Positions 1-64,000 of a stretch of 64,000 nucleotides of DNA are shown here, one piece after another. The notes beneath the pieces are model-generated. The model ran no database searches. It saw only the letters and a list, made by a program, of their open reading frames with translations, and had not been told where the DNA came from. Each line of letters opens with the position of its first letter. The stretch's first letter is position 1. This DNA is from Sulfuricellaceae bacterium (GTDB lineage Bacteria > Pseudomonadota > Gammaproteobacteria > Burkholderiales > Sulfuricellaceae): positions 2,996 through 66,995 of the forward strand of contig JASJPB010000007.1 in NCBI GenBank assembly GCA_031426915.1, in the 5' to 3' direction. Both the position numbers and the translations under genes were made by a program.

Positions 1-872
1 ATGGCGCTGGCGAGGGCGTGCTGGCTGCGCAGTTTCAGCGCGGCGCGCATGGTGTAGCTCTGCACCGCCTGCCGCAGTTCCGCCAGGCTCAGCACGGGTG
101 TACCGAAGGAACGCGAGGACATGATCTGCTGGTTCGGCGCCGCAATCTCTTCCAGGCTGAGGCAGGGGATGCCGTTGAGTTCCTTCACCGTGCGTTCCAG
201 CACCACCGAAAAGCGCTGGCGAATGCGCGCGGGCGGTGCGCGCTTGAGGTCGAGCACGGTGTTGATGCCCATGGCACCGAGCCTGGGGGCAAGGCGCCGG
301 CCCACGCCCCAGACCTCGCCGACCTCGATCCCGCCCAGCAGGCGATCCAGTTCGCCGGGTTCGAACGCGCCGAAGTCGCACACGCTGTCGAAGCCGGCGC
401 GCTTCTTGGCGACATGGTTGGCGAGCTTGGCCAGGGTTTTCGAGGTGGCGATGCCGACGCAGACCGGCAGCCCTAGCAGGCGGCGTATCCTGTGCCGCAT
501 GGTCTGGGCGTAGCGCGTCAGCCCGGCGCGCTCGAAACCGCTCAGGTCGAGGAAACACTCGTCGATGGAGTAGACCTCCTGATTGGGCGAGAAGGTCGAG
601 AGGATGGACATCACGCGCGCGCTCATGTCGGCGTAGAGCGCGTAGTTGCTGGAGAGCGCGACGATGCCGTGGCGCTCCGCCAGTTCCCGGACCTGGAACC
701 ACGGCACGGCCATGCCGACGCCCAGCGCTTTGACCTCGTTGCTGCGCGCCACCACGCAGCCGTCGTTGTTGGACAGCACGACGACCGGCCTGCCTTCGAG
801 CTTGGGGTTGAACACCCGTTCGCAGGAAACGTAGAAATTGTTGCAGTCGATCAGCGCGATGTTGGCGGGCAT
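1..872 (-). CDS. umuC: Y-family DNA polymerase V subunit UmuC (5' part; runs off window)
   Basis: Manual translation from ATG at 872: [51 protein letters not shown]..., later [10 protein letters not shown]; classic UmuC/DinB N-terminus. Confidence 0.95.
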
Positions 873-885
873 GATCCTGAAAGCC

Positions 886-1368
886 TCAATTGGATGCCCC
901 CACCTCGTGGATCGACCAGCGCACCACGCCCCAGATCGTGAGGGCTTGGTCCGACCCGACACGGATGTCGGGATAGTCGCTATTGCCGGCGCGCAGCACA
1001 CAGCCTTGCGGCGCATGGCATAGCTGTTTCACTGTGAAGTCGCCTTCCAGCACGGCGATGACGATGCTGCGGTCGCTCGCCTCGACGGAACGGTCCACCA
1101 CCAGCAGGTCGCCGTCGTGGATGCCGAACCCGGTCATCGAATCGCCTGCGACGCGAACGAAGAACGTCGCTTCCTTGTGGGCGATGAGGTGCCGGTTCAG
1201 GTCGATGCGGCCCTCGACGTAGTCGTCGGCGGGCGAGGGGAAGCCGGCAGGAACCGGCGTGGCCAGCAGCGGGCCCTTTGCCAAGGACACGGCTGGCGGC
1301 TCGGCGAGCAGCGACAGCATGCCCCCCGGCAAGGCCGCCGGGCCTTCCATGCAGAGACTGGATGACAT
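886..1368 (-). CDS. umuD: UmuD-like S24 peptidase (Pol V accessory subunit)
   Basis: C-terminal 160 aa of ORF 886..1785: [27 protein letters not shown] (Ser), FTVK (Lys); directly upstream of umuC. Start uncertain. Confidence 0.9.
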
Positions 1369-1379
1369 GGCAGTCCCGG

Positions 1380-1982
1380 CTAGTTTCTGTAGCGTCGGAC
1401 CAGGCCGACCATGACGCCGTAGATTTCCAGCGATCCCTGCGGACGGATGACAGGAAACGCCTTGTTGTGCGGGCGCAGGATGAACTTGCCGCGTTCGATG
1501 GCCAGCTCCTTGAGGGTGAACTCGTTGTCCACGATGGCCACCACGAAATCCCCGGCGCTGGCGGCGGTGCCGCGCTCGACCACGGCGATGTCGCCGTCGT
1601 TGATCCCGGCGTCGATCATCGATTCGCCCCGGATGGGGATCATGGCGGTGCGGGAAGGGGTGCGCACCAGGTAGTCGTCGACGAAGAAGGGATCGCCGCC
1701 GACATCGTTGGCCAGCACCGGCATTCCCGCCGGCACCGCGGCATCCGCCAGCGGGCGCTCGAAGAAGCGCCTGGCCGGCACCCATGCATCGTCGTCCGGG
1801 GTGCGTTCGAGGAAACCCTGCGTTTCCAGGCGTTCGAGGAATTTGCGCGCTGCCGCCTTGGAAAAACCGATCAGCGTCGCGATGCGTTGCTGCGAGGGAA
1901 TGCGCCGGGCATCGGCGTAGTAATCGCGAAGCCTGGCGAGGTGTTCGTGGTCCCGATTCGGAGTGGGCATGGCAGAGTCCAT
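1380..1982 (-). CDS. LexA-family repressor (N-terminal HTH + S24 peptidase)
   Basis: N-terminal HTH-like PSQQRIATLIGFSKAAARKFLERLETQGFL; VPAG cleavage site, RGESM, FTLK. Confidence 0.85.
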   Translation of the reverse strand: MDSAMPTPNRDHEHLARLRDYYADARRIPSQQRIATLIGFSKAAARKFLERLETQGFLERTPDDDAWVPARRFFERPLADAAVPAGMPVLANDVGGDPFFVDDYLVRTPSRTAMIPIRGESMIDAGINDGDIAVVERGTAASAGDFVVAIVDNEFTLKELAIERGKFILRPHNKAFPVIRPQGSLEIYGVMVGLVRRYRN

Positions 1983-2230
1983 GGGTTATCGTATGGAAAC
2001 CATGATAGTTGCCAAATGAAAACCTGTCAAATGGCTCGCGGTTTCTACGGAGGCTTGTCTCCGTTTCACATTTTCCGAAGTACTCAATTGTAAAAAAACG
2101 GTTTTTACTGGTTGGAACCGCAAGATGTACAGTCAGCGCCCTATCGCCATGCTACCCCATTCCCTCTATCCTTTAGCTACATGGCGAGGATAGAACTGTT
2201 ACGGATTTCAAGGAGATAAGGGGGAATATC

Positions 2231-2419
2231 ATGGGAAAAGAAAACATGATCCGGCAACTCCTCAGGGGCTTCGAGTCTGATTTATATAACATGAGCCCTG
2301 CGGAATTGGAGCGGGAATTGAAAAGTGAGTGCATGCGCCTCAGTGAAAAAACCTATAGCGAGGTTGTCGAGCTGTACTACATGGATAACCCCGGTACTTC
2401 GTTGTTGCAGCTGCGCTGA
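2231..2419 (+). CDS. Small hypothetical protein (62 aa)
   Basis: ORF in an AT-richer intergenic stretch with purine-rich RBS (AAGGGGG) before ATG; no recognisable motif. Confidence 0.4.
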   Translation: MGKENMIRQLLRGFESDLYNMSPAELERELKSECMRLSEKTYSEVVELYYMDNPGTSLLQLR

Positions 2420-2697
2420 ACCCGGAGGATTCATCAGGCAGGGCGCCAGCACGCGCGCAGGCCCGGAGAACTGTCCGGGTCGAAGGTGCCGGGAGCTTGC
2501 CGAACCATCAAGCCGATGGGGATCAATCCCCTCTGCCAATATCATGGGCACGCAATGTCAGCAGCGCCTGGTCGTACTCGAAGCGTTCGATTTCCCGTCG
2601 CAGCTGGGCGGCAGTGGGTATGCGCTACTTGCAGCAGGTTTTTGTCGTCACGGCATGGCTGAGGGTCGGGAAAACGGCAGGTGGCGGAGAAGCCGCG

Positions 2698-2892
2698 TTA
2701 TTCCCTGGAAAGTGCGAAACAGTCGTCGCGCCACTTGCAGTCAAGCTGGTCGCATTCCTGGTTGCGGGCGCTGGCGAAACAGTCGAAATTGCCCTCCTGT
2801 TGCTGGATTTCCCGTATCAGATCGGCTTTGGACAGGCTTCCTGGCTCGATGTCATGCTGTTGCGCGAGTGTGTGTATTTCCTGCAGTTTCAT
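2698..2892 (-). CDS. SAP/Rho-N-like small protein with four C-terminal Cys
   Basis: MKLQEIHTLAQQHDIEPGSLSKADLIREIQQQEGNFDCFASARNQECDQLDCKWRDDCF: helix-extension-helix pattern plus 4 Cys. Confidence 0.7.
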   Translation of the reverse strand: MKLQEIHTLAQQHDIEPGSLSKADLIREIQQQEGNFDCFASARNQECDQLDCKWRDDCFALSRE

Positions 2893-3158
2893 AACTATTT
2901 CCCTGGTCTGGTCATGATGAGGTCGATGAATCGATGGCGGCACCAGCGGTTTACTTTAGCGCATAGGTCATGACATTGATATAGGCGGAATGAGGGGGCG
3001 CCCATTCCTTGTCGTGGTTTTCCGTTTTCCTCATTTTCCCGCAGCGTCGCCATGCAGAATGCCCGATTGTGCGTAATGGTTCACACTAAGTGCAGATTAA
3101 GTGCAGACAGGGTTTACCCCTGATGCCAATTCCGGCAAGGCTTTCTAAATCGCCAAGT

Positions 3159-3233
3159 ATGCAAGCTCCCATAAGCTGCCAGGTTTTGCTGGCGGAAGAC
3201 GATCCGGGCGACGCCAATCTGGCGCGCCATTCT
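3159..3233 (+). pseudogene. Receiver-domain N-terminal remnant
   Basis: MQAPISCQVLLAEDDPGDANLARH resembles receiver beta1-alpha1, then similarity is lost. Confidence 0.35.
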
Positions 3234-3312
3234 CCTCCCCGGGGCCGCCCTGGAAGCGGCGCGAAGCTGCGCCAGAATCTTGAGGAAACGCCGCTCATGC
3301 TGCCGGAAGCGG

Positions 3313-4617
3313 TCAGGCCTTGCCCGCCCCGGCGCAGCTATCGGGGGCCAGCAGCAAAAGGTCGCTGGTTCTCTGCAGCAACTGGCTCTGGCCTTCAATT
3401 TCCGCCAGCGAGGCTTGATATTCCTGAGAAATCTTCTGCATCAGTTCATGAAAAACAGGGTAGGGCACCCGGTCGAACTGCATTTTTGCTTCGCGCAGGG
3501 ATTCCCGGGCCGTTTGGGCCTCGATTTTCGTCGCCTCCAGCTTGTTCCGGGCGAGTTTGATATTTTCGAATGCTTGCTCCGTACCTAGCTGGATATCCAG
3601 ACGTGCCTGCTCGTCCAGGGTGCGGTTCACCACTACGGCCGCACTGAGTCGGTCCCAGTTGGCGCGCTCGGCTTCCTGAAAGTTGGCCGGCATGTTGATG
3701 CTCACGCCGGCGGTGGCAGCATAACCCCGCCTGTCGTTCGCATACTCGTCAATGTAGCTCACGCCCAGATGGAGGTCTGCATTTACGCTGCTGCCGGCGC
3801 CGATTTCGCGGTTATACAGCAGGGCTTCGCGCTGGGAGCCGAGCTTCCTGACGTCTACCGAGTGACGTTGCGCCGATTGGGTGAGTTCCGCGCTGGACAG
3901 GCAAAGTTGCGGAAAATCCGGCTGTGTCGGCTCAAAGGCGATAATGCTCTGGCCCAGGATCGAGTGCAGGGTATTCAGGGCCACGCGCTGCAGGGCGCGG
4001 AAACGTTGCAGCTCATCCCGTGCTGCAGCCAGGCCATTGTTGTAACGCTGATTTTCGCTGTCGGTCCACATGCCCTTCTCATGCAGTTTCCGGGCTGCGG
4101 GGGCATTGGCGGACAGTGAGTTGAGATACTGTCCGGTCAATCGTTCCGCCTGAATGTATTGCCAATACAAGGTGTACTGGTTGCGTAGCTGGTGCTGCAA
4201 ATGACGTCGCGCGTCATCCAGCTCGATCGAATTCAGCTGGATTTGCGTTTGCGCTGCCTTTATCGCCTCGAGTTGCTGTGCGCGGCCGCCCAGCAGTGGG
4301 TAGCTCAGCCCGACATGAGGCTGTAGCGCATTGTAGTTTCGGGTCAGATTGTCGGTGACGATCTGCCTGTGGTGCCCGACATCCAGCCTGCCGGAGATTT
4401 GCATTCCTTCCCTGGATTGTTCCAGGCGCAACAGTTGCTGCGCATAGTTGATTTGCGATTCCAGCGCCTTGAGACGTAGCGAGGAAGAAAGCCTGTCTTC
4501 AAGTTTGGACAGCGGCAATATTTCGGCGCGGGCCGCGAGCGGGACCAGCAACAGGCCCAGCATTGCGTAGCGCAAGGCGCGATTTTTTCTTGTGGTGATC
4601 TTTGATACGTGTGGCAT
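3313..4617 (-). CDS. TolC-family outer membrane channel
   Basis: Signal peptide (LLLVPLAARA), coiled-coil Gln/Ala-rich repeats, two beta-hairpin segments (VGLSYPL; GVSINMP). Confidence 0.85.
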   Translation of the reverse strand: MPHVSKITTRKNRALRYAMLGLLLVPLAARAEILPLSKLEDRLSSSLRLKALESQINYAQQLLRLEQSREGMQISGRLDVGHHRQIVTDNLTRNYNALQPHVGLSYPLLGGRAQQLEAIKAAQTQIQLNSIELDDARRHLQHQLRNQYTLYWQYIQAERLTGQYLNSLSANAPAARKLHEKGMWTDSENQRYNNGLAAARDELQRFRALQRVALNTLHSILGQSIIAFEPTQPDFPQLCLSSAELTQSAQRHSVDVRKLGSQREALLYNREIGAGSSVNADLHLGVSYIDEYANDRRGYAATAGVSINMPANFQEAERANWDRLSAAVVVNRTLDEQARLDIQLGTEQAFENIKLARNKLEATKIEAQTARESLREAKMQFDRVPYPVFHELMQKISQEYQASLAEIEGQSQLLQRTSDLLLLAPDSCAGAGKA

Positions 4618-4634
4618 GCAGGCCCCCTTTGTCT

Positions 4635-5942
4635 CTACCAGTGCGGAATCCTAGCCCATATTTTCTCCGGCACATAGGGGTGCCAGAGACGAATGCGCAG
4701 AAATTCCCGCAGCATGGAAAGCAGCTCCACCATATGAATCGGCAAGCGGTAAAAAGGGTAGAGCGGCACCAGCCACAGCATCTTCAAGCGGGGCGTGGAG
4801 GCGATGTCGTTGGCAATCAGCATCTTGATGAAAAGGAAGAAGGCGGTCAGCCAGTACATGACGGTCAGTAGCGCCGGCGCGGAGAAGGGGTCGCTCAAAG
4901 CGAAATAAATCACGCTCCACAGCGCGAGAAAGGGAAAAACGACCCGGAACAGCAGGATGTCGACGAAAACAAGCGCATTGACGATGCCAAAGTGCCAGAA
5001 GTGATAGAGATCTCCCTGCTTGTGCAGGCGGATCTTGACCATGTTCCGGGTCCAGCGGCTGCGTTGGCGCAACAGCCAGCCATAGTGGTCTGGCACATCG
5101 GTCCAGACGATGGCATCCAGCGCAAAGCGCAGTTTCCAGCCCTGCTTGCGCAAGCGTACCGTGAGGTCGGTGTCATCCCCCAGTCCCGAGTCGTAGCCGC
5201 CCAGTTGACGCATGGCGACGGCACGGAACATGCTGCCCGCACCGGGCAGAATCGACAGCAGATTCAAGGGTGCGCGCCACAGTCTGGAAATGCTCACGTT
5301 GAGCGCATATTCGCACTCCTGGAAGCGCGTGACCAGGTTGCGGGTCGCATTCTTCACGCGCAAATTCGCGGACACTGCGCCTACCCTGGGGTCGGCAAAA
5401 GGGGCGAGCAAATGCTGAATGATGCCGGGCTGCAGCTCGCAGTCCGCATCCGGCACGAAAATGAAATCTCCGCGCGCCAGAACCAGGCCGATATTCAGGC
5501 TGCTGGGCTTGCCGTTGTGGTTTTTTGCCTCGAATACGCGCACTCGCCCGGTTTTTTCCCATGCCCGTGCGCGCGCCACGCTCTCGTCGGTGGAGTAGTC
5601 GTCGACGAAAACGACCTCAAGATTTTGATAGCCGCATTGCAGTGCGGATTGAATCATTTTCGCAATGCTGTGCTCGACATTGCGCCCCGCGATGACGATG
5701 GAAACCAACGGGTTCGCGGGCAGGCCGGAACCTTGCGCGGCGGCCAGCGCGCGGGGGTAAAACAGGCAGGTCAGCCACAGCAGGATGTCGGGCAGCACAA
5801 AACGCATCAGGACCAGCACCACAAACCAGAAAAACAGATTGGCGGAAGTCAGCAGTTCGCCCAGTACGCGCGTCATCCCGCCCATGCTCACCAGGCTCAG
5901 CGGCGAGAGAAAGTACCCCAGGAAGCCATTCAGGTGTTCCAT
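4635..5942 (-). CDS. Processive GT2 polysaccharide synthase (PgaC/IcaA/HAS-like)
   Basis: VSIVIAGRN, DDYSTD, GKPSSLN, DADC (DxD), GDDTD, QRSRW (QxxRW); N- and C-terminal TM helices. Start chosen at MEHLNG. Confidence 0.9.
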   Translation of the reverse strand: MEHLNGFLGYFLSPLSLVSMGGMTRVLGELLTSANLFFWFVVLVLMRFVLPDILLWLTCLFYPRALAAAQGSGLPANPLVSIVIAGRNVEHSIAKMIQSALQCGYQNLEVVFVDDYSTDESVARARAWEKTGRVRVFEAKNHNGKPSSLNIGLVLARGDFIFVPDADCELQPGIIQHLLAPFADPRVGAVSANLRVKNATRNLVTRFQECEYALNVSISRLWRAPLNLLSILPGAGSMFRAVAMRQLGGYDSGLGDDTDLTVRLRKQGWKLRFALDAIVWTDVPDHYGWLLRQRSRWTRNMVKIRLHKQGDLYHFWHFGIVNALVFVDILLFRVVFPFLALWSVIYFALSDPFSAPALLTVMYWLTAFFLFIKMLIANDIASTPRLKMLWLVPLYPFYRLPIHMVELLSMLREFLRIRLWHPYVPEKIWARIPHW

Positions 5943-5945
5943 GAT

Positions 5946-6181
5946 CCTAGAAACCTCAGTTGGACGTGGTGGAGTGCGCGGTTTTTGGGACGCAGGGCAA
6001 GGCGCAATGACGCGGAATGGTCGTTCCATTCCAAGGAATTGCAACGCAGCCATGCGTCCCAAAAACCGTGTAATCCACCACGTAGCGGCCTCACCAAATG
6101 GGTGAACCCATGATTAACGAAGAAATTTATTATATTCATTGCATTACACACTCAATGGAGCGGTCAACTGAGGTTTCTAGG
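5946..6181. mobile_element. MITE-like element, 236 bp, with terminal inverted repeats
   Basis: CCTAGAAACCTCAGTTG (5946-5962) is the exact reverse complement of CAACTGAGGTTTCTAGG (6165-6181); ATGAT direct repeats at 5941-5945 and 6182-6186; internal imperfect inverted repeat. Confidence 0.8.
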
Positions 6182-7171
6182 ATGATGCTCCGCGCTGGTT
6201 GCCAGTTGAGTTGCCAGGTCGCTTTCCTGGTTGAGGTCGACAACTTGTGCCTGCAGCGCATTTCCCGCGCCGGCAAGAAAGCGCTTGAGCCATATATCCG
6301 CCCCGGCCCTGTCCGTTGCCGGTAGCAGGATCATCAGGCGCTCCTCTCCATAGCGCCCGATCTTGTCGGAATTCCTCAGACTCGCCGCCATGTGAAACAC
6401 CCGCTTTTCCGTTTGGGCCTCATCGCCCGCACCGAGCCGCACCATGATCAGGCTGAAGGCCGTGCCATAACGCTTGGCGCGGCGCATCTCGTCCTCGAGC
6501 AGGAACATGAAAACATGCCGGCGATAGATAGGGCGACCCTCTCCTTCCAGCAGCAGTTCTTCCTCCTGGTCGAACAGGCGTCCATTGTTCAGGGCCGCCA
6601 TGCCGAGAGAGCTCAGGCGGTAGCTGTGGACATCCTTGTGCAGCAGCTGGTCGCCCGGGGTGCGTGTCTGGCAGACCATGCACAGGCCTTCCACTTCCGG
6701 TACCTGGAACGAGGCGTGACAGCTGTGACAAGTGAAGTTTTCGCCCGGCACATCGTGGTCCGTGCCCAGGTCTTCCAGGCGGCCATGGCATTTCGGGCAG
6801 ATTCGCCCCTTGCCGTCATGGGCAAAGGCCTCGGCTGGCCCCACGTAGCCGCAGCGGAAATGGTGCAGCAGCGAAACCGGCGAGATGTGTGAGGATTTGC
6901 ACGCGGAGCATGCTTCGCGCACGTTGACGTGATGGCTCCCGCAGGAAGGGCAAACGCTCAGGCGATCGAAAAACTGTTTGTCCAGGTAGTCGGCCGTGGC
7001 GAGATATTCGAGGTCCTGCATCATCTGCTCGGCAACGCCCGTTTCAAACTGCGGAAAGTGGGTATATCCATGGGCGTGCCCGGCCTGCCACTGGGGCAGC
7101 AAATGGCCACCGCATTGCTGAACCTGCTGCAATACCACCATGGGTTCGGCGTACTTGTTATCCATAGCCAT
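6164..7171 (-). CDS. Multi-CxxC Zn-binding (TackOD1-like) domain fused to a degenerate GGDEF domain
   Basis: CPSC, CSAC, HFRC, CPKC, CHSC, CMVC; C-terminal EMRRAKRYGTAFSLIMV...LRNSDKIGRYGEERLMILLP. RBS GAGGAG before ATG 7171. Family name recognised from memory. Confidence 0.75.
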   Translation of the reverse strand: MAMDNKYAEPMVVLQQVQQCGGHLLPQWQAGHAHGYTHFPQFETGVAEQMMQDLEYLATADYLDKQFFDRLSVCPSCGSHHVNVREACSACKSSHISPVSLLHHFRCGYVGPAEAFAHDGKGRICPKCHGRLEDLGTDHDVPGENFTCHSCHASFQVPEVEGLCMVCQTRTPGDQLLHKDVHSYRLSSLGMAALNNGRLFDQEEELLLEGEGRPIYRRHVFMFLLEDEMRRAKRYGTAFSLIMVRLGAGDEAQTEKRVFHMAASLRNSDKIGRYGEERLMILLPATDRAGADIWLKRFLAGAGNALQAQVVDLNQESDLATQLATSAEHHPRNLS

Positions 7172-7194
7172 TTGGTGTTCCTCCTCTCTTGTCA

Positions 7195-8301
7195 CTAACT
7201 CTTGCCCCACAGCCATTCGCCCCACGATGAAACGGGGATCCTGACCTGTACCCTGGAATCGAAAATCAGCTGCTCCCGCAGCGCCGGGTCAAGCTTTTCC
7301 AGGTTGTCCAACGCGATTTTCACCGGACGGTACTGGGACCACTGGTTGTGCTGCCAGAAATAGCGGGTCAGCGTTTCGGGCAGTTTGGCGGCTTCAGGCG
7401 TAAGCGCTACGATATGCCCCGGCAAACTTTCTGAAATGCCCGGGATGCTGATGTAGGCGGGCATGCCGACACTGAGCCTGGAAATTTCCGCGGGGTCGGT
7501 GAAGACCATCACATAGGCCCGGTCGACATCGAAAATGCGGTAGATCGGCGTTCCCGCCTCGACCACGGCATTGGGATGCGCCGCGCAATCGAGCACTTGG
7601 CCCGAAGCGGGGGCCAGTAGCGGTTGCGTGCTGACGCGCTTGCGGGCCGTCTCTATCAGGCTTAACTGCTGTTCCAGGGAAGCGACTTTTTCCACGCTGC
7701 CTTTTTTGATCTGCGCCAGGTTCAGCTGCGACTTTTGCCAGGCTTCCCTCAGCGCAGCCGATTCCGCAGCCGCGCGCTGCCCGTCCGAACGGGCGGCGTC
7801 GCGCGCCATGCGTCCGATGGCGCGGGCATCGTACAGCTCGTCATAGGCCAGGGAGAGCGTCCTGGTCTTTTCTGCCGAGGAAGCTGCGGCCTGATAGTTT
7901 TGCCGCGCCATCTGAACTTCCATGGCGGCCGCGGCAGCGCCCTCGTTCTGGTTGATCCGTTCCAGATGCAATGAGGTCTGCCTGGTCTGGTAATCCGAGG
8001 CATATTGCTCATCGAGAATGAAGTTGCTCACGATGACCAGCGGCTCACCCGCTTTCACCTTGCTGTAGCAACTGGTGATCTGCTGGGTGATCTGGGCCCG
8101 GTAGAGCGGGGCGACCGGTATCAGATCGCCATGCAGCAAGCCTTCCACACGTACATTGGCGGGCGGCACGGCGACCGCATACGCGAAAGTGCCGCCAAGC
8201 AGCGGGACCAGGGCGATTCTGGCCCAGCGCCGTTTCTTGCCTGCCGCCACCGCGCCGGGGGTTGATTTTGACTGGGGTTTGCCGCGGAAATGCATGATCA
8301 T
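7195..8301 (-). CDS. HlyD-family periplasmic adaptor (membrane fusion protein)
   Basis: Single N-terminal TM after basic stretch, biotinyl-lipoyl half motifs (VKAGEPL; LLAPASGQV), long coiled coil. Confidence 0.88.
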   Translation of the reverse strand: MIMHFRGKPQSKSTPGAVAAGKKRRWARIALVPLLGGTFAYAVAVPPANVRVEGLLHGDLIPVAPLYRAQITQQITSCYSKVKAGEPLVIVSNFILDEQYASDYQTRQTSLHLERINQNEGAAAAAMEVQMARQNYQAAASSAEKTRTLSLAYDELYDARAIGRMARDAARSDGQRAAAESAALREAWQKSQLNLAQIKKGSVEKVASLEQQLSLIETARKRVSTQPLLAPASGQVLDCAAHPNAVVEAGTPIYRIFDVDRAYVMVFTDPAEISRLSVGMPAYISIPGISESLPGHIVALTPEAAKLPETLTRYFWQHNQWSQYRPVKIALDNLEKLDPALREQLIFDSRVQVRIPVSSWGEWLWGKS

Positions 8302-8305
8302 CTCC

Positions 8306-9202
8306 TTAATGTGAAGCTTGCGTCAGGATGGCGCTCAGGGACGGATAGTCGTTGATCGCTATGCCGCGATAGAACGGCGCATGAGTCTCCAGGCGCGCAT
8401 CGATCTCAAGCAGGGCTGCGCTGAACTGGTCAAAGGTGGCGCCGGCATAGCTGATATCCCTGCTGGCGCCCTGGTTTGTGGTGACACCGAACCACCACGG
8501 TTTTTTCATCGCATCCAGCTGCCCCAGCGCTTTTGCGGCGATGCGCAGGCCTTCGCCGGGAGCGCTACGGTAGGCCATCATGACCGTGGCATCGAGCTTG
8601 TCGGCCGCGCTCTCCAGTATGGATTTTCCTGCCCCGTCGGGAGCTGCGATGGCGGCGAAGAACGGAACCACCGCGGCCGTCAGCGGGAGCTTCATGCTTT
8701 GGCTGGCCTGGCGTATGTTGCCCAGCAGCTCCAGATACCCCTGGACGACCTGTTCGCGTGCGCCTGTTTTCCATTCCGGCAGCGCATGGGGCTCGATGTC
8801 GAGGCACAGCCCATCCATGAGCTTGCTGCGCTGCTGGAAATCGAGCAGTTCGTCCACCGCCCTGGGGATTTGCCGGCCGCGCCTGCTCCAGGCAGGGTCG
8901 CCGGCCACGGCGTAAAAAGCGATGCTTTCCTCGCGGCAGGCATGGAGGACAGCGTTTTGTTTTTGCCCGCCCGCGAACAGTTGTGCCCGCTCGCTGGGCG
9001 GGATCGAGTAAAACACGCTGCGGAAATTGAATTGACGTAGCGTAGCCATGACCTGATCCGATTCCGACAGCGGGGTGCGCCATACCCAAAGACTTTTGGG
9101 TATGGCGGCAAATGTGCTGCTGGCCCAGACCTGGCCAGACCGGCCCGCGATAGCAAGGCCAAACCCTGCGGCCAGGTACTTGAGGCATTGGCGACGCTGC
9201 AT
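8306..9202 (-). CDS. TAT-exported TIM-barrel protein, putative glycoside hydrolase (GH18-like)
   Basis: Twin-arginine-like signal MQRRQCLKYLAAGFGLAIAG; DGLCLDIEPH resembles the GH18 DxxDxDxE motif. Confidence 0.6.
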   Translation of the reverse strand: MQRRQCLKYLAAGFGLAIAGRSGQVWASSTFAAIPKSLWVWRTPLSESDQVMATLRQFNFRSVFYSIPPSERAQLFAGGQKQNAVLHACREESIAFYAVAGDPAWSRRGRQIPRAVDELLDFQQRSKLMDGLCLDIEPHALPEWKTGAREQVVQGYLELLGNIRQASQSMKLPLTAAVVPFFAAIAAPDGAGKSILESAADKLDATVMMAYRSAPGEGLRIAAKALGQLDAMKKPWWFGVTTNQGASRDISYAGATFDQFSAALLEIDARLETHAPFYRGIAINDYPSLSAILTQASH

Positions 9203-9237
9203 TGTCTTTCCCCTTTGACGTGAAACAAGCCCATGCT

Positions 9238-9297
9238 GTAGGAGCGAGCTTGCTCGCGATAGCAACCCGTGATGATCGCGAGCAAGCTCGCTCCTAC
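9238..9297. repeat. GTAG-type REP doublet (hairpin)
   Basis: GTAGGAGCGAGCTTGCTCGCGAT...ATCGCGAGCAAGCTCGCTCCTAC, 23-bp perfect arms; identical arms at 63371-63427. Confidence 0.9.
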
Positions 9298-9302
9298 GGT
9301 AC

Positions 9303-10550
9303 CTAGGCGGATGCGACCGCTCCGTCGAGGTTCAGACCGATGGGAGCTTCATTGAGCCTGTCGGCTTGCTCTTTTCCCTGAACTGCTTGTTGCAATCCGT
9401 GCTTCCAGTCCACTTTGGGCAGAATGGATGCTTCATTTACCCGGGAAGCCGCATTCGTCGCTTTTTGCAGCATCTGTCCGATCACCTCGCGGTTCAGCAG
9501 GTGCGGTTCGAGGCCCAGACCCTGCAAGCCGGAATGGACTGCGTGGTAATAGTGGTTTTCATTTTCCACGCGCGGGTTGCGAAGATGCTGGATGTCCACT
9601 TTCACGCCGTGAGCGGCGGCACTTTCCTGGACCAGCCAGGCCAGTTCCATGACGGTGAATTGCTCGGTGAACTGGTTGAAAACCCGGAATTCGCCGCTGT
9701 TGGCAGGATTTGTCACCGCCAGCTCGATGCATCGCAGCGTGTCGCGGATATTCAGATAACCCCTGACCTGGCTGCCGCTGCCATACACGGTGAGCGGCAT
9801 GCCGATCGCGGCCTGCACCACGAAGCGGTTGAGTACCGTGCCGAAGATGTGGTCGTAGTGGAAACTGGTGCACAGCTCCGGATCATCGCCGATCTCGTCG
9901 GTGGCTATGCCGTAGACCACGCCCTGATTCAGGTCGGTGACGCGAAGGTCCCACATCCGGCTGGCAAATTCCAGATTGTGGGAATCATGGACCTTGGACA
10001 GATGGTAGAGGGAATGGGGTTTCTTGGGATAGAGCACCCGGTCCTTGCGGCCGTTGTGCGTGACGTCCAGCCACCCCTCCTCGATATCGATGTTGGGCGT
10101 GCCGTATTCTCCCATGGTGCCCAGTTTCACCAGGTGGGCCTGCGGGCAATGTTCGCGCATGGCAAACATGACGTTGAGCGTGCCGATCACATTGTTGCAT
10201 TGCGTATAAACGGCATTGTCCTGACTCAGCATGGAGTAGGGCGCCGATGGCTGTTCGCCGTAATGGATGATGGCGTCCGGCCGGAAGTCATGGCAGAGTT
10301 CGTGCATGAGCTGACCGTCATCGGCGATGTTCCCGACCACCGCCTCGATGTGGCGAAATTTTTTCTGACGCCAGTGCCGCACGCGCTCCTGGAGCGTCGG
10401 CACGGGCTCAAGAGGCGTTGCCCCGACCTCTGCTTCCCAGCCGCGTTTGGCCATGTTGTCCACCACCACGACATCGTTGCCGCGCGCGGAAAAATGCATG
10501 GCCGTAGGCCAGCCCAGATAACCATCTCCACCCAGAATGCAAATTTTCAT
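9303..10550 (-). CDS. sqdB: UDP-sulfoquinovose synthase
   Basis: GGDGYLGWPTA, HYGEQPSAPYSM, LVKLGTMGEYGTPNIDIEEG, SLYHLSKVHDSHN, TDLNQGVVYG, GTVLNRF: SqdB/SQD1 signature motifs. Confidence 0.95.
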   Translation of the reverse strand: MKICILGGDGYLGWPTAMHFSARGNDVVVVDNMAKRGWEAEVGATPLEPVPTLQERVRHWRQKKFRHIEAVVGNIADDGQLMHELCHDFRPDAIIHYGEQPSAPYSMLSQDNAVYTQCNNVIGTLNVMFAMREHCPQAHLVKLGTMGEYGTPNIDIEEGWLDVTHNGRKDRVLYPKKPHSLYHLSKVHDSHNLEFASRMWDLRVTDLNQGVVYGIATDEIGDDPELCTSFHYDHIFGTVLNRFVVQAAIGMPLTVYGSGSQVRGYLNIRDTLRCIELAVTNPANSGEFRVFNQFTEQFTVMELAWLVQESAAAHGVKVDIQHLRNPRVENENHYYHAVHSGLQGLGLEPHLLNREVIGQMLQKATNAASRVNEASILPKVDWKHGLQQAVQGKEQADRLNEAPIGLNLDGAVASA

Positions 10551-10861
10551 GATCCTTCTCCCTGTCCTGAAACGATGGGGGTGCTACACGCTTACATTTA
10601 TAGTCCAGGGGAGTGGGTCAACAGTATGGGGTGAACACCCTAATCTGTAGTAGGTTCCTTTACTGAATACACGGTAGAAGTCTTCCTACACGAAGCGTGG
10701 TGCAGCGGTAACGAAGCGCTTGAGCCAATCTGCGTTACAGCCGCGGTTCGATGCGGAATATACGCGCTGAACTTACAGCATCCTGCGTATTGCCTGCCAT
10801 GGAGCGATTGCCTAACGTGGAAAGCACAGCGGGATGCTGAATTTCCACTAGCAGGTGAACC

Positions 10862-11482
10862 ATGAAATTGCCGGGCTATGTTCTTGCATCATTGTGTCTG
10901 CTTGGCTTCGGACTCTGTTCGGGCGCGCGGGCAAACATCTATGCCTATACTGCGGCTGACGGTAGTGTGAGCCTGAGTAACGTGCCGGCGGACAATCGCT
11001 ACAAAATACTGGTTCCCGATCACAAGGCAGCGGCTGTCGTCTTGCCGCTGCCCGAGACGGGCAGGCTGCCGCTTGCCCGCGCCGGCAAGTCCCGCTACGA
11101 CCAGATCGTCGAGGAAGTCGCGCGCGCCCATGGTCTCGATGGTGCGCTGCTGCATGCCGTCATCTCGGTGGAGTCGCACTACAACCCCAGGGCCGTTTCG
11201 AAGAAAGGCGCTGCCGGGCTGATGCAGCTCATGCCGGCGACCGCGAAGCGCTATGGTGTTTCGGACTCGTTCGACCCGGCTCAGAACCTGCATGGCGGCG
11301 CGCGATACCTGCGCGATCTGCTGACCCTGTTCAACAGCGACATGAGCCTGGCGCTGGCCGCTTACAACGCGGGGGAGAACGCGGTCATCAGGCACGGCAA
11401 CCGCATTCCACCCATCCGCGAAACCAGGGATTACGTGCCCAAAGTGCTCGGCTTTTACCGCAAATACCTGGCCAGTTCGTAA
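10862..11482 (+). CDS. Lytic transglycosylase (SLT family)
   Basis: AVISVES, GAAGLMQLMP, ALAAYNAG, ETRDYV; signal peptide. Confidence 0.95.
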   Translation: MKLPGYVLASLCLLGFGLCSGARANIYAYTAADGSVSLSNVPADNRYKILVPDHKAAAVVLPLPETGRLPLARAGKSRYDQIVEEVARAHGLDGALLHAVISVESHYNPRAVSKKGAAGLMQLMPATAKRYGVSDSFDPAQNLHGGARYLRDLLTLFNSDMSLALAAYNAGENAVIRHGNRIPPIRETRDYVPKVLGFYRKYLASS

Positions 11483-11513
11483 AATGGCGGCCACCCTGGA
11501 AAGGAGAGAGAAA

Positions 11514-11894
11514 ATGTTCAGCACGCTGATCGTCGACGATAACGACGCCTTCCGCCAGTCTCTGCACCAGGTCCTGTCGCGGCGTTTCCCATCCATGCGC
11601 ATCGTCGAGGCCGCGGATGGCGAGGGTGCCCTGTATCAGGCCGCATACCATCATCCCGATCTGATTTTCATGGACATCAGAATGCCGGGGAACAATGGTC
11701 TCGTCATCACCCAGGCCATCAAATCCTCGGATTTACACCCCATCATCTGCATCATCACCAGCCACGATTTGCCGGAATACCGCGATGCGGCATTACGTTG
11801 CGGCGCGGATCACTTCATGGTGAAAGGCGAGTCGAGCGAAGCGCAGATTGCCGCCCTCGTGGACGGCGTCCTGACCGTTAGGCGTCCGTCCTGA
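11514..11894 (+). CDS. Single-domain response regulator (NarL-like receiver)
   Basis: TLIVDD, DLIFMDIRMPG, IITSHD, FMVK; RBS AAGGAG. Confidence 0.9.
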   Translation: MFSTLIVDDNDAFRQSLHQVLSRRFPSMRIVEAADGEGALYQAAYHHPDLIFMDIRMPGNNGLVITQAIKSSDLHPIICIITSHDLPEYRDAALRCGADHFMVKGESSEAQIAALVDGVLTVRRPS

Positions 11895-12157
11895 ATCTCC
11901 TGCAAGCGACGTCACGCATTTCTCTCTGCCCTGGAACCGCCCTGTAGCTCCGTTTCGCACTTCTGCTTTTCCCTACAGTCAATCCCCCCCCCGCAAGTTA
12001 AGTCCGGCGCGTAGCGAAATGCGGGGTTCGCCTCGGTGTCAATTTGTCGCACTTCATTAACAATCTGTCACAAGGATTTCAGTGGCGTGGGTGTCATGTC
12101 CAGTCGGCAAATCCGGGTCTAGCAAGTTTTGGATTAATGCGAGTGAGGGAGGCAGTT

Positions 12158-15100
12158 ATGGAACCCGAAGCCATCAACAACTTTAGCGGGGTGCTACGAA
12201 AAGTATGGCGCCTGATTTTTCTGTCTATCCTGATAGGAGTGTTAAGTCCCCAGTATGCGGCGGCGCTGACCATCAACGTGGTCGACCAGAACGGTGCTGC
12301 GATAACCGGAGGTTTCCGCTGGCTGATTGAAGAGGATGCCACCAAGGCATCCGTTCCAGGCCAGCTTGCCGGCGGTACCAATCTGGCCCTCAGCTTCCAC
12401 ACCAGCTACATGCCGGTAGTGGATGCAGGCAGGACCGCGAGTTCCTCTGCTGCCGTCACGCTTCCTGTGCCGGCCCAGCCGAAGCGCTACTTTGTCTCGG
12501 TCCTGCCGGATGGCAGTTACCAGATGGGGGGCGCAGCCGTCGTCGAGGGTGGTGAGAACGGCACGGTGAAAATCGTGGTGAACAAGACCCCGATCCCCAC
12601 CGCGCAAATATCCCTGTTCGTGTTCGAGGACAACCAGCCCATCAATGGTGCTCCCGATCTGCCTCAGGAATTGGGCCTGGCGAATTTCTCGGTCACCCTG
12701 AAGGAAGCCGGTGGCACGTATGGCGCCTCTGGTGGCCAGGTCATCCAGGATGCCTTCGGCAACCCGATCGGAACCAGCTACCAGCAATTGCCCAACGGTG
12801 ATTTCGTCTACAACACGCCGGGCGATCCGACGAGTGGTCCGGTGGTGCAAGCCCTGGGCAACGGATTCATCAAGACCGGGGCCGACGGCACGGTATTGAT
12901 CAAGTACCTGGCTCCTGCCAAGTACACCCTGGAGGTGATTCCTCCGGCGGGTTCCGGATTCATCCAGACCTCCACCATCGAGGGCACCAAGGGTATCGAC
13001 GCCTGGGTGAAGGCCAACGAGCCGAGCTTCTTCCAGGAATTCGGGCCGCCCGGACATCACGTGTTCGTCGGCTTCGTCAAGACCAACTTCAAGGATGCAT
13101 CCGTGCTTAACGGATCCACCACCATCAGCGGCAAGGTGGTGAACATGCATAGCAGCCGGCCGCCGAATTTCTCGTTTTTTAACGGCGACCCCTTTCCGCA
13201 GTGCTGGATCGGCCTGAACGAACTTGCCGTGACGACCGGGCGGGCGGTTTATACCACCCCCTGCAAGCCGGACAGCAGCTTCACGATTCCCAGCGTACCG
13301 CCCGGTTCCTACCAACTGGTGATCTGGGATGAAAACCTGGATGTCGTGATTGCCTCCAACAACGTCACGGTGAACCCGGATGGCTCGTGCCGAACAGCGA
13401 ATGGCAGCTGTGACCTGGCGGAAGTGCCGGTCTTCAACTGGTTCGGCAAACTGGAAAGCCGGGTGTTTTTCGATGGCAACGAAAACGGCTTCAGGGATGA
13501 CGGTGAAGTCGGCATTCCGGGCCAGGCGGTGAACATCCGCTTCCGCGACGGCAGCATTTACCAGTCGCAGGTCACCGATGCGAACGGTGAAGTCAAATTC
13601 AACGAAGTGTTCCCCTTCTTCAACTGGCTCATCGCCGAAGTGGATTTCGCGCGCTTCAAAGCCACGGGCGCCACCGTCGTGGTGGACGCAGGTGGTCCGG
13701 TTCCGCCCCACAACGGCTGGGCCGTGCCCTCCTGGAACAAGCTCAACCCGCAACCTCAGTCCGAGAACGCCGGCCTGCCTTACCGCACTGAAACCGGCCC
13801 GGTCCTGCTGGAAGGCATCCAGACTTTCCTCGGCCAGACCAACGTGATCGAGTGGGGCAAGAACAACTATGGCCCCGGCGACAACGGCGGGATTGCGGGC
13901 ATTGTCCATTACGGCATTACCCGTGCCGAGGCGGACCCACGCTACGCTGCGGCGGAAAACTGGGAGCCGGGCATTCCCCGCGTTCAGGTGAACCTGTACC
14001 GGGATTGCAACGGCGACGGCATCATCGACAAGCCCGACTGCACCCTGACCACCGGTCTCAACAGTGTAACCAGCTTCATTCTGGCCGATGTGGACAACTG
14101 GCCTTTCGGCAACTTCCCGGGCGCCGAGGATGTCGATCGTGATGGCAACAATCTATTCGACCAGGGCGATGCCTACAAGATCGGCACCACCGACAGCTGG
14201 GACGACAAGCTTCCCACCGGCTGCCAACTGGATGCAAGCGGCGTGCCTTTCACTTCCAACGGCTTTACCACCGACTGCTATGACGGCCTGCGCAACTTCA
14301 ACCAGGTGCGCCCGGCAGTGTTTGACGGCGGCTATGCCTTTGGTCCGCCAGCCGGGGACGTGGCTCTGCCACCCGGCAAGTACGTTGTCGAGGCAGTTGC
14401 TCCGCGCGGCTATGTGACACTCAAGGAAGAAGACAAGAACGTGGATTACGGCGACGCCTACAAGCCGAGCCCCCTGTTCCTGCCGCCGGTTTGCGTGGGC
14501 GATCCCCATCTTGTGCCCGCCGAGCTCTCCCTGTTCCCCGGTGTTCCCGTGGATCCGTCCATGGCTGGACAGACCCGGCCCCTGTGTGATCGCAAGAGTG
14601 TCGAAGTTGTCCAGGGCAAGAACGCGGCCGCTGACTTCTTCATGTTCACCGAAGTGCCGGTTGCCAGCCACATTGTCGGCATGATCCTCAACGACCTGGC
14701 CAATGAGTTCGACCCCAACGCGCCTACATTCGGCGAGAAACTGGCGCCATCCTGGGTGCCGGTGTCGATCCGTGACTGGACCGGCAAGGAAATCTCCCGC
14801 GTGTACTCTGACCAGTGGGGCACCTTCAATGCACTGGTGCCGTCCAGCTACTCGGTGAACATCCCCATGCCCTCCGGCGTGGCTCCCAACATGCTCACTA
14901 CCTGCATGAACGACCCCGGCCCGATCCCGGACGCGGGCGGCAATCTGGTCATCGACCCCTACTTCGACCGCCAGTACAGCCAGTTCTGCTACACCTTCCA
15001 GTACCTGCCGGGCAAGACCACCTACCTCGACACCCCGGTGCTGCCGGTGGCTGCTTTCGCCGGTCCAGGGCAATTCCCGGTGGACTGCGAATTCACCGAC

Positions 15101-17275
15101 GGTACGCCGGTTGTCTACACGGTGGAAGGAACGACCTCGGGTGGTGCCAGCCATCACGGCCCGTATGTGCCGACGCCGAGTCTCAATATCGCCACCCAGC
15201 CCAGGCTGCGCATCGTTTCGGCTGGCAGCGTGCAGGTGGCCAATCCCGCCTATGACGGTACCGCCGCAACGCCCAGGTTCATTGCTCGCGACTTCGGCTT
15301 CGGCGCACAGGGAGCCAACAGCAAGGTGACAATCAACAACGTCAGCCTGCCGATCATCTCCTGGGATAACGGCGTCATCGTGGCGCGCGTTCCGAGCGGG
15401 GTGGCCACCGGCCAGCTGGTCGTGACACGCGACAACACCACCAGCACCAGGACTTCCCTGCTGGGTGCCACGGTTACGGTAGGCGGTGCATTGCCGACCG
15501 TCGTTGCTCCTGGCGGCAGCATCCAGACCGCCATCGACGGCACTTTGCAGGGCCGCCTGATCCTGGTTCCGCCCGGTCGCTATGACGAGTTGGTGATCAT
15601 GGACAAGAAGGTGAAACTCCAGGGTTGGGGCGCGCTTGCGACCAACATCAACGCCGCCAAGGTGCCTGCTGAAAAGCTCGCGAAATGGCGTGCAGATGTG
15701 ACCCGGAAGTACGCCAACGGAGGCGCTGCACGCACCTTCGACCTGGTGCCTGGCCAGACGGTTGGCTTCAACGCTCCCAACAACGAACCCAACCTGTTCA
15801 ATACCGAAGAAGGTCCCGGCATCCTGGTGGTGTCCCGCTCCAGCGGCGGCCAGGCGTTCAACAATACCAACCCGGCCCGCATCGACGGCTTCAGCATCTC
15901 AGGCGGTGACTCCGGCGGCGGTATCTTCGTCAACGGCTTCGCCAAATACCTGGAGATCAGCAACAACAAGATCTTCAGCAATGCGGGCACCTACGGTGGC
16001 GGCATCCGTATCGGCCACTTCAATGTGGAAACCAACGATGCCGACAACGACTTCATCAATATCCACAACAACCATATCGCGCAAAATGGCGGTCAGGGCG
16101 GTGCGGGTGGCGGTGTGTCGATCTACGCCGGCACGCAGGTGTACAACCTTGCCAACAACTATATCTGCGGCAACTTCACTGCCGGCCACGGCGGCGGCAT
16201 CGGCCACCTGGGCAGCAGCAACCGCGGTGTGATCGCCAACAACACGGTGATCTTCAACCAGTCCTTCGACCAGGGGACCAACGTCTCCGGCGGCGGTATC
16301 TACATCGGCGGACAAGCACCGCTGGTGGCCGGTACCCTCTCCCCCGGCACTGGCAACGTGACCGTGAGCGGCAACCTGATCCAGGGCAACCTGGCCGGGG
16401 CCGGCGACGGTGGCGGCATCGCGGCACAGTTCGTCAACGGGGCAGACATCGTCCCGGCGCCCAACAACGTGACCAACTGGAACCGCCTGACCCTGGTGAA
16501 CAACATGGTGGTGGACAACATCGCCGGCATGGCGGGTGGCGGTATCTCCCTCCAGGACGTGGCCTTGTCGACGGTCGCCAACAACACGGTTGCCGACAAC
16601 CACAGTACGGCCACTGCGGGCGCCGCCTTTGCGCCTAACAGCCCGAACCAGTCCACGGCCCAGCCGGCGGGGATCGTTTCCCGTGCCCACAGCACACTCC
16701 TCGCCAATACCATCGGTAACGGTCCAGCGGTAAGCACCTACAAACGCTATGCCAACCCGACGCTGGTGAACAACATCGTGTGGCACAACCGCTCGTTCTT
16801 CTGGACCATCGACAACACCACTGCGCCGCCCACCTTCGGGTTGCAGCCTTATGCCGCGAACCCGTACTGGGATCTGGCGGTAGTGGGCACCGCGTTGCCG
16901 ACCCTGTTGAACCCCAGGTTCAGCGACCTGACCGATGCCACGGGCTATCACGTGAGCAACATCGCGGTTAACCCGATGTTCATGGGCGAGGCGATGATCG
17001 GACCGCGCGGGGAGATTATCCAGCAACCGGAGTTCACCACCGGTATCGATACTGCTCCGGCTTTCGACGAGGGCGGCAACTGGATCGACGTGCGTTTCGG
17101 CATCGGCGTTCTGGCTGCACCCAGCCTGCTCAGCCCGGCTGGCGATTTCCACCTGCAACCTGGCTCCCCGGTCATCAATCTGGGAACCCAGAGCGCTGGC
17201 GTGACGCCGACCACCGACATCGATGGACAAGCCCGCTCCAACCCGCCCGACATTGGTGCGGACGAGCAGCAGTAG
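12158..17275 (+). CDS. Giant secreted protein (~1705 aa): SdrD-B-like, IPT/TIG, right-handed beta-helix, choice-of-anchor-Q-like C-terminus
   Basis: Signal peptide ending PQYAAA; RVFFDGNENGFRDDGEVGIPG; FGAQGANSKVTINN...SWDNGVIVARVP; SIQTAID plus NNxIxGN/GGGI repeats; FHLQPGSPVINLG...DIDGQARSNPPDIGADE. Confidence 0.85.
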   Translation: MEPEAINNFSGVLRKVWRLIFLSILIGVLSPQYAAALTINVVDQNGAAITGGFRWLIEEDATKASVPGQLAGGTNLALSFHTSYMPVVDAGRTASSSAAVTLPVPAQPKRYFVSVLPDGSYQMGGAAVVEGGENGTVKIVVNKTPIPTAQISLFVFEDNQPINGAPDLPQELGLANFSVTLKEAGGTYGASGGQVIQDAFGNPIGTSYQQLPNGDFVYNTPGDPTSGPVVQALGNGFIKTGADGTVLIKYLAPAKYTLEVIPPAGSGFIQTSTIEGTKGIDAWVKANEPSFFQEFGPPGHHVFVGFVKTNFKDASVLNGSTTISGKVVNMHSSRPPNFSFFNGDPFPQCWIGLNELAVTTGRAVYTTPCKPDSSFTIPSVPPGSYQLVIWDENLDVVIASNNVTVNPDGSCRTANGSCDLAEVPVFNWFGKLESRVFFDGNENGFRDDGEVGIPGQAVNIRFRDGSIYQSQVTDANGEVKFNEVFPFFNWLIAEVDFARFKATGATVVVDAGGPVPPHNGWAVPSWNKLNPQPQSENAGLPYRTETGPVLLEGIQTFLGQTNVIEWGKNNYGPGDNGGIAGIVHYGITRAEADPRYAAAENWEPGIPRVQVNLYRDCNGDGIIDKPDCTLTTGLNSVTSFILADVDNWPFGNFPGAEDVDRDGNNLFDQGDAYKIGTTDSWDDKLPTGCQLDASGVPFTSNGFTTDCYDGLRNFNQVRPAVFDGGYAFGPPAGDVALPPGKYVVEAVAPRGYVTLKEEDKNVDYGDAYKPSPLFLPPVCVGDPHLVPAELSLFPGVPVDPSMAGQTRPLCDRKSVEVVQGKNAAADFFMFTEVPVASHIVGMILNDLANEFDPNAPTFGEKLAPSWVPVSIRDWTGKEISRVYSDQWGTFNALVPSSYSVNIPMPSGVAPNMLTTCMNDPGPIPDAGGNLVIDPYFDRQYSQFCYTFQYLPGKTTYLDTPVLPVAAFAGPGQFPVDCEFTDGTPVVYTVEGTTSGGASHHGPYVPTPSLNIATQPRLRIVSAGSVQVANPAYDGTAATPRFIARDFGFGAQGANSKVTINNVSLPIISWDNGVIVARVPSGVATGQLVVTRDNTTSTRTSLLGATVTVGGALPTVVAPGGSIQTAIDGTLQGRLILVPPGRYDELVIMDKKVKLQGWGALATNINAAKVPAEKLAKWRADVTRKYANGGAARTFDLVPGQTVGFNAPNNEPNLFNTEEGPGILVVSRSSGGQAFNNTNPARIDGFSISGGDSGGGIFVNGFAKYLEISNNKIFSNAGTYGGGIRIGHFNVETNDADNDFINIHNNHIAQNGGQGGAGGGVSIYAGTQVYNLANNYICGNFTAGHGGGIGHLGSSNRGVIANNTVIFNQSFDQGTNVSGGGIYIGGQAPLVAGTLSPGTGNVTVSGNLIQGNLAGAGDGGGIAAQFVNGADIVPAPNNVTNWNRLTLVNNMVVDNIAGMAGGGISLQDVALSTVANNTVADNHSTATAGAAFAPNSPNQSTAQPAGIVSRAHSTLLANTIGNGPAVSTYKRYANPTLVNNIVWHNRSFFWTIDNTTAPPTFGLQPYAANPYWDLAVVGTALPTLLNPRFSDLTDATGYHVSNIAVNPMFMGEAMIGPRGEIIQQPEFTTGIDTAPAFDEGGNWIDVRFGIGVLAAPSLLSPAGDFHLQPGSPVINLGTQSAGVTPTTDIDGQARSNPPDIGADEQQ

Positions 17276-17287
17276 CCGCGGCACTGA

Positions 17288-17310
17288 CCCGCCGGGTTGG
17301 TCCCGGCGGG
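17288..17310. other. GC-rich intergenic hairpin
   Basis: CCCGCCGGG-TTGGT-CCCGGCGGG between the giant gene and the first cupredoxin gene; no U-tract on the + strand. Confidence 0.5.
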
Positions 17311-17329
17311 CCGAAAAAAGGAGAAGATC

Positions 17330-18532
17330 ATGCGTATCCCAAATTTTCGTAAAATGCTGATTCCCCTGGCGATCGCCGCCCTGGGCGCGGCATCCCTTCC
17401 TGCCGGCGCCGCGGCGTTCGTGCAGTGCCCCAGCGACAGCAACGGGGACGCCATCCCCGACCTGGCGGGAGCCGACCCGAGCGTGGTCTGCAAATCCCTG
17501 ACCGCCAGCGACGGGTTTGCCACCATGGCCGATGGCACGGTGCTTTACACCTTCGGCTTCCACGATGCGACCGGCGTGCCGCAGGACCAGGTGATCGCGC
17601 AGACAATGATGGCCGCCGAGATTTCCGCGCCGACCATCGAACTTCAGGAAGGCAACAAGTTCTACCTGTCCCTGACCAACGTCGGCATGAGCATGCGGCC
17701 CGACCTGTTCGACCCCCACACCGTGCACTTCCACGGCTTTCCCCAGGCCGCGCCCGTGTTCGACGGCATGCCGGAGGGGTCGTTCGGCGTGAACATGGGG
17801 TCGAGCATCACTTACTTCTACAACATCGTCGAACCCGGTACTTTCCTCTATCACTGCCACATGGAAGCCACCGAGCACATGCAGATGGGCATGCTGGGGA
17901 ACCTTTATGTGCGCCCCCTCCAGGACGGAACGCCCAAGGTGTACAACAGCAAGACCTACACCAAATTCGCCTACAACGACGGTGATGGCTCGACCGGCTA
18001 CAACAAGAGCTATCCGCTCCAGTTGAGCGGGTTCGACCGCACCTTCCACGAGGACCACCTCGCAATTCAGCCTTTGCCCTTCTCGTTCATGCGCGACACC
18101 TACACCATGATCAACGGACGCGGCTATCCCGATACGATCGACCCGAACCCGTTGCCGGCCCCGGCTGAAAACGGCGGGCTGGTGTCGCAGAAAGTCAGTT
18201 CCCTGGTGACGCTCAACCGGGCGAGCGAAGGGGAGAAACTGCTGCTGCGCTTTTCCAACCTGAGCGTAACCAGTTACTACACCGTCACCATTCTCGGCTT
18301 GCCGATGCGGGTGGTCGGCAGCGGCGCCCATATCGCACGCGGACCGGGCGGACAGAACCTCGCCTACGACACCAGTTCCATCACCATCGGTGGCGGCGAA
18401 GCGGCGGACGTACTGGTCGATACCTCGGGTGTCCCGGCAGGAACCTACTTCCTTTACACCACCAATCTCAATTACCTGAGCAACGACGCGCAGGATTTCG
18501 GCGGAATCATGACCGAAATCCGCGTCAACTGA
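17330..18532 (+). CDS. Two-domain multicopper-oxidase-family subunit A (type 1 site in domain 1)
   Basis: Signal peptide; PHTVHFHG and YHCHMEATEHMQMGM in domain 1; no His motifs in domain 2. Confidence 0.88.
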   Translation: MRIPNFRKMLIPLAIAALGAASLPAGAAAFVQCPSDSNGDAIPDLAGADPSVVCKSLTASDGFATMADGTVLYTFGFHDATGVPQDQVIAQTMMAAEISAPTIELQEGNKFYLSLTNVGMSMRPDLFDPHTVHFHGFPQAAPVFDGMPEGSFGVNMGSSITYFYNIVEPGTFLYHCHMEATEHMQMGMLGNLYVRPLQDGTPKVYNSKTYTKFAYNDGDGSTGYNKSYPLQLSGFDRTFHEDHLAIQPLPFSFMRDTYTMINGRGYPDTIDPNPLPAPAENGGLVSQKVSSLVTLNRASEGEKLLLRFSNLSVTSYYTVTILGLPMRVVGSGAHIARGPGGQNLAYDTSSITIGGGEAADVLVDTSGVPAGTYFLYTTNLNYLSNDAQDFGGIMTEIRVN

Positions 18533-18554
18533 TCCGCGAAACGAGGAGGACGAC

Positions 18555-19850
18555 ATGAACCAGCTGACCTGCAAATACCCGCGATTGCTCAACGTCGCCA
18601 TGACGCTGCTGCTGTTTGCGGCCACCAACATGGCATGGGCCGTCGTTGACGGCGTCACCGCCACCACCTTCAACCTGACGGCCAGGGCGGACTACATCTC
18701 CAGCGCGGACGGCAACGTCCACTATGCCTGGGGTTACGCCAACGGTGCCGGCCGGATGCAGTATCCGGGCGTCACCATGATCGTCAACCAGGGCGACACG
18801 GTCACCGTCAACCTGAGCAACGCGTTGCCGGTACCCGTTCCGGTGTCTGCCGTTTTCCCCGGTCAGGCCAATGTCGTCGCCAGCGGCGGGTCGTCCGGCC
18901 TCATGACCAACGAGGTATTGCCCGGTGGCACGGTGACCTACACCTTTACCGCCACCAACCCCGGAACCTATCAATACCACAGCGGAACCAACCCGGCGCT
19001 ACAGGTGGAAATGGGACTGGTGGGCGCACTGATCGTGCGGCCAAACACCGCCGATCCGTTGCACCAGGCCTATGCCCACCTCAATACCGGCTTCGACCAC
19101 GAATACCTGTTCCTGATCACCGAGATGGACCCGCTGATCCACGCCCAGGTGGATGCGCAGGTCGCAGCCAATCCGGCTGCCGCCCCCATCGTGGACACCT
19201 CGGGCTTCAGCCCGACGCTGTGGTTCATCAACGGACGCAATGCACCGGATACCCTGCTTCCCGCGGGCGCCGGGGCGCCATTGCTGCCGACGCAGCCGTA
19301 CAACATCGTGCCGCGCATGCATGCCGGAGAAAAAATCCTGCTGCGCGTGGTCAATGCCGGGCGCGACCTGCATCCCTTCCATACTCACGGCAACAATTTC
19401 TGGGTCATGGCCAGGAACGGGCGGCTACTGGAAAGCGCACCGGGAGTCGGTCCGGATCTGGCCTACTCGGATTTCACCATGCGTATCGTCCCGGGCGAGA
19501 CCTACGATGCGACCTTCGAATGGACTGGCAAGAACCTGGGCTGGGACGTCTATGGCCATGCACCGGGCGACGCCCTGGCGCCGAACGAATATGCGCCTGA
19601 CCATGGCAAGCCGATCCCGGTGATCCTGCCCAGCGTCCAGGATCTGTCCTATGGTCCGCATTACAGCGGCAGCCCCTACCTGGGACAGTTCGGCGCGCTG
19701 CCACCGGGGCAGACCCCGCAAGGCGAGAACGGCGGTTACTTCCACATGTGGCATTCCCACAATGAGAAGGAAATCACCAACGACGACATATTCCCCGGCG
19801 GAATGATGACCATGCTGATCATCGAACCTGCTGGCGTGACCATACCGTAA
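18555..19850 (+). CDS. Two-domain multicopper-oxidase-family subunit B (T2/T3 His in domain 2, no type 1 Cys)
   Basis: Signal peptide; domain 1 has AVFPGQ and YHSG only; domain 2 has HPFHTHG and WHSHNEKE. Confidence 0.88.
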   Translation: MNQLTCKYPRLLNVAMTLLLFAATNMAWAVVDGVTATTFNLTARADYISSADGNVHYAWGYANGAGRMQYPGVTMIVNQGDTVTVNLSNALPVPVPVSAVFPGQANVVASGGSSGLMTNEVLPGGTVTYTFTATNPGTYQYHSGTNPALQVEMGLVGALIVRPNTADPLHQAYAHLNTGFDHEYLFLITEMDPLIHAQVDAQVAANPAAAPIVDTSGFSPTLWFINGRNAPDTLLPAGAGAPLLPTQPYNIVPRMHAGEKILLRVVNAGRDLHPFHTHGNNFWVMARNGRLLESAPGVGPDLAYSDFTMRIVPGETYDATFEWTGKNLGWDVYGHAPGDALAPNEYAPDHGKPIPVILPSVQDLSYGPHYSGSPYLGQFGALPPGQTPQGENGGYFHMWHSHNEKEITNDDIFPGGMMTMLIIEPAGVTIP

Positions 19851-19867
19851 ACCAGGGAGCAGCAATC

Positions 19868-21817
19868 ATGAAAACGACCATGCCACATACCAAGAGACTC
19901 GTCCAGGCGCTAGCGCTGGCGGGGCTGGTTACGCTTGCCGCACCCGCCTTCTCCGCCACTTACAACCTGCGTGCCGAGGCCTTTCCATTGACCATGCCGG
20001 ACGGAGCCATCATCCAGATGTGGGGCTATGCGCTCGACGGCGCGTCCTGCGCGGCACCGCCCTGCGCGGCGACAGTTCCGGGTCCGGCCCTGACCGTGCC
20101 GCCGGGGGATACATCGCTGACCATCAACCTCAAGAACAATCTGACCGAAGCGACCTCGATCGTCATTCCCGGCCAGATGGCCACCATGACGCCGGTGTAC
20201 ACCACCAACTCCGGCGGCAAACAGGTGGTGCAGTCCTTTACCCACGAAACGACGGCTAACGGCGGCACCAATATCTATACCTGGAACAACCTGAAAACGG
20301 GCACCTACCTGTATCAGAGCGGCACCCATCCCCAGGTGCAGGTGCAGATGGGCCTCTACGGCGGCATGATGCATGACGCAGCGGCTGGCCAGGCCTATGC
20401 CGGCCTCAGCTATGACAACCAGCACCTGCTGGTGTTCAGCGAGATCGACCCGGCGCAGCACGCCGCCATCGCGGCCGGCACCTTCGGCACCCCGGGCGCT
20501 CCGCTCACCTCGTGCATGGGCACCGGTCATGCGCCCATGCCCATGACCAGCGCCCTGTGCTACCAGCCCAAGTACTTCCTCATCAACGGCAAGCCTTTTG
20601 TCGCCTCGGATTCGCCCCTGCCGCTTCCGGCCGGGCAGCGCACCCTGTTGCGCTTCGTCAACGCCGGATTGCAGACCCACGTCCCGCTCATCAACGGCAT
20701 GGACATGCAACTGGTGGCGGAGGACGGCAACCCCTATACCTGGCCGAAGCAGCAGTACTCGGCCCTGCTGCCGGCGGCAAAAACCGTGGATGCGGTGGTG
20801 GTCCCGCAGTTGGCGGTCGGCGCGACAACCGCCACCTACCCGCTCTATGACCGCCGCCTGAAACTGACTACTGGCGCGGCCACCGATGGCGGCATGTTTG
20901 CCCGGTTGCTGGTGGGCAATGATCTCCATGCGCCCACCATGACTTCCACCCCGGTCACGACCGCCACCACCAACAGCCTTTATAACTACCAGCTGACGGC
21001 GAGCGACCCGGATGCCGGTCAGTTGCTGACTTTTTCGCTGGTCAATCCACCGGCAGGCATGACGCTTAACGCCACCGGGCTGATCGCCTGGACGCCGACC
21101 GGCGTTGGCAACGTGTCGGTGACGGCGCGGGTGACCGATCCCACCAGCCTGCATTACGACCAGGTCTTCAATATCACCGTGAGCTCGGCCAACCGTCCTC
21201 CGGCCACCCTGGATGACACGGCGGCCGCACCGGTCAGAACGGCCGCTCCCTACCCGGCAGTGGTCATCAACGTGCTGGCCAACGACACGGATCCGGATGC
21301 TCCCACCAATACCATCGATCCGACGACGGTATTCCTGAGCACCACTCCCGACAAGGGTGGAACGGCCACCCCCAACCCGGACGGCACCATTTCCTACCGT
21401 CCGGCGGTGGGCTACACCGGCATCGAGACCTTCCGCTACAAGGTGAAAGACACCCTGGGTCTGGCCTCGAACCCCGGTGCCTACGTGCGGGTCAGCGTCA
21501 ACCCCGCCAACCAGCCTCCGGTCGTGGTGGACGATACCGCAACGGCGCCGTTGCGGACCGCCGCTCCTTACCCCGCGGTGATCATCAACGTGCTGGCCAA
21601 TGATTCAGACCCTGACGGTACGCTCAACGCCGGGTCGGTCTGGATTACGGTCACGCCCAACAAGGGCGGAACGGCCACCGTCAATGCCAACGGTACCATT
21701 TCCTACCGGCCCAAGGCCGGGTTCACGGGAACCGAGACCTTGCGCTACAAGGTCCTGGACAACCTGGGATTGGCGGCAACCACCGCAGCCTACGTGCGGG
21801 TGAACGTCGGGCCATGA
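19868..21817 (+). CDS. Cupredoxin-fold subunit C lacking Cu motifs, plus Ig-like domains
   Basis: Same fold motifs (SIVIPGQ, GTYLYQSGTHPQVQVQMGLYG, LINGK, LLRFVNAG) without HxH/HCH; one putative-Ig domain and two cadherin-like repeats. Confidence 0.8.
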   Translation: MKTTMPHTKRLVQALALAGLVTLAAPAFSATYNLRAEAFPLTMPDGAIIQMWGYALDGASCAAPPCAATVPGPALTVPPGDTSLTINLKNNLTEATSIVIPGQMATMTPVYTTNSGGKQVVQSFTHETTANGGTNIYTWNNLKTGTYLYQSGTHPQVQVQMGLYGGMMHDAAAGQAYAGLSYDNQHLLVFSEIDPAQHAAIAAGTFGTPGAPLTSCMGTGHAPMPMTSALCYQPKYFLINGKPFVASDSPLPLPAGQRTLLRFVNAGLQTHVPLINGMDMQLVAEDGNPYTWPKQQYSALLPAAKTVDAVVVPQLAVGATTATYPLYDRRLKLTTGAATDGGMFARLLVGNDLHAPTMTSTPVTTATTNSLYNYQLTASDPDAGQLLTFSLVNPPAGMTLNATGLIAWTPTGVGNVSVTARVTDPTSLHYDQVFNITVSSANRPPATLDDTAAAPVRTAAPYPAVVINVLANDTDPDAPTNTIDPTTVFLSTTPDKGGTATPNPDGTISYRPAVGYTGIETFRYKVKDTLGLASNPGAYVRVSVNPANQPPVVVDDTATAPLRTAAPYPAVIINVLANDSDPDGTLNAGSVWITVTPNKGGTATVNANGTISYRPKAGFTGTETLRYKVLDNLGLAATTAAYVRVNVGP

Positions 21818-21860
21818 CGGCGGAGGCCGGCTCCCGTGATCCGGGGGCCGGCCAGCCTGA

Positions 21861-22415
21861 ATGATCCAGTCGGGATGCAAGGGAGAAAACATCATGGACA
21901 ATTTTCATGTTTCAAGCACTTGCAGTTGCAGGCAGGCGGAGCCGGCATTCGGGATGCTGGCGCTGATGCTTTACCTGTTCATGGTGGTGCTGCTGATGTC
22001 CGGTTGTGCGGCCACCAAGGGTCCGGTGTCCGGGAAGGACGGCCCGGATGCCATCACCCGCCCCACCAATTGCAAGTCGGAAGAACGGCTGGGTATCCGC
22101 ATCGAGGGGCTGCGTCTCTCGGCGGCCGGCAACATGCTCGATCTGCGCTATCGCGTGAATGACTCCGAAAAGGCCGCTCCCTTGTTCGAGCGCAAGACCC
22201 GGCCCTACCTGCTCGACGAGGCAAGCGGGGCGGCCTTTGGCGTGCCGGACTCGCCCAAGGTCGGACAACTGCGGACCACCCGGCGCAACAGCGACCCCCT
22301 GTCCGAGCGCGACTACCACATCCTGTTCGCCAATCCAGGGCACCTGTTGCAGGCCGGACAGAAGGTTTCGCTGGTGATCGGCGAGGTGAAGTTGGAGAAC
22401 ATCGTTGTCCAGTAG
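21861..22415 (+). CDS. Conserved hypothetical lipoprotein
   Basis: Hydrophobic stretch ending LMSGC; RBS GGAG; co-oriented in the operon. True start may be downstream. Confidence 0.7.
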   Translation: MIQSGCKGENIMDNFHVSSTCSCRQAEPAFGMLALMLYLFMVVLLMSGCAATKGPVSGKDGPDAITRPTNCKSEERLGIRIEGLRLSAAGNMLDLRYRVNDSEKAAPLFERKTRPYLLDEASGAAFGVPDSPKVGQLRTTRRNSDPLSERDYHILFANPGHLLQAGQKVSLVIGEVKLENIVVQ

Positions 22416-22432
22416 CCAAGGGGAGGCGAGCC

Positions 22433-24760
22433 ATGAAAACCGCGAACAAGTATGCCTTGCGTCACTGCATGGCGACACTGCTGCCGCTATTGCTGGCCGT
22501 TTCCGGCGTTCAGGCGGCGGTGCTGGACACCGAACTGGAAACCGAACTGGAGGCACGTGCCCCCAACGAGGAAGTGACGGTCATCATCAAACTGTCCGAC
22601 AAGCTTGATCCCAGGCAGTTCAGGGTCAGGGACCGCCACCAGCGCAATCCGGAACACGTCAAGGCCCTGAAGCGCAAGGCCGCGCTGACCCAGGCACCTT
22701 TCAGGCGTTTCCTGGAAGGGCGGGGCGGCATGCGGGTGCGCGAGCTGTGGGCGATCAACGGCATCGCGGTAAAAGTTCGCGCCGATGCCATCAGGGAACT
22801 GGCGGCCAAGCCGGGGATCGAAAAAATCAGCCTCGACACCATCCTGCAGGCGCCCGTGGTAAGCCTGGGCACGGCGGCGCTTCCGGAATGGAATCTGGGC
22901 GCGGTGCAGGCTCCCGATCTATGGGCGCTGGGCTATACCGGGACCGGCGTCGTGGTCGCCAGCATGGACACCGGCGTGGATTCCAGCCATCCCGACCTGA
23001 TCAACAAATGGCGCGGCGGCAACAACAGCTGGTTCGACCCCCACGGCGAGCACGCCACACCCTACGACATGAACGGCCATGGCACCCAGACCATGGGCAT
23101 CATGGTGGGCGGGTCGATAGGCGGCACGGCCATCGGTGTGGCACCGGACGCGCAGTGGGCGGCGGTGAAGCTGTTCAGCGACGCCGGCCAGGCGACCTAC
23201 AGCGACATCCACCTCGCCTTCCAGTGGCTGCTCGATCCCGACGGCGATCCGAACACGCCGGATGCGCCGGATGTGGTCAATGCCTCCTGGGGCTTCGCCA
23301 CCAGCGCCGGGCAGTGCATCACCGAATTCAACCTCGACATCGAACACCTCAAGGCTGCCGCCATCGCCGTGGTCTTCGCCGGCGGCAACGACGGCCCGGC
23401 ACCGCTCACCAGCGTCAGCCCCGGCAACAACGTGGCCGGCTTCAGCGCGGGGGCGGTGGATTCCACCAACACCATCGCCGGGTTCAGCAGCCGCGGACAA
23501 TCCGCCTGCGACGGCGGCGTTTACCCGAAAACGGTGGCGCCCGGCGTCAACGTCAACACTTCCGATCTCTCCTTTGGCGGATTGCCGCTGTATGCGGTGG
23601 TGTCCGGCACCTCCTACGCCGCTCCGCATACGGCTGGCGCCATGGCCCTGCTGAGCAACGCCTTTCCCAATGCCAGCGTGGCCGAACTTGAAGCGGCCCT
23701 GATCCAGGGCGCTCTGGACCTGGGCGTGGCCGGGCCGGACAACAGCTATGGCAACGGCCTGGTCCATGCCAGGGTGGCCTATGACCTGCTGCTGGCGGCA
23801 GGAAATCAAACCCCGCTGGCCGCCAACGACAGCTATGCCATGATCAGCGGAGGTGTGTTGAGCGTGGCGGCATCCGGGGTACTCGCCAACGATTCCGATC
23901 CCGACGCCAACCCGCTGACGGCGGTCCTGGTCAGCCCGCCAGGCAGCGGCAGCGTGACCCTGAATGCCGACGGCAGCTTCGTCTATACGCCGCCCGCCGC
24001 CTTTGCCGGGCTGGCAACGTTTACCTACCAGGCGCAGGACAGCAAGGGCGCGCGCAGCAATATCGCCACGGTGTCGGTCAGCGTCAGCGCCAACCAGGCA
24101 CCCATCGCTGCGGACGATGCGCCTTCAGCGCCACATCGGACGGCTGCCGGCACTTACCCGGCCGTGATCATTAACGTGCTGGCCAACGATACGGACCCCG
24201 ACACCGCCATCGACCCCAACAATCGGATCAACCCGGCATCGGTCTTTCTGACCACCACGCCCGACAAGGGCGGGTGGACGGCGGTCAATGCCGACGGCAC
24301 GATTTCCTACCGTCCCAAGGCCGGCTTCGCCGGGACCGAAACTTTCCGCTACAAGGTGAGGGATACGCTCGGGCTGGCATCGAGTCCCGCTGCTTACGTG
24401 CGGGTCAGCGTCGCCTCGGCGCCCGTTTCCGCCAACCAGGCGCCGCTGCTGCTGGACGATGCGGCTTCCGCGCCGCTGCGCACAGCCGGCATCGCCTACC
24501 CGGCAGTGGTCATCAACGTGCTGGCCAACGATTCCGACCCCGATACGGCCACGGACCCCAACAATCGCATCAACCCGGCAACGCTGTCCCTGACCACGGC
24601 CCCGGACAAGGGAGGATGGGCCGTCGCCAACCTTGATGGCACGGTTTCCTATCGTCCCAAGGCCGGGTTCAGCGGAACCGAGACCTTCCGCTACAAGGTG
24701 AAGGATACGCTCGGGCTGGCGCCGGCCAGCGGCGCCTATGTGCGGGTGACGGTGCAGTAG
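22433..24760 (+). CDS. S8 subtilase with prodomain and Ig-like repeats
   Basis: Catalytic triad MDTG / HGTQT / GTSYAAPH; signal peptide; C-terminal repeats shared with 19868..21817. Confidence 0.93.
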   Translation: MKTANKYALRHCMATLLPLLLAVSGVQAAVLDTELETELEARAPNEEVTVIIKLSDKLDPRQFRVRDRHQRNPEHVKALKRKAALTQAPFRRFLEGRGGMRVRELWAINGIAVKVRADAIRELAAKPGIEKISLDTILQAPVVSLGTAALPEWNLGAVQAPDLWALGYTGTGVVVASMDTGVDSSHPDLINKWRGGNNSWFDPHGEHATPYDMNGHGTQTMGIMVGGSIGGTAIGVAPDAQWAAVKLFSDAGQATYSDIHLAFQWLLDPDGDPNTPDAPDVVNASWGFATSAGQCITEFNLDIEHLKAAAIAVVFAGGNDGPAPLTSVSPGNNVAGFSAGAVDSTNTIAGFSSRGQSACDGGVYPKTVAPGVNVNTSDLSFGGLPLYAVVSGTSYAAPHTAGAMALLSNAFPNASVAELEAALIQGALDLGVAGPDNSYGNGLVHARVAYDLLLAAGNQTPLAANDSYAMISGGVLSVAASGVLANDSDPDANPLTAVLVSPPGSGSVTLNADGSFVYTPPAAFAGLATFTYQAQDSKGARSNIATVSVSVSANQAPIAADDAPSAPHRTAAGTYPAVIINVLANDTDPDTAIDPNNRINPASVFLTTTPDKGGWTAVNADGTISYRPKAGFAGTETFRYKVRDTLGLASSPAAYVRVSVASAPVSANQAPLLLDDAASAPLRTAGIAYPAVVINVLANDSDPDTATDPNNRINPATLSLTTAPDKGGWAVANLDGTVSYRPKAGFSGTETFRYKVKDTLGLAPASGAYVRVTVQ

Positions 24761-24791
24761 GTTCGAAAGCCACCATGAAGGGAGAAACCGA

Positions 24792-25469
24792 ATGAATACG
24801 GAAAAAACCATGCAGATTCGTGCCCTGGATGCGGGATTGCCGCTGCGCCGGCTATCCGGGGTGATAGCCGTCACCGCGCTGTTTTTGGGCCTGGCGCTGG
24901 TTGCCGGCGTGGCCACCTCCGGCGAGCACGATCACCATGCCCACCATGGACAGGGAATGGATGCCCTGCGCGGCGTTTACACGCGCTCGGTCAGCTCTTA
25001 CAAGATCCCCGACCTCAAGCTGGTGGACATGAACGGCGCGGCGGTTTCCCTGCGCGAGGGGCTGGGCGGTAACGACCCCGTGATGCTGAATTTCATCTTC
25101 ACCACCTGTACCGCGGTCTGCCCGGTGATGAGCGCCACCTTTCACCATGTGCAGGATCAGCTCGGCACCGACAGCAGCAAGGTGCGCATGATCTCGATTT
25201 CCATCGATCCGGAAAACGATACCCCGGCAAAACTCAGGGAATATGCCGGCAAATATCACGCCGGGCCGCAATGGAAAATGCTCACCGGCAGCGCGGAAAA
25301 CAGCATCGCCGTGCAGCGGGCTTTCGACACCTTCCGCGGCGACAAGATGAATCACGCGCCGGCCACCTTCATCCGGGCGGGCGGCGCAGACAAGCCCTGG
25401 GTAAGGCTGGACGGGTTCGCCAGCGCGCCGGATATCGTCAAGGAATACCGTCAGCTTGCGTCCAGGTGA
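24792..25469 (+). CDS. SCO1/SenC family protein
   Basis: NFIFTTCTAVCP (CxxxC), conserved His (MNHAP), His-rich linker EHDHHAHHG. Confidence 0.92.
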   Translation: MNTEKTMQIRALDAGLPLRRLSGVIAVTALFLGLALVAGVATSGEHDHHAHHGQGMDALRGVYTRSVSSYKIPDLKLVDMNGAAVSLREGLGGNDPVMLNFIFTTCTAVCPVMSATFHHVQDQLGTDSSKVRMISISIDPENDTPAKLREYAGKYHAGPQWKMLTGSAENSIAVQRAFDTFRGDKMNHAPATFIRAGGADKPWVRLDGFASAPDIVKEYRQLASR

Positions 25470-25479
25470 GACGCGCGCC

Positions 25480-27126
25480 ATGGCCCATGCGAGCAAGATA
25501 ATCGCGCTGCTGCTGGCACTGGCGGCAAGCGCTGCTTGCGCTTCCGAAGCGCCGTCCGGGCAAGACCCAGGCATGCGCATTTACCGCTCGGGTCTGCTCC
25601 CATCAGGCGCGGTCTTGCGTGGCGTGCTGCGCAACGGGACCGAGTTGAGCGGCGCCGATGCGGCTTGCGCCAAGTGCCATCGGCGCAGCGGCCTGGGCGG
25701 CGGGGAAGGGCAGAAAGCCATTCGTCCCATCGCCGGCAGGCTGCTCTTCGCCCGGGCAGAGGCGCCCGCCGCGGAACGTGCCCGAGGTTTGCCGGAGGGC
25801 GCGCAATCACTGCGTCCTCCCTATACCGTGGAGACGCTCGCCCGGGCGTTGCGCGAGGGCGTCGATCCCTCCGGGCGCTCCCTGGATGCGTTGATGCCGC
25901 GCTTCGACATGAAGGATGAAGACGTGGCGCAGCTCGCGGCATACTTGCAACGCTTGTCGCAAACCTGGGCGCCGGGCGTGAGCGAGAGCGAAATTCATTT
26001 CGCCACCATCGTCACGCCAGGGGTCGATCCGGTCCGGAGCAAAGCCATGCTGGATGTGCTGGAGACCTTCTTCGCCGACAAGAACGCCGGCACGCGCAAG
26101 GAAGGCAGGCGCAAGGCCATCGGCCGCGAACAGATGTACCGTTCCTACCGGACCTGGGTGCTGCACGTGTGGAAACTGGAAGGCCTGCCCGAAACCTGGT
26201 CCGCCCAGCTTGAGGCTTATTACCGCAAGCAACCGGTGTTCGCGGCCTTGAGCGGAATGGGCGCGGGCGACTGGCGTCCGGTACATGAATTCTGCGAGCA
26301 GACAGGGCTTCCCTGCCTGTTCCCCAACGTCGATTACCCGGTGATTTCGGAAACGGATTACGCCTCGATTTACTTTTCGCGCGGGATCGTACTCGAAGCC
26401 GAAGTGCTGGCCAGGCACCTGGCCGATGCCGGCCGGGACGGGCAGGGCGGTCCGGTGGTGCAGGTGTTCCATGACGATGCCGTCGGCCGGGTGCCGGCTC
26501 AGGCCTTGCGCACAGCGCTGCGGAGTCATGGCATCAGCAATCTCGTCGATCGGCCGGTGAGCGGGAAAGAACCGGTCTCGGCGGGGTTCTGGCGCGGCCT
26601 GCTTGAAGCCGAGCGGCCGGGAATACTGGTCCTGTGGTTGAACGATGGCGATTTCGTCAACCTGCATGCCCTGGGAAATCCTCCGCCTGGCCTGGAAAGT
26701 TTCTTTCTTTCGGCCAGCCTGGTCACCTCGCCCTGCCGGGTACTGCTGTTCGACACCTGGCTGGACAAGGTTCGTCTCACCTATCCTTTCGAACTGGCCT
26801 CGCGGCGCACGCAACGCGCGTCGCGCATGGAACTCTGGCTCCGCTCCAGGAATATCCCGCTGACGGACGAACGCATCCAGGCCAATACCTATTTTGCCGT
26901 CACCGTTGCCGGCGATGCGCTGGCGCACATGAACGAAAACTTTTCCCGCGACTATTTCATCGAGCGGGTGGAACAGATGACCGAACAATCCCTGTCCTCG
27001 GAACTTTATCCCCGCCTCAGCCTCGGCCCGGGCCAGCGTTATGCCTCCAGGGGCAGCTACGTGGTCAGGTTCTCGGGCAGCGGCGAAAACACGCTGGTCC
27101 CGGTGAGCGACTGGATTGTTCCATAA
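25480..27126 (+). CDS. Cytochrome c domain fused to a type I periplasmic-binding-protein-like domain
   Basis: Signal/lipobox-like N-terminus, single CAKCH, LMPRF axial-Met-like motif; C-terminal PBP-like alpha/beta domain. Confidence 0.75.
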   Translation: MAHASKIIALLLALAASAACASEAPSGQDPGMRIYRSGLLPSGAVLRGVLRNGTELSGADAACAKCHRRSGLGGGEGQKAIRPIAGRLLFARAEAPAAERARGLPEGAQSLRPPYTVETLARALREGVDPSGRSLDALMPRFDMKDEDVAQLAAYLQRLSQTWAPGVSESEIHFATIVTPGVDPVRSKAMLDVLETFFADKNAGTRKEGRRKAIGREQMYRSYRTWVLHVWKLEGLPETWSAQLEAYYRKQPVFAALSGMGAGDWRPVHEFCEQTGLPCLFPNVDYPVISETDYASIYFSRGIVLEAEVLARHLADAGRDGQGGPVVQVFHDDAVGRVPAQALRTALRSHGISNLVDRPVSGKEPVSAGFWRGLLEAERPGILVLWLNDGDFVNLHALGNPPPGLESFFLSASLVTSPCRVLLFDTWLDKVRLTYPFELASRRTQRASRMELWLRSRNIPLTDERIQANTYFAVTVAGDALAHMNENFSRDYFIERVEQMTEQSLSSELYPRLSLGPGQRYASRGSYVVRFSGSGENTLVPVSDWIVP

Positions 27127-27265
27127 GGCCCATGCCGGGCTTGCCGTTGCATCCAGGACACGCACTCACGCCTTGTTCCGCGAACAAGGTCGGGTAAGGC
27201 CCATGTGATGGGCCATTCTTAGCTCCCGCCGGAGGCGGGGTTTTCACTGCAAAAGGAGAATAAGC

Positions 27266-27577
27266 ATGAGGAAATTTCCGTTAATCCTGGCCTGTGGCCT
27301 GCTCGCGGCCAATCTCGCCGTATCCGCACAGGCGGCGGACTACTATGGCAAGCCCGAGATGGGGATGGACAAGATGAAGGGCGAGCAAATGATGGGCAAA
27401 CACAAGATGACCGGCACGGTCGACAAGATCGACCATGCCAAGGGCACGCTCATGCTCAAAACCGGGGTGGCAGACATGGCGCTGCATTTCCCGCCGCCAT
27501 CCGTCAAGGATCTCAAGAACGGCGACACCATCACGGTCGAAATGGGTTTCATGAAAGGCGAAATGCCCATGAAGTGA
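27266..27577 (+). CDS. Small Met-rich periplasmic OB-fold protein (CusF-like)
   Basis: Signal peptide (AQA); many Met; TGTVDKID...LKNGDTITV pattern; RBS AAGGAG. Confidence 0.6.
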   Translation: MRKFPLILACGLLAANLAVSAQAADYYGKPEMGMDKMKGEQMMGKHKMTGTVDKIDHAKGTLMLKTGVADMALHFPPPSVKDLKNGDTITVEMGFMKGEMPMK

Positions 27578-27702
27578 CGGTAAATGGGGTGGTGATGAGT
27601 CCCTCTCACCCCCCATCAGCTCCAAAAATATCGAGGGTTCCATGGGCCGGCTTCCGTGATCAGGAACTCCGTTCTCGGCTTACGCCTACAGCATCCGGAA
27701 TG

Positions 27703-28959
27703 TCAACGTCCGTACCGCCGACGCCCCGCCCGAGGGCCGCTAGCATCCTTGAATTCATGGGAAAGTGCTGCGGCAGAAACCTGGAACGCAGTTCGTAGCC
27801 GATCAATCTCAGCGCTATCCACGCCGACCGCGCCCAGCCTTCGTTCCCATTCGTCCTGGACGATAGCGGCAATTGCCTGAAGCTGGGTTACCGCATCTGT
27901 ATGGCTTACGCCGAAGTTGGCAGCAGTGGCTGCCAGCCTATCCAGGTCAACCACGGCGCCTTGTTGATGGTACGCCATGGCCAGGGCGAATACGGTGGGC
28001 TTGGGTGCGGCAACAACGTCGAACATGCTGGATAAACGCCACGCTCCATATTCCGCCGAGTACACGAGACCATGATTCCTGGTGTGATCGTCGGCGTTGC
28101 CCACCAACGTGTTATATACAATACGGCGCCATAGTTCCTGGGCGTTGATCTCCGCCGCGTCCTTGCACCATCGGCGAAACTCATCCGCGAACCTGACATA
28201 GCTTTTCCGGGCTAAAGTGTCTTGCCGTGGGTCTCCAAGGCCCAGCACAGTGTGCGCGCTCGCGTAGTGGATACGACTGTGGTTCTGGCGATCGAATCTT
28301 TTGACAAGGAATGCCGTTCTGCCATCCGGAAGCTGATGTATGCGAGACTCGCATGCATCCATGCCACACTTGATGGCCATCTCCAGCATCACATGTTCGT
28401 TGTGCGCAATAAAAGCAGAGTCACCCTTTTCGGGGAGCTTTAGAATCCATTGCGCGCCATCCAGCATCACCGTGAACTTCGGTTTGGCGCCGCCGAGACT
28501 GGTGGTCGGCATGATCGCTTCCGCGTAGTCGCGGCGTACCCTGCCGAGATCCTGAGCCGAGATGGCGGCGTCAATCTCAGCTAATTCCGGGATCGGTTCC
28601 GCAAGTTTGCGTTCCGCATCTCCGAACAGGATTGCGCCACAACTGTCTTGAGGCGCCAACCCCAGCACCTCGATGTCATCTATCTCGCCATGCTCGTGAA
28701 ACAGCACGTCGCGACCCCAGGCATCCGGGCCAGCGTCCTTCATGACGCCGAAGATACCGCCTTGCAGCAAGGTTTTCATCACGGAACGACGAAGCGGCAG
28801 ATTGATTGGGTCCAGCGCGACCTTGCCTTCAGAACCCAGATATGCGGTCTCATACCGAAACGCGCCGACACGGTTCACCGTATCAAGCGTAAAGTCTCCG
28901 CACAGAGTTGGCTCCTTGGCTCCCGGGATCCACGTCCAAACTGCAATTGATTTTTTCAC
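27703..28959 (-). CDS. hipA: HipA-family kinase toxin
   Basis: DAGPDAWGR, SLGGAKPK, WILK, RFDR, GNADDHTRNHG. Confidence 0.9.
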   Translation of the reverse strand: MKKSIAVWTWIPGAKEPTLCGDFTLDTVNRVGAFRYETAYLGSEGKVALDPINLPLRRSVMKTLLQGGIFGVMKDAGPDAWGRDVLFHEHGEIDDIEVLGLAPQDSCGAILFGDAERKLAEPIPELAEIDAAISAQDLGRVRRDYAEAIMPTTSLGGAKPKFTVMLDGAQWILKLPEKGDSAFIAHNEHVMLEMAIKCGMDACESRIHQLPDGRTAFLVKRFDRQNHSRIHYASAHTVLGLGDPRQDTLARKSYVRFADEFRRWCKDAAEINAQELWRRIVYNTLVGNADDHTRNHGLVYSAEYGAWRLSSMFDVVAAPKPTVFALAMAYHQQGAVVDLDRLAATAANFGVSHTDAVTQLQAIAAIVQDEWERRLGAVGVDSAEIDRLRTAFQVSAAALSHEFKDASGPRAGRRRYGR

Positions 28960-29264
28960 GTCCGAATCCGTTTCGGCAAGCTGGAGGCCATTAACGCAAC
29001 GGCATCCGAGTCATCCTCCGGTTTCGCAACCTCATCCATCTGGCCGAGCAGGTTCATGGCCCACAGCACGCGCAGGTACATCCCCATCGCGACGCGAGAG
29101 GATCCTTTCTCGATTTCGATCAGCGTACTTCGGCTAACTCCCGCCATGGACGCGAGGTCGTCTTGCCGCAGGGCGCGCGCTTTACGAGCAATGGAGATCC
29201 GATCGCCAAGGCTATGCGCAGCCTCGCGCACGTCGAATGGTATTTCTTTTAATAAGTCTGCCAT
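28956..29264 (-). CDS. XRE-family HTH antitoxin (HipB-like)
   Basis: ISIARKARALRQDDLASMAGVSRSTLIEIEKG; 4-bp overlap with hipA. Confidence 0.88.
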   Translation of the reverse strand: MADLLKEIPFDVREAAHSLGDRISIARKARALRQDDLASMAGVSRSTLIEIEKGSSRVAMGMYLRVLWAMNLLGQMDEVAKPEDDSDAVALMASSLPKRIRT

Positions 29265-29369
29265 GGCACACACTATATGTACACAAGGTGTGCCATGCAA
29301 CACTTTACTGAGAAATTGGCCAATTCCCGGTGAGCGCGCCGGGGTATTTTCAGGCGGGCGCGTTCCGCC

Positions 29370-29580
29370 TGCCTGTTGGAAATTTGAGTCAGCCGGTTGA
29401 GTGCGTCATGGGCATAGCTCAGCGTGGTGCCGCCGGCATTGCCGAGGCCGTCCACCCAGTAGGCGGTGGTGACGCCAATGGGATCGGTGACGGAAACGAC
29501 CTGATCGAGACTATCGTACTGAGTCCGGGTGACGCCGCCCAGCGGGTCGAGGGTCTGGAAGACGGTTGAGCGCGTCGTAA
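29370..29580 (-). pseudogene. RHS/YD-repeat fragment
   Basis: DPLGGVTRTQYDSLDQVVSVTDPIGVTTAY...SYAHDALNRLTQIS; no start context or core domain. Confidence 0.7.
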
Positions 29581-29818
29581 CCGTTATTCGTCGTCGCGCC
29601 GTTGGCATCGGAGCGGAATCCGGGGTAGGAGGGGGATGGGTCAGGGCGGGTGGCCATCAGGCAATGGGAGTTCCGGATTTCATTGCATTCGGCTTATGCT
29701 TGCTGTCTTCCGTCAACAGTTTTCCTTTATAGATCAATCGTGTCTGACCCAATTGGTCGTGCTGCAAAAGGAGAGCGAGCATGAGAAAGACCTCGCCGGG
29801 GATCATCCCTTGGTTTTC

Positions 29819-29857
29819 CCTTGCGAACCTTCGCGTCCCTTGCGGTGAAATGCGGTT
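29819..29857. repeat. Half copy of the ~145-bp palindromic element
   Basis: CCTTGCGAACCTTCGCGTCCCTTGCGGTGAAATGCGGTT closely matches 47374-47412. Confidence 0.75.
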
Positions 29858-29875
29858 ATTTTATAGGCAGCATAT

Positions 29876-30175
29876 TCACCTCGCATCTGTAGTCATCCTG
29901 GCGCGCCGGGTCAATTCTTTCGCGCTTGGCTCGGCCTGGCCAAGCGAGCCAAGCAGAATATCTCCAGCCGGCACATAGGTGCTCATCACAACGCCAGTTG
30001 TTGAAATCTTCGAAGCCACGAGCCGCAGTGCACATGGCCTTGCACCATTTTCAAACAATCGCTTTCCACGGCCAAGAACTACCGGGTACGTCCATATGTT
30101 GTATTCATCAATGAGCGATGCGGCGTGTAGCGTCTGGATCAAATTGCCGCTGCCAATGATTTGAAGGTTGCACAT
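29876..30175 (-). pseudogene. 5'-truncated dihydrofolate reductase/RibD-C family gene
   Basis: LQIIGSGNLIQTLHAASLIDEYNIWTYPVVLGRGKRLF is the C-terminal half only; abuts the transposase inverted repeat. Confidence 0.8.
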
Positions 30176-30195
30176 AGCTAAAGCACATAGCTAAA

Positions 30196-31116
30196 GGGTC
30201 AGGTCTTGACATCACGCTTTTCACCGTTCGTCCTTGATTACCTTACTCACAGTTGAATAATGTACCCCTGCTTCGCGCGCGATGGCCGCCATTGTGTAGC
30301 CGAACTCCTGGTAGGCGCGACGCATTGCCTCATCACGCGCCACCTTGTCCGCGCAGACATGCTTCGGAAACAGTTGCTCAAGGTTCGGCCGATGCAACTG
30401 CCGCTGGGCGCGTGGCACCTCGGTCAGTTCGGCCTTGTCTTCCAGCAAAGGCCGCATCTGCTCCGCAAACGCGTCCGACCCGAGCAGTATCTGTCCTTTC
30501 AGATCGGCCCACGGAGAAGGATGGCTTTTCCCTTCCGCCACGAAAGCGGCATAGCATCGTTGTGCCTCCGCCCGCGTCGGGGAAAATTGAGCGAGGAGCC
30601 AATCGGTGGACAGCCAGACAGGACGATCCAACTGTCCAACCGTCGCCGGATAGCTGCTCCAGGGGTAACTTGAAATCGACTTGACCATCTTGGCGCGGAC
30701 GGGGTTCAGGACGATATAACGGGCAAGCTCAAGGAGGTAACTGTCGCGATCCACCAGAATTGCCTTGAATCGACCCTGGAACACATGGCCCACGCGTCCG
30801 TGGCGACGGTTGAAACGCTGGGTATAGACCCCGTTCAACTGGCGCATGCCGAGCGACAGATTAGCGTCGGGGGTTTCGATCAGTAGGTGGTAATGGTTGC
30901 CCATCAGGCAGTAGGCATGGCAAACCCAGCCGTATCGCCCGATCACTTGCGCCAACACGTCCAGAAAAAGGTGGCGGTCCTCGTCATCAAGACAGATGTC
31001 CTGCCGTGCGTTGCCGCGTGCGGTGACATGGTAGAGCGCACCGGGAAATTCAAGTCGGAGGGGGCGGGCCATCGAGGTAGTCTAGTCGGTTTGAGTGGCA
31101 TGTCAAGACCTGACCC
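30196..31116. mobile_element. Y1 (HUH) transposase unit bounded by 17-bp inverted repeats
   Basis: GGGTCAGGTCTTGACAT at 30196-30212 and ATGTCAAGACCTGACCC at 31100-31116. Confidence 0.8.
30221..31072 (-). CDS. RAYT-like Y1 transposase with C-terminal HTH
   Basis: MARPLRLEFPGALYHVTARGN, AYCLMGNHYHLL (HUH), GHVFQGRF, RYIVLNPVRA. Confidence 0.92.
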   Translation of the reverse strand: MARPLRLEFPGALYHVTARGNARQDICLDDEDRHLFLDVLAQVIGRYGWVCHAYCLMGNHYHLLIETPDANLSLGMRQLNGVYTQRFNRRHGRVGHVFQGRFKAILVDRDSYLLELARYIVLNPVRAKMVKSISSYPWSSYPATVGQLDRPVWLSTDWLLAQFSPTRAEAQRCYAAFVAEGKSHPSPWADLKGQILLGSDAFAEQMRPLLEDKAELTEVPRAQRQLHRPNLEQLFPKHVCADKVARDEAMRRAYQEFGYTMAAIAREAGVHYSTVSKVIKDER

Positions 31117-31610
31117 CTTGGCTCCTGAAGGGTGAGGCTGTCGCCGGGCTTGATTCCCAGCCATTGGGCCGCGGCGGCGCTGAGGAAAATGGCTTGCGGG
31201 TCGAGCATCGCCGCGCCGGCTGCGTTCCCCTGCCCGTTTCCGATGCTCAGCGGCAGCAGGCGGGAAGCGTGGAACACGTCAACGCCCAGCAGCCTGAGCG
31301 TTTCGCTGCGGTCCGGCAGCCTCGCCTCGATCTCCAGCGCGGGGCTGGCAAGCGCCACTTCGGGCAGACGCGCCAGACGCGGATAGATGCTTTCGTCCAT
31401 GCCCGTGGCCGGACCCTGGACCGTCAGGTCGGCCTGCCCCGAGACGTTGCGCACTGCCTGGGAAAACTCGCTCACGGCGGCGCGGTTGATGAGATGGATG
31501 GAAACGCCCAGAGCCACCCCCAGTGCAATTCCCAGCACGCTCAGGAATATTCGCCCGGGGTGATCGCCGAAAGGCCCCAGCACGGCGCGGATGATGGCGG
31601 CGCGGTTCAT
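31117..31610 (-). pseudogene. 3'-truncated FtsX/MacB-type ABC permease
   Basis: RIFLSVLGIALGVALGVSIHLIN plus the start of the periplasmic domain; the frame runs into the inverted repeat after ~165 aa. Confidence 0.85.
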
Positions 31611-32281
31611 GTTGCGGCCTTGGGGAAAAGGCCATCCGGGTCCAGCACATAGATGCGGTCGGTGGTGGCGGCGGCGGCCGGGGAGTGGCTCACCAGGATG
31701 CCCGCCGCGTTGCCTTGCTTGACCTGGTCGCGCAGCAGCTCAAGGACCTGGGCGGCGCTGGCCGGGTCGAGGTTGCCGGTGGGTTCGTCCGCCAGGATCA
31801 GTTGCGGGCGGTGCGCCAGCGCACGGGCGATGGCCACGCGCTGCATCTCGCCCCCGGACAGTTCGCGCGCATAGCTTTTGCCCCGCTTCGCGAGTCCGAT
31901 CGACTCCAGCAGCGAGGAAACGCGGAGGCTCGCCTCGCCGGCCGGTATATTGTTGAGGGCCAGCGGCAGGGCAATATTCTGGGCGACGGTGAGGTAGGGC
32001 AGGAGGTGAAAGGCCTGGAACACGAAGCCCATTTTTTGCCTGCGCAGCTGGGTGAGGCGCTTGTCGTCCAATCCGACAAGCTCGCAGCCGTCGAGCTGGA
32101 TCGAACCCCTGTCGGGCGGCTCCAGGCCGGCAATGAGATTGAGCAGGGTGGACTTGCCGATGCCGGATTCGCCCATGATGGCGATATATTCGCCGCGCGC
32201 CACATCCAGCGAAACGTCGCGCAACACTTGCCGCACACCGGGGCCGAGGTAGGATTTGCCGAGATTGCGGATGTTGAGCAT
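31607..32281 (-). CDS. LolD/MacB-type ABC ATP-binding protein
   Basis: [44 protein letters not shown]. Confidence 0.95.
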
Positions 32282-32342
32282 GGCGATGGTTTTCAGCCGC
32301 GGTGCGAAGCGGCGTCGGCTGCAGCGAATCGTTTATGCTGGG

Positions 32343-32729
32343 TTAGCCAGCCATCTTGCGCAGCATGTGGTCTATGACCTTGCTGTGCTCGTCCTGCGGA
32401 CTGAACAGGATGACCTCGGCGTCTTTACCGACTCTCACCGTGTGTCCGGGCGGCCAGTAGAACAGGTCCCCGCTGTTGATCACTTCCGCTGTGTCGTCTG
32501 CGTAGGTGACGGTAAGTTCTCCCTGCAACAGGTAGCCCCAGTGCGGAGATTGGCATAGGTCTCCCTCCAGTCCCTTGAGCAGCGGCGAGATATCCGCACC
32601 GGCGCCTGGCGAGAAATACTCGCCGCTGATCTTGCCGTATCCGGATGCATCGCCAAAATTCATCTTTTGTCGCGCGACTGCACCCGGCGCATCGATTCTG
32701 ACAGGGATGTCGTTCTTGGCTATTCGCAT
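32343..32729 (-). CDS. Cupin-domain protein (paralog 1)
   Basis: CQSPHWGYLLQG...GDLFYWPPGH; RBS CAGGAGG; close paralog at 39126..39512. Confidence 0.85.
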   Translation of the reverse strand: MRIAKNDIPVRIDAPGAVARQKMNFGDASGYGKISGEYFSPGAGADISPLLKGLEGDLCQSPHWGYLLQGELTVTYADDTAEVINSGDLFYWPPGHTVRVGKDAEVILFSPQDEHSKVIDHMLRKMAG

Positions 32730-32744
32730 TTCGTGCGCCTCCTG

Positions 32745-32766
32745 GCGGTCAACTGAGGTTTCTAGG
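32745..32766. repeat. Solo end of the 5946-6181 MITE
   Basis: GCGGTCAACTGAGGTTTCTAGG is identical over 22 bp to 6160-6181. Confidence 0.85.
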
Positions 32767-32767
32767 G

Positions 32768-33067
32768 TTACATATAAGCTTTCGCCTCTTCCCCCGGATT
32801 GGGCAAACCGGCGATGCGCCAGGCGGTTCTGACGCTCTGGAACAGGCCGGGAATGCACAGGCGTTCGAATTTGTTGGCATGGCAGACATGGCTGACGGCC
32901 GGTAGCCCGCCCTCGACATAGTGGTCCCGCAGGAAATGGATGATCGCCCAGTGTTCCTCGCGCAGTTCGCTTACGCCTTCGTCAGTGGCGATGTTGCGCG
33001 CCATGTCTTCGTCCCAGTTCAATGGATCGGCGAGAAATCCATCCTGATCGTATAGCGGTTTCTTCAT
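32768..33067 (-). CDS. TusE/DsrC-family protein lacking C-terminal Cys
   Basis: DQDGFL...WDEDMA...EEHWAIIHFLRDHY...AWRIAGLPNPGEEAKAYM. Confidence 0.88.
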   Translation of the reverse strand: MKKPLYDQDGFLADPLNWDEDMARNIATDEGVSELREEHWAIIHFLRDHYVEGGLPAVSHVCHANKFERLCIPGLFQSVRTAWRIAGLPNPGEEAKAYM

Positions 33068-33426
33068 GCTTCCTCTCCCTTTTCTACACGCCTGTCCGGT
33101 CGCCGCGATACCGGCTTCCGGACTCGGCTTCTACCTGGATGTAGTAGGGATCATAGGGTCTCCCCCCGCTTTTTCCACTGCGGCATTCACCCCATTTTCC
33201 CCGCCGATACGATTGATTTGGCAGCCGGATAGTGGGTAGGAACGGCTGAACGGTGAGCGAGTGCTTGCTGCTGCGGGAACATTACGAATCAAATGATGCC
33301 CAATGGACATTAGACCCTGGCATTTCCTGGGGCCTGGATTCGAGGGTTCAGGCCGTGAATGCAGGGTAGACCATGTGGCGGCCAGAGCAGAAATCGGCAG
33401 CCACATCCTGATAGAAGGAGAAAATC

Positions 33427-33654
33427 ATGAGCATCGTGGATTTTATGATTCATCTGAAACCCGAACTCCCGCTGAATGAGCGTACTCAGCTGGAAGCCGA
33501 AATTGCCGAAATGGATGGCGTGATGTCCGCCTGTTTCAGCCGAACCCATTCCCATATGATGGAAGTCACCTACAACCCCGATGTCGTAAGCTCGAGCGTG
33601 GTGCTGGAGTGTGTCAGCAAGCGCGGCATCGCGGCGGAAAAAGTGGGTTTGTGA
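33427..33654 (+). CDS. Small HMA/ferredoxin-like-fold protein without CxxC (paralog 1)
   Basis: DFMIHL...MDGVMSACF...HMMEVTYNP...AEKVGL; RBS AAGGAG; paralog at 39683..39913. Confidence 0.7.
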   Translation: MSIVDFMIHLKPELPLNERTQLEAEIAEMDGVMSACFSRTHSHMMEVTYNPDVVSSSVVLECVSKRGIAAEKVGL

Positions 33655-33666
33655 GTCAGTGGTTCC

Positions 33667-34587
33667 TTAGGGCGCCACCATCACCAGCCTGTGTTCTGCC
33701 CGCCGGTTTTCCTGCGGCGGGTAGGGGATGCACCCCACTTCATTTCCCTTGTCATTGCGGTAGATCAGTTCCTTGTTTTGCAGGTCATATTCAGGGTGGC
33801 GCGGGTCATTCCACTGGTTGAGGAAATGCACGTAGAAAGCCGGGAACAGACCTTGTGCAGGCTTGTCCTTGCGTAGCGCGAAGACGTATTCCGGCTGGTC
33901 TTTCAATTCGTGGCCGTCGTGGCAATACTGCACCCAGACATATTCTCCCGTGACGATCAGGTTCCAGAAAGGCTGCTCCTCATAAAACTTGAGCGTGACT
34001 TTCTTGCCTGCGGCGGCCAGGCTGGCCAGGCGCTCGATGGTGGCTTCCGTTTCCTGCCTGTAGGATGCAAGAGATGCCTGGTCGCCCATGGACTGTATCC
34101 TTCGCTTGGCGCCGGCACCGTAGGGGTTCATCAGCATCACCCGCAGCTCGTAGCTGTCGTCGATGAAACGGTGCAGGTTGCGCTTTTCCGAGACGAAGGT
34201 GTCGTAACCGGTGATGGACATCACCGACACATCCCGTGTGCCGCTGATCCTGTTGCGCAGGTCGCGGCCTCTCCAGCGCGAGAACCAGTTGTCTGCTTCG
34301 TGCACATGCACCAGCGAGGCGATATGGTTCATGCGCAGGCTGCGCCGTCCTTCCATGGCGATCAGGACCAGATTGAAAAGCATCACCAGAACGGCGGCAA
34401 AACTGATTTCGGTAATCAGCAGCAACTGCGAATCTCCCTCCACCCTGGGCCACCAGGAATACAGAATGAACTTAGCTGCCATCGGCAGGGAAAATGCAAC
34501 TCCCACCGCCAGCAGCGAGACGGCGGCATGGCTGAAGATATGTCGCAGGGTGTGAGAAAAACTGAGGAAATGCGTGTTGCGATCCAT
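33667..34587 (-). CDS. Hypothetical membrane protein (2 TM + DUF5919/PLD-like domain)
   Basis: Two N-terminal TM segments; DVSVMSITG, LRVMLMNP, LKFYEEQPFWNLIVTGEYVWVQY pattern. Confidence 0.65.
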   Translation of the reverse strand: MDRNTHFLSFSHTLRHIFSHAAVSLLAVGVAFSLPMAAKFILYSWWPRVEGDSQLLLITEISFAAVLVMLFNLVLIAMEGRRSLRMNHIASLVHVHEADNWFSRWRGRDLRNRISGTRDVSVMSITGYDTFVSEKRNLHRFIDDSYELRVMLMNPYGAGAKRRIQSMGDQASLASYRQETEATIERLASLAAAGKKVTLKFYEEQPFWNLIVTGEYVWVQYCHDGHELKDQPEYVFALRKDKPAQGLFPAFYVHFLNQWNDPRHPEYDLQNKELIYRNDKGNEVGCIPYPPQENRRAEHRLVMVAP

Positions 34588-34878
34588 GATCGTATCTCCT
34601 TTCGGCAATATCCGGGGGTTGAAGCATTGCGCGCGCTGGCTTATGAGGCTGCTGCGCATGAGGTGAAATTGAAATTCGGGGGGAGGTAGGTCGAAGCTGA
34701 TTGCGAATCATTGGAGCATATTTTTTGGCGTGCTTTCATTACAAACCATACATGAAGGCTTCACTACCTAGTTTTTCCGCTGATATACAGTCGAAAACTG
34801 TATGTCGCTTCACACCAAAATAAGCAAATATCTTCATGTCCCCCCACGTTGTTTCGTTAACCCGGAAACTCATCCATC

Positions 34879-36342
34879 ATGAACCACGCCAGAGCGGAAT
34901 TCGATATTTGCGTCGTCGGCGGCGGCGCTGCCGGGCTGGTGGTTGCCGCCGGCGGGGCAAGCATGGGAGCGAAAGTCATCCTGGTCGAAAAGAACGGGCT
35001 CGGCGGGGATTGCCTGCGCTATGGCTGCGTCCCCAGCAAGGCCCTGTTGCACTGCGCCAAGGTGGCGCAAACCATGCGCCGGGCAGAGCGCTTCGGGATC
35101 ACGCCCTGTACACCGGAAGTCGATCTGGCCGCCGTGATGGAGCGGATACAGCACGTAATCCGCACCATTGAAGTACATGACAGCCCCGAGCGTTACCGCG
35201 CCCTCGGGGTGGAGCTGGTTTCAGGGCACGGCCGGTTTTGCAACCCCTCCACGCTGGTGGTCAACGGCAGGGAAATCACGGCCCGGAATTTCGTGCTGGC
35301 GACCGGATCGCGGGCGGCAATACCGGACATCCCGGGTCTGGATAAGGTGCCTTATCTGACCAACGAGAGCGTGTTCGCCCTGCGCGAACAGGTGCCCAGC
35401 CTGATCGTGCTGGGCGGCGGTCCGATCGGGGTGGAAATGGCCCAGGCTTTTTCGCGCCTGGGCAGCCGCGTATTCCTGGTCAACCGTAGCCCGCAGCTAT
35501 TGCCTCATGAAGACAGTGATCTCGCCACCGTGGTCACCGACCGCATCAGCGCGGAAGGCGTCAAACTCTACCAGGGATATTCGAGCGTGCGGGTGGAGAA
35601 ACAGAACGGGGGCATACGGCTCTGGCTGGCGGCGCCGGACGGCTCCGAACACACGCTTGTGGCCAGTCATCTGCTGTTGGCTACCGGCCGCCAGCCCAAC
35701 ATCGGCGATCTGGGGCTGGAGCAGGCCGGCATCGAGCTGCTCCACGGGCGCATCGTGGCCGGTCCGAATTTGCGCACCACCAACAAGCATGTGTATGTCT
35801 GCGGTGACGCCGCCGGAGGCCACCAGTTCACCCATGTGGCGGAACACCATGCCCGGGTGGTGCTGAAGAATATGCTGTTTCATCTTCCCGCACGAGTGGA
35901 GGAGCGTGTCATTCCCTGGTGCACCTTCACCGATCCGGAGCTGGCGCGGGTCGGGCTGTCTGAACGCGAGGCCAAATTGTCGGATATCGCCTACCGTGTT
36001 TATACCTTCCCGTTCACGGATATCGATCGGGCGCAAACTGACGGCGATACGGAAGGCTTCGTCAAGATCCTCACCACTCCCCGCGGACGCCTGCTGGGCG
36101 CGGCCATCGTCGGCCCTCATGCGGGTGAACTGATCCACGAATACTCGCTGGCGATGGCCGCCAGAATCAGGCTTTCCAGCCTGTCCAGCATGCTTCACGT
36201 CTATCCCACCATGGCCCAGATCAACCGGCGGGTTGCAGACGCCTACCGCAAGGAGGCACTTACGCCGGGCGTGAAGAAATGGGTGAAACGGCTGTTCTCC
36301 CTGCGTGGCAGGCTGGACGAAGCGGCGGTGGGTGAAACATGA
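34879..36342 (+). CDS. Class I pyridine nucleotide-disulfide oxidoreductase (LPD/MerA-like)
   Basis: GGGAAG, GGDCLRYGCVPSK, GGGPIG, HVYPT; no MerA C-terminal Cys-Cys. Confidence 0.93.
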   Translation: MNHARAEFDICVVGGGAAGLVVAAGGASMGAKVILVEKNGLGGDCLRYGCVPSKALLHCAKVAQTMRRAERFGITPCTPEVDLAAVMERIQHVIRTIEVHDSPERYRALGVELVSGHGRFCNPSTLVVNGREITARNFVLATGSRAAIPDIPGLDKVPYLTNESVFALREQVPSLIVLGGGPIGVEMAQAFSRLGSRVFLVNRSPQLLPHEDSDLATVVTDRISAEGVKLYQGYSSVRVEKQNGGIRLWLAAPDGSEHTLVASHLLLATGRQPNIGDLGLEQAGIELLHGRIVAGPNLRTTNKHVYVCGDAAGGHQFTHVAEHHARVVLKNMLFHLPARVEERVIPWCTFTDPELARVGLSEREAKLSDIAYRVYTFPFTDIDRAQTDGDTEGFVKILTTPRGRLLGAAIVGPHAGELIHEYSLAMAARIRLSSLSSMLHVYPTMAQINRRVADAYRKEALTPGVKKWVKRLFSLRGRLDEAAVGET

Positions 36343-37535
36343 ACCCATTCGATTATGTCATCGTGGGTGGCGGGCTGGCCGGCGCTTCGGCGATCCAGGG
36401 CATTCGCGAGCACGACAGCCGGGGAAGCATCCTGCTGATCGGCGAGGAAACGCACCCACCTTATGACCGTCCACCGCTTTCCAAGCAGCTGTGGTTCGGC
36501 AAAAACAAAGTGGACGACATCTTCCTTCACCCGCAGCGCTTTTACGATGATCATGGCGTCACGCTGGCGCTCGGTGCCAGGGTGGAAAAAATCGACCCGA
36601 GCGGGAAGTCAGTCACTGTCGCGAATGGCAGCGGCTACCTTTTCGGCAAGCTGCTCCTGGCAACCGGTACCCGTCCGAGGCACATCGCCATCCCCGGTGC
36701 CGGACTAGAAGGCATTTACCATTACCGCACGCTGGACGATTACCTGCGCATGCAAGGCGAGGCCCAGGTCAACAAATCGGCGCTGATCATCGGCGGCGGA
36801 TTTATCGGCTCGGAGCTCGCTGCCGCGCTGAATATCAATCTCGAAGTCACCATGATCTATCCCTCCGCCACGCTCTGCCGCCGGGTATTCCCGGAGCAGC
36901 TGGGCCAGGCGCTGCAACACCATTTCCAGGAACGCGGGATCCGGGTCATTCCTTCCGACATGCCGGCCACGATCAGCAAGAACGGGAGCAAATTCCGCAC
37001 GGAAACCGTCAGCGGGAAAAGCCTGGAATCGGACCTGGTGATCGTTGGCGTCGGCGTGGATCCCTGCATCGAACTCGCCCGGGAAGCCGGCCTGGAAGTG
37101 GGCAACGGGATCGTGGTCAATGAATTTCTCGAATCATCCCATCCCGATATCTACGCGGCCGGCGACAACGCCTTCTTCCCCTATAGGGTGCTGGGAAAAA
37201 GCATGCGCATCGAGCATTGGGACAATGCCCAGGTCCAGGGACGCTGGGCCGGCTGGAACATGGCGGGCGCACACGAAGCCTATACCTATCAGCCGTATTT
37301 CTTCTCCGACCTGTTCGAATTCGGCTACGAGGCCACCGGCGAAGTGGATACCAGCCTCGAAACCTTCGCCGACTGGCAGAAGGAAAACCAGACCGGGGTC
37401 ATCTACTACCTGCGCGAGGGCCGCGTCAGGGGCGTCATGATGTGCAACCTGTGGGGGCGGATCGATGCGGCGCGGGAGCTGATCCGCAAGGGCGAGCTGG
37501 TGTCGCCGGAAAGCCTGCGCGGGGCGATCCGCTGA
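36339..37535 (+). CDS. FAD/NAD(P)H oxidoreductase (ferredoxin-reductase/AIF-like)
   Basis: GGGLAG, PYDRPPLSK, GGGFIGSE, IYAAGD, RIEHWDNA, PYFFSDLF. Confidence 0.92.
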   Translation: MNPFDYVIVGGGLAGASAIQGIREHDSRGSILLIGEETHPPYDRPPLSKQLWFGKNKVDDIFLHPQRFYDDHGVTLALGARVEKIDPSGKSVTVANGSGYLFGKLLLATGTRPRHIAIPGAGLEGIYHYRTLDDYLRMQGEAQVNKSALIIGGGFIGSELAAALNINLEVTMIYPSATLCRRVFPEQLGQALQHHFQERGIRVIPSDMPATISKNGSKFRTETVSGKSLESDLVIVGVGVDPCIELAREAGLEVGNGIVVNEFLESSHPDIYAAGDNAFFPYRVLGKSMRIEHWDNAQVQGRWAGWNMAGAHEAYTYQPYFFSDLFEFGYEATGEVDTSLETFADWQKENQTGVIYYLREGRVRGVMMCNLWGRIDAARELIRKGELVSPESLRGAIR

Positions 37536-37578
37536 TTCTACTCGGACGCATGACGTTGGGTTTCCAGGATAAACCTAT

Positions 37579-37724
37579 AAACCGCATTTCACCGCAAAGG
37601 ACGCGAAGGTTCGCAAGGTAAAACAAAGGGTTGATTAATGGCAACGCGCCACACATCGGGTTAGCCAATAAAGTTGTTCAAGCCTTTGAATTCCTTCGCG
37701 AACCTTTGCGTCCTTTGCGGTTAA
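37579..37724. repeat. ~145-bp palindromic intergenic element
   Basis: Arms ACCGCAAAGGACGCGAAGGTTCGC / GCGAACCTTTGCGTCCTTTGCGGT; approximate reverse complement of 47270-47413. Confidence 0.85.
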
Positions 37725-37751
37725 GATGCCTTTTTTAAGCAAAATCCAGGA

Positions 37752-38375
37752 TCAGGATATCCGTCCCCTCGCCAGCGCAGCAGTGATCTGCGCCACGTGG
37801 TGGCCCTGGAAGCGGGCCATGGCCAGTTCGTTTTCGCTCGGCTTGCGGCTGCCGTCGGGGCCGGCAATGGTACTGGCGCCATAGGGGGAGCCGCCGCTGA
37901 TCTCGCTCATGGTCATTTGCCGCTGCTCGCTATAGGGCAGTCCGACGATAATCATGCCGTGGTGCAGCAGCGTGGTGTGGAAGCTGAGAATGGTGCTCTC
38001 CTGGCCGCCATGCTGGGTTGCCGTGCTGGTGAAGACGCTGCCCACCTTGCCGATCAGGCTTCCGTCCAGCCACAGCTTGCCGGTCTGGTCGAGGAAATTG
38101 CGCATCTGGGCCGCCATGTTGCCGAAGCGGGTCGGCGTGCCGAAGATGACGGCATCCGCTTCCGCCAGTTGCGCTGGCGCGATGAACGGCAAGCGGGAAA
38201 AGGCGGACTGCGCCGCCCCGGCACCGCTGGCCTGGAGCTTGTCCTCGGGCACCAGTTCCGGCACGCGCCACAGGCTGACCTCGGCGCCATCCACAGTGCT
38301 TGCGCCTTCCGCAATGGCTTCTGCCATGAGGTGAATGTGTCCGTACATGCTGTAAAAAACCACTTGTATTTTCAT
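37752..38375 (-). CDS. wrbA: NAD(P)H:quinone oxidoreductase WrbA
   Basis: [33 protein letters not shown]. Confidence 0.96.
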
Positions 38376-38411
38376 GATGCGGGCTCCTTGATGATTATTT
38401 CCCCTTGCCGG

Positions 38412-38666
38412 TTAATCTTGATGGCGCTGCGCTTGCCGCTGCTTCAAGTCATCGCGCTTCTGCAAAAACTCATCGCGGCCGATTTCTCCTCGGGCATAGG
38501 CTTCTTCCAGGATTTCAAGCGGGGTTTTGCCGCTCCCGCCTGATTTTGAGCCGCTTGCCAGATATTTGATGGCGGCCAGGATCAGGATAATCGGCACTAG
38601 CCACATCAGCAGCATGCCGAGCCAGCCTCCGAACATCCAGGCGCCATGGTCATAGCCATACATCAT
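38412..38666 (-). CDS. SHOCT-domain membrane protein
   Basis: TM helix followed by PLEILEEAYARGEIGRDEF. Confidence 0.85.
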   Translation of the reverse strand: MMYGYDHGAWMFGGWLGMLLMWLVPIILILAAIKYLASGSKSGGSGKTPLEILEEAYARGEIGRDEFLQKRDDLKQRQAQRHQD

Positions 38667-38672
38667 GGTTGC

Positions 38673-39044
38673 CTATGCCTCGACCATGTCTTTTTTCGTG
38701 CTTTGTATCAATGCGGCGACCTCGTCACGTTCAGCACGAGGGACTTGAAAGGCCTCCAGCGTGGCATGGAGGTGCCCCAGAAATACCGACCAATCGTTTT
38801 CACTGATTCCCATCCCTTTATGGGAGGTTTTCATGTCCCGCCCGGTGTAGTACACGGGGCCGCCTGCACCCGAACACAGAAAGTCAATCAGGAGCTGCTT
38901 CGAGCGGTTCAAGCTATCCTCCGCTCGATGCTGCCAGTAGCGAGCCAGTTGCGGATCCGCTCGCAAGCGTGGCAAAAGGTCGCTGACAACAGCAGCAATG
39001 GCGTCATAGCCGCCAAGACGTTCATAGAGTGTTTTCTGGTTCAT
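38673..39044 (-). CDS. Group I truncated hemoglobin
   Basis: TLYERLGGYDAIAAVV, FLCSGAGGPVYYTGRDMKTSHKGMGI. Confidence 0.92.
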   Translation of the reverse strand: MNQKTLYERLGGYDAIAAVVSDLLPRLRADPQLARYWQHRAEDSLNRSKQLLIDFLCSGAGGPVYYTGRDMKTSHKGMGISENDWSVFLGHLHATLEAFQVPRAERDEVAALIQSTKKDMVEA

Positions 39045-39125
39045 GGCTTTATCTCCTTCTGGTTGGAAATGAGCATAAAGCTCATGCTATCCGGGGCCGC
39101 GTTGGCGGTGTTGCTCGCGCCGTGT

Positions 39126-39512
39126 TTAACTTTTCACCTTCTCGATCATGTGGTTGATGACATGGCTGTGCTCGCGCTGCGGGCTGAACATGATGATCTC
39201 CGCGTCCGCATTGACCTTGACGTTGTGCCCGGGCGGCCAGTAAAACAGATCGTTCGCGTTGACCGTTTCCTGCGCGCCGTCCATGCCGGTCGTGGTGAGT
39301 TGGCCGCGCAAGACAAAGCCCCAGTGGGGGCACTGGCACGAATCGCCTTCCAGTCCCTTGAACAGCGTGGTGGTGTCAACACCCGCCGAGAGGCTGAAGT
39401 ATTCGCCGCTGATCTTGCCTAATCCCGTTGCGTCGCCGAAATCCATTTGTTGGCGGATCACGGCGCCAGGGATCTCCATCTTGACGTCCACATCCTGTAT
39501 GGCTATCCGCAT
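39126..39512 (-). CDS. Cupin-domain protein (paralog 2)
   Basis: CQCPHWGFVLRG...DLFYWPPGH; aligns end to end with 32343..32729. Confidence 0.88.
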   Translation of the reverse strand: MRIAIQDVDVKMEIPGAVIRQQMDFGDATGLGKISGEYFSLSAGVDTTTLFKGLEGDSCQCPHWGFVLRGQLTTTGMDGAQETVNANDLFYWPPGHNVKVNADAEIIMFSPQREHSHVINHMIEKVKS

Positions 39513-39682
39513 GTTCGTTTCTCCTATGTGTCAATGGATGCTTAATGTGAATAGGGTGCGATTCATAAGGAGACGCACCGATGGTTGATGGTATGGCAAT
39601 GAAGAAGCAGTTCGAACCTTTGCTCACCACATGCCCGCACTCATATAGCCACGAGCGCGGGCAGTTGCCGAAGTCGTCTCGT

Positions 39683-39913
39683 TTACATGCCTACCAGCTG
39701 GGCGGTATAGCCTGCTGCCCGGGCCTTCGCCAACAAGACCGCTGTGGTGGTTTTTTCCGTGTCATAGGTGATCATGAGGAGGTGCTCCTTGCCTGCATTA
39801 AACCCTGGCGAAACGACTCCCTCGACCTGTCGCAGTGTATTTTCGAGAGAGGTGCGCGCTTCTTCACTCAGAGACTCATTGATGTGAATCATGACATCGC
39901 TAATATTCATCAT
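39683..39913 (-). CDS. Small HMA/ferredoxin-like-fold protein without CxxC (paralog 2)
   Basis: DVMIHI...VEGVVSPGF...HLLMITYD...AQLVGM; RBS AAGGAG. Confidence 0.72.
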   Translation of the reverse strand: MMNISDVMIHINESLSEEARTSLENTLRQVEGVVSPGFNAGKEHLLMITYDTEKTTTAVLLAKARAAGYTAQLVGM

Positions 39914-40081
39914 GTTGCTCCTTATATAGCGGGTTTATCGTAGCGTCAGAAACGCCTTGGTGTGGACCAGTTCCCGCCGCTCGGTATCGCGATCAGCGGT
40001 TAAGAACCGTATGCGTCAATGGATACTTTATGTTTGGTGGACTGTCTATCGCCGCATCCGTTTCAGGCAATAGGCAACGCC

Positions 40082-40489
40082 TCATGAAAACCAGCGCAAA
40101 AAGGCCGCCGCCGTCAATGCCGTGGCGCCCAGGGCCGTCAGTATCCGCCACACGCCACGACGCCAGGCTGCGGGCCGGTTTGCGGCATGGAGCAGATAGA
40201 AGGCCGCCAGCGAAAAGGCGGAAACTGCGCATGCCACCTTGATCGCCAGCGCGACCAGCGCGACCGCGCTGAGGTCGGGAAACTGCCCGTAATAGTAGAA
40301 GCTAATGGCGCCGAAGGCAGCGCCGCTCGCCACCTGGGCCACCCATCCCGATATCACCAGCCATGCGAGGGAACGCTCCAGTTCCGGGCGCATCAGCCAC
40401 AGCGAGGCCACCGCCCCGCCTATGACGGCGCTGGCACCGAAGTTATGCACCACCTGGGTCAGGGCATATCCCAGATTCTGGAGGTCCAT
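40082..40489 (-). CDS. Hypothetical 4-TM membrane protein
   Basis: Four hydrophobic helices; His in VVHNFG. Confidence 0.75.
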   Translation of the reverse strand: MDLQNLGYALTQVVHNFGASAVIGGAVASLWLMRPELERSLAWLVISGWVAQVASGAAFGAISFYYYGQFPDLSAVALVALAIKVACAVSAFSLAAFYLLHAANRPAAWRRGVWRILTALGATALTAAAFLRWFS

Positions 40490-40493
40490 GGGT

Positions 40494-40844
40494 TCATTCC
40501 ACATTCACCTTGACGCATTGCTCGACGCCGATCGGCACATGCGCCTTGTTCACCACCTTGATGCACAGCGTGTGTGCGCCTGCGGCCAGGGATTCAAGCG
40601 CTTGGCTTCCGGAAAGTTTGCGCAGGATGGCGGCTTCCTTGTTGTCCACGTAAAGATGAATGTGATCGCCGCGCGGACCGGGCACAACCTCGTAATCAAT
40701 CCGGTTCTGGGACATGGCGTCCAGCTTCGCGCCATCGGCCGGGAAGGATATTTTTGCATAAGGTTCGGCTGCCGCAACACAGGTCGAAAACAGTGCGACA
40801 GACAGCGCCAATATGATGCGACTGGGGAGGAGATGAGAATGCAT
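40494..40844 (-). CDS. Periplasmic beta-sandwich protein (DUF4399-like)
   Basis: Signal peptide; ISFPADGA, DHIHLYVD, GAHTLCIKVVNKAH. Confidence 0.7.
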   Translation of the reverse strand: MHSHLLPSRIILALSVALFSTCVAAAEPYAKISFPADGAKLDAMSQNRIDYEVVPGPRGDHIHLYVDNKEAAILRKLSGSQALESLAAGAHTLCIKVVNKAHVPIGVEQCVKVNVE

Positions 40845-41067
40845 GGCTTTACTCCATAAAGACTGAACACCCTGAAAGTGTAGGAAAAGCAGTGCAGGAA
40901 CACAGTACGGCAAACTGTGTATTTCTCATGGTTCAAGTCTTTAGCCGGCAGGATTCTTGGCCGGATTCGTCTCCATCAGTTGACGACCGAAGGCATTGGG
41001 GGAATTTCATGGAGTATTTTGGATGAAACCGGAACCAGAAGGGCAGCTATAGCGGCACGGAGGACCG

Positions 41068-43356
41068 TTAGTTAATCGGTGAGGCCTCGTAAACGGTTAC
41101 CCGATTGCGCCCCTCACTCTTCGAGCGGTAGAGCATTTCATCTGCGTGGGCAAGCAGAGTGTCCATATCGTTGCCGTGCGCGGGAAATCCAGCGACACCC
41201 GCCGACAGCGTTACCCGAATATCCCATTCGCCGTGCCTCACCAGCGTTCCGGCCAGATCGGCTCGCCACAATTCAATCCGTTGCAACGCATGTTCGGCGG
41301 ACATTCTAGGCATGACTACCACGAACTCCTCGCCACCATAGCGGCAGATCACGTCGCTTTCGCGTGCACTTCGCTTCAAGAGTGCCGCCAGGGACCTGAG
41401 GACTTCATCGCCTGCAGCGTGACTGTAGGTGTCATTGATTTTCTTGAAGTGATCGAGGTCGATCATGATCACCGCCACCGGATAATTCTCGCGGCGGGCA
41501 CGCGCCAATTCACGTGGCAGGGCTTCATCGAGGTAGCCCCGGTTATAGATACCCGTCAGCGGATCGCGGATCGCCTTTTCCTGCAAGTCGATCTTCTCAT
41601 CGCTTAGTTCCTTGAGCTGGAATTCGAGATGGCGTTGTGACTGCTCCAGTTCGACGTCCTGCCGCCGGCGCTCGGTGATGTCACGACCGATCCCCTGGTA
41701 GCCGGCAATCTGACCGTTTGCGTCATAAATCGGAATGGTCAGAACGTCGATCCAGATGACGCGACCATCCTTGCAGCGTTGCGGAATCTCGAAGCGCAAG
41801 GCCTCATTCTTGCGACCCTCGGCTTCAAGCTGCTCGCGTTTTTCGAGCAACCTGGACAGCATCAGCTGGCCTTCCGGTGTCAGCGTGTCCGCAATCGATT
41901 GTCCAATCACTTCATCACGCGCAAAACCGCGCAGGCGGCGATCCGCGTCGTTGATATAGGTAAAGCGGTTCTCGCGGTCAGCCTTCCAGACGACATCGGC
42001 CATATTTTCCGCCAGCATGCGGAATTGCTCCTCGCTTGCGCGCAGTGCTATTTCGGCCAATTGGCGTGCGGTGATATCGCGAAAAGCCATTACCACGCCG
42101 TGCTTACCATCGAGATCGTCAGCCCTTGACGCGGCATACTCGACGGCAAATCCCTGCCCATCCTTTCTCCAGAAGTGGTCGGTACCAAGCTTTTCCGTTC
42201 CCTCGTTCAACAGCCTGCCAATGGGGCACTCACCATCAGGGTAAGGTGTGCCATCAGGCAGGGAATGATGAATGGTGTCGTGCAGACTTTTACCTACCAG
42301 TTCGCTCGCTGTGTAACCAAATAGTCGCGCACCAGTCGGATTGATGAACGCGACCCGACCCTGTGCATCGATTCCGCAGATGCCGTCTTCAACCGTGTCC
42401 AGCACCGTCTGCATGCGCCTGACCACGCTCTGTTCGCGTGCTCTCGCTTTTCTCGTAATATTGGCCATCCAGCCGGCGACAAGAAACAGAAGCGCGAGGG
42501 TGCTAACCAGCACCATGGCCCGCTGCCGCCAGGGCGACAGAATTTCGTCGCGGCTGAGGCTGACGACGATGGCAATGGGGAGGCCGGCATGCTTGCGATA
42601 GGCTATCCGCCGCGTAATGCCGTCGATCGCCGATACCGCGGTGAAGGTGCCTACCGACTGCTTCTTCATCTCGTCGAGCAACTTCAAGCTAAACCGCTTG
42701 CCCGCTGCACCGGCGTCGGGGTGGCGCATGATGACAGCACCGTCGCTGCGTGCCAGAGTATAAGCGGCGGTTTCGCCCAGCTTGAGTTCGCTGACCACCT
42801 GAATGAAGACGTCGATATCGATGGCCGCCATCGCCACCCCAGCGAAGGAGCCATCGGGCGCGTCGATGCGGCGGCTGAGGTTAAACACTTTCTTGCCCGT
42901 CGTCTTGCCGACGATGGTTTCGCCAATGAACAGGCCGACACCCTGCTGTTGCTGTGCAGTGAAGTATTCACGGTCGGTCGCGTTGTTGGTCGAATGACGC
43001 ATATGGGACGCCATCACCGCCGAGCCATCTGCACGGTAAAGCCACAGCCGTCCGCTGACCGGAAGCTTCTTGGCCATTTCAACGAAGTGTGGCCAGCGCC
43101 GATCTCCCCCACTTCCCATGATGTCGTGGTCGCGGACCTCGTCGAGCGCGCGATCGAGAATGTTGTTGGCGTTGGCAATCACATGGGAAGTATGGGTTTC
43201 GAGCAGCCGGGCGACACTCGCCAGCTGATTGTCGGCTGCCGCCAGCGTGGCCTGATAGTCATGCCACAACCAGGCGCCGGTTCCGGATACGACGGCTGCG
43301 CTGAGCAGTATCCATCTGAGAACGGAATAGGGCAATGGTTTAAACGGCAGAGGCAT
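41068..43356 (-). CDS. Diguanylate cyclase (TM-dCache-TM-PAS-PAS-GGDEF)
   Basis: DPLTGIYNR, IDLDHFKKINDTYSH, RYGGEEF, ADEMLYRSK; two PAS domains; Cache motif DREYF. Confidence 0.95.
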   Translation of the reverse strand: MPLPFKPLPYSVLRWILLSAAVVSGTGAWLWHDYQATLAAADNQLASVARLLETHTSHVIANANNILDRALDEVRDHDIMGSGGDRRWPHFVEMAKKLPVSGRLWLYRADGSAVMASHMRHSTNNATDREYFTAQQQQGVGLFIGETIVGKTTGKKVFNLSRRIDAPDGSFAGVAMAAIDIDVFIQVVSELKLGETAAYTLARSDGAVIMRHPDAGAAGKRFSLKLLDEMKKQSVGTFTAVSAIDGITRRIAYRKHAGLPIAIVVSLSRDEILSPWRQRAMVLVSTLALLFLVAGWMANITRKARAREQSVVRRMQTVLDTVEDGICGIDAQGRVAFINPTGARLFGYTASELVGKSLHDTIHHSLPDGTPYPDGECPIGRLLNEGTEKLGTDHFWRKDGQGFAVEYAASRADDLDGKHGVVMAFRDITARQLAEIALRASEEQFRMLAENMADVVWKADRENRFTYINDADRRLRGFARDEVIGQSIADTLTPEGQLMLSRLLEKREQLEAEGRKNEALRFEIPQRCKDGRVIWIDVLTIPIYDANGQIAGYQGIGRDITERRRQDVELEQSQRHLEFQLKELSDEKIDLQEKAIRDPLTGIYNRGYLDEALPRELARARRENYPVAVIMIDLDHFKKINDTYSHAAGDEVLRSLAALLKRSARESDVICRYGGEEFVVVMPRMSAEHALQRIELWRADLAGTLVRHGEWDIRVTLSAGVAGFPAHGNDMDTLLAHADEMLYRSKSEGRNRVTVYEASPIN

Positions 43357-43487
43357 GGTCAGTTGGAATCAGGCGAAGAATGTAGATCTTAAATCTAAAT
43401 TCTGGTAACTACCATTGTTCAGTGGAAAATCATGGCCCCGATTACGCCCACCGGCCTTGGTGCCCCGATAATTCCTTCACGGGGCGC

Positions 43488-43568
43488 GGGGTCAAGTCTT
43501 GATATCACGTTTTCGCTACTCTCTTTTATCGCTGTAGAACGGCAACCGCGATGTCAAGACTTGACCCC
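43488..43568. mobile_element. 81-bp non-autonomous element with the same ends as the 30196-31116 unit
   Basis: GGGGTCAAGTCTTGATATC...GATGTCAAGACTTGACCCC. Confidence 0.8.
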
Positions 43569-43706
43569 GACGTTTTTTCAACCAGGGTAGCGTCACGACA
43601 AAACAGGTAATGAGGATGGTGTTATTATTGCGAACATCATCGCATCATCAGGTTTTTACAACGCATGCCAAAGAAATTGCACCAACTATAATAAAATTAT
43701 TATAAT

Positions 43707-44099
43707 ATGCCCCCTATCCTTTACGACTATGTCAATATCCACGGTGAAAATGAGTTTAAGTCCTGGACAAAGGGGCTTCAGACCCAGCAAAAGGCAAAGC
43801 TTAATCAGAAGCTCGATCTGCTAAAGGCGCACGGTGAAGGCCTCTTTCCAGAGATACTGACTGGGACAGACACAGCCGGAATATTGAAACTTCGAGTAAA
43901 AGGAAACGTCCAACTTCGGCCCATGCTATGCAGAGGGCCGATTGACGTTGGTGGTGAATACACGCTATTGCTTGGTGCAAAAGAGGTTGGTGGCAAGTTG
44001 AAGCCACCCGGAGCTGACGCGACCGCCGAGTCATTAAAGTCTTGCGTTGCGAACGACCCGGCAAATAGGAGAACGGAACATGAAAAAGTTAGCAAATGA
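43707..44099 (+). CDS. RelE/HigB-superfamily toxin of a putative TAC system
   Basis: YDYVNIHGENEFKSW...KAKLNQKLDLL...ILKLRVKGNVQLRPML; first gene of a 3-gene operon. Confidence 0.7.
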   Translation: MPPILYDYVNIHGENEFKSWTKGLQTQQKAKLNQKLDLLKAHGEGLFPEILTGTDTAGILKLRVKGNVQLRPMLCRGPIDVGGEYTLLLGAKEVGGKLKPPGADATAESLKSCVANDPANRRTEHEKVSK

Positions 44100-44571
44100 A
44101 CTTATCGACGATTTCTCCGATAAAGAATATGCGCACAGTTACATGGAAAGTTATGTGAACGCTGAAATAGCGGCGCAAATAAAGGTGTTGCGAGAAGACC
44201 GGGGGTTTACCCAAGAACAACTCGCCGAGTTGGCTGGAATGAAACAGGAGCGCGTCAGCGCGTTGGAAGACGTGGATTATGACGCTTGGACAGTAAAGAC
44301 ATTGCGCAAGCTTGCACGGGCGTATGACGTTCATCTACAGGTGCGTTTCGTTCCATTCAGCCAAGGAATTCTCGATGTCACAAATCTTAGCCGTGGTCGT
44401 CTTCAAGTTGTGTCCAGAAAAGATGATCTACGCGAGTTTGTTCGTCACGAACTCGTAAATCCGGACGGGCAATGGAAACCGATTGACACGAAGGGGCTGC
44501 CAAAGTTGGTGGTTAAGTCCATTCGTGGTCCGATTGAGCCAAGCAATAACTGGCAACGACTTGCTGCATAA
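44080..44571 (+). CDS. XRE HTH antitoxin (HigA-like) with C-terminal extension
   Basis: IKVLREDRGFTQEQLAELAGMKQERVSALE; ~70-aa tail ending EPSNNWQRLAA. Confidence 0.85.
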   Translation: MKKLANELIDDFSDKEYAHSYMESYVNAEIAAQIKVLREDRGFTQEQLAELAGMKQERVSALEDVDYDAWTVKTLRKLARAYDVHLQVRFVPFSQGILDVTNLSRGRLQVVSRKDDLREFVRHELVNPDGQWKPIDTKGLPKLVVKSIRGPIEPSNNWQRLAA

Positions 44572-44581
44572 TGGGTTAAAC

Positions 44582-45088
44582 ATGGCTGAAGAGAATACTG
44601 AGACAAAGGGGGCCGCAGAGACTTTTACGTTGCGTGGCATTTATTTCCGCACCGTAGAAACAAAACTATTGAATGATTTCGACCCGCTTGCTCCAGGTCA
44701 ACAGCTTTCCGCGTTCTTTAGAAATACTGACGGCACCGTCGATTGCAGAGAAACTACAGTTTCAGATGGTACGAATAGCAGCCTTATTCATTCTTGTGCA
44801 TTCAACACGGGATTTGAGTTTGCCTACGTATTGATGACAGATGGGGAAGCCCCGTCAGATGAAGATAGAGAGAAGGCAACCGTAGCACTTATTAGCGCAT
44901 ATATTACCGCCGATTACTTGGTGCCAGGCCCCAGCTTTCCGGAACAAAATGTCTTAACTGGTTGGGCGACAACCAATGCGCTCTTGCACTGCTGGCCTTA
45001 TTGGCGAGAATTTTGCCAAAGCACCATGTTGCGCATGAATCTACCGGTTACTACAATCCCTCTCTTGCGTCTTCAACACAAAGTCTAG
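44582..45088 (+). CDS. SecB-like chaperone
   Basis: Acidic protein with C-terminal NALLHCWPYWREFCQSTMLRMNLPVTTIP, the SecB-like helix motif. Confidence 0.78.
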   Translation: MAEENTETKGAAETFTLRGIYFRTVETKLLNDFDPLAPGQQLSAFFRNTDGTVDCRETTVSDGTNSSLIHSCAFNTGFEFAYVLMTDGEAPSDEDREKATVALISAYITADYLVPGPSFPEQNVLTGWATTNALLHCWPYWREFCQSTMLRMNLPVTTIPLLRLQHKV

Positions 45089-45097
45089 TCGCAACAA

Positions 45098-45122
45098 GAA
45101 ACCCGCTTCGGCGGGTTTTCAT
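45098..45122 (+). terminator. Intrinsic terminator (probably bidirectional)
   Basis: GAAACCCGC-TTCG-GCGGGTTTTC between convergent genes. Confidence 0.85.
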
Positions 45123-45436
45123 TTCACTGTTCCGTCCGTGTTTCCATCGAGGTCCAGGCCTTGCATTTTATATATTCTCCCCGACCTTCCGCCCGTTTCA
45201 CTGCCCGGCTCACGGTAGAGCAACTTACGCGAATATTTCACCCACTTGGGCCGGTTGCGGATGGTGTCCATGCCGTTCACGCGTTCCCAGATCAAGCGTG
45301 TTTGTTCCTCATCGAGTAACAGCCACTTGTCCACCTCCTCGGCGGTACGTCCGCAACCTTTGCAAACAACATCTCCCAGGCTGGTGGAGCAGTAGCCGAT
45401 GCAGGGGGAACTCGGGGTTTTATGGCTTAACGTCAT
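45119..45436 (-). CDS. DUF1289-family protein
   Basis: SPCIGYCSTSLGDVVCKGCGRTAEEVDKW. Confidence 0.85.
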   Translation of the reverse strand: MTLSHKTPSSPCIGYCSTSLGDVVCKGCGRTAEEVDKWLLLDEEQTRLIWERVNGMDTIRNRPKWVKYSRKLLYREPGSETGGRSGRIYKMQGLDLDGNTDGTVK

Positions 45437-45484
45437 GGGTGCGGATTATACGCGCGACAGGTGACGGTGCATCGAAGCGCCGGA

Positions 45485-46882
45485 TCAGGATTCATCCGGG
45501 CGCACCATCGCAGCCGCCTGCACCCAGCGCTCGAATTCGGTCTCCGTCACATAGCCTGACGCCAGCGCCGCCAGCTTCAGGCTGGTGCCGTCGCGATATG
45601 CCCGTTTGGCGATTTCCGCCGCCCTGTCGTAGCCGATGTGCGGCGTCAGCGCAGTCGCCAGCATCAGGGATTGCTGCAACAGGGTTTCGATCCTGTCCCG
45701 GTTGGCCTCGATGCCGCGCGCGCAATATTTCTCGAAACTGTTCATGCCGTCGGCGAGCAGGCGCAGACTTTGCAGGAAATTGTGGGCGATGAGGGGCTTG
45801 AAGGTGTTCAGCTCGAAGCTGCCCGAGGCGCCGCCGATGTTGATCGCGACGTCGTTGCCGAAGACTTGGCAGCACAGCATGGCGAGCGCCTCGCACTGGG
45901 TCGGGTTGACCTTGCCCGGCATGATGGAACTGCCCGGCTCGTTCTCGGGAAGGGAGATTTCCCCCAGCCCCGATCTCGGCCCGGATGCCAGCCAGCGGAT
46001 GTCGTTGGCGATTTTCATCAGCGCGGCGGCGAGGGTTTTGAAGGCGCCGTGGGCGGCCACCAGCGCGTCGTGGGCCGCCAGCGCCGCGAACTTGTTGGCC
46101 GCGCTGCGGAAGGGCAGGGCATAGCTGCGTGCCAGTTCCGCCGCGACCAGCGGGCCGAAGGCGGCGGGGGTGTTGAGCCCGGTGCCCACCGCCGTGCCGC
46201 CGGCCGCGAGTTCCAGCAAGGCCGGTTGCGCGGCGACGAGCAGGGACTCCGCGTAATCCAGTTGCGCCACATAGCCCGAAAACTCCTGCCCCAGGGTCAG
46301 CGGAACCGCGTCCTGGAGATGGGTGCGGCCGATCTTGACGATGTCGGCGAATGCCGCGGAGCGGTTTGCCAGTGTCGCGCGCAGGTTGCGCAGCGCCGGC
46401 AGCAGTTGCCGCGCAATGCCCAGGCTCGCGGCCACATGTATGGCGCTGGGGAAAATGTCATTGGACGACTGGCCGAGATTGACCTCGTCGTTGGCATGCA
46501 CCAGCCGGGTTTCGCCCCTGTCGCCGCCGAGCAGTTCCGAGGCGCGATTGGCGAGCACTTCGTTGAGATTCATGTTGCTCTGGGTGCCTGAACCCGTCTG
46601 CCAAACCGAGAGCGGGAACTCCTGCTCGTGGCGGCCGGCCAGCACTTCGTCAGCGGCCCGGATGATGGCGTCCGCTTTTTTCCCGTCCAGCTGGGCCAGA
46701 TCGCGGTTGACGACGGCGCAGGCGCGCTTGAGCGCGGCCAGTGACAGGATCAACTCGGGCGCCATGCGCTCGGATGAAATCCTGAAATGCTCGATCGCGC
46801 GCTCGGTCTGCGCGCCCCACAGCCGGTCTTCGGCAACCGGGATGGTGCCGAAAGAGTCGCGTTCGATTCTGCTGACGCTCAT
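45485..46882 (-). CDS. fumC: Class II fumarate hydratase
   Basis: [51 protein letters not shown]. Confidence 0.97.
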
Positions 46883-47223
46883 AGCTTGAGCAGGTTGTCG
46901 ATTTTCGCGGCGCAAATGAAATCGTTTTCCGACAATCCGCCGATGGCGTGGGTGGAATAGCGCACCCGGCACTGGTTGTAGCCGACTTCCAGGTCCGGAT
47001 GGTGATCCTCGCGATGCGATATCCAGGCCGTGGCATTCACGAACGCCATGGTTTCGTGGTAGTTCTTGAAATGAAAGGTCTTGGCGATTTCCTTGCCCGC
47101 CTGTTCCCATTCGTTCAAGGCCTCCAGCATGCGCTCGATTTCCGGCTGTTCCATGGGCGGAACGCCGCCTTCGCAAGGCTTGCAGGTTTTCGTGGTCAGA
47201 TCGCATGCGAGTTCCGTGTTCAT
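46879..47223 (-). CDS. phhB: Pterin-4-alpha-carbinolamine dehydratase
   Basis: [40 protein letters not shown]. Confidence 0.95.
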
Positions 47224-47269
47224 GATTGCCTCCTGATATGCGGTTTTTGATTAAGCTTAAAAAATATTC

Positions 47270-47413
47270 TAACCGCAAAGGGCGCGAAGGTTCGCAAAGG
47301 AATTCAAAGGCTTGAACAGATTTGTCGGCTAACCGATGGGCGGCGCGTTGCCATTGATTAACCCTTCGTTTTACCTTGCGAACCTTCGCGTCCTTGGCGG
47401 TGAAATGCGGTTT
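47270..47413. repeat. ~145-bp palindromic intergenic element (second copy, inverted)
   Basis: Approximate reverse complement of 37579-37724 including the central spacer. Confidence 0.85.
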
Positions 47414-47565
47414 TAGATTAATTTATTTTTGACCATTTGACACTAATACCCGAGTATAGTTGTCAAGTAAAGTGATTCCTGCCTCGGCAGGCGCGGATAA
47501 GCCATATTCATGAACTTATCGTGGGGCAGGCTTATCAAAACTGAAACAGTTTCGGGACTGAGTCC

Positions 47566-49596
47566 ATGCCGCGCGATCTTCCCATCGGGAACGGTACCTT
47601 GCTCGCCGCTCATGATTTCGATTACCGGATACGCGATTTTTATTATCCGCGTGTCGGTAAGGAAAACCATGCGCTCGGTCACCCGTGGCGTTTCGGCGTG
47701 TGGCTGGAGGGCGAGTTTTCCTGGCTCGGGCGTGAAAACTGGAGAATTCAGCGCGATTACGTTTCCGGTGCGCTGGTCACCTCGGTAACGGCGTCCCATG
47801 CGCGCTTGCCGCTACGCCTGCATTTCAACGACGCCATCGACTATGAAAAAAACATCCTGGTGCGCAGGGTGCGGGTGCAAAACCTTTCCCGCCGCGCGCT
47901 GGAGCCGCGCCTGTTCTTCCACACCGACATCAACGCGCTGGAAAACGAGACCGGGGACACGGTTTTTTTCGACCCCAAGAATGCCTGTCTGATCCACTAC
48001 AAGGGTCCGCGCTATTTCCTCATGTGTTGCGCCACCGAAACCACGCTCGGCGTCACGCATTTTGCCACCGGCACCAAGCGCCATCGCGGCCTGGAAGGAA
48101 CCTGGCGCGATGCGGAAGACGGCGAGCTGAGCGGCAACCCGATTGCCCAGGGGGCGGTGGACTCGGTGATCGGCATGCATCTTCAACTTGAACCCGGCGC
48201 GGAAGCGGCGTGCCATTACTGGATGGCGGTGGGCGAGAGCTATCACGAGGTCGAGCAACTGCATCGGCTGGTCACCCAGATCGGCGCGGAGCGTCTGATC
48301 GAGCGCAATATCGATTATTGGCGCCACTGGGTTTCCGCCGGGGAACGCGACTTCGGCGCATTGCCTGCGCTGCTGGTGGAGTGTTACCGGCGCAGTCTGC
48401 TCATTCTGCGCACCCAGATCGATCATGGCGGGGCGGTGATCGCCGCCAACGATACCGACATCCGCCAGTTCAACCAGGATACCTACAGCTATATGTGGCC
48501 GCGCGACGGCGCCATCGTCGCCCAGGCGCTGGACCGCGCCGGCTTCGGCAGCCTGAGCCGGCGCTTCCTCGAATTCTGTACCCAGAAGGCGGTCAACTAC
48601 AATTATTCCGCCAGTATTCTGGCCGAGACCGGCTTCCTGATGCACAAGTACAATCCGGACGGTTCCGTGGGCAGTTCCTGGCAACCCTGGCTGGAAAACG
48701 AGGAAATGGTGTTGCCGATCCAGGAAGACGAAACCGCGCTGGTGATCTGGGCGATCTGGAACCATTACCTGATCCACCGCGACATCGAGGCCATCCGGCC
48801 CTTCTACAGTCCGTTCGTGGAACGGGCCGCCGACTTCCTGCTGGAGTTCCGCGACGAGAAAACCGGGCTGCCGCTGCCTTCCTTCGACCTGTGGGAGGAG
48901 CGGCGCGGCGTGTTCACCTATACCACCGCAACCGTGATCGGCGGGCTGAAGGCGGCCGCCAGCCTGGCTGCCCTGTTCCAGGAGGAGGAGCGCGCCAGCG
49001 CTTGGCTGAGCGGCGCGCTGGCGGTCCGGGCAGCGCTCGACCAGCATCTCTACTGTCCGCGCGAAGGGCGTTTCGCGCGCGGCATCCTGTTCGAGGATGG
49101 CCTCCAGACCAGGGACGCTACCGTCGACGCCAGCCTGCTGGGGCTGGTGATTTTCGGCGGCTACGACCCCCGCGACGAGCGGGTGGCGAGCACCATCCGC
49201 GCGGTCGAGCAGCGCTTGTGGCTGAAAACGGGCAGCGGTGGACTGGCGCGTTATGAAGGCGACGATTACCAGCGCATGGTGCAGCGCAAGGATGTGCCAG
49301 GCAATCCCTGGGTGGTGTCCACGCTGTGGCTGGCGCAGTGCCGCATCGCGGCGGCGCGCGACCGGCGCGAGCTGGATCTGGCCTTGCCGCTGCTGATGTG
49401 GGCGGCGGAGCGGGCGCTTGCGTCCGGGGTGCTGCCGGAACAGGTGCATCCGGAAAGCGGCGAGTTTCTGTCGGTCTCTCCGCTGACCTGGAGCCATGGC
49501 ACGCTGGTGGCGGCGGTGCTGGATTACATCGCGAAAGCGCAAATGCTGGGCAGCCCGCAGCCGCAGCTTGCCGTGGCCGAAATGGACAGGAGGTGA
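47566..49596 (+). CDS. Glycoside hydrolase family 15
   Basis: GAVIAAND, YSYMWPRDG, QEDET, DLWEERRG, GLARYEGDDY, LPEQV, SPLTWSH. Confidence 0.92.
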   Translation: MPRDLPIGNGTLLAAHDFDYRIRDFYYPRVGKENHALGHPWRFGVWLEGEFSWLGRENWRIQRDYVSGALVTSVTASHARLPLRLHFNDAIDYEKNILVRRVRVQNLSRRALEPRLFFHTDINALENETGDTVFFDPKNACLIHYKGPRYFLMCCATETTLGVTHFATGTKRHRGLEGTWRDAEDGELSGNPIAQGAVDSVIGMHLQLEPGAEAACHYWMAVGESYHEVEQLHRLVTQIGAERLIERNIDYWRHWVSAGERDFGALPALLVECYRRSLLILRTQIDHGGAVIAANDTDIRQFNQDTYSYMWPRDGAIVAQALDRAGFGSLSRRFLEFCTQKAVNYNYSASILAETGFLMHKYNPDGSVGSSWQPWLENEEMVLPIQEDETALVIWAIWNHYLIHRDIEAIRPFYSPFVERAADFLLEFRDEKTGLPLPSFDLWEERRGVFTYTTATVIGGLKAAASLAALFQEEERASAWLSGALAVRAALDQHLYCPREGRFARGILFEDGLQTRDATVDASLLGLVIFGGYDPRDERVASTIRAVEQRLWLKTGSGGLARYEGDDYQRMVQRKDVPGNPWVVSTLWLAQCRIAAARDRRELDLALPLLMWAAERALASGVLPEQVHPESGEFLSVSPLTWSHGTLVAAVLDYIAKAQMLGSPQPQLAVAEMDRR

Positions 49597-49600
49597 CGAC

Positions 49601-50887
49601 ATGGCGGACCCGAATTACGGAGCAGTGATTCCGCCCGAATTCGATGACGCGTCGCGCAACCTGCGCCTGGCGTTCCTCAAGTTCGACTCGCGCGACGTGG
49701 AATTACTGCACGATCTGGCCGGTTTGTTCCGGGAACGCAAGATGGAGATCGCCGAGCGTTTCTACGAGCACATGCTTGCCTTCGAGGATACCCGCAAGGT
49801 TTTCAGGGACGAGGCGATGATCCAGCGCCTCAAGCAGGCCCAGGCCAATTATCTGATGGAGGCGGTGGAGGGGCCTTACGATGCGGCCTATTTCGAGCGC
49901 CGCTGGCGCATCGGCTACATCCACAATGCCATCCTGGTGGAACCCCACTGGTTCATCGGCGCGTTCCAGCTCTATCACCGCATCCTTTACCCGATCATCC
50001 TGGAGCGTTACCGGGACGATGCGCAAGCGGTGGTGGACCACATCCTGGCGCTGGACAAGATCATGAACCTGGACCTGCAACTCGGCATCCAGAGCTATTA
50101 CGTTCATTACGAGGGCACCATGGACAAGCTGCGCGAGCTGAACCTGCGCATCGAGGCCGCGAGCACCGCCAAGAGCCAGTTCCTGGCCAACATGTCGCAC
50201 GAGTTCCGCACCCCGCTCAACGCCATCATCGGCTTCACCGAGGTGTTGCAGGACCGCATCCCCGGCGACCTCAATGCCGACCAGGAGGAATACCTGGGCG
50301 ACATACACGATGCCGGTCAGTTGCTGTTGCGCCTGATCAACGACGTGCTCGATCTGTCCAAGGTGGAAGCGGGCCGCCTGGAGCTGTTCTACGAAACTTT
50401 CCCCATCGCCCAGACCGCGCGCGAGACCATCACCACGCTGCGCGGCGCGGCGGAGAAAAAGGGCTTGTCTATCCAGGGAATCCTGCCGCCCGACCTCGGG
50501 CTGATCACGGCGGACCAGATCCGTTTCAAGCAGATCCTGTTCAACCTGTTGTCGAATGCGGTGAAGTTCACCGACAGCGGCGCCATCACGCTTTCCGCCG
50601 CGCTGGAAAACGATGGCCTGCACCTGTCGGTGGCCGATACCGGGATCGGTATCCGCGAGCAGGACATGAACCGCATCTTCGTCGAATTCAGCCAGGTGGA
50701 TGATTCACACGCGCGCCGCCATGAAGGGACCGGGCTCGGGCTGGCGCTATCCAAGCGCCTGGCGGAGGCGCACGGCGGGCGTATCTGGGTGGAGAGCACA
50801 TTCGGCGTGGGCAGCGTGTTTCACGTTCTGTTGCCGCTGCGTCCCGCCGAATCCAGGGCCAAGGCCGTCCAGGAGGAAATGAAATGA
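49601..50887 (+). CDS. Globin-coupled sensor histidine kinase
   Basis: N-terminal sensor globin (RWRIGYIHNAI); FLANMSHEFRTPLNAI; NLLSNAVKF, DTGIGI, GTGLGL. Confidence 0.92.
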   Translation: MADPNYGAVIPPEFDDASRNLRLAFLKFDSRDVELLHDLAGLFRERKMEIAERFYEHMLAFEDTRKVFRDEAMIQRLKQAQANYLMEAVEGPYDAAYFERRWRIGYIHNAILVEPHWFIGAFQLYHRILYPIILERYRDDAQAVVDHILALDKIMNLDLQLGIQSYYVHYEGTMDKLRELNLRIEAASTAKSQFLANMSHEFRTPLNAIIGFTEVLQDRIPGDLNADQEEYLGDIHDAGQLLLRLINDVLDLSKVEAGRLELFYETFPIAQTARETITTLRGAAEKKGLSIQGILPPDLGLITADQIRFKQILFNLLSNAVKFTDSGAITLSAALENDGLHLSVADTGIGIREQDMNRIFVEFSQVDDSHARRHEGTGLGLALSKRLAEAHGGRIWVESTFGVGSVFHVLLPLRPAESRAKAVQEEMK

Positions 50888-51705
50888 GGCACGAGGGCTT
50901 GGACAGCAGCTTGTGCGGTCCGGTCGCAGGGCGCTGCCCGGACCCGCTCAAAACCATCCTGGTGGTGGAAGACAACCCCCAGGCGGCCAAGCTGCTGTCC
51001 CTTTACCTGATCCAGGCGGGCTACCTGGTCATGGTCGCATCCAACGGCTGCCAGGCGGTGCAACTGGCTACGCAATGCCACCCGCTGGCGATCACGCTGG
51101 ACATATTGCTGCCCGACCAGGACGGCTGGCAGGTGCTGTCCGAACTCAAGGCCTCGCCCCTTACCCGCGACATCCCGGTGGTGATCGTGTCGGTGCTGGA
51201 TCGCCAGGCGCTCGGTTTCAGGCTGGGCGCCTCGGACTATCTGGTCAAGCCGGTGGAACGCGCCGACTTGCTGCATGCGCTGCGGCGCTGCATTCCGCGC
51301 GAGGGCGAGAACGGCGTGTGCCACAAGGTGATGGTGGTGCATACCAACCCGGAGGAATTGAACCTGCTGGCCATGATCCTGGCGCAGGAAAACTACCAGG
51401 TGATCCAGGCCCTGGGTTCGGAGGAGGCGGCCAGCCTGGCCAAATATGCCCATCCCGATCTGGTGGTGACCAATCTGGTGGCCGGCGGAATGGATTTTTT
51501 CGCCCTGCTGGAAGGCCTCAGGGCGGCACCGGAGACCGCGACCATCCCGGTCCTGGCCCTGACGCCGTGGGTTTTCGGCGCCAGGCAGGGCGCGCCGGTG
51601 GAGGAGGGGATCGAGTTTGTGCTGATGCGGGAAAACGAACTGGTCGAGGAACGCCTGCTGTCTGCCGTTACCCTGCTGTTCAAGCGGGAAAAGCAGGCCG
51701 GCTGA
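50884..51705 (+). CDS. Tandem receiver protein (REC + pseudo-REC)
   Basis: Domain 1 has VEDN and ITLDILLP; domain 2 has Asn at the phospho-Asp position (LVVTNLV). Confidence 0.88.
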   Translation: MRHEGLDSSLCGPVAGRCPDPLKTILVVEDNPQAAKLLSLYLIQAGYLVMVASNGCQAVQLATQCHPLAITLDILLPDQDGWQVLSELKASPLTRDIPVVIVSVLDRQALGFRLGASDYLVKPVERADLLHALRRCIPREGENGVCHKVMVVHTNPEELNLLAMILAQENYQVIQALGSEEAASLAKYAHPDLVVTNLVAGGMDFFALLEGLRAAPETATIPVLALTPWVFGARQGAPVEEGIEFVLMRENELVEERLLSAVTLLFKREKQAG

Positions 51706-51723
51706 GGAGGGCGGGGAAATATT

Positions 51724-52122
51724 ATGGAACAGCAAGCGAAGACCATCCTGCTGGTCGAGGATGATGAGACCAACCGCAAGCTGGTGCGCGTCGTACTCGC
51801 CGGCAGGCACTACCTGATCCGCGAGGCGGGAAGCGTGGAGGAGGCCCTGGCGTTGCTCAAGGACGGCAAGCCGGACCTGATGCTGTTCGACATCCGTCTC
51901 GGCGACGGCAGCGGCCTGGACCTGATCCGCAGCGTGCGAGCCGACCCGTCCTTCGACGCGGTGCCGGCGGTGGCCATCACGGCCCAGGCCATGAAGGACG
52001 ATGAAGGGCGCTTCCTTGCCGCCGGTTTCGACGCTTATATCAGCAAGCCGGTCGATACCCGGCGTCTGCCGGAGGTGGTGGAGCGTTTTATCCGCGAAGG
52101 CAGGAGGGCCGGTCATGCTTGA
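51724..52122 (+). CDS. Single-domain response regulator (DivK-like)
   Basis: LLVEDDETN, LMLFDIRL, AITAQAM, YISKP. Confidence 0.93.
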   Translation: MEQQAKTILLVEDDETNRKLVRVVLAGRHYLIREAGSVEEALALLKDGKPDLMLFDIRLGDGSGLDLIRSVRADPSFDAVPAVAITAQAMKDDEGRFLAAGFDAYISKPVDTRRLPEVVERFIREGRRAGHA

Positions 52123-52834
52123 CGGGATTTCATCGGCCGGGGCGACGGTGCTGGTGGTCGACGACGCGCCGCCCAACGTGAAACTGCTGCGCCTGATCCT
52201 GAAGGATGCCGGCTACCGCGTGCTGGAAGCCGCCAGCGGTCCCGAAGCGCTGGCAACGCTGCGCAGCGAAAAACCCGACGTCATGGTGCTGGACGTGCGC
52301 ATGCCCGGCATGACGGGCTACGACGTTTGCCGCGAAATCCGTCACGATGCCGAGTTCGCCACGCTGCCGGTAATCATGGTGACCGCCCTGTCGCTGCCGG
52401 AAGAGCGCATCAAGGGCATCGAGGCCGGCGCCACCGATTTCATCACCAAGCCTTTCAACAAGAAGGAGTTGCTGGCGCGTATCCAGCTCAGTCTGGCCCT
52501 GGCGAAAAGCGGCAGGAACGCTATCGTTCCCCAACTCCCCGGTGCGGTGGTGATTGCCGACGCGGACTGGACAGTGCTTTGCATGTCGCCCCTGGCCGCG
52601 ATTGTGCTGGGCATTTCCGCGAACGGCATCAGCGGGCTGGATTTCACCCAGCTTGTCGACCAGGCGGAAAAAGACCGCCTCTTCTCCGGCGAACATCCCG
52701 AGTTGTTTCACGTTTTCAATGCCGCCACGGGAAATGTCCTCGATGCCCGGCTAACGCTGGTTATCGGTCCCGGCGGGAATTTGCTGTTGCGCGCGATCGC
52801 TTTGAGCGAGCCGCTTCGCCCCGCTTCGGGATGA
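52115..52834 (+). CDS. Response regulator (REC + short PAS-like domain)
   Basis: LVVDDAPPN, MVLDVRMPG, FITKPF; C-terminal GAVVIADADWTVLCMSP. Confidence 0.85.
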   Translation: MLDGISSAGATVLVVDDAPPNVKLLRLILKDAGYRVLEAASGPEALATLRSEKPDVMVLDVRMPGMTGYDVCREIRHDAEFATLPVIMVTALSLPEERIKGIEAGATDFITKPFNKKELLARIQLSLALAKSGRNAIVPQLPGAVVIADADWTVLCMSPLAAIVLGISANGISGLDFTQLVDQAEKDRLFSGEHPELFHVFNAATGNVLDARLTLVIGPGGNLLLRAIALSEPLRPASG

Positions 52835-52952
52835 CCCGGCCGGCGGATTTGTTGTCACTGTCGGGATGAAATGGAACCGATGTTGATATTTATCATCGAA
52901 TGTATTGTGTAATATAAAGTCTTGTGGGTATTAACTTCAGGGTCATGATCAA

Positions 52953-53771
52953 GTGGCAAAATTGAGTCCCTTGCTGGTTGTAGTGCTTGCGGCAAGCATC
53001 CTGCTTCCCGGTTGCGCCGGCGTCGGGCCGGCGCGTGTCGCCAAGGCGCACGCGCGTCCCGATTTTTCGGGCCACAAGGCGTTCAGCCAGCTTGATTTAT
53101 TTGCGGCGGAAGATGCGCTTGTGGCCATCGCTCCGAATATCTACGTCGACCGGGATATTTCCTCCGCGAATGCCGCGCACCTGCTGAATCTGGTGGACAA
53201 GGCCAGAATCAGGGCGGGCTACTATTACGGCGAGCTGGTGTCGAAGCCGGAGATCCTGTTCTGCTCCAGCATGGAGAGCTACCGGAAGTTCGGCGGAGTC
53301 GGTCTCGGCTACACGCTTGGCAATACCATCCTGATTTCCCCATATGGCTGGCGGGCGGCGATTTTGAGCCATGAGTTGTCCCATGTGGAACTGGCGGCGC
53401 GCCTGGGCGGCCTGCCCGAGGTTCTGGACAAGGTGCCGCAATGGTTTGACGAGGGTGCCGCGGTGATGGTCAGCATGGCCCACGAGTTTTCCGATGAGGC
53501 ATGGCGCGAGGCCAGCCATAACGGGGAAGATTCTCCCCGCTTGAGCGAACTTGAAAGCGTGGCAAGCTGGAACAGCGTCACCGGCGCGAATGGTGTCAAC
53601 ATGCAACGATCCTACGGAACCGCCCGGCAGGAGGTCATCAGATGGTACGCCGTGGTCGGGCGCAGGGGTATGGAGCAGTTGATCCAGGCGCTGAAGGCGA
53701 ATCAGGATTTTCACCTGGCCTACCGGGGTATTGAGGATTCCTCGGTCATGCATTTGGCCGTGAGAGAGTAA
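52953..53771 (+). CDS. Lipoprotein with HExxH metallopeptidase motif
   Basis: Lipobox LPGC; HELSH and WFDEG. Confidence 0.7.
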   Translation: MAKLSPLLVVVLAASILLPGCAGVGPARVAKAHARPDFSGHKAFSQLDLFAAEDALVAIAPNIYVDRDISSANAAHLLNLVDKARIRAGYYYGELVSKPEILFCSSMESYRKFGGVGLGYTLGNTILISPYGWRAAILSHELSHVELAARLGGLPEVLDKVPQWFDEGAAVMVSMAHEFSDEAWREASHNGEDSPRLSELESVASWNSVTGANGVNMQRSYGTARQEVIRWYAVVGRRGMEQLIQALKANQDFHLAYRGIEDSSVMHLAVRE

Positions 53772-54012
53772 CACTTAACCCGGGTTGTCCATTAGCCAGT
53801 ATCCGTCCAAAACGGCATGCTGTAGGGGCGAATTTATTCGCCAATGGCGGTTAAAACCGCACCTGCTAATAAGCAAAAACGGACCTGGCGGTCCCGGAAC
53901 TTTCACCCGTTTGCAGAATCTTAAATATACCCGACAAAATCAGTCGGATATGTTGTAGCTGTCCTATAACGGAAAATCATCTTCCGTTTCAAGCTGTTGA
54001 AAGGAGATCATC

Positions 54013-54321
54013 ATGAAAAGCAAATTACTTTTGGCTTTGGCTTCATTGATTATCGGAATGGCAAGTTTCGGCGCGAATAGCGTTTATGCCGATATGACTA
54101 CGGGCATGCCAACCCAGACACAATCCAGGTTCTGCTCACACGAGGCCTGGAATGTATTCGAGCCGAATTGTGCCGGCAACATTACCGGGCGCGAAGGCAA
54201 GGCGGCATACGGTGAGCCTCGCGAGGTAAAAATGGAGACTACCGGATCGCGTGCTCTATTTTGTTCCACGGAAGGTTTGAACCTTCTCGAACCGAACTGC
54301 GTTGGCGATATACGCAAATAG
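54013..54321 (+). CDS. Small secreted protein with two Cys-pair repeats
   Basis: RBS AAGGAG; signal peptide; FCSHEAWNVFEPNCAG and FCSTEGLNLLEPNCVG. Confidence 0.7.
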   Translation: MKSKLLLALASLIIGMASFGANSVYADMTTGMPTQTQSRFCSHEAWNVFEPNCAGNITGREGKAAYGEPREVKMETTGSRALFCSTEGLNLLEPNCVGDIRK

Positions 54322-54438
54322 CCAGGCAGCTTCACATCCCCCCAAGACGCGATTCGCGCCGATCATTCACGGCATCACAACTCCCACAGGTGTTCGGCAG
54401 TCCAGCGAGTCGCATCGTCGCGGGGTTTAATCATCCAT

Positions 54439-54469
54439 GAACCAGAACGCAGGAAATGCGTTCTGGTTC
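54439..54469. other. Perfect 13-bp hairpin upstream of the cox operon
   Basis: GAACCAGAACGCA-GGAAA-TGCGTTCTGGTTC. Confidence 0.55.
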
Positions 54470-54660
54470 GTGCGCGTCAAGTTTCCACGTCTACATGGAA
54501 TTACCCATTCCTTATGGGTGATTCACCCGATGTATTTCTCATGTCGTCTACCTAATACTGCGGTCGTGGACAAAATAATCAGCGCTCTCAAGAACTAGCA
54601 ATACCGTCCGCCGAGCTGTTGCCCGCGTAATCCGAGACACACATCCGAGGGGGAGCACGC

Positions 54661-55827
54661 ATGCCGGTACTATCGCCGATCACAATGCTGCCGGGTGTGC
54701 TGGCTGTGCTCTTTTCCATGCCGGCGCGGGCGGACCTGGCCTGGAATTTCCCCACGCCGGTCACGCCGCTGGCCCTCGACACGCTCCAGGTCCACAACAA
54801 ATTCATGGTGATCACGCTGGTCATCTTCGTGGTGGTGTTCGCCATCATGATCTATTCCATTTTCCGCCATCGCAAGAGCCAGGGCTATGAGGCGGCCAAG
54901 TTCACCGGACCCGGCACGGCGGCGCAGGTTTTCTGGACCACGGTGCCGTTCCTGATCCTGGTGTTCATCGATTTCGTCCTGATGGGCATTCCCGCCTATC
55001 ACAGCGTGCTGATGATGGAGGACACGCGCACCGACGCCGACATGGTGGTCAAAGTCACCGGCAGCCAGTGGAAGTGGCAGTACGAGTACCCCGGCGAGGG
55101 CATCAAGTTCGTCAGCGCGCTGGCCACCTCCCAGCAGCAGATCGACAATCAGGCCGCGAAAGGCGAGCACTACCTGCTGGAGGTGGATAACCCCCTGGTG
55201 CTGCCGGTGGGCAAGAAAGTGCGCTTCCTGCTGACGTCCACCGATGTGATTCACACCTGGTGGGTGCCCCAGTTCGGCGTCAAGCGCGATGCCATTCCCG
55301 GCTTCATCCGCGAGACCTGGGCGCGCATCGAGCAGCCCGGCGTGTATCGCGGCCAATGCGCCGAACTGTGCGGCAAGGGCCACGGTTTCATGCCGGTGGT
55401 GGTGCAGGCACTGCCCGAGGCGGAGTACCGCCACTGGCTGGCGCAAAAGAAATCCGGCCAGGCCGCTCTGGCGGCCAGCGCGGAGCGGGTATGGACGCGC
55501 GAGGAACTGGTCAGGCACGGCCAGGAGGTGTACGAAAAAGTCTGCGCCGCCTGTCACCAGCCCGCCGGCCAGGGGCTGCCCGGCACGTTCCCGGCGCTGG
55601 CCGGCAGCAAGATCGTCAACGGGCCGATGCTGGACAAGGACGGCCGTCTGGTGAAGGACGGCCACCTCGACCGGGTGATGAACGGCAAGCCAGGCACCGC
55701 CATGCAGGCGTTCAAGGCCACCCTGAGCGACGTCGACATCGCCGCGGTGACGACCTACGAGCGCAATGCATTCGGCAACAAGATGGGCGACCTGGTGCAG
55801 CCTGCCCAGGTGAAGACCTTGCGGTGA
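54661..55827 (+). CDS. coxB: Cytochrome c oxidase subunit II with C-terminal cytochrome c
   Basis: VIHTWW, CAELCGKGHGFM (CuA); CAACH. Confidence 0.97.
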   Translation: MPVLSPITMLPGVLAVLFSMPARADLAWNFPTPVTPLALDTLQVHNKFMVITLVIFVVVFAIMIYSIFRHRKSQGYEAAKFTGPGTAAQVFWTTVPFLILVFIDFVLMGIPAYHSVLMMEDTRTDADMVVKVTGSQWKWQYEYPGEGIKFVSALATSQQQIDNQAAKGEHYLLEVDNPLVLPVGKKVRFLLTSTDVIHTWWVPQFGVKRDAIPGFIRETWARIEQPGVYRGQCAELCGKGHGFMPVVVQALPEAEYRHWLAQKKSGQAALAASAERVWTREELVRHGQEVYEKVCAACHQPAGQGLPGTFPALAGSKIVNGPMLDKDGRLVKDGHLDRVMNGKPGTAMQAFKATLSDVDIAAVTTYERNAFGNKMGDLVQPAQVKTLR

Positions 55828-55839
55828 GGAGATGGCACG

Positions 55840-57432
55840 ATGACAAGCGCTGAAATGGCACTGACGCACGGCGAAGCCGGCCATCACAAGGGTCTGGCGC
55901 GCTGGCTGTTCACCACCAACCACAAGGACATCGGCACCATGTATCTGGTGTTTTCCCTGCTGATGTTCTTCGTCGGCGGGGGAATGATCATGCTGGTGCG
56001 GGTGGAACTGTTCCAGCCCGGCTTGCAGATCATGCAGCCGGAGCTGTTCAACCAGCTCATCGGCGTGCACGCGCTGGTGATGATCTTCATGGCGCTGATG
56101 CCGGCCGCGACCGGCTTCGCCAACTGGATGATCCCGCTCATGATCGGCGCGCCGGACATGGCTCTGCCGCGCCTCAACAACTGGAGCTTCTGGCTGCTGC
56201 CGCCGGCCGCCACCCTGTTGCTGATGCCGTTCGCGCTGGCGCTGTTCGGCGTGGGCAACGGCGCGGTCGCCACCGGCTGGACCTTCTACGCGCCGCTTTC
56301 GGTGCAGGAGGGGATGGGGACCGATTTCGCGATCTTCGCCATCCACCTGCTGGGCGTGTCCTCGGTGATGGGCTCGATCAACATCATCGTCACCATCTTC
56401 AACCTGCGTGCGCCCGGCATGACCATGATGAAACTGCCGCTGTTCGCCTGGGGCTGGCTGCTGACCGCCTTCATGCTGGTGGCGGCGATCCCGGTGCTGG
56501 CCGGCGCGGTCACCATGCTGCTCACCGACCGCCATTTCGGCACCCATTTCTTCAATGCCGCCGGCGGCGGCGATCCCATCCTGTTCCAGCACCTGTTCTG
56601 GTTCTTCGGCCATCCCGAGGTCTACATCGTGCTGTTCCCGGTGTGGGGCTTCACCCCCCATATCCTTTCCACCTTCGCGCGCAAGCCGATCTACGGCTAC
56701 CGCGCCCAGGTCTACGCATTCTGGGTCATCGGCGTGCTGTCGGTGGTGGTGTGGGGCCATCACATCATGACCACCGGGATGGCCACATCCACCTTGCTGT
56801 ATTTCATGTACAGCACCATGGCGATTTCGCTGCCGCTGTCGGTGCTGTTCTTCTGCTGGATCGCCACGGCCTGGCGCGGCGCCATGAGCTTCGAGGCGCC
56901 GATGCTGTTCGCGCTGGGCATGATCGTGCTGTTCGGCATCGGCGGTCTGACCGGCCTGGTGCTGGCCGACGCGGCGGCGGACGCGCAGTACCACCATTCC
57001 TACTTCGTGGTGGCGCACTTCCACTACACCCTGTTCGCCGGGGGCATCATGGGCATGATGGCGGGCACCTATTACTGGCTACCCAAGATGACCGGGCACA
57101 TGTACGACGAAACCCTGGCGCAATGGCATTTCTGGCTCACCGCCATCGCCTTCAACCTCACCTTCATCCCCCAGTTCTTCCTCGGACTGGCGGGCATGCC
57201 GCGCCGCATCCCGGACTACGCGCTGCAATTCTCCGAGTTCAATATGTTGTCCAGCATTGGCGCCTTCATCCTCGGCGCGGCCCAACTGCTGTTCCTCTAC
57301 GTGGTTGTAAAATGCATTCGCGGCGGACCCCCGGCACCGGCCCAGGTGTGGGAGGGCGCCGAGGGGCTGGAATGGACCTTGCCGTCCCCGCCGCCGCGTC
57401 ACACCTTCCATACCCAGCCGCATGTCGAGTGA
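55840..57432 (+). CDS. coxA: Heme-copper oxidase subunit I, A1-type motif, K-pathway residues substituted
   Basis: HKDIG, GHPEVY, WGHH, HFHY, GMPRR. Confidence 0.97.
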   Translation: MTSAEMALTHGEAGHHKGLARWLFTTNHKDIGTMYLVFSLLMFFVGGGMIMLVRVELFQPGLQIMQPELFNQLIGVHALVMIFMALMPAATGFANWMIPLMIGAPDMALPRLNNWSFWLLPPAATLLLMPFALALFGVGNGAVATGWTFYAPLSVQEGMGTDFAIFAIHLLGVSSVMGSINIIVTIFNLRAPGMTMMKLPLFAWGWLLTAFMLVAAIPVLAGAVTMLLTDRHFGTHFFNAAGGGDPILFQHLFWFFGHPEVYIVLFPVWGFTPHILSTFARKPIYGYRAQVYAFWVIGVLSVVVWGHHIMTTGMATSTLLYFMYSTMAISLPLSVLFFCWIATAWRGAMSFEAPMLFALGMIVLFGIGGLTGLVLADAAADAQYHHSYFVVAHFHYTLFAGGIMGMMAGTYYWLPKMTGHMYDETLAQWHFWLTAIAFNLTFIPQFFLGLAGMPRRIPDYALQFSEFNMLSSIGAFILGAAQLLFLYVVVKCIRGGPPAPAQVWEGAEGLEWTLPSPPPRHTFHTQPHVE

Positions 57433-57439
57433 GGCTGCC

Positions 57440-58009
57440 ATGGACACCCGCAACATGCCGTCCTCGCCCAGGGCCAACCGCCGCCTCGCCGTCAGGCTGG
57501 GGGTGGCGGCACTCGCCATGTTCGGCTTCGGCTTCGCGCTGGTGCCGCTGTACGACGTGTTTTGCCAGGTGACCGGATTCAACGGCAAGACCGGTGGGGC
57601 GGTGCAGACGGCCGGCAACAGCGTCGATGCTTCGCGCTGGGTGATGGTGGAATTCAACGGCGACGTCATGCCCGGCCTGCCGTGGCGCTTCGAGCCGCGC
57701 CAGCACAGGCTGCGGGTGCATCCCGGCGAGCGCGTGACGGCCTGGTTCACGGTAAAAAATGTGGCCGACCGGCCCCTCATCGGGCGGGCGGTGCCCAGCG
57801 TGACGCCCGCAATTGCCGCCAGCCATTTCAGGAAAATCGAGTGCTTCTGCTTCAGCCAGCAGCGCCTGGCGGCGGGGGAGCAAAAGGAAATGCCGGTGAC
57901 CTTCGTGGTGGCCCGTGAATTGCCCGCCGAGGTGGGCGTGCTGACGCTTTCCTACGCCTTCTTCCCCAACGAAAAAACAGTCCTGGCCCTGGGAGGTGAC
58001 AAGATATGA
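57440..58009 (+). CDS. ctaG: Cox11/CtaG copper chaperone
   Basis: PLYDVFCQVTG, KIECFCF. Confidence 0.95.
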   Translation: MDTRNMPSSPRANRRLAVRLGVAALAMFGFGFALVPLYDVFCQVTGFNGKTGGAVQTAGNSVDASRWVMVEFNGDVMPGLPWRFEPRQHRLRVHPGERVTAWFTVKNVADRPLIGRAVPSVTPAIAASHFRKIECFCFSQQRLAAGEQKEMPVTFVVARELPAEVGVLTLSYAFFPNEKTVLALGGDKI

Positions 58010-58845
58010 GCGAATTGCGCGAGGACTATTACGTGCCCCATTCCAGCCCCTATCCCGCGCTGCTTTCGGGGGGACTGTTCCTGCTGGCGCTCGGCTTCAT
58101 CCTGCAGATGAATGGCCAGTCCCCGGGCCGGTGGCTGATGCTGGCCGGGGCGGGGGTGGTGGTGTTCGTCCTGTTCGGCTGGTTCGGTACCGTGGTGACG
58201 GAGAACCAGGGCAGGAAATTCCACGACTGGGAAGACCGCTCTTTCCGCTGGGGCATGGTCTGGTTCATTGCCTCGGAAGTCATGTTCTTTGCCGCCTTTT
58301 TCGGCGCCCTGTATTACCTGCGCAACGTGTCCGTCCCGGAGCTGGGGCAGACCGAGCTGCTGTGGCCGGGCTACCAGGGAACCTGGCCCACCAGCGGCCC
58401 CGCCGGCAAGGCGTTCACCCCCATGGCGGCGTGGGGCATCCCGGCGCTGAACACCATGATCCTTCTCACCTCCGGCGCCACCGTCACCTGGGCGCACTGG
58501 GCGCTGCTCAAGAACCGTCGCGGCCAGCTCATCGCCGGGCTGGCCATGACCGTCGCGCTGGGCTGCCTGTTTCTCGGCTTCCAGGCCCATGAATACGCCG
58601 ACGCCTACGGCCAGCTCGGGCTGACCCTGGGCGCGGGCGTGTACGGCGCCACCTTCTTCATGCTCACCGGTTTTCACGGCCTCCACGTCACCATCGGCGC
58701 CATCGGCCTGACGGCGGTGCTGGCGCGATCGATCAAGGGGCACTTCACCCCGGAAGACCATTTCGGTTTCGAGGGCGTGGCCTGGTACTGGCACTTCGTG
58801 GACGTGGTGTGGCTGGTGCTGTTCGTGTTCGTGTATTGGTTCTAA
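58006..58845 (+). CDS. coxC: Cytochrome c oxidase subunit III
   Basis: ASEVMFFAAFF, TGFHGLHV, YWHFVDVVW. Confidence 0.97.
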   Translation: MSELREDYYVPHSSPYPALLSGGLFLLALGFILQMNGQSPGRWLMLAGAGVVVFVLFGWFGTVVTENQGRKFHDWEDRSFRWGMVWFIASEVMFFAAFFGALYYLRNVSVPELGQTELLWPGYQGTWPTSGPAGKAFTPMAAWGIPALNTMILLTSGATVTWAHWALLKNRRGQLIAGLAMTVALGCLFLGFQAHEYADAYGQLGLTLGAGVYGATFFMLTGFHGLHVTIGAIGLTAVLARSIKGHFTPEDHFGFEGVAWYWHFVDVVWLVLFVFVYWF

Positions 58846-58860
58846 CCCACCCTACATCAG

Positions 58861-59055
58861 TCAGAAGGGGCGGATCAGGCCGAAGTAATAGCCCGCCATG
58901 AGCACGGCGAACAGCAAGGCGGAAAGGGAAATGCGCAGAGTCAGCGCCCTGGCGGCGCGCTCGCTGCGGCCCTTGTCGCGAGCGATGAAGATGAGGGCGG
59001 AAAACAGGCTGGCGATGACGAGGGCAAGCAGGATGAGCACGACGATCTTGAACAT
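58861..59055 (-). CDS. Twin-TM small protein (DUF2909/HIG1-like)
   Basis: Two TM helices; RALTLRISLS; usual antisense position after coxC. Confidence 0.85.
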   Translation of the reverse strand: MFKIVVLILLALVIASLFSALIFIARDKGRSERAARALTLRISLSALLFAVLMAGYYFGLIRPF

Positions 59056-59110
59056 GGCGACTCCTTTTGCTGCGCTAGCTGAAACAGACTCTCAGGTGGA
59101 GTCACTATAA

Positions 59111-59830
59111 ATGAAATTTTCTGTCATGACGACGGCCTTGCGCTTCCGTCCCAAACTGGTGCCGACCCTGGCCACGCTGATGCTGTTGCCGCTGCTGGTG
59201 CAGTTCGGCTTGTGGCAGTGGCACAAGGCGGATGCCAGGCGGCAGTTGCAGCAGCAGATGGATACGCAGGCCAAGTCGCCGCCGCTGATGCTCGGTCCGC
59301 ACCTGGTTTCCGGCGCGGATTTGCGCCACAAGCGGGTGACGCTACGGGGCCGCTATGAGGCCGGGCATCAGATCCTGCTGGACAACCAGGCATACGGGGC
59401 ACAAGTCGGCTATCACGTGGTGACGCCGCTGCGCATCGCGGGCGGCGCGGTGAGGGTTCTTGTCAATCGCGGCTGGGTGCCGCTGGGCAGGAGCCGCGAC
59501 GTGTTGCCCGAGGTGGCTCCGCCCGAGGGCATGGTGGAAGTGAGCGGGACGGTGTGGGAGCCGGCGCGACGCGAGCTGTCCGCCGCGAATCAGGCCGGTC
59601 CGGTGTGGCAGGCGCTCGACCTGGCCGCTTATGGCGCGCAAGTCCCTTACCCGGTGCAGCCGTTCGCCATTCGCCTCGACCCGGCCTCGGCCGGCTGTTA
59701 CGTGTGCCAGTGGCCGCGCGTGGAGGACAAGGTGGCAATGCACCTGGGCTATGCCGCCCAGTGGTTCGGCATGGCCGGGGTGCTGGTGGGGTTTTACGTT
59801 TACGCCAGTTTGGCGAGGACTGATGGCTGA
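59111..59830 (+). CDS. SURF1-family protein
   Basis: FGLWQ, LDNQ, VLVNRGWVP, HLGYAAQWF. Confidence 0.93.
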   Translation: MKFSVMTTALRFRPKLVPTLATLMLLPLLVQFGLWQWHKADARRQLQQQMDTQAKSPPLMLGPHLVSGADLRHKRVTLRGRYEAGHQILLDNQAYGAQVGYHVVTPLRIAGGAVRVLVNRGWVPLGRSRDVLPEVAPPEGMVEVSGTVWEPARRELSAANQAGPVWQALDLAAYGAQVPYPVQPFAIRLDPASAGCYVCQWPRVEDKVAMHLGYAAQWFGMAGVLVGFYVYASLARTDG

Positions 59831-59840
59831 GTGAGGAGGG

Positions 59841-60416
59841 ATGGAGATGAAATCGAAAAGTACCTGGCCTGTTCTGATCCTGCTCGGGGCGCTGTTTGTC
59901 CTGCCGGCGGCGATTGCGGGGGGGATTCTGCTTTCCGGCTGGCGTCCGGCGCCGTCCGCAGCGCATGGCAGGCTGATCTCGCCGCCCTTGCCGCTTGCCG
60001 GGGCGGTGCTGGGGGAGTCCGGGGGCCGGGCGGTCAGGCTGGAAGATTTCCGCGAGCGCTGGACGCTGCTGTATTTCGGCCCGGCGGATTGCGGCGCCGA
60101 TTGCCGCAACCAGTTGTATGCCATGCGCCAGGTGCACCTCGCCCAGGGGCGCGGGCAGGGAAGGGTGCAACGGGTATTCGTGGCTAGGGGCGAGCTTTCG
60201 GCCGAGGCAAAAAGCCGCCTGTCCGACGCGTATCCGGGCATGAGCGTGGTGGCGCAGCGCGGCGATCTCTCCAGGCGGTGGCCGGAGCAGGGCAAGGGAA
60301 GGATTTTCCTGGTCGACCCCATCGGCAACCTGGTCATGCAATACGAGCCCAACGCTGACGCCAGCGGCATGCGTAGCGACCTGGCCCGCTTACTCGCGTA
60401 CTCGTGGGTGGGATGA
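59841..60416 (+). CDS. SCO-like thioredoxin-fold protein of cox clusters
   Basis: N-terminal TM; WTLLYFGPADCGADC; IFLVDPIGNLVMQY. Confidence 0.8.
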   Translation: MEMKSKSTWPVLILLGALFVLPAAIAGGILLSGWRPAPSAAHGRLISPPLPLAGAVLGESGGRAVRLEDFRERWTLLYFGPADCGADCRNQLYAMRQVHLAQGRGQGRVQRVFVARGELSAEAKSRLSDAYPGMSVVAQRGDLSRRWPEQGKGRIFLVDPIGNLVMQYEPNADASGMRSDLARLLAYSWVG

Positions 60417-61378
60417 TGCTATCCCTGACTCGCCTGATCATCGTGACGGCGGCGCTGGCCTGGCTGGTGGTGATGCTGGGGGCCTATGTGCGACTCTCCG
60501 ATGCGGGGCTCGGCTGCCCCGACTGGCCCGGTTGCTACGGCCAACTGGGCGCCCCTTCCAGCGCGCAGGCCGTGCGGGCGGCCGAGGCGGCTTTCCCCGC
60601 GCAGCCGGTGGAAGCGCACAAGGCCTGGAAGGAAATGGCTCATCGTTATGCCGCGGGCACGCTGGGGCTGCTGATCCTGTTCATCTTTCTCCGCGCCTGG
60701 CGCGAAAAAGCCGAGATAAGGTGGCCGGCCGCCGCGCTCCTGGCGCTGGTGCTGTTCCAGGCCCTGCTCGGGCGCTGGACCGTGACCGAACTGCTGCGGC
60801 CCGCCATCGTCAGCGCCCACCTGCTGGGCGGCATGGCCACCCTGGCGCTGCTGGCGTGGCTGGGGCTGGCGCGGCGCGGCGCACGGCCGCATGCGGAAGG
60901 CGTGGGCGGGTTGCGTCTCTGGGCTGGCGCCGCGCTGCTCGTGGTTGCCATGCAAATCGCGCTGGGCGGCTGGACCAGTTCGCACAATGCGGCCCTGATT
61001 TGCGGTGCGGGGCTGAGCTGCCGAGGCGAATGGGTGCCGGCCATGGACTTTGCCGCGGCATTCCTCCCTGATAGCACTGCGGTGTCCCTCGAAGCCCTCA
61101 CCGCCATCCACTGGAGCCACCGCCTCGGTGCACTGGCGGTGGCGTGCGTGGTGGCACCGCTTGCCCTGGTGCTGCTGCGGAGCAGGGGATTGCAAAGCCT
61201 CGGCTGGCTGCTGCTGGCGCTGCTGGCATTGCAGATTGGCCTCGGCCTGGCCAACGTCGCGTTCGGACTGCCGCTGGCCACGGCCGTGGCGCACAACGCG
61301 GTGGCGGCACTGCTGCTCGCCGCGCTGGTGATGGTGAATCATGATTTGTATGATTTGAGAGAAAGGAGCACGCCATGA
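60413..61378 (+). CDS. ctaA: Heme A synthase (COX15/CtaA)
   Basis: [33 protein letters not shown]. Confidence 0.94.
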
Positions 61379-62271
61379 GCACGCTAACTTTGCCGTCTTC
61401 CCGTCCGCTCGCGGACAAGTTGCGCGAGTTCTATGCGCTGTGCAAGCCGCGCGTCACCGGACTGATCGTGTTTACCGCGGTCATCGGCATGGCGCTTGCC
61501 GCGCCGGGCATGGTGCCGCTTCGGGCATTGCTGGCGGGAACGGCGGGCATCGCCATGGCGGCGGGCGCGGCGGCTGCCCTGAACTGCCTGATCGAGCGCA
61601 AGATCGACGCGCTCATGGCGCGTACCCACAACCGGCCCCTCGCCGCCGGGCGGCTGCTTCCCCATGAGGCGCTGGCCTTCGTCGTGCTGCTCGGCGGCAG
61701 CGGTTTGGCGCTGCTGTATTTCCTGGTCAACCCACTTACGATGTACCTCACGCTCGCCACCTTTGTCGGCTACGCCGTGGTTTACACCGTGTTCCTCAAG
61801 CCGGCCACGCCGCTCAACATCGTGATTGGCGGCGCGGCGGGCGCCATGCCGCCGGTGCTGGGCTGGGCGGCGGTAAGCGGAGGCGTGTCGGGAGAAGCGC
61901 TGATCCTGTTCCTCATCATCTTCGCCTGGACCCCACCCCATTTCTGGGCGCTGGCCCTGTATCGGACCACCGACTATGCCAAGGCCGGATTGCCCATGCT
62001 GCCGGTCACCCACGGCAGCGAATTCACCCGCCTGCACATCGTGCTCTATACCGTCCTGCTCGCCACCATCACCCTCATGCCCTACGGCCACGGCATGAGC
62101 GGCCCGCTCTACCTGGGTGCGGCGGTGCTGCTGGACATCGGGTTCCTGTGGCTGGCGGTACGGCTCTACCTGGCCTACAGCGATGCGCTCGCCCAGCGCA
62201 CCTTCCGCTACTCGATCACCTACCTGACCCTGCTGTTCGCCGCGCTGCTGGTCGATCATTACCTGGCCTGA
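61375..62271 (+). CDS. cyoE: Protoheme IX farnesyltransferase
   Basis: [32 protein letters not shown]. Confidence 0.96.
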
Positions 62272-62287
62272 CCAAGGGAGAGCAGAA

Positions 62288-62905
62288 ATGAAACGTGAAA
62301 CGGTTTTCTACTGGGTGCTGGGCCTGCTGATCGCGCTGGGGCTGGGCTGCACCGACAGGGGCGGCCCGTCCGGCCCGGCTTACCGGGCCAGCGACGTGAG
62401 CGGCGCCGCCTTCGGCCGGGATTTCCGCCTCGCCGACCACAACGGGCGCATCAGGACGCTGGGCGATTTTCGCGGCAAGGTGGTGTTGCTCAGCTTCGGC
62501 TACACCCGCTGCCCGGATGTCTGCCCCACCACCCTGGCCGAACTGGCGGGCCTGATGGGGCGTCTGGGAGGAGAGGCTGAGCGGGTGCAGGTGCTGTTCG
62601 TGACCCTGGACCCGGAGCGCGACACGCCCGCCCAACTGGCCAAATACATCCCATTTTTTCACCCAGGCTTCCTCGGCCTGCGCGGCGATGCGGCAGCCAC
62701 CGCCGCCACCGCCGGCGAGTTTCGCGTGGCCTATCAGAAGCAGGATACGGGCTCCGCCGCCGGCTACAGCCTGGACCACTCCACCGGGATCTATGCCTTC
62801 GACCCCGACGGCCGCTTGCGCCTGCGCATCGACTACAACTCGCCGCTGGACGACGTGGTTCACGATGTCAGGCTGCTGCTGGGGGGAAAGGCGAGGGCAT
62901 CATGA
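62288..62905 (+). CDS. SCO1/SenC family protein
   Basis: FGYTRCPDVCP, VTLDPERD, YSLDHS. Confidence 0.94.
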   Translation: MKRETVFYWVLGLLIALGLGCTDRGGPSGPAYRASDVSGAAFGRDFRLADHNGRIRTLGDFRGKVVLLSFGYTRCPDVCPTTLAELAGLMGRLGGEAERVQVLFVTLDPERDTPAQLAKYIPFFHPGFLGLRGDAAATAATAGEFRVAYQKQDTGSAAGYSLDHSTGIYAFDPDGRLRLRIDYNSPLDDVVHDVRLLLGGKARAS

Positions 62906-63291
62906 GTAAGGCTCTGGAATTGCACGACTCCCGCGTGAGTTTCATCGATGTCTCGGATGGCCTTGCCACGATTGGTTTTTCCCATGCCTACATCCACAAG
63001 TCGAAGGGGAAGCCGGGGCAAGATCCCGGCACCGGCTGGAGCCAGGAGGCGTGGCTGTACCTGCGCAACGCCTTCATGTCGGGAATTTCGCCGCCGCTGC
63101 CCAATACGATATCCGAGGGATACCTGGAAGTCGGAGGCATCAGGCTTGAACCGCTTCCACTGCCGTTCAAGCGCAAAGTTGGGGCAAGACTTCATCTGGT
63201 GTTCGCCGACGGAAAAACGATCGATATTGTCGGAGAAAAGCCGTTGATCGAGTTGTCGGGCTCGCCGATATTTCTGGAGGATTTTTCCTGA
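62902..63291 (+). CDS. Hypothetical protein (129 aa)
   Basis: Start overlaps the SCO stop (ATGA); no motif recognised. Confidence 0.65.
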   Translation: MSKALELHDSRVSFIDVSDGLATIGFSHAYIHKSKGKPGQDPGTGWSQEAWLYLRNAFMSGISPPLPNTISEGYLEVGGIRLEPLPLPFKRKVGARLHLVFADGKTIDIVGEKPLIELSGSPIFLEDFS

Positions 63292-63370
63292 AGCGGAGCA
63301 CTGCATCGTCAACCCAGGATAAGCTGAAAAAACGGTTAACCACGGGCTGGTTTTAATCTATTTAACGTGC

Positions 63371-63427
63371 GTAGGAGCGAGCTTGCTCGCGATTGCAGGG
63401 CCGTGATCGCGAGCAAGCTCGCTCCTA
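63371..63427. repeat. GTAG-type REP doublet (hairpin)
   Basis: Same 23-bp arms as 9238-9297 with a different spacer. Confidence 0.9.
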
Positions 63428-63466
63428 CAGCAGGTTTCATTGGCTTGGGGTGGCCCTCCGGCACCG

Positions 63467-63751
63467 TTAATTTAATGCTGCCTGCACAGCTTCCGGCGCA
63501 CGCTTGATTACATTGAGCAGAACCAGTGCTGCTCCTTGCGGTGTGCGATCTCCTCGCTCCCAGTGGCGCAAGGTTGCTACGGAAAACCCAAAGCGTGCGG
63601 CGAATTGCTCCTGTGTCATGCCCATGTGCTGGCGCAATTCAGAAACGTTTACCGTTTCCGGTTTGTATATTTTCACGGCAAGCTTCTTGCCCTTGGCGTG
63701 TGCCACGGCTTCGTTCAATCCGCGCGAAATGCTGTCAAAAGTCGTTCCCAT
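63467..63751 (-). CDS. XRE antitoxin (HigA/NadS-like)
   Basis: LRQHMGMTQEQFAARFGFSVATLRHWERG. Confidence 0.9.
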   Translation of the reverse strand: MGTTFDSISRGLNEAVAHAKGKKLAVKIYKPETVNVSELRQHMGMTQEQFAARFGFSVATLRHWERGDRTPQGAALVLLNVIKRAPEAVQAALN

Positions 63752-63754
63752 ATT

Positions 63755-64000
63755 TCACCTCTCTATCCATGTTCCAACCAGAATATTCACCAACTTGGCC
63801 AGCTCGTTGCGTTCTTCCTTGGTCAAGTTGTCCTGCGCATTCTTGGCAAACAGCGTCAACAAATAAAGCGGCATCAACTCGCTGTGGTAGTAATAAATCA
63901 CTCGCACCCCACTACTCTTGCCGCGCCCACCCCGGCCCCATCGCAGTTTACGAACACCGCCTGTTCCTTCAATCAGGTCACCCGATTTCGGATGCGCCGC
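63755..64000 (-). CDS. RelE/HigB toxin (3' part; starts outside window)
   Basis: Manual translation: AAHPKSGDLIEGTGGVRKLRWGRGGRGKSSGVRVIYYY...LLTLFAKN. Confidence 0.92.
   Translation of the reverse strand, partial: AAHPKSGDLIEGTGGVRKLRWGRGGRGKSSGVRVIYYYHSELMPLYLLTLFAKNAQDNLTKEERNELAKLVNILVGTWIER

Follow-up and report, generated by a model that had tools for sequence, protein, structure and literature searches.

A six-gene operon headed by sqdB, the gene for UDP-sulfoquinovose synthase, probably makes a sulfonated slime polymer, because the linkage of sqdB to a polysaccharide synthase and an export apparatus recurs in distant bacteria. On balance, we favour the reading that its products form a synthase-dependent system spanning the envelope, by which an anionic, sulfoquinovose-containing polysaccharide is made and secreted. 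This sulfonated polymer is probably a product so far undescribed in bacteria, and the literature we searched contained no precedent for a bacterial polysaccharide containing sulfoquinovose.

Layout of the operon

The six co-oriented genes occupy positions 3313-10550 on the minus strand of the window (the whole 64-kb stretch of DNA analysed), in the order sqdB > TIM-barrel > HlyD > TackOD1/GGDEF > GT2 > TolC-like, with all reading frames intact. The host is a groundwater sulfur bacterium. The identities, coordinates and strand assigned to all six genes in the first-pass annotation proved correct. The features are as follows.

3313-4617, minus strand: TolC-family outer-membrane factor, 434 aa (OEP domain in two stretches)
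4635-5942, minus strand: membrane-embedded processive-type GT2 synthase, 435 aa (Glyco_tranf_2_3 and Glycos_transf_2 domains)
5940-6187, no strand: MITE-like insertion, ~240-248 bp, between the TackOD1 and GT2 genes
6164-7171, minus strand: cytoplasmic TackOD1 zinc-ribbon and degenerate GGDEF protein (PF18551, weak GGDEF)
7195-8301, minus strand: HlyD/EmrA-type membrane-fusion (periplasmic adaptor) protein, 368 aa (HlyD_3 and HlyD_D23 domains)
8306-9202, minus strand: periplasmic (beta/alpha)8-barrel protein, 298 aa (AF2 fold; predicted twin-arginine-type leader)
9238-9297, no strand: REP-like perfect 23-bp inverted repeat, 100% complementary, between sqdB and the TIM-barrel gene
9303-10550, minus strand: sqdB, UDP-sulfoquinovose synthase, 415 aa (matches to NCBIfam NF041015 and to SQD1 in the PDB)
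10551-10861, no strand: non-coding DNA between sqdB and a divergent SLT lytic transglycosylase gene, upstream of both; presumed promoter region

From the end of sqdB to the TolC-like gene, the intergenic gaps measure 100, 4, 23, 221 and 17 nt. As first annotated, they are short except at two repeat insertions; the 100- and 221-nt gaps are long because of two dispersed repeats, the REP-like hairpin and the MITE-like element. An identical second hairpin lies at 63371-63428 and a third copy of the MITE-like terminal repeat at 32750, each with 0 matches expected by chance. Scanning 10551-10861 for the sigma-70 consensus yielded no convincing promoter. Pfam scans of ~40 additional ORFs revealed no further glycosyltransferase in the 64 kb; the GT2 is the sole glycosyltransferase of both operon and window, in agreement with the earlier observation that the window encodes no sulfolipid glycosyltransferase.

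The synthase and its partners

The GT2 carries the full set of processive-synthase motifs: VDD (residues 113-115), DAD (165-167), GDDTD (255-259) and QRSRW (293-297). Its best NCBIfam match was PgaC/IcaA (1e-34, under that model's cut-off). Superposition of its AF2 model (pLDDT 86) gave a TM-score of 0.72 over ~420 residues with class I hyaluronan synthases and of ~0.5 with cellulose and chitin synthases; on this model, the nearest fold is that of the class I hyaluronan synthases.

The HlyD protein has a single N-terminal transmembrane segment (27-45), and its only PDB sequence match is EmrA. The TolC-like protein begins with a hydrophobic signal segment and weakly matches the NCBIfam model type_I_sec_TolC; its orthologues are co-linear in Sulfuricella-like, Gallionellaceae and Acidithiobacillus loci. 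The TIM-barrel protein had no Pfam matches, and its AF2 model (pLDDT 89) is a (beta/alpha)8 barrel. Its best PDB folds were GH18 chitinases, GH84 O-GlcNAcase and other TIM barrels, at a TM-score of only ~0.5, and we regard it as a putative polymer hydrolase or trimming enzyme. Only 39 clusters of homologues were found, and these begin at an internal ATG; W39, T43, D135, E137, P138 and other residues are invariant in the family alignment. Judging only from its motif and from RR being the family's leader consensus, the leader (MQRRQCLKYLAAGFGLAIAG...VWA/SS) appears to be of the twin-arginine (TAT) type.

The fourth gene encodes a protein matching TackOD1 (PF18551, E 6e-42) and, weakly, GGDEF (E 3e-4). 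The GGDEF region reads RNSD-KIGRY-GEER, a sequence that retains the I-site but not the active site. No member of the family has an intact GG(D/E)EF, and RxxD is conserved among the proteobacterial members, while several Eremiobacterota members lack the I-site and one subclade lacks the GGDEF domain. The conserved RxxD motif makes this protein a candidate c-di-GMP receptor.

The same set of proteins could serve a smaller product, although we consider this unlikely: the GT2 might act like NodC, ceramide glucosyltransferase or HpnI, yielding a sulfoquinovose glycolipid or short oligosaccharide that the HlyD-TolC pair exports or inserts into the outer membrane. Small molecules or lipids are the normal cargo of HlyD-TolC systems, the GT2 also matches the Glyco_transf_21 (ceramide glucosyltransferase family, 6e-16), NodC and HpnI models, and its PDB sequence matches include a ceramide glucosyltransferase structure. 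However, polymer synthases are its best matches both in sequence (PgaC) and in fold (hyaluronan synthase), and none of the transmembrane and interface helices is missing from its model. Moreover, a secreted, glycosidase-like TIM barrel and a partner with a degenerate GGDEF domain, as encoded here, are typical marks of EPS systems, and among the operon's genes there is none for an ABC, RND or MFS pump that could pass a small product to the adaptor.

Linkage and identity of sqdB

Conservation of the linkage between sqdB and the GT2, HlyD and TolC genes was the main test set by the first-pass annotation, and the linkage proved strongly conserved across phyla. All six genes stand in the same order in Sulfuricella-like genomes, Gallionellaceae and Acidithiobacillus, an A. 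thiooxidans assembly among them. Among 29 species-representative loci having both a TackOD1 protein and this GT2, 17 carried sqdB 0.2-4.2 kb from the GT2 gene; the sqdB-bearing loci span Beta/Gammaproteobacteria, Alphaproteobacteria and Eremiobacterota. The linked genes fall into three sublineages (58-86%, 43-46% and 38% identity to SqdB of the window), all keeping T..YHxxK, and are found in co-oriented and divergent arrangements. PAPS-synthesis genes and a putative sulfotransferase replace sqdB in 8 of the 29 loci, which hold cysD, cysN/cysC, tauE and a gene for a conserved PKxxGxS-motif protein whose best PDB profile match is heparan-sulfate 6-O-sulfotransferase. The presence of these genes in sqdB-less relatives independently points to a sulfo-polymer. 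Neither sqdB nor PAPS genes were found in 4 loci, in all of which one flank is truncated. Directly upstream of sqdB lie genes for ATP-sulfurylase, APS kinase and TauE in locus L010, and for cysteine dioxygenase in L011.

It is rather improbable that the GT2 polymerises a common sugar only (Glc or GlcNAc) and that sqdB owes its linkage to something else, such as a need to feed a sulfolipid or another glycoconjugate via a glycosyltransferase elsewhere, co-regulated with biofilm formation. This reading would fit the GT2 orthologues (47-51% identity) that work without sqdB in other genomes, with no sqdB, TackOD1 or sulfur genes within 10 kb (L003, L015, L017 and L018 in an Azospirillum clade; also L009 and L030). 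It would also fit the two polysaccharide deacetylase genes near the stand-alone orthologue in L052 and the resemblance of the TIM barrel to GlcNAc-dependent GH18 and GH84 folds. In addition, no residues in the GT2 alignment, charged ones in particular, distinguish the sqdB-linked, PAPS-linked and unlinked classes; therefore, a dedicated UDP-sulfoquinovose pocket is not visible. Yet across phyla the linkage arose or was maintained in two arrangements and with SqdB from three sublineages, sister loci swap sqdB for PAPS and sulfotransferase modules, and genes for sulfur supply accompany the cluster as a whole. Nor did a GT4/GT8 or other glycosyltransferase adjoin sqdB in any of the relatives' loci inspected.

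SqdB itself matched the NCBIfam UDP-sulfoquinovose synthase model NF041015 (E 9e-134) with 446 bits, below the curated equivalog cut-off of 575 bits, and Arabidopsis SQD1 structures 1QRR/1I24 over residues 2-384 (E 6e-140). Identity to SQD1 is 53% at full length (383 aligned columns), and the catalytic set T/Y-H/K is present as GTMGEYG (Thr) and YHLSK (Tyr-His-x-x-Lys). By these sequence comparisons, SqdB is a full-length SQD1 homologue with intact catalytic residues. Fragments of a closely related sqdB in one sediment metatranscriptome are weak evidence for the favoured sulfoquinovose-polymer system. The enzyme is very unlikely to make another nucleotide sugar, such as a 6-deoxy or 4-keto intermediate. 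SDR enzymes do shift specificity readily, the score is under the equivalog cut-off and the versions in two loci are only 38% identical, but against these stand the extent of the SQD1 match and the SQD1-specific Tyr-His pair, which with Thr and Lys is conserved in 19/19 linked homologues. The sulfate-activation and cysteine dioxygenase genes adjoining sqdB in L010 and L011, and the JGI annotation of many close homologues as UDP-sulfoquinovose synthase, likewise argue for UDP-sulfoquinovose.

The MITE-like element has 23-nt terminal inverted repeats (5940-5962 and 6165-6187) and an inner 35-nt inverted repeat. It encodes the final ~9 residues of the TackOD1 protein, contains the GT2 ATG within its right-hand terminal repeat and could be polar, standing in this genome between the genes for the regulator and the GT2. 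In favour of an operon crippled here, with its GT2 and TolC genes uncoupled or silenced while relatives may function, are the ~240-bp length and strong internal hairpins of the insertion, its absence at the same junction in three close relatives (L004, L005 and L006) and its rewriting of the regulator's last codons. We consider this very unlikely, as none of the six reading frames is broken, both the GT2 ATG and a purine-rich stretch upstream of it survive inside the terminal repeat, and REP/MITE elements within operons are commonly transcribed through.

Proposed mechanism and known systems

In the sulfoquinovose-polymer mechanism that we propose, SqdB would convert UDP-glucose and sulfite to UDP-sulfoquinovose in the cytoplasm. 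The hyaluronan-synthase-like GT2 would polymerise this donor, alone or with a common UDP-sugar (UDP-GlcNAc or UDP-Glc), threading the chain through its own membrane channel. The HlyD adaptor and TolC-like duct would then guide the chain through the periplasm and out across the outer membrane, in a tripartite assembly in which the synthase would stand where the inner-membrane pump usually is. The cytoplasmic TackOD1/degenerate-GGDEF protein would be the regulatory subunit, probably binding c-di-GMP at its RxxD I-site, and the periplasmic TIM-barrel protein may trim or release the polymer. The first-pass annotation had proposed a sulfoquinovose-exopolysaccharide operon; its gene calls and the sqdB linkage were borne out, and we infer the GT2 donor, the polymer and its sulfoquinovose, c-di-GMP binding and a physical GT2-adaptor-TolC complex.

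[quoted passage not shown] By description, both systems pair a membrane GT2 with an HlyD-type membrane-fusion protein and a TolC duct. Unlike the Bgs system, this operon contains its TolC gene, sqdB and a periplasmic TIM-barrel gene. Its GT2 (435 aa) lacks a C-terminal c-di-GMP-binding extension, with the separate TackOD1/GGDEF protein as candidate receptor.

The best structural matches, class I hyaluronan synthases (Chlorella virus HAS and Xenopus HAS1; 7SP6, 8SMM), use one GT2 domain and their own transmembrane channel to polymerise and translocate an acidic copolymer containing a sugar with a charged C6 (GlcA). They share only 16-18% sequence identity with this GT2 and act alone, without adaptor or TolC. 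The acidic donor in HAS is UDP-GlcA (C6 carboxylate), whereas we propose UDP-sulfoquinovose (C6 sulfonate).

In Alg8/Alg44, PelF/PelD and Listeria PssC/PssE, a glycosyltransferase works with a c-di-GMP receptor of its own; binding is at the I-site of a degenerate GGDEF domain in PelD and PssE, as proposed here, and Alg44 has a membrane-fusion-protein-like domain. These receptor-activated EPS operons include a periplasmic hydrolase or lyase. Unlike Alg44, PelD and PssE, the receptor here would be soluble, with a TackOD1 multi-zinc-ribbon instead of GAF, PilZ or transmembrane domains, and the outer-membrane part is TolC-like rather than a TPR protein with a beta-barrel porin.

ApsS is a GT2 and ApsE an HlyD protein. 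They belong to the Sinorhizobium arabinose-containing polysaccharide cluster uxs1-uxe-apsS-apsE-apsH (PMC12560781). Compared by description, both clusters begin with nucleotide-sugar genes, followed by a synthase-type GT2, export and accessory genes, and in aps the leading genes determine which unusual sugar the c-di-GMP-dependent EPS contains. Unlike this operon, aps has a UDP-xylose/arabinose pathway, responds to c-di-GMP via the transcription factor CuxR and lacks a TackOD1 protein and TolC gene.

The SQDG (SqdB/SQD1 with SqdX/SQD2 or SqdD) and Sulfolobus Agl3 pathways share the first enzyme, with an identical catalytic set. UDP-sulfoquinovose is consumed by a GT4/GT8 lipid glycosyltransferase in the former and a dolichol-linked N-glycan glycosyltransferase in the latter, whereas a processive membrane GT2 is proposed here. 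Unlike in the SQDG pathway, the hosts are non-phototrophic chemolithotrophs and soil bacteria, with no GT4/GT8 nearby.

Synechan (Xss cluster), a sulfated acidic EPS of cyanobacteria, is made by a Wzx/Wzy-type pathway with PAPS-dependent sulfotransferases and carries sulfate esters. The sqdB-less variant loci similarly pair PAPS genes with a putative sulfotransferase, but the present system is synthase-dependent, and the operon in the window would give a C-S sulfonate instead of a sulfate ester. If our reading is true, the C-S sulfonate of the polymer derives from the sugar nucleotide itself.

Organization of the operon and its surroundings

Six co-oriented open reading frames occupy 3313-10550 on the minus strand, with outer limits matching those of the first-pass annotation. 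Open reading frame, domain and repeat analysis bore out that description in every particular, including co-orientation and boundaries, and domain and family searches (Pfam and NCBIfam) recovered each of the six gene identities it had assigned.

Features of the operon and its two repeats
10550-9303, minus: sqdB; matches the NCBIfam UDP-sulfoquinovose synthase model NF041015 with 446 bits over model positions 1-384 of 384
9238-9297: REP-like perfect 23-bp hairpin, GTAGGAGCGAGCTTGCTCGCGAT; second copy at 63371-63428
Start at internal ATG 9202, minus: TIM-barrel protein, 298 aa; its homologues begin at that ATG
8301-7195, minus: HlyD-family adaptor; barrel-sandwich domains, single TM segment at the N-terminus
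Likeliest start 7171, minus: TackOD1/GGDEF-like protein; PF18551, E 6e-42, 143.8 bits against a Pfam cut-off of 32
5940-6187: MITE-like element (~248 bp) bounded by 23-nt terminal inverted repeats, CAACTGAGGTTTCTAGGAT..., with a third such end at 32750 (32750-32768)
5942-4635, minus: GT2 synthase, 435 aa; VDD113-115, DAD165-167, GDDTD255-259, QRSRW293-297
Last gene of the operon, minus: OEP/TolC-family protein whose N-terminus resembles a signal sequence

The intergenic gaps along the operon measure 100, 4, 23, 221 and 17 nt. The two repeat insertions noted earlier correspond to the two long gaps, the REP-like hairpin lying in the first (100 nt) and the MITE-like element in the second (221 nt). 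Three close relatives lack the MITE-like element at this junction; in the window, it has rewritten the final ~9 codons of the TackOD1 gene. The insertion may exert polar effects in this genome, but no reading frame is disrupted and the GT2 start is preserved.

Scanning the window for Rfam families and tRNAs returned no matches and thus no riboswitch, c-di-GMP riboswitches included, and a search of the operon for sigma-70 promoters and terminators yielded nothing above shuffled sequence. Metatranscriptomes contained three short contigs of a related strain's sqdB, all in a single run. The remaining operon genes had no coverage in that run, so these contigs do not support co-transcription.

Adjoining the operon on the plus strand (12044-27126) are genes for a 1743-aa SdrD_B/CarboxypepD_reg protein, SCO1/SenC, a cytochrome c protein, three multicopper-oxidase-like proteins and an S8 subtilase; the subtilase and one of the oxidase-like proteins have Big_9/cadherin domains. 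This cluster may represent a system for extracellular metal oxidation or an adhesin system. The window also carries genes for a HipA-family toxin kinase (27703-28959), an IS200/Y1 transposase (30221-31072) and a GH15 glucoamylase-like protein (47566-49596), together with an aa3-type cytochrome c oxidase cluster (54661-62905: COX2 fused to cytochrome c, COX1, COX3, SURF1, CtaA, CtaB and SCO1).

Predicted functions of the operon proteins

The product of sqdB is a predicted UDP-sulfoquinovose synthase, which would convert UDP-glucose and sulfite to UDP-sulfoquinovose. Its score lies below the NF041015 equivalog cut-off of 575, which is the threshold of one curated model and not a mechanistic feature. 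Compared with the Arabidopsis SQD1 crystal structure 1QRR using phmmer, residues 2-384 aligned with an E-value of 6e-140 and 53% identity over 383 columns. The protein has an extended SDR fold in which the N-terminal GxxGxxG NAD site is present as GGDGYLGW, and it keeps the catalytic residues Thr145, Tyr182, His183 and Lys186 (SQD1 numbering) within GTMGEYG and YHLSK. The Thr and the SQD1-specific Tyr-His-x-x-Lys motif are kept in all 19 GT2-linked SqdB homologues.

To our knowledge, UDP-sulfoquinovose has previously been associated with the lipid SQDG and with the N-glycans of Sulfolobales. At SQDG loci, sqdB is found with SqdX/SQD2 or SqdD, whereas neither accompanies sqdB in the 64-kb window. 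The first-pass annotation had reported no SqdX/SqdD-like glycosyltransferase here, and Pfam scans of the ~40 other ORFs agreed, revealing no sulfolipid glycosyltransferase (SqdX/SQD2 GT4 or SqdD GT8) and, besides the operon GT2, no further glycosyltransferase of any kind. GT4 or GT8 genes were likewise missing beside sqdB in the relatives' loci L001, L049, L010-L012, L020, L036 and L041.

Two further close SqdB homologues (63-64% identity) are encoded by a Hyphomicrobiales MAG (L050:1-19182) and a metagenome contig (L051:1-19170). Their genes sit in surface-glycan clusters (NeuB, CMP-sugar transferases, sulfotransferases, radical-SAM and GT4), not in sulfolipid loci. This suggests that sulfoquinovose may also enter capsule- or O-antigen-like glycans and hints that it may be commoner in bacterial glycans than recognized.

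The processive-GT2 motifs first called in the synthase (DxD, D, QxxRW) were all found, and VDD, DAD, GDDTD and QRSRW are invariant in 24 homologues. An AlphaFold2 model (pLDDT 86) comprises a GT-A domain with N-terminal and C-terminal helices, in agreement with the channel-forming bundle of transmembrane and interface helices in processive synthases. In Foldseek searches it aligned over its whole length with class I hyaluronan synthases (TM 0.72) and less closely with cellulose and chitin synthases (~0.5), and the best named sequence models were PgaC, NodC and chitin-synthase-type. From model and motifs, GT2 is a predicted processive membrane synthase of the BcsA/HAS/chitin synthase/PgaC/NodC class. 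Hyaluronan synthase is an apt analogue: its single GT2 domain adds GlcNAc and a C6-acidic sugar in turn, extruding the chain through its own channel.

The genes for GT2, the HlyD adaptor and the TolC-family protein share one operon and are co-linear in at least 7 related genomes. As the operon encodes no ABC, RND or MFS pump, the synthase is presumably the docking partner of the adaptor. A precedent is the pair BgsA (GT2) and BgsB (HlyD), whose mixed-linkage glucan requires TolC and for which a tripartite complex has been proposed (PMC13438883, 2026). The operon resembles BgsBA-TolC in encoding GT2, HlyD and TolC parts, which would form a GT2-adaptor-TolC complex. The two differ in the synthase itself: in BgsBA-TolC, c-di-GMP is bound by the synthase's own C-terminal domain, whereas the window GT2 ends ~20 residues past its last helix and has no extra C-terminal domain. 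A separate degenerate-GGDEF partner, as in the window operon, is instead found in the Pel and Pss systems.

The partner encoded in the operon contains the TackOD1 domain, which has been described without an assigned function (PMC5847659). CxxC pairs (zinc-ribbon motifs) are visible in its sequence, and its GGDEF-like domain reads RNSD-KIGRY-GEER, with a Pfam score of 20.9 against a cut-off of 23.8. The GG(D/E)EF active-site motif is destroyed in the window protein (G-EER) and degenerate in all 24 full-length homologues, unlike that of a diguanylate cyclase. The RxxD inhibitory site is kept (RNSD) with canonical spacing, five residues ahead of the degenerate motif, making the protein a plausible candidate c-di-GMP receptor of the PelD/PssE type. 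Proteobacterial TackOD1 homologues carry R[NDEA]xD at this site. As RxxD is lost in several Eremiobacterota members and one Baltobacteraceae subclade lacks the entire GGDEF-like domain, such a role cannot be universal.

An intact diguanylate cyclase (dCache-PAS-PAS-GGDEF), ~31 kb from the operon, is followed by a protoglobin-coupled histidine kinase and two response regulators (41068-43356 and 49496-52834). This set could provide c-di-GMP inputs, unlinked to the operon.

TackOD1 and GGDEF-like domains are combined in 1,413 representative clusters (E<=1e-10), and in many of these a further domain of ~150 aa is present at the N-terminus. Searching a plasmid database with the window GT2 by tblastn gave matches of ~30% identity only, including one from Phyllobacterium. 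On Phyllobacterium zundukense plasmid NZ_CP104972.1 (L047:6652-10335), the gene for a 464-aa TackOD1 'hypothetical protein' precedes those for a GT2 sharing 30% identity with the window synthase and for a HlyD-family protein. The TackOD1-GT2-HlyD triad thus extends well past the sqdB-linked clade, which suggests that TackOD1 proteins are generally paired with GT2 synthases.

The TIM-barrel protein matched no Pfam or NCBIfam family, even at relaxed thresholds. Its leader reads MQRRQCLKYLAAGFGLAIAG...VWA/SS, with RR as the consensus in the family alignment. AlphaFold2, using a 27-sequence alignment, returned a confident (beta/alpha)8 barrel (pLDDT 89) with an invariant D135-x-E137 after strand 4; the nearest PDB folds were GH18, GH84 and MTHFR, at a TM of ~0.5 only. 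We consider it a putative periplasmic trimming hydrolase of the kind usual in such operons, with low confidence as to its specificity. Eremiobacterota loci encode a Laminin_G/GH26-like protein in its place.

Sulfur genes beside the synthase in related genomes

Near-identical window sequence is present in groundwater metagenomes, and the closest GT2 and TIM-barrel homologues carry the name Sulfuricella. A GT2 profile searched against a single genome of each species yielded 43 loci, which were then searched with the six window proteins. The full six-gene order recurs in four Sulfuricella-like genomes, one Gallionellaceae genome and, by exact-protein look-up, Acidithiobacillus genomes including an A. 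thiooxidans assembly. The synteny of sqdB with GT2, HlyD and TolC that the first-pass annotation had proposed to check proved widespread: a sqdB homologue lies 0.2-4.2 kb from GT2 in 17 of the 29 loci with both a TackOD1 protein and GT2. These 17 loci span Beta/Gammaproteobacteria, several alphaproteobacterial lineages and Eremiobacterota/Vulcanimicrobiota. Three sublineages can be distinguished among the linked SqdB proteins, sharing 58-86%, 43-46% and 38% identity with that of the window, and genes of the second are always divergent from GT2, ~250-300 bp apart. Recurring across three sublineages, two architectures and several phyla, the linkage is hard to explain except by functional coupling.

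In two Eremiobacterota loci, further sulfur genes lie directly upstream of sqdB: TauE, APS kinase, ATP-sulfurylase and a 498-aa protein without an assigned function in L010 (1023-5202), and cysteine dioxygenase in L011 (6017-6640). These sulfur-supply genes are circumstantial support for UDP-sulfoquinovose synthesis.

Relatives of the synthase system that have PAPS genes in place of sqdB include L014, L019, L023-L025, L031, L039, L044 and L045 (for example, L019:1664-7449). Eight of the 29 loci are of this kind, mostly in Baltobacteraceae and Velthaea (Eremiobacterota). They carry cysD, a cysN/cysC fusion or APS kinase, a TauE/SafE permease and two conserved proteins, u247 and u256, neither of which matched Pfam or NCBIfam at relaxed thresholds. 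The N-terminus of u256, IHVPKAAGNSFRE, resembles a PAPS 5'-phosphosulfate-binding loop, and the sole meaningful match of its profile in the PDB was a weak one (E 1e-3) to heparan-sulfate 6-O-sulfotransferase; this weak but consistent evidence points to a putative sulfotransferase. The other protein, u247, is cytoplasmic, occurs in up to 3 copies per locus and is also found in some sqdB-bearing alphaproteobacterial loci. The last 4 of the 29 loci have neither sqdB nor PAPS genes, and all are cut at one side by a contig end. Essentially every informative member of the synthase family therefore adjoins a route for putting sulfur onto sugar, which supports a sulfo-polymer independently of the argument first made from the window.

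Some GT2 orthologues (47-51% identity) have no sulfur genes within 10 kb. Those of Azospirillum (L003, L017 and L018) are accompanied by TIM-barrel and HlyD-like genes only, with no TackOD1 protein, sqdB or TolC, and those of L009/L052 and L030 stand alone, without partner genes. In L003 the neighbours are a type I secretion system and the gene for a giant RTX/cadherin protein, and L052, an alphaproteobacterial MAG, has two polysaccharide deacetylase genes 7-8 kb from its GT2.

UDP-glucose and UDP-sulfoquinovose differ only at C6. Comparing GT2 from sqdB-linked, PAPS-linked and unlinked loci revealed class-specific residues at only three positions, all uncharged, so the donor sugar is not deducible from the GT2 alignment. 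Since no charged residue distinguishes the classes, the synthase may take a common UDP-sugar, UDP-sulfoquinovose serving alongside it as co-substrate or being accepted as a close analogue. Alternatively, the genomes with unlinked GT2 may keep their sulfur genes elsewhere.

Proposed product and its implications

We consider it probable, on genomic grounds, that the operon directs synthesis and export of a sulfoquinovose-containing polysaccharide, a proposal substantially strengthened by the comparative genomics. A broader reading, which we regard as unlikely at present, is that a widespread, TackOD1-partnered, hyaluronan-synthase-like family secretes C6-sulfo polysaccharides, the sulfo group being placed on the sugar nucleotide by two interchangeable routes. 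In one branch, SqdB would make UDP-sulfoquinovose; in the other, a cytoplasmic heparan-sulfate-6-O-sulfotransferase-like enzyme would use PAPS as donor to make UDP-hexose 6-O-sulfate, a molecule of nearly the same shape whose only difference would be the bridging oxygen. The window product would then be a hyaluronan-like copolymer with sulfoquinovose in place of GlcA (for example, [SQ-GlcNAc]n) or poly-sulfoquinovose, leaving via a GT2-adaptor-TolC duct.

The kind of machine is already known, both as synthase-dependent exopolysaccharide secretion through an adaptor and TolC duct (BgsBA-TolC) and in its degenerate-GGDEF partner (Pel and Pss). Nucleotide-sugar genes heading a synthase operon also have a precedent in the uxs1-uxe-aps cluster of Sinorhizobium (PMC12560781). 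A Sinorhizobium medicae match from the plasmid search, L048, was dropped as a candidate aps cluster since it is not that cluster. What appears to be new is the sugar, the TackOD1 partner and the family-wide commitment to sulfo-polymers. Literature queries on sulfoquinovose in bacterial exopolysaccharide, capsule, biofilm or Acidithiobacillus, one of them poorly specific, returned no relevant report.

Sulfoquinovose is among the most abundant organosulfur compounds and is attributed almost wholly to photosynthetic SQDG, with Sulfolobales N-glycans in addition. Sulfuricella, Gallionellaceae and Acidithiobacillus are sulfur- and iron-oxidizing chemolithotrophs. A secreted sulfoquinovose polymer, if made by these organisms, soil Alphaproteobacteria and Eremiobacterota, would constitute a new class of bacterial exopolysaccharide. 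It would bear a permanently charged, acid-stable C-S sulfonate, suited to acid mine, groundwater and metal-rich habitats, and would be relevant to bioleaching biofilms. The six-gene module is testable and extends the recently proposed GT2-adaptor-TolC secretion architecture, while the orphan TackOD1 domain gains a concrete context as the partner of an exopolysaccharide synthase. Sulfonated glycosaminoglycan-like polymers would also be of obvious biotechnological interest. Finally, such a polymer would supply a substrate for sulfoglycolysis without photosynthesis; were the broader C6-sulfo reading true, chemolithotroph biofilms would provide sulfoglycolytic bacteria with sulfoquinovose in the dark, independently of photosynthesis.

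Follow-up and report, generated by a model that had tools for sequence, protein, structure and literature searches.

A TackOD1-GGDEF fusion protein with a conserved I-site, a candidate c-di-GMP receptor of a GT2-HlyD-TolC polysaccharide exporter

Within the window, the whole 64,000-nucleotide stretch of DNA that was analysed, one gene encodes a fusion of a TackOD1 zinc-ribbon domain to a GGDEF-fold domain in which the residues of catalysis have decayed and those of the c-di-GMP-binding I-site are among the best conserved. We think it probable that the product is a cytoplasmic c-di-GMP receptor and regulatory subunit of a trans-envelope GT2-HlyD-TolC polysaccharide synthase-exporter, in the manner of PelD and PssE. 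We favor this reading because the catalytic half is dead and the I-site is kept, because PelD and PssE provide a precedent, because the gene sits among those for a GT2 and a membrane-fusion protein (MFP), because the GT2 itself has no receptor domain, and because a maker of c-di-GMP is present.

The operon and its conservation

The following features make up the operon:

3313..4617, minus strand: TolC-like outer-membrane factor (Pfam OEP)
4635..5942, minus strand: processive membrane GT2 synthase of 435 aa (Pfam, NCBIfam; start ATG 5942 taken from the alignment with locus L003)
5946..6181, no strand assigned: MITE-like insertion of 236 bp, bounded by perfect terminal inverted repeats of 17 nt and flanked by a target duplication of 5 bp, ATGAT
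6164..7171, minus strand: TackOD1 and degenerate-GGDEF gene, encoding a 335-aa protein predicted to be soluble (open reading frame, translation, Pfam, AF2 model with pLDDT 92)
7195..8301, minus strand: HlyD-type membrane-fusion protein, a periplasmic adaptor with a single transmembrane segment near its N-terminus (Pfam HlyD_3 and HlyD_D23)
8306..9265, minus strand: conserved periplasmic protein of no named family (no Pfam or NCBIfam match; alignment)
9303..10550, minus strand: UDP-sulfoquinovose synthase, orthologous to SqdB/SQD1 and encoded first in the operon (1qrr, NF041015)

The TackOD1-GGDEF gene is read from ATG 7171, just 5' of which lies a GGAGGA ribosome-binding site. A longer start at GTG 7225 was ruled out, because it is ATG 7171 that has the ribosome-binding site and fits the N-termini of homologues. 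The 335-aa protein contains no transmembrane segment (maximum KD19 of 0.72) and is therefore predicted to be soluble.

The neighboring GT2 spans the membrane several times, carries a QRSRW motif and is related, among PDB entries, to hyaluronan, chitin and cellulose synthases. Pfam shows in it neither PilZ nor any other domain known to bind c-di-GMP. A multi-pass GT2 with a QxxRW motif, a HlyD-type MFP and a TolC-type outer-membrane factor (OMF) are thus encoded together, which is the gene set of a tripartite synthase-exporter, and Pfam and NCBIfam scans found no Pel family among the six operon proteins. Of 40 informative genome loci, drawn from about ten phyla, 36 have a GT2 homologue directly downstream of the TackOD1-GGDEF gene, and in relatives the stop codon of the one gene and the start codon of the other overlap by 8-17 nt; the gene is therefore tightly linked to the adjacent GT2 that the first-pass annotation had named. 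After profile iteration, the MFP gene is seen to adjoin the TackOD1-GGDEF gene in 41 of 47 loci, and downstream of the GT2 a TolC-like gene is conserved in the clade of the window, in Acidithiobacillus and in Eremiobacterota. Four loci have a partner other than a GT2, for example L012 with a T1SS-type ABC transporter and HlyD, and therefore the partner of the fusion protein may be the adaptor or exporter and not the GT2 as such. A natural fusion of regulator and GT2 was considered and rejected, as the longest relatives, P0105 (896 aa), P0100 and P0182, are REC-TackOD1-GGDEF proteins with unannotated tails and no GT2.

Canonical GGDEF/EAL genes are found beside only 2 of 48 loci, with no enrichment of cyclases or phosphodiesterases, a result that we regard as uninformative. 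Elsewhere in the window, at 41068-43356, a dCache-PAS-PAS-GGDEF protein (160 bits) is a source of c-di-GMP, from which we conclude that the organism makes the messenger.

At the head of the operon, the product of 9303..10550 matches Arabidopsis SQD1 (1qrr) over its full length with 470 bits and NCBIfam NF041015 with 446 bits. By these matches it is a genuine UDP-sulfoquinovose synthase, and the gene is conserved at this position in relatives. UDP-sulfoquinovose, which the operon's own SQD1 orthologue would make, is a possible substrate of the system. The 319-aa protein of 8306..9265 has a likely start at ATG 9202, which gives a Tat-like signal, MQRRQCLKYL, and contains an invariant D156-x-E158-P motif. 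Its sole match in Pfam at E values up to 5 is a weak one to GH18 (E 0.06), and its single-sequence AF2 model is unusable (pLDDT 39); it may be a TIM-barrel glycosidase.

The MITE-like element occupies the exact site at which the TackOD1-GGDEF stop and GT2 start codons overlap in relatives. The two copies of its ATGAT target duplication are at 5941-5945 and 6182-6186, and the empty site is seen by alignment with loci L003 and L001. The element is multicopy: its k-mer depth is 5000-9000 against 9-145 for the flanks, the contig breaks at both of its ends, and run X3 has an empty-site contig. Folded as RNA it reaches -126 kcal/mol (z -10). A 475-aa GT2 beginning at a TTG codon was rejected, as the 40 additional codons are MITE sequence.

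The zinc ribbon, the eroded cyclase and its I-site

Within the fusion protein the features are as follows:

6614..7060, minus strand: TackOD1 domain (Pfam PF18551 match to aa 38-186; five CxxC and one HxxC)
6239..6556, minus strand: trimmed GGDEF-fold domain, about aa 206-311, without the substrate-binding alpha1/alpha2 segment
6335..6349, minus strand: degenerate A-site G275-E-E-R-L279 in place of GG[DE]EF, by direct reading of the sequence
6365..6376, minus strand: I-site core R266-N-S-D269, equivalent to PleD R359..D362 and PelD R367..D370 (reading and alignment)
6281..6283, minus strand: third I-site arginine R297, equivalent to PleD R390 and PelD R402 (alignment)
6479..6481, minus strand: R231, equivalent to PleD R313 (alignment)

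The N-terminal half belongs to PF18551 with 143.7 bits against a cut-off of 32 (E 6.3e-42), and in relatives the helical region ahead of the Pfam match (aa 1-37) is part of the same domain. Translation of 6164..7171 gives the six ligand pairs C74-PS-C77, C88-SA-C91, H104-FR-C107, C125-PK-C128, C148-HS-C151 and C164-MV-C167, that is, eleven cysteines and one histidine in the five CxxC and one HxxC that the first-pass annotation had counted. This is the pattern by which TackOD1 was defined (PMC5847659). All 12 ligands are invariant across 48 homologues, they are 95-100% conserved among 150 representatives, and the set is predicted to suffice for three Zn sites.

Pfam GGDEF (PF00990) scores 21.0 bits on the window protein, which is below the cut-off of 23.8, and the assignment of the C-terminal domain therefore rests on the comparison of the family profile with the PDB and on the fold. 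The profile finds DgcR (6zxm) with an E value of 3.7e-9, with a gap of 9-10 aa at the D-x-FKxxNDxxGHxxGD segment of DgcR, and the top 50 Foldseek matches of the AF2 model (pLDDT 92) in the PDB are all GGDEF domains. More distant relatives pass PF00990 itself (75 bits for L031 and 56 bits for L025). On the strength of the model, the domain has the GGDEF or nucleotidyl-cyclase fold.

The first-pass annotation had called this domain catalytically dead from its A-site, GEERL, and the comparison with PleD indicates that catalysis has been lost more thoroughly than that. When PleD is aligned to the family HMM, G275..L279 fall on G368..F372; the metal-binding aspartate D327 of PleD aligns with R245, N335 lies inside an alignment gap, and nine residues of the guanine-binding segment, D336-D344, are deleted. 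The window protein accordingly has none of the marks of an active cyclase, namely GG[DE]EF, D327, N335 and D344. GG[DE]EF is absent from all 205 relatives. The wording GEERL is itself a local accident: just 1 relative in 205 has it, and the consensus of the family here is D-x-x-H-[LYF]. The fusion of TackOD1 to a catalytically dead GGDEF domain is thus supported.

The I-site has fared differently from the catalytic half. Between D269 and G275 lie exactly five residues, KIGRY, as in PleD (RAID-LPCRY-GGEEF), so that the RxxD is placed where the first-pass annotation had put it. PleD R390 and PelD R402, the equivalents of R297, have established roles in the I-site (PMC7288161, PMC2170427), and PleD R313, the equivalent of R231, is the arginine that a second GGDEF domain gives in trans (PMC7288161). 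In an HMM-based alignment of 150 diverse cluster representatives, D269 is conserved in 94-95%, R266 in 88%, R297 in 85% and R231 in 81%. The first three are the top three conserved positions of the C-terminal domain, all four are within its ten best-conserved positions, and an independent MAFFT alignment gave matching figures. The first-pass annotation had staked its reading on conservation of the RxxD among operon homologues, and with R at 88% and D at 94% of the 150 representatives the motif is conserved. To judge by these alignments, a diguanylate cyclase is the ancestor of the C-terminal domain; the catalytic half of that enzyme is gone, and its product-inhibition pocket is whole.

The triad of R266, D269 and R297 is complete in 152 of 205 relatives and missing in a few clades. 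The I-site arginine is replaced by A, T or S in Eremiobacterota and by W in an Omnitrophota/Planctomycetia group, and it is also absent from some alphaproteobacteria, with the operon kept; R266 and R297 tend to persist or vanish together. It follows that c-di-GMP control would not be universal in the family, and that the module can work without the I-site arginine. Two explanations for these clades were rejected. A REC domain might replace the I-site as input, and L025-type proteins do have both REC and Trp, yet 10 of 12 REC-bearing representatives keep RxxD. A PilZ protein might compensate in the Trp clade; however, the extra gene of L025, located in the interval between the TackOD1-GGDEF gene and the GT2, resembles a short membrane-anchored MFP-type adaptor by sequence and profile match.

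Readings of the fusion protein

In the mechanism that we propose, R266, D269 and R297 in cis and R231 in trans would form a putative c-di-GMP pocket. As c-di-GMP rises in the cell, an intercalated c-di-GMP dimer would occupy the pocket and cross-link two dead-GGDEF domains, as in product-inhibited PleD. The change would be relayed via a rigid three-zinc TackOD1 docked on the GT2 or the adaptor, and polymerization and export would then be switched on, following the logic of PelD and PssE. Binding of c-di-GMP, dimerization, direct contact with the GT2 and the activating sign of the effect are all what we infer.

Retention of the operon in clades without R266 would also fit a structural or assembly subunit that takes no ligand, in which the arginines and the aspartate serve folding or contacts with the GT2. 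Many GGDEF domains also conserve the D of RxxD for structural reasons, which again suits such a subunit. Set against this are the decay of all other ancestral functional residues while four I-site residues stay in the top ten, and the tendency of R266 and R297 to be kept or lost jointly, and we regard a ligand-free subunit as unlikely. Marginally less likely still is a redox or metal sensor that gates the synthase instead of or besides c-di-GMP. The eleven conserved cysteines and one histidine might suggest one, as might the host, apparently a groundwater relative of sulfur oxidizers. However, ligands that are identical and invariant in archaeal response regulators as well as across about ten phyla are typical of structural zinc ribbons, and the operon shows no conserved genes for redox partners. 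The metal- or redox-sensitive gate of the first-pass annotation accordingly finds no support, as the invariant Cys4 and Cys3His sets look like structural zinc ribbons.

Two further alternatives strike us as improbable, and to the same degree. TackOD1 resembles double zinc ribbons and the PriA insert, and a REC-wHTH-TackOD1 architecture exists (Galperin, PMC5847659), so that the protein could be a c-di-GMP-responsive nucleic-acid binder that controls expression of the operon through its zinc ribbons and N-terminal helical region; against this, the gene is in mid-operon between adaptor and GT2, the overlap of its stop with the GT2 start in relatives suits a stoichiometric subunit, and Pfam finds no HTH match. 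The pocket could also bind some other nucleotide, for instance (p)ppGpp or a different cyclic dinucleotide, given that PDB entries 9g85 and 9g86 are of PleD with ppGpp or pppGpp alongside c-di-GMP, but the residues retained are the exact I-site set for c-di-GMP (PMC7288161). Hardly credible is an active, non-canonical diguanylate cyclase, which the names of some NCBI records would imply: one Acidithiobacillus homologue is called 'diguanylate cyclase', and E277 does stand at the position of PleD E370, whereas GG[DE]EF is missing family-wide, the metal-binding aspartate is an arginine, and the guanine-binding segment is deleted.

A c-di-GMP receptor would therefore be our preferred reading, and it would have some reach, as the family comprises at least 974 clusters at 50% identity in about ten phyla. 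The 2018 domain census (Galperin, PMC5847659) is the sole paper that we found to mention TackOD1, and a receptor role would be the first functional handle on a domain that, ever since that definition, has been described as obscure in its role. We found no characterization of a TackOD1-GGDEF fusion in the literature, in agreement with the first-pass annotation; the protein is not described in the Acidithiobacillus second-messenger census, and no literature was found linking a zinc ribbon, a GGDEF domain and a glycosyltransferase as a receptor. Few systems are known to use a degenerate GGDEF domain with an I-site as receptor, namely PelD, PssE and YdaK. What would be new here is a widespread family of soluble proteins that carry a zinc ribbon in place of a membrane anchor and work with a tripartite exporter of Gram-negative type. 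The family also presents a natural experiment, in which a cyclase has lost its catalytic half to erosion and kept four allosteric-site residues among its best-conserved positions.

More speculatively, and with considerable doubt, TackOD1 with a dead GGDEF domain could define a large class of soluble c-di-GMP receptors on MFP-dependent trans-envelope machines, mostly GT2s and occasionally ABC exporters, with TackOD1 as a new signal-transmitting docking module and with the clade of the window polymerizing UDP-sulfoquinovose into a secreted sulfonated polysaccharide. Should the connection with the UDP-sulfoquinovose synthase prove real, groundwater and acid-mine bacteria would have an undescribed sulfonated exopolysaccharide. 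No literature connecting UDP-sulfoquinovose with a HlyD-type EPS system was found, and we know of no sulfonated polymer class of this kind from a bacterial synthase-dependent system.

Comparison with known systems

The archaeal TackOD1 response regulators have the same zinc-ribbon domain with five CxxC and one HxxC (Galperin 2018, PMC5847659). Their architectures are TackOD1, REC-TackOD1 and REC-wHTH-TackOD1, with no GGDEF-type domain listed, and these proteins were found in type IV pilus loci (PMC5847659). PleD, WspR and DgcR share the I-site with the window protein, the four residues of PleD aligning with R266, D269, R297 and R231. Unlike the window protein, which is without the catalytic residues, they are active cyclases in which the site provides product inhibition, and in this family TackOD1 sits between the position of REC and the GGDEF domain. 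Long family members retain an N-terminal REC domain, which suggests that the family descends from REC-GGDEF response regulators.

Like the window protein, PelD has a degenerate GGDEF fold without GG[DE]EF, together with the RxxD and downstream arginine triad. PelD is embedded in the membrane through transmembrane helices, contains a GAF domain and serves the GT4 PelF, whereas the window protein is predicted to be soluble, carries TackOD1 in place of the TM-GAF portion and is encoded with a processive GT2 and an MFP/OMF exporter. Pfam PelD_GGDEF scores 16.4 bits on it against a cut-off of 27, so that it is not a member of the PelD family, and the architecture of PelD proper (transmembrane helices, GAF and PelD_GGDEF in a pel operon) is absent. 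In PelD, R367, D370 and R402 are needed for c-di-GMP binding and Pel production (PMC2170427).

PssE of Listeria monocytogenes and YdaK of Bacillus subtilis differ in that both are membrane-anchored, Gram-positive and without a zinc-ribbon domain, and they show no specific sequence kinship with the window protein beyond the GGDEF fold. Their operons use a BcsB-like partner and not an MFP with TolC. The likeness is in the combination of a dead GGDEF and RxxD, encoded in an EPS operon with a PgaC-like GT2 adjoining (PMC4125290). In PssE the dead motif reads DKDDA, and RxxD lies five residues upstream of it; the protein binds c-di-GMP, two per protein, with a Kd of 0.79 uM, and EPS synthesis depends on it (PMC4125290).

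On the side of the exporter, the closest parallels are the rhizobial BgsA-BgsB-TolC and the XcsABC of cyanobacterial cellulose, which likewise combine an inner-membrane processive GT2, a HlyD-type adaptor and a TolC-type channel and which c-di-GMP activates. XcsA binds c-di-GMP via a PilZ domain on the GT2 itself. BgsA-BgsB-TolC, which makes mixed-linkage glucan, is a tripartite GT2-MFP-TolC synthase that is activated by c-di-GMP (PMC13438883). There the messenger binds the C-terminus of BgsA (PMC13438883), whereas the GT2 of the window is without such a domain and the candidate site is on a separate soluble protein.

Operon context of the TackOD1 protein

The gene for the TackOD1 and degenerate GGDEF protein, referred to here as the regulator, comprises 335 codons, begins at an ATG at 7171 with a GGAGGA ribosome-binding site ahead of it, and is the fourth gene in a closely packed minus-strand operon.

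Genes of the operon, in operon order
9303-10550, minus strand: SQD1/SqdB orthologue (gene 1)
8306-9265, minus strand: periplasmic protein without an assigned family (gene 2)
7195-8301, minus strand: HlyD-type adaptor, MFP (gene 3)
6164-7171, minus strand: TackOD1 plus degenerate GGDEF, the regulator (gene 4)
4635-5942, minus strand: GT2 (gene 5)
3313-4617, minus strand: TolC-like outer-membrane factor, OMF (gene 6)

The GT2 is a processive, multi-TM synthase with a QRSRW motif, related among PDB structures to hyaluronan, chitin and cellulose synthases; a domain scan detected neither PilZ nor any other known c-di-GMP-binding domain in it. The regulator lacks hydrophobic segments (KD19 reaches at most 0.72) and is therefore soluble, as the first-pass annotation had proposed. 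A genuine, canonical dCache-PAS-PAS-GGDEF protein (GGDEF 160 bits) is encoded at 41068-43356 on the minus strand, indicating that the organism has c-di-GMP signalling.

The operon head encodes a genuine UDP-sulfoquinovose synthase, matching Arabidopsis SQD1 over its full length at 470 bits. Within the window's subfamily, this orthologue is kept at the head in Sulfuricella-like, Gallionellaceae, Acidithiobacillus, Eremiobacterota and alphaproteobacterial loci, the Acidithiobacillus copy being disrupted by an IS. No other glycosyltransferase was found beside it among the called genes and in ORF scans of the loci, general in kind rather than aimed at SqdX or SqdD, and therefore the polymer exported by the GT2/MFP/OMF machine may contain sulfoquinovose. 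We found no literature on such a UDP-sulfoquinovose polymer system.

The second gene encodes a conserved 319-aa operon protein with a Tat-like signal and a likely start at ATG 9202. It matches no Pfam or NCBIfam family, and its single-sequence AF2 model has a pLDDT of 39, too low for use. Its D156-x-E158-P motif is invariant and it matches GH18 weakly, so it may be a periplasmic glycosidase of the kind typical for synthase-dependent EPS operons.

Divergent from the operon, at 10862-11894 on the plus strand, lie a lytic transglycosylase (SLT) and a response regulator made up of a receiver domain (REC) alone, a pair that also adjoins the operon in a close relative (L003). A series of large secreted-looking proteins occupies 12044-24760 on the plus strand. 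One, of 1743 aa, has an SdrD_B-like domain, and three resemble multicopper oxidases; Big_9/cadherin repeats occur in one of these three and in an S8 subtilase.

A 236-bp MITE (5946-6181) is inserted exactly at the overlap of the regulator stop and GT2 start. Its terminal inverted repeats match perfectly over 17 nt, and the target site is duplicated over 5 bp (ATGAT at 5941-5945 and 6182-6186). The insertion rewrites the last ~5 residues of the regulator from a QSWNT-type end to HHPRNLS. It also displaces the ribosome-binding site of GT2 and buries the GT2 start codon in a hairpin with a predicted fold of -126 kcal/mol. In groundwater metagenomes the k-mer depth of the MITE is 40- to 600-fold that of its flanks, indicating a highly multicopy element, and contigs break at its ends; an empty site is present in a related population of metagenome run X3. 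A third exact copy of the terminal repeat, at 32750-32766 on the minus strand, has no partner arm within the window and could represent either a solo end or a related element.

Degenerate GGDEF domain, allosteric site and TackOD1 domain

The Pfam GGDEF score of the regulator, 21.0 bits, is slightly under the threshold of 23.8, and the domain assignment therefore needs further evidence. Modelling with AlphaFold2 on a 48-sequence alignment gives a mean pLDDT of 92, the best 50 Foldseek matches in the PDB are all GGDEF domains (PleD, WspR, DgcR, SiaD, DosC, GcbC, FimX and others), and the family profile retrieves DgcR at E 3.7e-9. Residue equivalences come from PleD, the GGDEF domain of which was aligned to the HMM of the family with a sequence whose numbering reproduces the published R313, D327, N335, D344, R359, D362, G368-F372 and R390. 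The metal-binding Asp is lost, R245 standing in the place of PleD D327; N335 lies in an alignment gap; the nine residues D336-D344, including the guanine-binding Asp, are deleted; and G275-E-E-R-L279 aligns with GGEEF. GG[DE]EF is found at this A-site in none of the 205 full-length relatives; the family consensus there is D-x-x-H-[LYF], with GEERL in a single case. The catalytic site was therefore lost family-wide and long ago. Loss of catalysis, initially proposed from GEERL, is thus more thorough than first noted. More distant members retain a GGDEF domain that is degenerate but full in length (75 bits in L031), and a REC domain is present at the N-terminus of some (locus L025 and proteins P0100, P0105 and P0134), which points to descent of the family from REC-GGDEF response regulators.

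The c-di-GMP allosteric pocket, or I-site, of PleD is formed by R359, D362 and R390 together with R313, which another GGDEF domain contributes in trans (PMC7288161). In the family HMM alignment these correspond to R266, D269, R297 and R231. R266-N-S-D269 is separated from GEERL by the five residues KIGRY, exactly the motifs and spacing originally described. R266 is kept in only 65% of the first 48 homologues. With HMMER, 974 clusters at E <= 1e-30 were recovered from 1.84 billion cluster representatives. In the 150 best representatives no position of the C-terminal domain is better conserved than D269 (94%), R266 (88%) and R297 (85%), and R231 reaches 81%; a separate MAFFT alignment of the C-terminal regions gave identical figures. 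The full R266/D269/R297 triad is present in 152 of the 205 proteins. The I-site Arg is absent, with the operon kept, in Eremiobacterota, in an Omnitrophota/Planctomycetia group (Trp) and in some alphaproteobacteria. RxxD is therefore conserved among operon homologues in the family as a whole, with individual lineages as exceptions.

The five CxxC and one HxxC reported by the first-pass annotation are located at C74/77, C88/91, H104/C107, C125/128, C148/151 and C164/167, the set by which TackOD1 was defined (PMC5847659), and the regulator matches Pfam PF18551 at E 6.3e-42. None of the 12 zinc ligands varies among 48 homologues, and across 150 diverse representatives their conservation is 95-100%. 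Nothing points to the suggested metal or redox sensing; invariant Cys4 and Cys3His sets common to bacteria and archaea look like structural zinc sites. The only paper we found that mentions TackOD1 is a 2018 domain census, which called its function obscure (PMC5847659).

Distribution and gene neighbourhood

A genome scan identified 44 loci, in Gamma/Betaproteobacteria, Acidithiobacillus, Alpha- and Zetaproteobacteria, Eremiobacterota, Planctomycetota, Omnitrophota, Caldisericota, Nitrospinota, Victivallaceae and Bacteroidota, the closest being a Sulfuricella denitrificans MAG (Gamma/Betaproteobacteria) at 81% identity. A homologue of the window GT2 lies directly downstream of the regulator in 36 of 40 informative loci, and in relatives the regulator stop codon and GT2 start overlap by 8-17 nt; the two genes are thus tightly linked. 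After profile iteration, an HlyD-type adaptor adjoins the regulator gene in 41 of 47 loci.

At four loci no homologue of the window GT2 was found downstream, and a few alphaproteobacterial loci showed none beside the regulator gene. In one of them (L012, 8938-13397), a T1SS-type ABC transporter and HlyD take the place of GT2, and in Azospirillum oleiclasticum (L013, 4934-11739) the order is outer-membrane factor (OEP), SqdB, MFP and the regulator, then a 433-aa protein without a Pfam match. An MFP-based exporter may be the constant partner of the regulator. A Planctomycetia locus (L025, 8560-13761) encodes, in this order, a REC-TackOD1-GGDEF protein with Trp at the I-site Arg position, an adaptor-like protein (239 aa, short, membrane-anchored, matching the family MFP profile), GT2, a putative 440-aa TolC-type channel and a putative stand-alone REC, the last two named by reading the sequence; its components match those of the window, whereas the gene order differs.

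Proposed c-di-GMP switch and comparison with known systems

With the anatomy, conservation and synteny of the regulator established, we favour, with some reserve, a c-di-GMP-responsive switch of GT2/adaptor synthesis and export. A c-di-GMP dimer would bind to the pocket residues R266, D269 and R297 in one protomer and to R231 in a second, cross-linking two dead GGDEF domains, and the TackOD1 domain would pass the change on to the GT2/adaptor complex, switching on synthesis and export. Binding of c-di-GMP as such is the safer part, and we regard it as probable; like dimerization, GT2 contact and an activating effect, it is proposed by analogy with PelD, PssE and BgsA/BgsB/TolC-type systems.

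The rival explanations are less likely. The regulator could be a structural subunit without a bound ligand, and the operon is kept where the I-site Arg is absent; against this stands an I-site triad that is the best conserved part of the C-terminal domain. It could also be a nucleic-acid-binding regulator, against which stands the place of its gene between those of the adaptor and GT2, or the receptor of another nucleotide, against which stand the retained residues of the c-di-GMP pocket. An active non-canonical cyclase is effectively excluded.

The proposed c-di-GMP switch would work in the same mode as PelD, PssE and YdaK, although the regulator belongs to none of these families and has neither a transmembrane segment nor a GAF domain; its PelD_GGDEF score of 16 bits falls short of the cut-off, 27. 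PssE has a dead DKDDA motif with RxxD five residues upstream, binds two c-di-GMP ligands per protein with a Kd of 0.79 uM, and is essential for EPS (PMC4125290), and BgsA/BgsB/TolC is a tripartite GT2-MFP-TolC system activated by c-di-GMP (PMC13438883). In line with the first-pass annotation, which knew of no characterization of the fusion, we found no paper that describes TackOD1-GGDEF as a receptor. Set beside these systems, the regulator would represent a new receptor architecture and the first functional context for TackOD1.

Follow-up and report, generated by a model that had tools for sequence, protein, structure and literature searches.

Two-domain multicopper oxidases (2dMCOs) build their trinuclear copper site from residues of two protomers, and those of type C carry the type 1 copper site in the N-terminal domain (PMC13151041, PMC11761707). 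The type C enzymes include the blue copper oxidase of Nitrosomonas europaea (3G5W), the metagenomic mgLAC (2ZWN) and an Arthrobacter enzyme (3GDC); each chain has two cupredoxin domains, with the type 1 site and the HxxHxH/HCH motifs in domain 1 and the HxxHxH/HxH motifs in domain 2. One polypeptide holds both half-sites, so that three identical chains yield three type 1 sites and three clusters. Three tandem multicopper oxidase (MCO) genes, Slit_1816-1818, have been described in Sideroxydans lithotrophicus ES-1 in a cluster with the mofC-like Slit_1812, the SCO1 gene Slit_1813, small hypothetical proteins and a cytochrome, with relatives in Ralstonia and Paraburkholderia (PMC5566968, PMC12016527). 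The tandem genes were noted in 2017 (PMC5566968), and in 2025 the three proteins were reported to rise together on magnetite (PMC12016527). Two of the proteins carry MCO motifs; the third is much larger, has no such motifs and contains adhesin and polysaccharide-lyase-like domains. The trio was treated as separate cupredoxin proteins of unknown role, without the idea of a split site (PMC5566968, PMC12016527).

The window, which is the whole stretch of 64,000 nucleotides analysed here, contains three consecutive genes whose products (A, B and C) have the two-domain layout of the type C enzymes; the motifs kept in domain 1 of A and domain 2 of B stand in the same places as theirs.

17330-18532, forward strand: subunit A gene, 400 aa, two cupredoxin domains (from ORFs, Pfam and PDB relatives)
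17717-17734, forward strand: A motif HTVHFH, residues 130-135, 99-100% conserved in 80 loci, aligned to HTIHFH of 3gdc
17852-17893, forward strand: A motif HCHMEATEHMQMGM, residues 175-188, HCH-x5-H-x4-M
18555-19850, forward strand: subunit B gene, 431 aa, two cupredoxin domains
19371-19388, forward strand: B motif HPFHTH, residues 273-278, 100% conserved, aligned to HAIHTH of 3g5w and HAMHSH of 2zwn
19752-19760, forward strand: B motif HSH, residues 400-402, 100% conserved, aligned to HDH of 3g5w and 2zwn
19868-21817, forward strand: subunit C gene, 649 aa
19868-20917, forward strand: C core, two cupredoxin domains without copper ligands (Pfam Cu-oxidase_3 and Cu-oxidase)
20930-21817, forward strand: C tail, Ig-like, Big_9/cadherin-like (tandem-95) repeats, from about residue 355

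By sequence comparison, A, B and C have all diverged from a type C two-domain multicopper oxidase. BLASTP aligns A with B at 27% identity (E 1e-12), B with C at 32% (E 2e-23) and A with C at 23% (E 3e-5). Shine-Dalgarno sequences stand upstream of all three ORFs, the spacers are 17-22 nt, and Sec-type signal peptides are predicted for all three proteins. The best PDB relatives of A are the type C enzymes 3gdc, 7rab, 3g5w and 2zwn, and its domain 1 aligns with domain 1 of type C 2dMCOs (E 1e-13 to 5e-10); domain 2 of B aligns with domain 2 of the solved type C enzymes with the His motifs in register.

The copper ligands are unevenly distributed over the three proteins. Assigned by motif, H130, C176, H183 and M188 in domain 1 of A make up a type 1 site, and H133, H135, H175 and H177 are trinuclear-cluster ligands; the spacer from HCH to the next His is x5, two residues above the usual x3. 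All eight residues are at least 99% conserved among orthologs from the 80 loci. Exactly one HxxHxH and one HCH occur in 78 of the 80 A orthologs, the motifs are absent from one of them, and a Met-rich HMQMGM is invariant. Domain 2 of A has no His motif, with SYYTVT and YTT at the equivalent places. In B it is domain 1 that is without ligands (VSAVFPG and YHSG at the motif places), and domain 2 that provides the trinuclear His, assigned by motif as H276, H278, H400 and H402; H273 is a vestigial type 1 position and S401 stands where the type 1 Cys would be. These five His are 100% conserved over the 80 loci. The window's C protein has no HxH-type motif, no ligand is conserved across C orthologs from the 80 loci, and neither HxxHxH nor HCH is found in 71 of 73 of them. 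The initial annotation had placed these ORFs and motifs where they are found here, and had described three paralogous subunits with a full type 1 site and four type 2/type 3 His confined to domain 1 of A, ligand loss in domain 1 of B, a Cys-to-Ser replacement within the His motifs of B domain 2, and Ig repeats in a motif-free C. ORF and motif inspection, BLASTP, conservation across the 80 loci and the Pfam Big_9/cadherin-like matches bear out this description.

The division of ligands among A, B and C is essentially invariant in the 80 loci, which come from at least seven phyla and span Beta-, Gamma- and Deltaproteobacteria, Myxococcota, Nitrospirota, Acidobacteriota, Planctomycetota and Hydrogenedentes. 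The same ligand table is found in two distant sister lineages, that of Cupriavidus metallidurans CH34 (A' 36% identical to A) and that of a contig with 70% GC, L082 (A'' 35% identical). That orthologs would retain the complementary pattern had been anticipated, and the 80 loci and both sister lineages strongly agree; judged from these alignments, the pattern is not due to chance. A neighbour-joining tree groups the A proteins of all three lineages in one clade and their B proteins in another, which makes the division of labour older than the lineage split.

It is scarcely credible that B and C are decaying duplicates without a joint role and A alone a blue-copper electron carrier, even though B and C have no type 1 site and C lacks every ligand. 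Orthologs across phyla share 50-86% (B) and 34-74% (C) identity with the window proteins, the four trinuclear His of B are invariant, the pattern recurs in three lineages, fusions exist, and the four trinuclear His of A would be useless to a protein that only carries electrons. Another reading likens the interface site to that of copper nitrite reductase, a mononuclear type 2 copper, with nitrite or another small oxidant being reduced instead of O2. NirK chains are among the PDB sequence matches of A and B, there are weak NCBIfam Cu_nitrite_red matches, and the cluster is found in MAGs assigned to strict anaerobes (Desulfobulbaceae, Desulfatibacillum, Syntrophobacterales) and in Dissulfuribacter thermophilus, occurrences that are odd for an O2-reducing enzyme. 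NirK has HxxDxH and HC, with just three type 2 His, whereas all eight trinuclear His are kept here, as HxxHxH and HCH in A and as HxxHxH and HSH in B. With type C MCOs as the best PDB matches of A and of B domain 2, and NCBIfam scores of 25-44 bits, far under the cut-off of 296, a nitrite-reductase-like site is very improbable.

The genes are always adjacent in the order A-B-C, with median spacers of about 20-30 nt (80 loci), and belong to a conserved cluster of UP, A, B, C, a small lipoprotein and a subtilase, often with SCO1 and a MofC-like cytochrome c. Their neighbours in the window are:

12044-17275, forward strand: UP, 1743 aa, secreted (Pfam SdrD_B, CarboxypepD_reg, fn3_3, Beta_helix)
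21861-22415, forward strand: S184, small lipoprotein, lipobox LMSGC, conserved domain of about 110 aa
22433-24760, forward strand: subtilisin-like serine protease (S8), motifs DTG179, HGT216 and GTS392
24792-25469, forward strand: SCO1/SenC-type copper chaperone, CxxxC at C106/C110, H188, His-rich N-terminus
25456-27126, forward strand: MofC-like protein, c-type cytochrome domain (CAKCH) and periplasmic-binding-protein-like domain

UP, for which the ATG near 12155 is probably the real start codon, sits upstream of A in 72 of the 80 loci. Its N-terminal 1050 aa or so are a string of beta-sandwich domains (SdrD-B/CnaB/prealbumin-like), after which come an IPT-like domain and, at the C-terminus, a right-handed beta-helix of about 600 aa. 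The AF2 model of the C-terminal part (pLDDT 79.8, pTM 0.85) matches AlgE4/AlgE6 epimerases and PL6 lyases in Foldseek at TM 0.5-0.6; the N-terminal model is weak (pLDDT 60.7) and matches SdrD and pilins. Among representatives of 50%-identity clusters, at least 13 have UP and A as one fused protein, and so do loci L018, L066 and L069, where the A signal peptide is missing. A single 2698-aa ORF of C. metallidurans joins C, Big_9 and UP, and B is fused to C in P0448 and P0449. Two proteins that are naturally fused must be present in a 1:1 ratio, and the occurrence of such fusions in different lineages argues that UP, A, B and C belong to a single physical complex. UP is thus very probably the fourth member of the oxidase complex, and probably its stalk or anchor. 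The distance matrices of UP and the three subunits are correlated (r 0.64-0.82), as is expected of any co-inherited operon.

The best explanation of the whole, to which we assign a probability of about 0.72, is that A, B and C form a heteromeric split MCO attached to UP. Since the eight trinuclear His are split between A and B, the oxidase is probably active only as a mixed complex, and it is a well supported prediction that the three form an obligate heteromer. A homotrimer-type enzyme would have turned into an obligate heteromer with one copy each of A, C and B, whose six cupredoxin domains complete a pseudo-threefold ring, A1-A2-C1-C2-B1-B2; stoichiometry and order are taken from homotrimer geometry, in which A domain 1 must contact B domain 2, giving A-C-B and not A-B-C. 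With the half-sites on separate gene products and a third paralog without any, such a ring can hold no more than a single type 1 site and a single cluster. Substrate electrons would come in at the type 1 copper of A, wired through a Cys176-His dyad to the single trinuclear cluster at the A1/B2 interface, and there O2 would be reduced to water. The C core appears to be the third, ring-closing subunit, and C would be structural, bearing the anchoring modules. Through attachment to UP, a beta-sandwich rod ending in a polysaccharide-lyase-like beta-helix, the ring would sit at the cell surface, within the matrix or on a solid substrate.

A and B alone suffice for the eight His and the type 1 site, and C evolves faster (mean pairwise distance 0.52 vs 0.38 for A and 0.42 for B) and has variable anchoring tails, which in relatives are swapped for dockerin, TSP3, He_PIG or MopE-like modules. 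The enzyme might then consist of A and B only, as a heterodimer or a trimer such as A-B-B, with C a separate non-catalytic cupredoxin-fold adhesin in the same operon. This is quite unlikely: both cupredoxin domains of C are kept in all three lineages, C is found in 78 of the 80 loci, one lineage joins it to B and another to UP, which elsewhere is joined to A, and the ring of all solved 2dMCOs could not be closed by a pair of two-domain subunits (PMC13151041 and established knowledge). The obligate heteromer proposed in the initial annotation is supported by the ortholog pattern, synteny, the B domain 2 alignment and the fusions, but was incomplete, as it lacked the very probable fourth partner UP and the lipoprotein and subtilase that travel along. 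It had also been claimed that single-gene annotation would overlook the enzyme. The split-site arrangement, which is common to many bacterial phyla, was indeed missed by gene-by-gene annotation; the tandem genes themselves were known from earlier papers.

The split oxidase is, as a best guess, a secreted, surface-tethered metal oxidase. Its substrate may be Fe(II), Mn(II) or another extracellular metal ion or solid-phase reductant, an assignment we make tentatively. After Sec export, copper would be supplied by SCO1 (CopCD in one lineage), and the lipoprotein and subtilase may have a role in anchoring, processing or release. S184 is kept in all three lineages; it has no Pfam or PDB match and no conserved His, Cys or Met. 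The subtilase carries the same Big_9 repeats as C and has a homolog in L082. SCO1 occurs in the Beta/Gammaproteobacterial versions of the cluster, with CxxxC/H conserved, and its gene is overlapped by 14 nt by the MofC-like gene. The product of the latter has a conserved Met147, and its domains fit the description of the MofC homologs that stand beside SCO1 in OmpB/MofA clusters and in the three-MCO cluster of S. lithotrophicus (PMC5566968).

The same complex could instead serve copper homeostasis by oxidizing Cu(I), as CueO, CopA and PcoA do, rather than Fe/Mn or a mineral. NCBIfam copper_res_A is the top match for A and C and the second for B, all far under cut-off; SCO1 is linked, the L082 cluster holds a CopC/CopD fusion, HMQMGM is Met-rich, and C. 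metallidurans CH34, host of a sister cluster, is metal-resistant. Copper supply explains CopCD and SCO1 equally well, however, and UP, the anchoring tails, the subtilase and the CH34 secretin/pseudopilin system are alien to the periplasmic oxidases known from copper resistance. In S. lithotrophicus, moreover, the proteins respond to magnetite rather than copper (PMC12016527). We therefore regard a homeostatic role as unlikely.

Among known systems, the expected assembly resembles the six-domain MCOs ceruloplasmin, hephaestin and MnxG, whose six cupredoxin domains likewise form a ring and whose only trinuclear cluster lies where the last domain meets the first. This group includes ferroxidase or Mn oxidase roles; no close sequence relationship to these was detectable. 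They are single chains, whereas three chains are involved here, and ceruloplasmin has three type 1 sites in even-numbered domains, as against one in an odd-numbered (N-terminal) domain. MnxG has all four copper-binding regions in one chain, and its MnxE/F partners are not known to be cupredoxin paralogs. The S. lithotrophicus ES-1 cluster is taken to be the sister cluster, matched to that of C. metallidurans by its published description; in this lineage UP is fused to C, whereas UP is a separate gene in the window. OmpB of Geobacter sulfurreducens and MofA of Leptothrix are similar in being extracellular or surface MCOs with adhesion domains, SCO1 and a MofC-type cytochrome c with a periplasmic-binding domain. 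They are single large MCO polypeptides reported as non-homologous to the three tandem MCOs (PMC5566968), in contrast to the split of A, B and C over three genes. OmpB is secreted via an atypical type II system, going by the title of Mehta et al. 2006 as cited in PMC5566968, and the CH34 sister cluster adjoins its secretin/pseudopilin system. Mnx (MnxG with MnxE/F) and the iodide oxidase IoxA/IoxC are likewise multi-subunit oxidases from operons with SCO1-like genes, and the native enzymes need their partner subunits; IoxA has all four copper-binding regions in one chain, and the nature of IoxC was called unclear (PMC9415286). The copper regions of IoxA and MnxG thus lie within one chain, whereas the ligands described here are divided between A and B.

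The centre of the cluster consists of three adjacent, paralogous two-domain genes, A, B and C. They are tightly spaced, and each is a separate ORF with its own Shine-Dalgarno sequence and Sec-type signal peptide:

17330-18532, + strand: A, 400 aa
18555-19850, + strand: B, 431 aa
19868-21817, + strand: C, 649 aa

Each product matches Pfam multicopper-oxidase cupredoxin models at two places (above gathering scores: PF07732, PF07731 and PF00394 in A; PF07732 and PF07731 in B; PF07732 and PF00394 in C), which places all three in the multicopper oxidase (MCO) superfamily by fold. C additionally contains Big_9/cadherin-like repeats. Pairwise identities are 27% between A and B (E 1e-12), 32% between B and C (E 2e-23) and 23% between A and C (E 3e-5). 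Domain 1 of A carries HTVHFH at residues 130-135 and HCHMEATEHMQMGM at 175-188, and its domain 2 carries no motif. Domain 1 of B shows FPG and YHSG, and its domain 2 has HPFHTH (273-278) and HSH (400-402). No copper-ligand motif of the HxxHxH, HCH or HSH type is present in C. The initial annotation had described this layout, and all of it is found in the translated ORFs. An MCO binds four Cu and couples oxidation of its substrate to the reduction of O2 to water. None of the three polypeptides contains by itself the four copper-binding motifs of an MCO (two HxH-type, HxxHxH and HCHxxxHxxxxM). The full set is obtained only when A (HxxHxH and HCH...H...M) and B (HxxHxH and HSH) are combined.

By sequence, A is closest among solved structures to the type C two-domain MCOs (2dMCOs) 3gdc, 7rab, 3g5w and 2zwn (E 1.5e-13 to 5e-10), and its motifs are in register with HTIHFH and LYHCH of 3gdc. 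When domain 2 of B is searched by itself, it matches the second domain of 2zwn and of 3g5w, with HPFHTH aligned over HAMHSH/HAIHTH and WHSH over FHDH/IHDH. The 2dMCOs are trimers whose trinuclear site is built from residues of two protomers, and in type C enzymes the type 1 copper sits in the N-terminal domain (PMC13151041; PMC11761707); a 2026 paper is the latest to describe them as homotrimers (PMC13151041). Based on the alignment to these enzymes, domain 1 of A corresponds to the half-site with the type 1 copper and four His, and domain 2 of B to the complementary half-site with four His. Domain 2 of A, domain 1 of B and both domains of C have lost their half-sites. Two cupredoxin domains with an N-terminal type 1 site, as in type C 2dMCOs, are therefore found in A only; B and C have two domains and no type 1 site. 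Nor does each chain provide four trinuclear His from each of its domains: across 80 related loci and two sister lineages the domain 1 ligands are confined to A and the domain 2 ligands to B, a distribution that argues against a functional homotrimer. The ceruloplasmin-like arrangement of six cupredoxin domains in a single chain is likewise absent, as the domains are divided among three ORFs; no A::B::C fusion was seen among the 80 loci and the best 150 cluster representatives, only B::C. Judged from sequence, no subunit alone fits the definition of an MCO or a type C 2dMCO, and together they would act like one. From the geometry of the homotrimers, contact between domain 1 of A and domain 2 of B would require the order A1-A2-C1-C2-B1-B2 around the ring. 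We infer the stoichiometry, ring order, copper content and activity of this complex.

Each subunit has a His in its inter-domain linker (A H240, FHED; B H196, IHAQ; C H198, QHAA). These residues are kept at 97-100% across loci, are not known copper ligands, and could form three equivalent structural or metal sites round the ring. H273 of B (window 19371-19373), a vestigial type 1 His, is 100% kept, even though Ser stands in for the Cys and the remaining type 1 ligands have been lost. In C the equivalent position, H271, is His in 67% of orthologs, and 3g5w and 2zwn also have His there.

A copper nitrite reductase (NirK) type of site was considered and rejected on both motif and score. The motifs are the HxxHxH and HCH of MCOs. 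The type 2 copper of NirK is bound by three His, in the pattern HxxDxH and HC. The NirK model TIGR02376 scores 25.5 bits for A and 43.8 bits for B, against a cut-off of 296.3. IoxA/IoxC was also rejected as an identical system, since IoxA has all four copper regions (PMC9415286).

A scan of one genome per species returned 326 stretches encoding a relative of A, and the best 80 of the 326 were analysed. They come from Beta- and Gammaproteobacteria (Sulfuricella, Gallionella, Thiobacillus, Rhodoferax, Hydrogenophaga, Methylocaldum, Thioploca, Thiohalomonadaceae), from deltaproteobacterial groups (Desulfobulbus, Desulfobacteraceae, Desulfatibacillum, Syntrophobacterales, Geobacter) and from Polyangiaceae, Nitrospirota, Acidobacteriota, Phycisphaerae/Planctomycetaceae and Hydrogenedentes. 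Identity to A is 54-81% throughout these 80 loci. Conservation in them is at least 99% for the eight ligand residues of A and 100% for the five His in domain 2 of B, and no ligand is conserved in C. Among the 80 A orthologs, 78 have exactly one HxxHxH and a single HCH; among 73 C orthologs, 71 lack any such motif; and position 401 of B is Ser in all seven tabulated versions. The pattern extends to two sister lineages. On the chromid of Cupriavidus metallidurans CH34, A' (36% identical to A) has HTVHFH and HCH...EHLQMGM, B' (38% identical to B) has HPFHEH and HSH, and C' has no motif. On a contig of 70% GC (L082), A'' has HTVHWH and HCHFEDSEHVQLGM, and B'' has HPFHPH and HSH. The initial annotation, which proposed an obligate A/B/C heterotrimer with one trinuclear site between A and B, had named loss of the complementary pattern in orthologs as evidence against it; the pattern is kept in the 80 loci and in the sister lineages. 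In a neighbour-joining tree A forms one clade and B another, each including all three lineages, and the triplication and the complementary losses therefore predate the lineage split.

The order of genes is the same in almost every locus of sufficient length: UP, the large gene upstream of A, then A, B, C, a small lipoprotein gene (S184) and a subtilase gene (S8).

12044-17275: UP, 1743 aa, a secreted stalk/beta-helix protein

Relatives of UP share 42-77% identity, which is unusually high for a surface protein. Its C-terminal ~600 aa are confidently predicted to be a right-handed beta-helix (pLDDT 79.8, pTM 0.85), nearest in structure to alginate epimerase and PL6 lyase modules. The N-terminal ~1050 aa are modelled with low confidence (pLDDT 60.7) as tandem beta-sandwich modules of the SdrD-B/pilin kind, and the Foldseek matches are specific to the level of such modules. 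Profiles of UP and S184 had no match among PDB sequences. S184 has a conserved domain of ~110 aa in which no His, Cys or Met is conserved, and the protein has no known relatives. The subtilase retains the motifs DTG, HGT and GTS with an invariant H216.

When concatenated mature A, B and C were searched against 1.84 billion cluster representatives, many proteins of 1000-2800 aa with A at the C-terminus were found, and BLAST identified at least 13 near-complete UP::A fusions, often with Big_9 repeats as linkers. The A signal peptide is absent from the fusions in L018 (a Gallionella MAG), L066 (Hydrogenedentes) and L069 (Nitrospirales). In C. metallidurans UP is joined to the C-terminus of C in an ORF of 2698 aa, and in the high-GC lineage a single polypeptide comprises B and C (P0448, P0449). 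Which pair is fused differs between lineages, and each fusion fixes a 1:1 ratio. Such a pattern is classically seen for subunits of one complex, and it is the strongest support found here for a UP:A:B:C assembly. Co-variation among the distance matrices of the four proteins A, B, C and UP (r 0.64-0.82) is weak support, because any co-inherited operon would show the same. In loci of the Desulfatibacillum type (L050:7500-8300; P0366) no stop separates the UP ORF from the signal peptide of A: the frame continues through a poly-Gly, a hydrophobic and a basic stretch, which together resemble a GlyGly-CTERM sorting signal. Either a polyprotein that is processed or an artefact of assembly would account for this; as a fusion it is ambiguous because A retains its signal peptide.

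In Beta- and Gammaproteobacteria the cluster is followed, sometimes preceded, by genes for SCO1, which keeps CxxxC and His, and for a cytochrome c/PBP fusion that fits the published description of MofC homologs (PMC5566968). MofC homologs and SCO1 are also found with OmpB and MofA, which are extracellular MCOs, and with the three tandem MCO genes of Sideroxydans lithotrophicus (PMC5566968). In the window the N-terminal part of SCO1 (24792-25469) includes the His-rich stretch HDHHAHHGQGM, and the gene shares 14 nt with that of the MofC-like cytochrome (25456-27126), an overlap that suggests translational coupling. Genes for an SLT lytic transglycosylase and a stand-alone response-regulator receiver (10862-11894) precede UP; the former is again upstream in 8 loci, and the latter is found in 19, the listed matches being mostly Betaproteobacterial. 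Further upstream lies a divergent cluster for polysaccharide synthesis and export:

3313-10550, - strand: OEP outer-membrane factor; family 2 glycosyltransferase (chitin/cellulose-synthase-like); TackOD1/GGDEF protein; HlyD-type adaptor; 319-aa protein without assigned role; NAD epimerase

A tie between this cluster and the UP beta-helix is possible, though not a conserved one, the epimerase being common to L002 only. Directly downstream, the genes at 27703-31072 encode a HipA-like kinase and its HTH partner, an RHS-repeat fragment and a transposase of the IS200 type, and they indicate a variable or mobile boundary. The window also encodes a complete aa3-type cytochrome c oxidase operon (54661-62271) with COX2 bearing a c-type haem domain, COX1, CtaG, COX3 and a CtaA-like protein, so the organism also owns a conventional haem-copper oxidase.

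All parts of the cluster carry export signals, and the tails of C vary among relatives (cadherin-like, dockerin, TSP3, He_PIG or a MopE-like copper-binding module). In one relative of C (P0332) a PF11617 MopE-type copper-binding domain replaces the Ig tail, and other homologs have dockerin or thrombospondin type 3 repeats. We infer a secreted or surface-tethered enzyme that is loaded with copper in the periplasm. No secretion genes were found in the 64-kb window. In CH34 (L081; NC_007974.2, 1333097-1358485; locus 3616-11702) genes for a T2SS-type ATPase, an STN/TPR secretin and two pseudopilins lie directly upstream of A'-B'-C'::UP' and are candidates for a dedicated secretion system. The Iodidimonas iox cluster has gsp genes on its flanks (PMC9415286), and the title of Mehta et al. 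2006, as cited in PMC5566968, gives an atypical type II system for secretion of OmpB. In Geobacter sp. DSM 9736 (L083, LT896716.1; locus 1-1198, - strand) a 1364-aa protein with a faint Cu-oxidase_2 match, which resembles OmpB/MofA, and an FKBP-type isomerase, which resembles MofB, are encoded divergently to UP-A-B-C. In L082 (Logan SRR33876198 contig) A'' has a Tat-like signal (SRKDFL) in place of the Sec signal, and a CopC-CopD fusion gene lies between the S184-like gene and the subtilase gene (5113-6966), taking the place of SCO1. This fusion and a weak resemblance to CopA would fit a role in copper homeostasis, which we regard as improbable.

The only experimental data bearing on function come from strain ES-1 of S. 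lithotrophicus, in which the three tandem MCO proteins, SCO1 and the cytochrome reach higher levels on magnetite than they do with Fe(II)-citrate (PMC12016527). We take the ES-1 cluster, compared here through its published description, to be a sister of that in the window. An oxidase of metals or solid phases is a tentative reading, to which we give somewhat less than an even chance. It is consistent with the magnetite response, with the MofC/SCO1 module that this cluster has in common with OmpB/MofA systems, with the adhesin/beta-helix stalk, and with the habitat, since the DNA of the window is from a groundwater metagenome. The locus is found almost only in DNA metagenomes of groundwater and sediment; in a wetland metatranscriptome (n=1), 6% of the locus words are present.

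In the widest reading, to which we assign a probability of about one in four, the cluster encodes a four-part machine: an obligate A-C-B heterotrimeric MCO with a single catalytic centre, carried on the giant UP stalk and beta-helix and acting as an extracellular terminal module that reduces O2 (or oxidizes solid-phase Fe(II)/Mn(II)). The machine would occur in at least seven phyla and more than 300 species-level genomes and would serve bacteria at redox interfaces, among them lineages regarded as anaerobes, in which an O2-reducing enzyme is unexpected. If true, bacteria would have in it a copper-based means of oxidizing minerals or scavenging oxygen, parallel to multihaem cytochrome systems. 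The split-site family by itself, with a catalytic centre divided over two gene products and a ligand-free third paralog closing the ring, would stand as a living intermediate between two-domain enzymes that form homotrimers and the six-domain oxidases of a single chain, such as ceruloplasmin, and would be a clean natural case of a homomer becoming an obligate heteromer by complementary loss. Expression of A, B or C singly would then be unlikely to give activity, and the genes are at present annotated singly, as 'multicopper oxidase domain protein', 'manganese oxidase' or 'hypothetical protein'. A split site would also provide a testable entry point to the three cupredoxin proteins induced in Sideroxydans on magnetite, and to a conserved cluster of iron-, sulfur- and methane-cycling bacteria in groundwater and sediments.

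No proposal of a heterotrimeric or split MCO was found in the literature searched, most subscription journals lying outside it. He et al. (2017) noted 'three tandem MCO-coding genes' in S. lithotrophicus with mofC-like and copper-chaperone genes and 'fewer clues' to their function (PMC5566968), and a 2025 AEM proteomics paper found MCO motifs in two of the proteins, the third being larger and without them (PMC12016527). The split of the catalytic site, the fusions and the breadth of the family are in neither ES-1 paper nor elsewhere in the literature searched, and it is these three points that are newly brought here. The window has the S. lithotrophicus-type arrangement of three tandem cupredoxin/MCO genes, two of them with motifs, together with mofC-like and SCO1 genes. 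Its gene content (A, B, C, SCO1 and the cytochrome c/PBP fusion) agrees with the published account of ES-1, description being the basis of the comparison, and the C. metallidurans cluster, 36-38% identical to A and B, fits that description as well.
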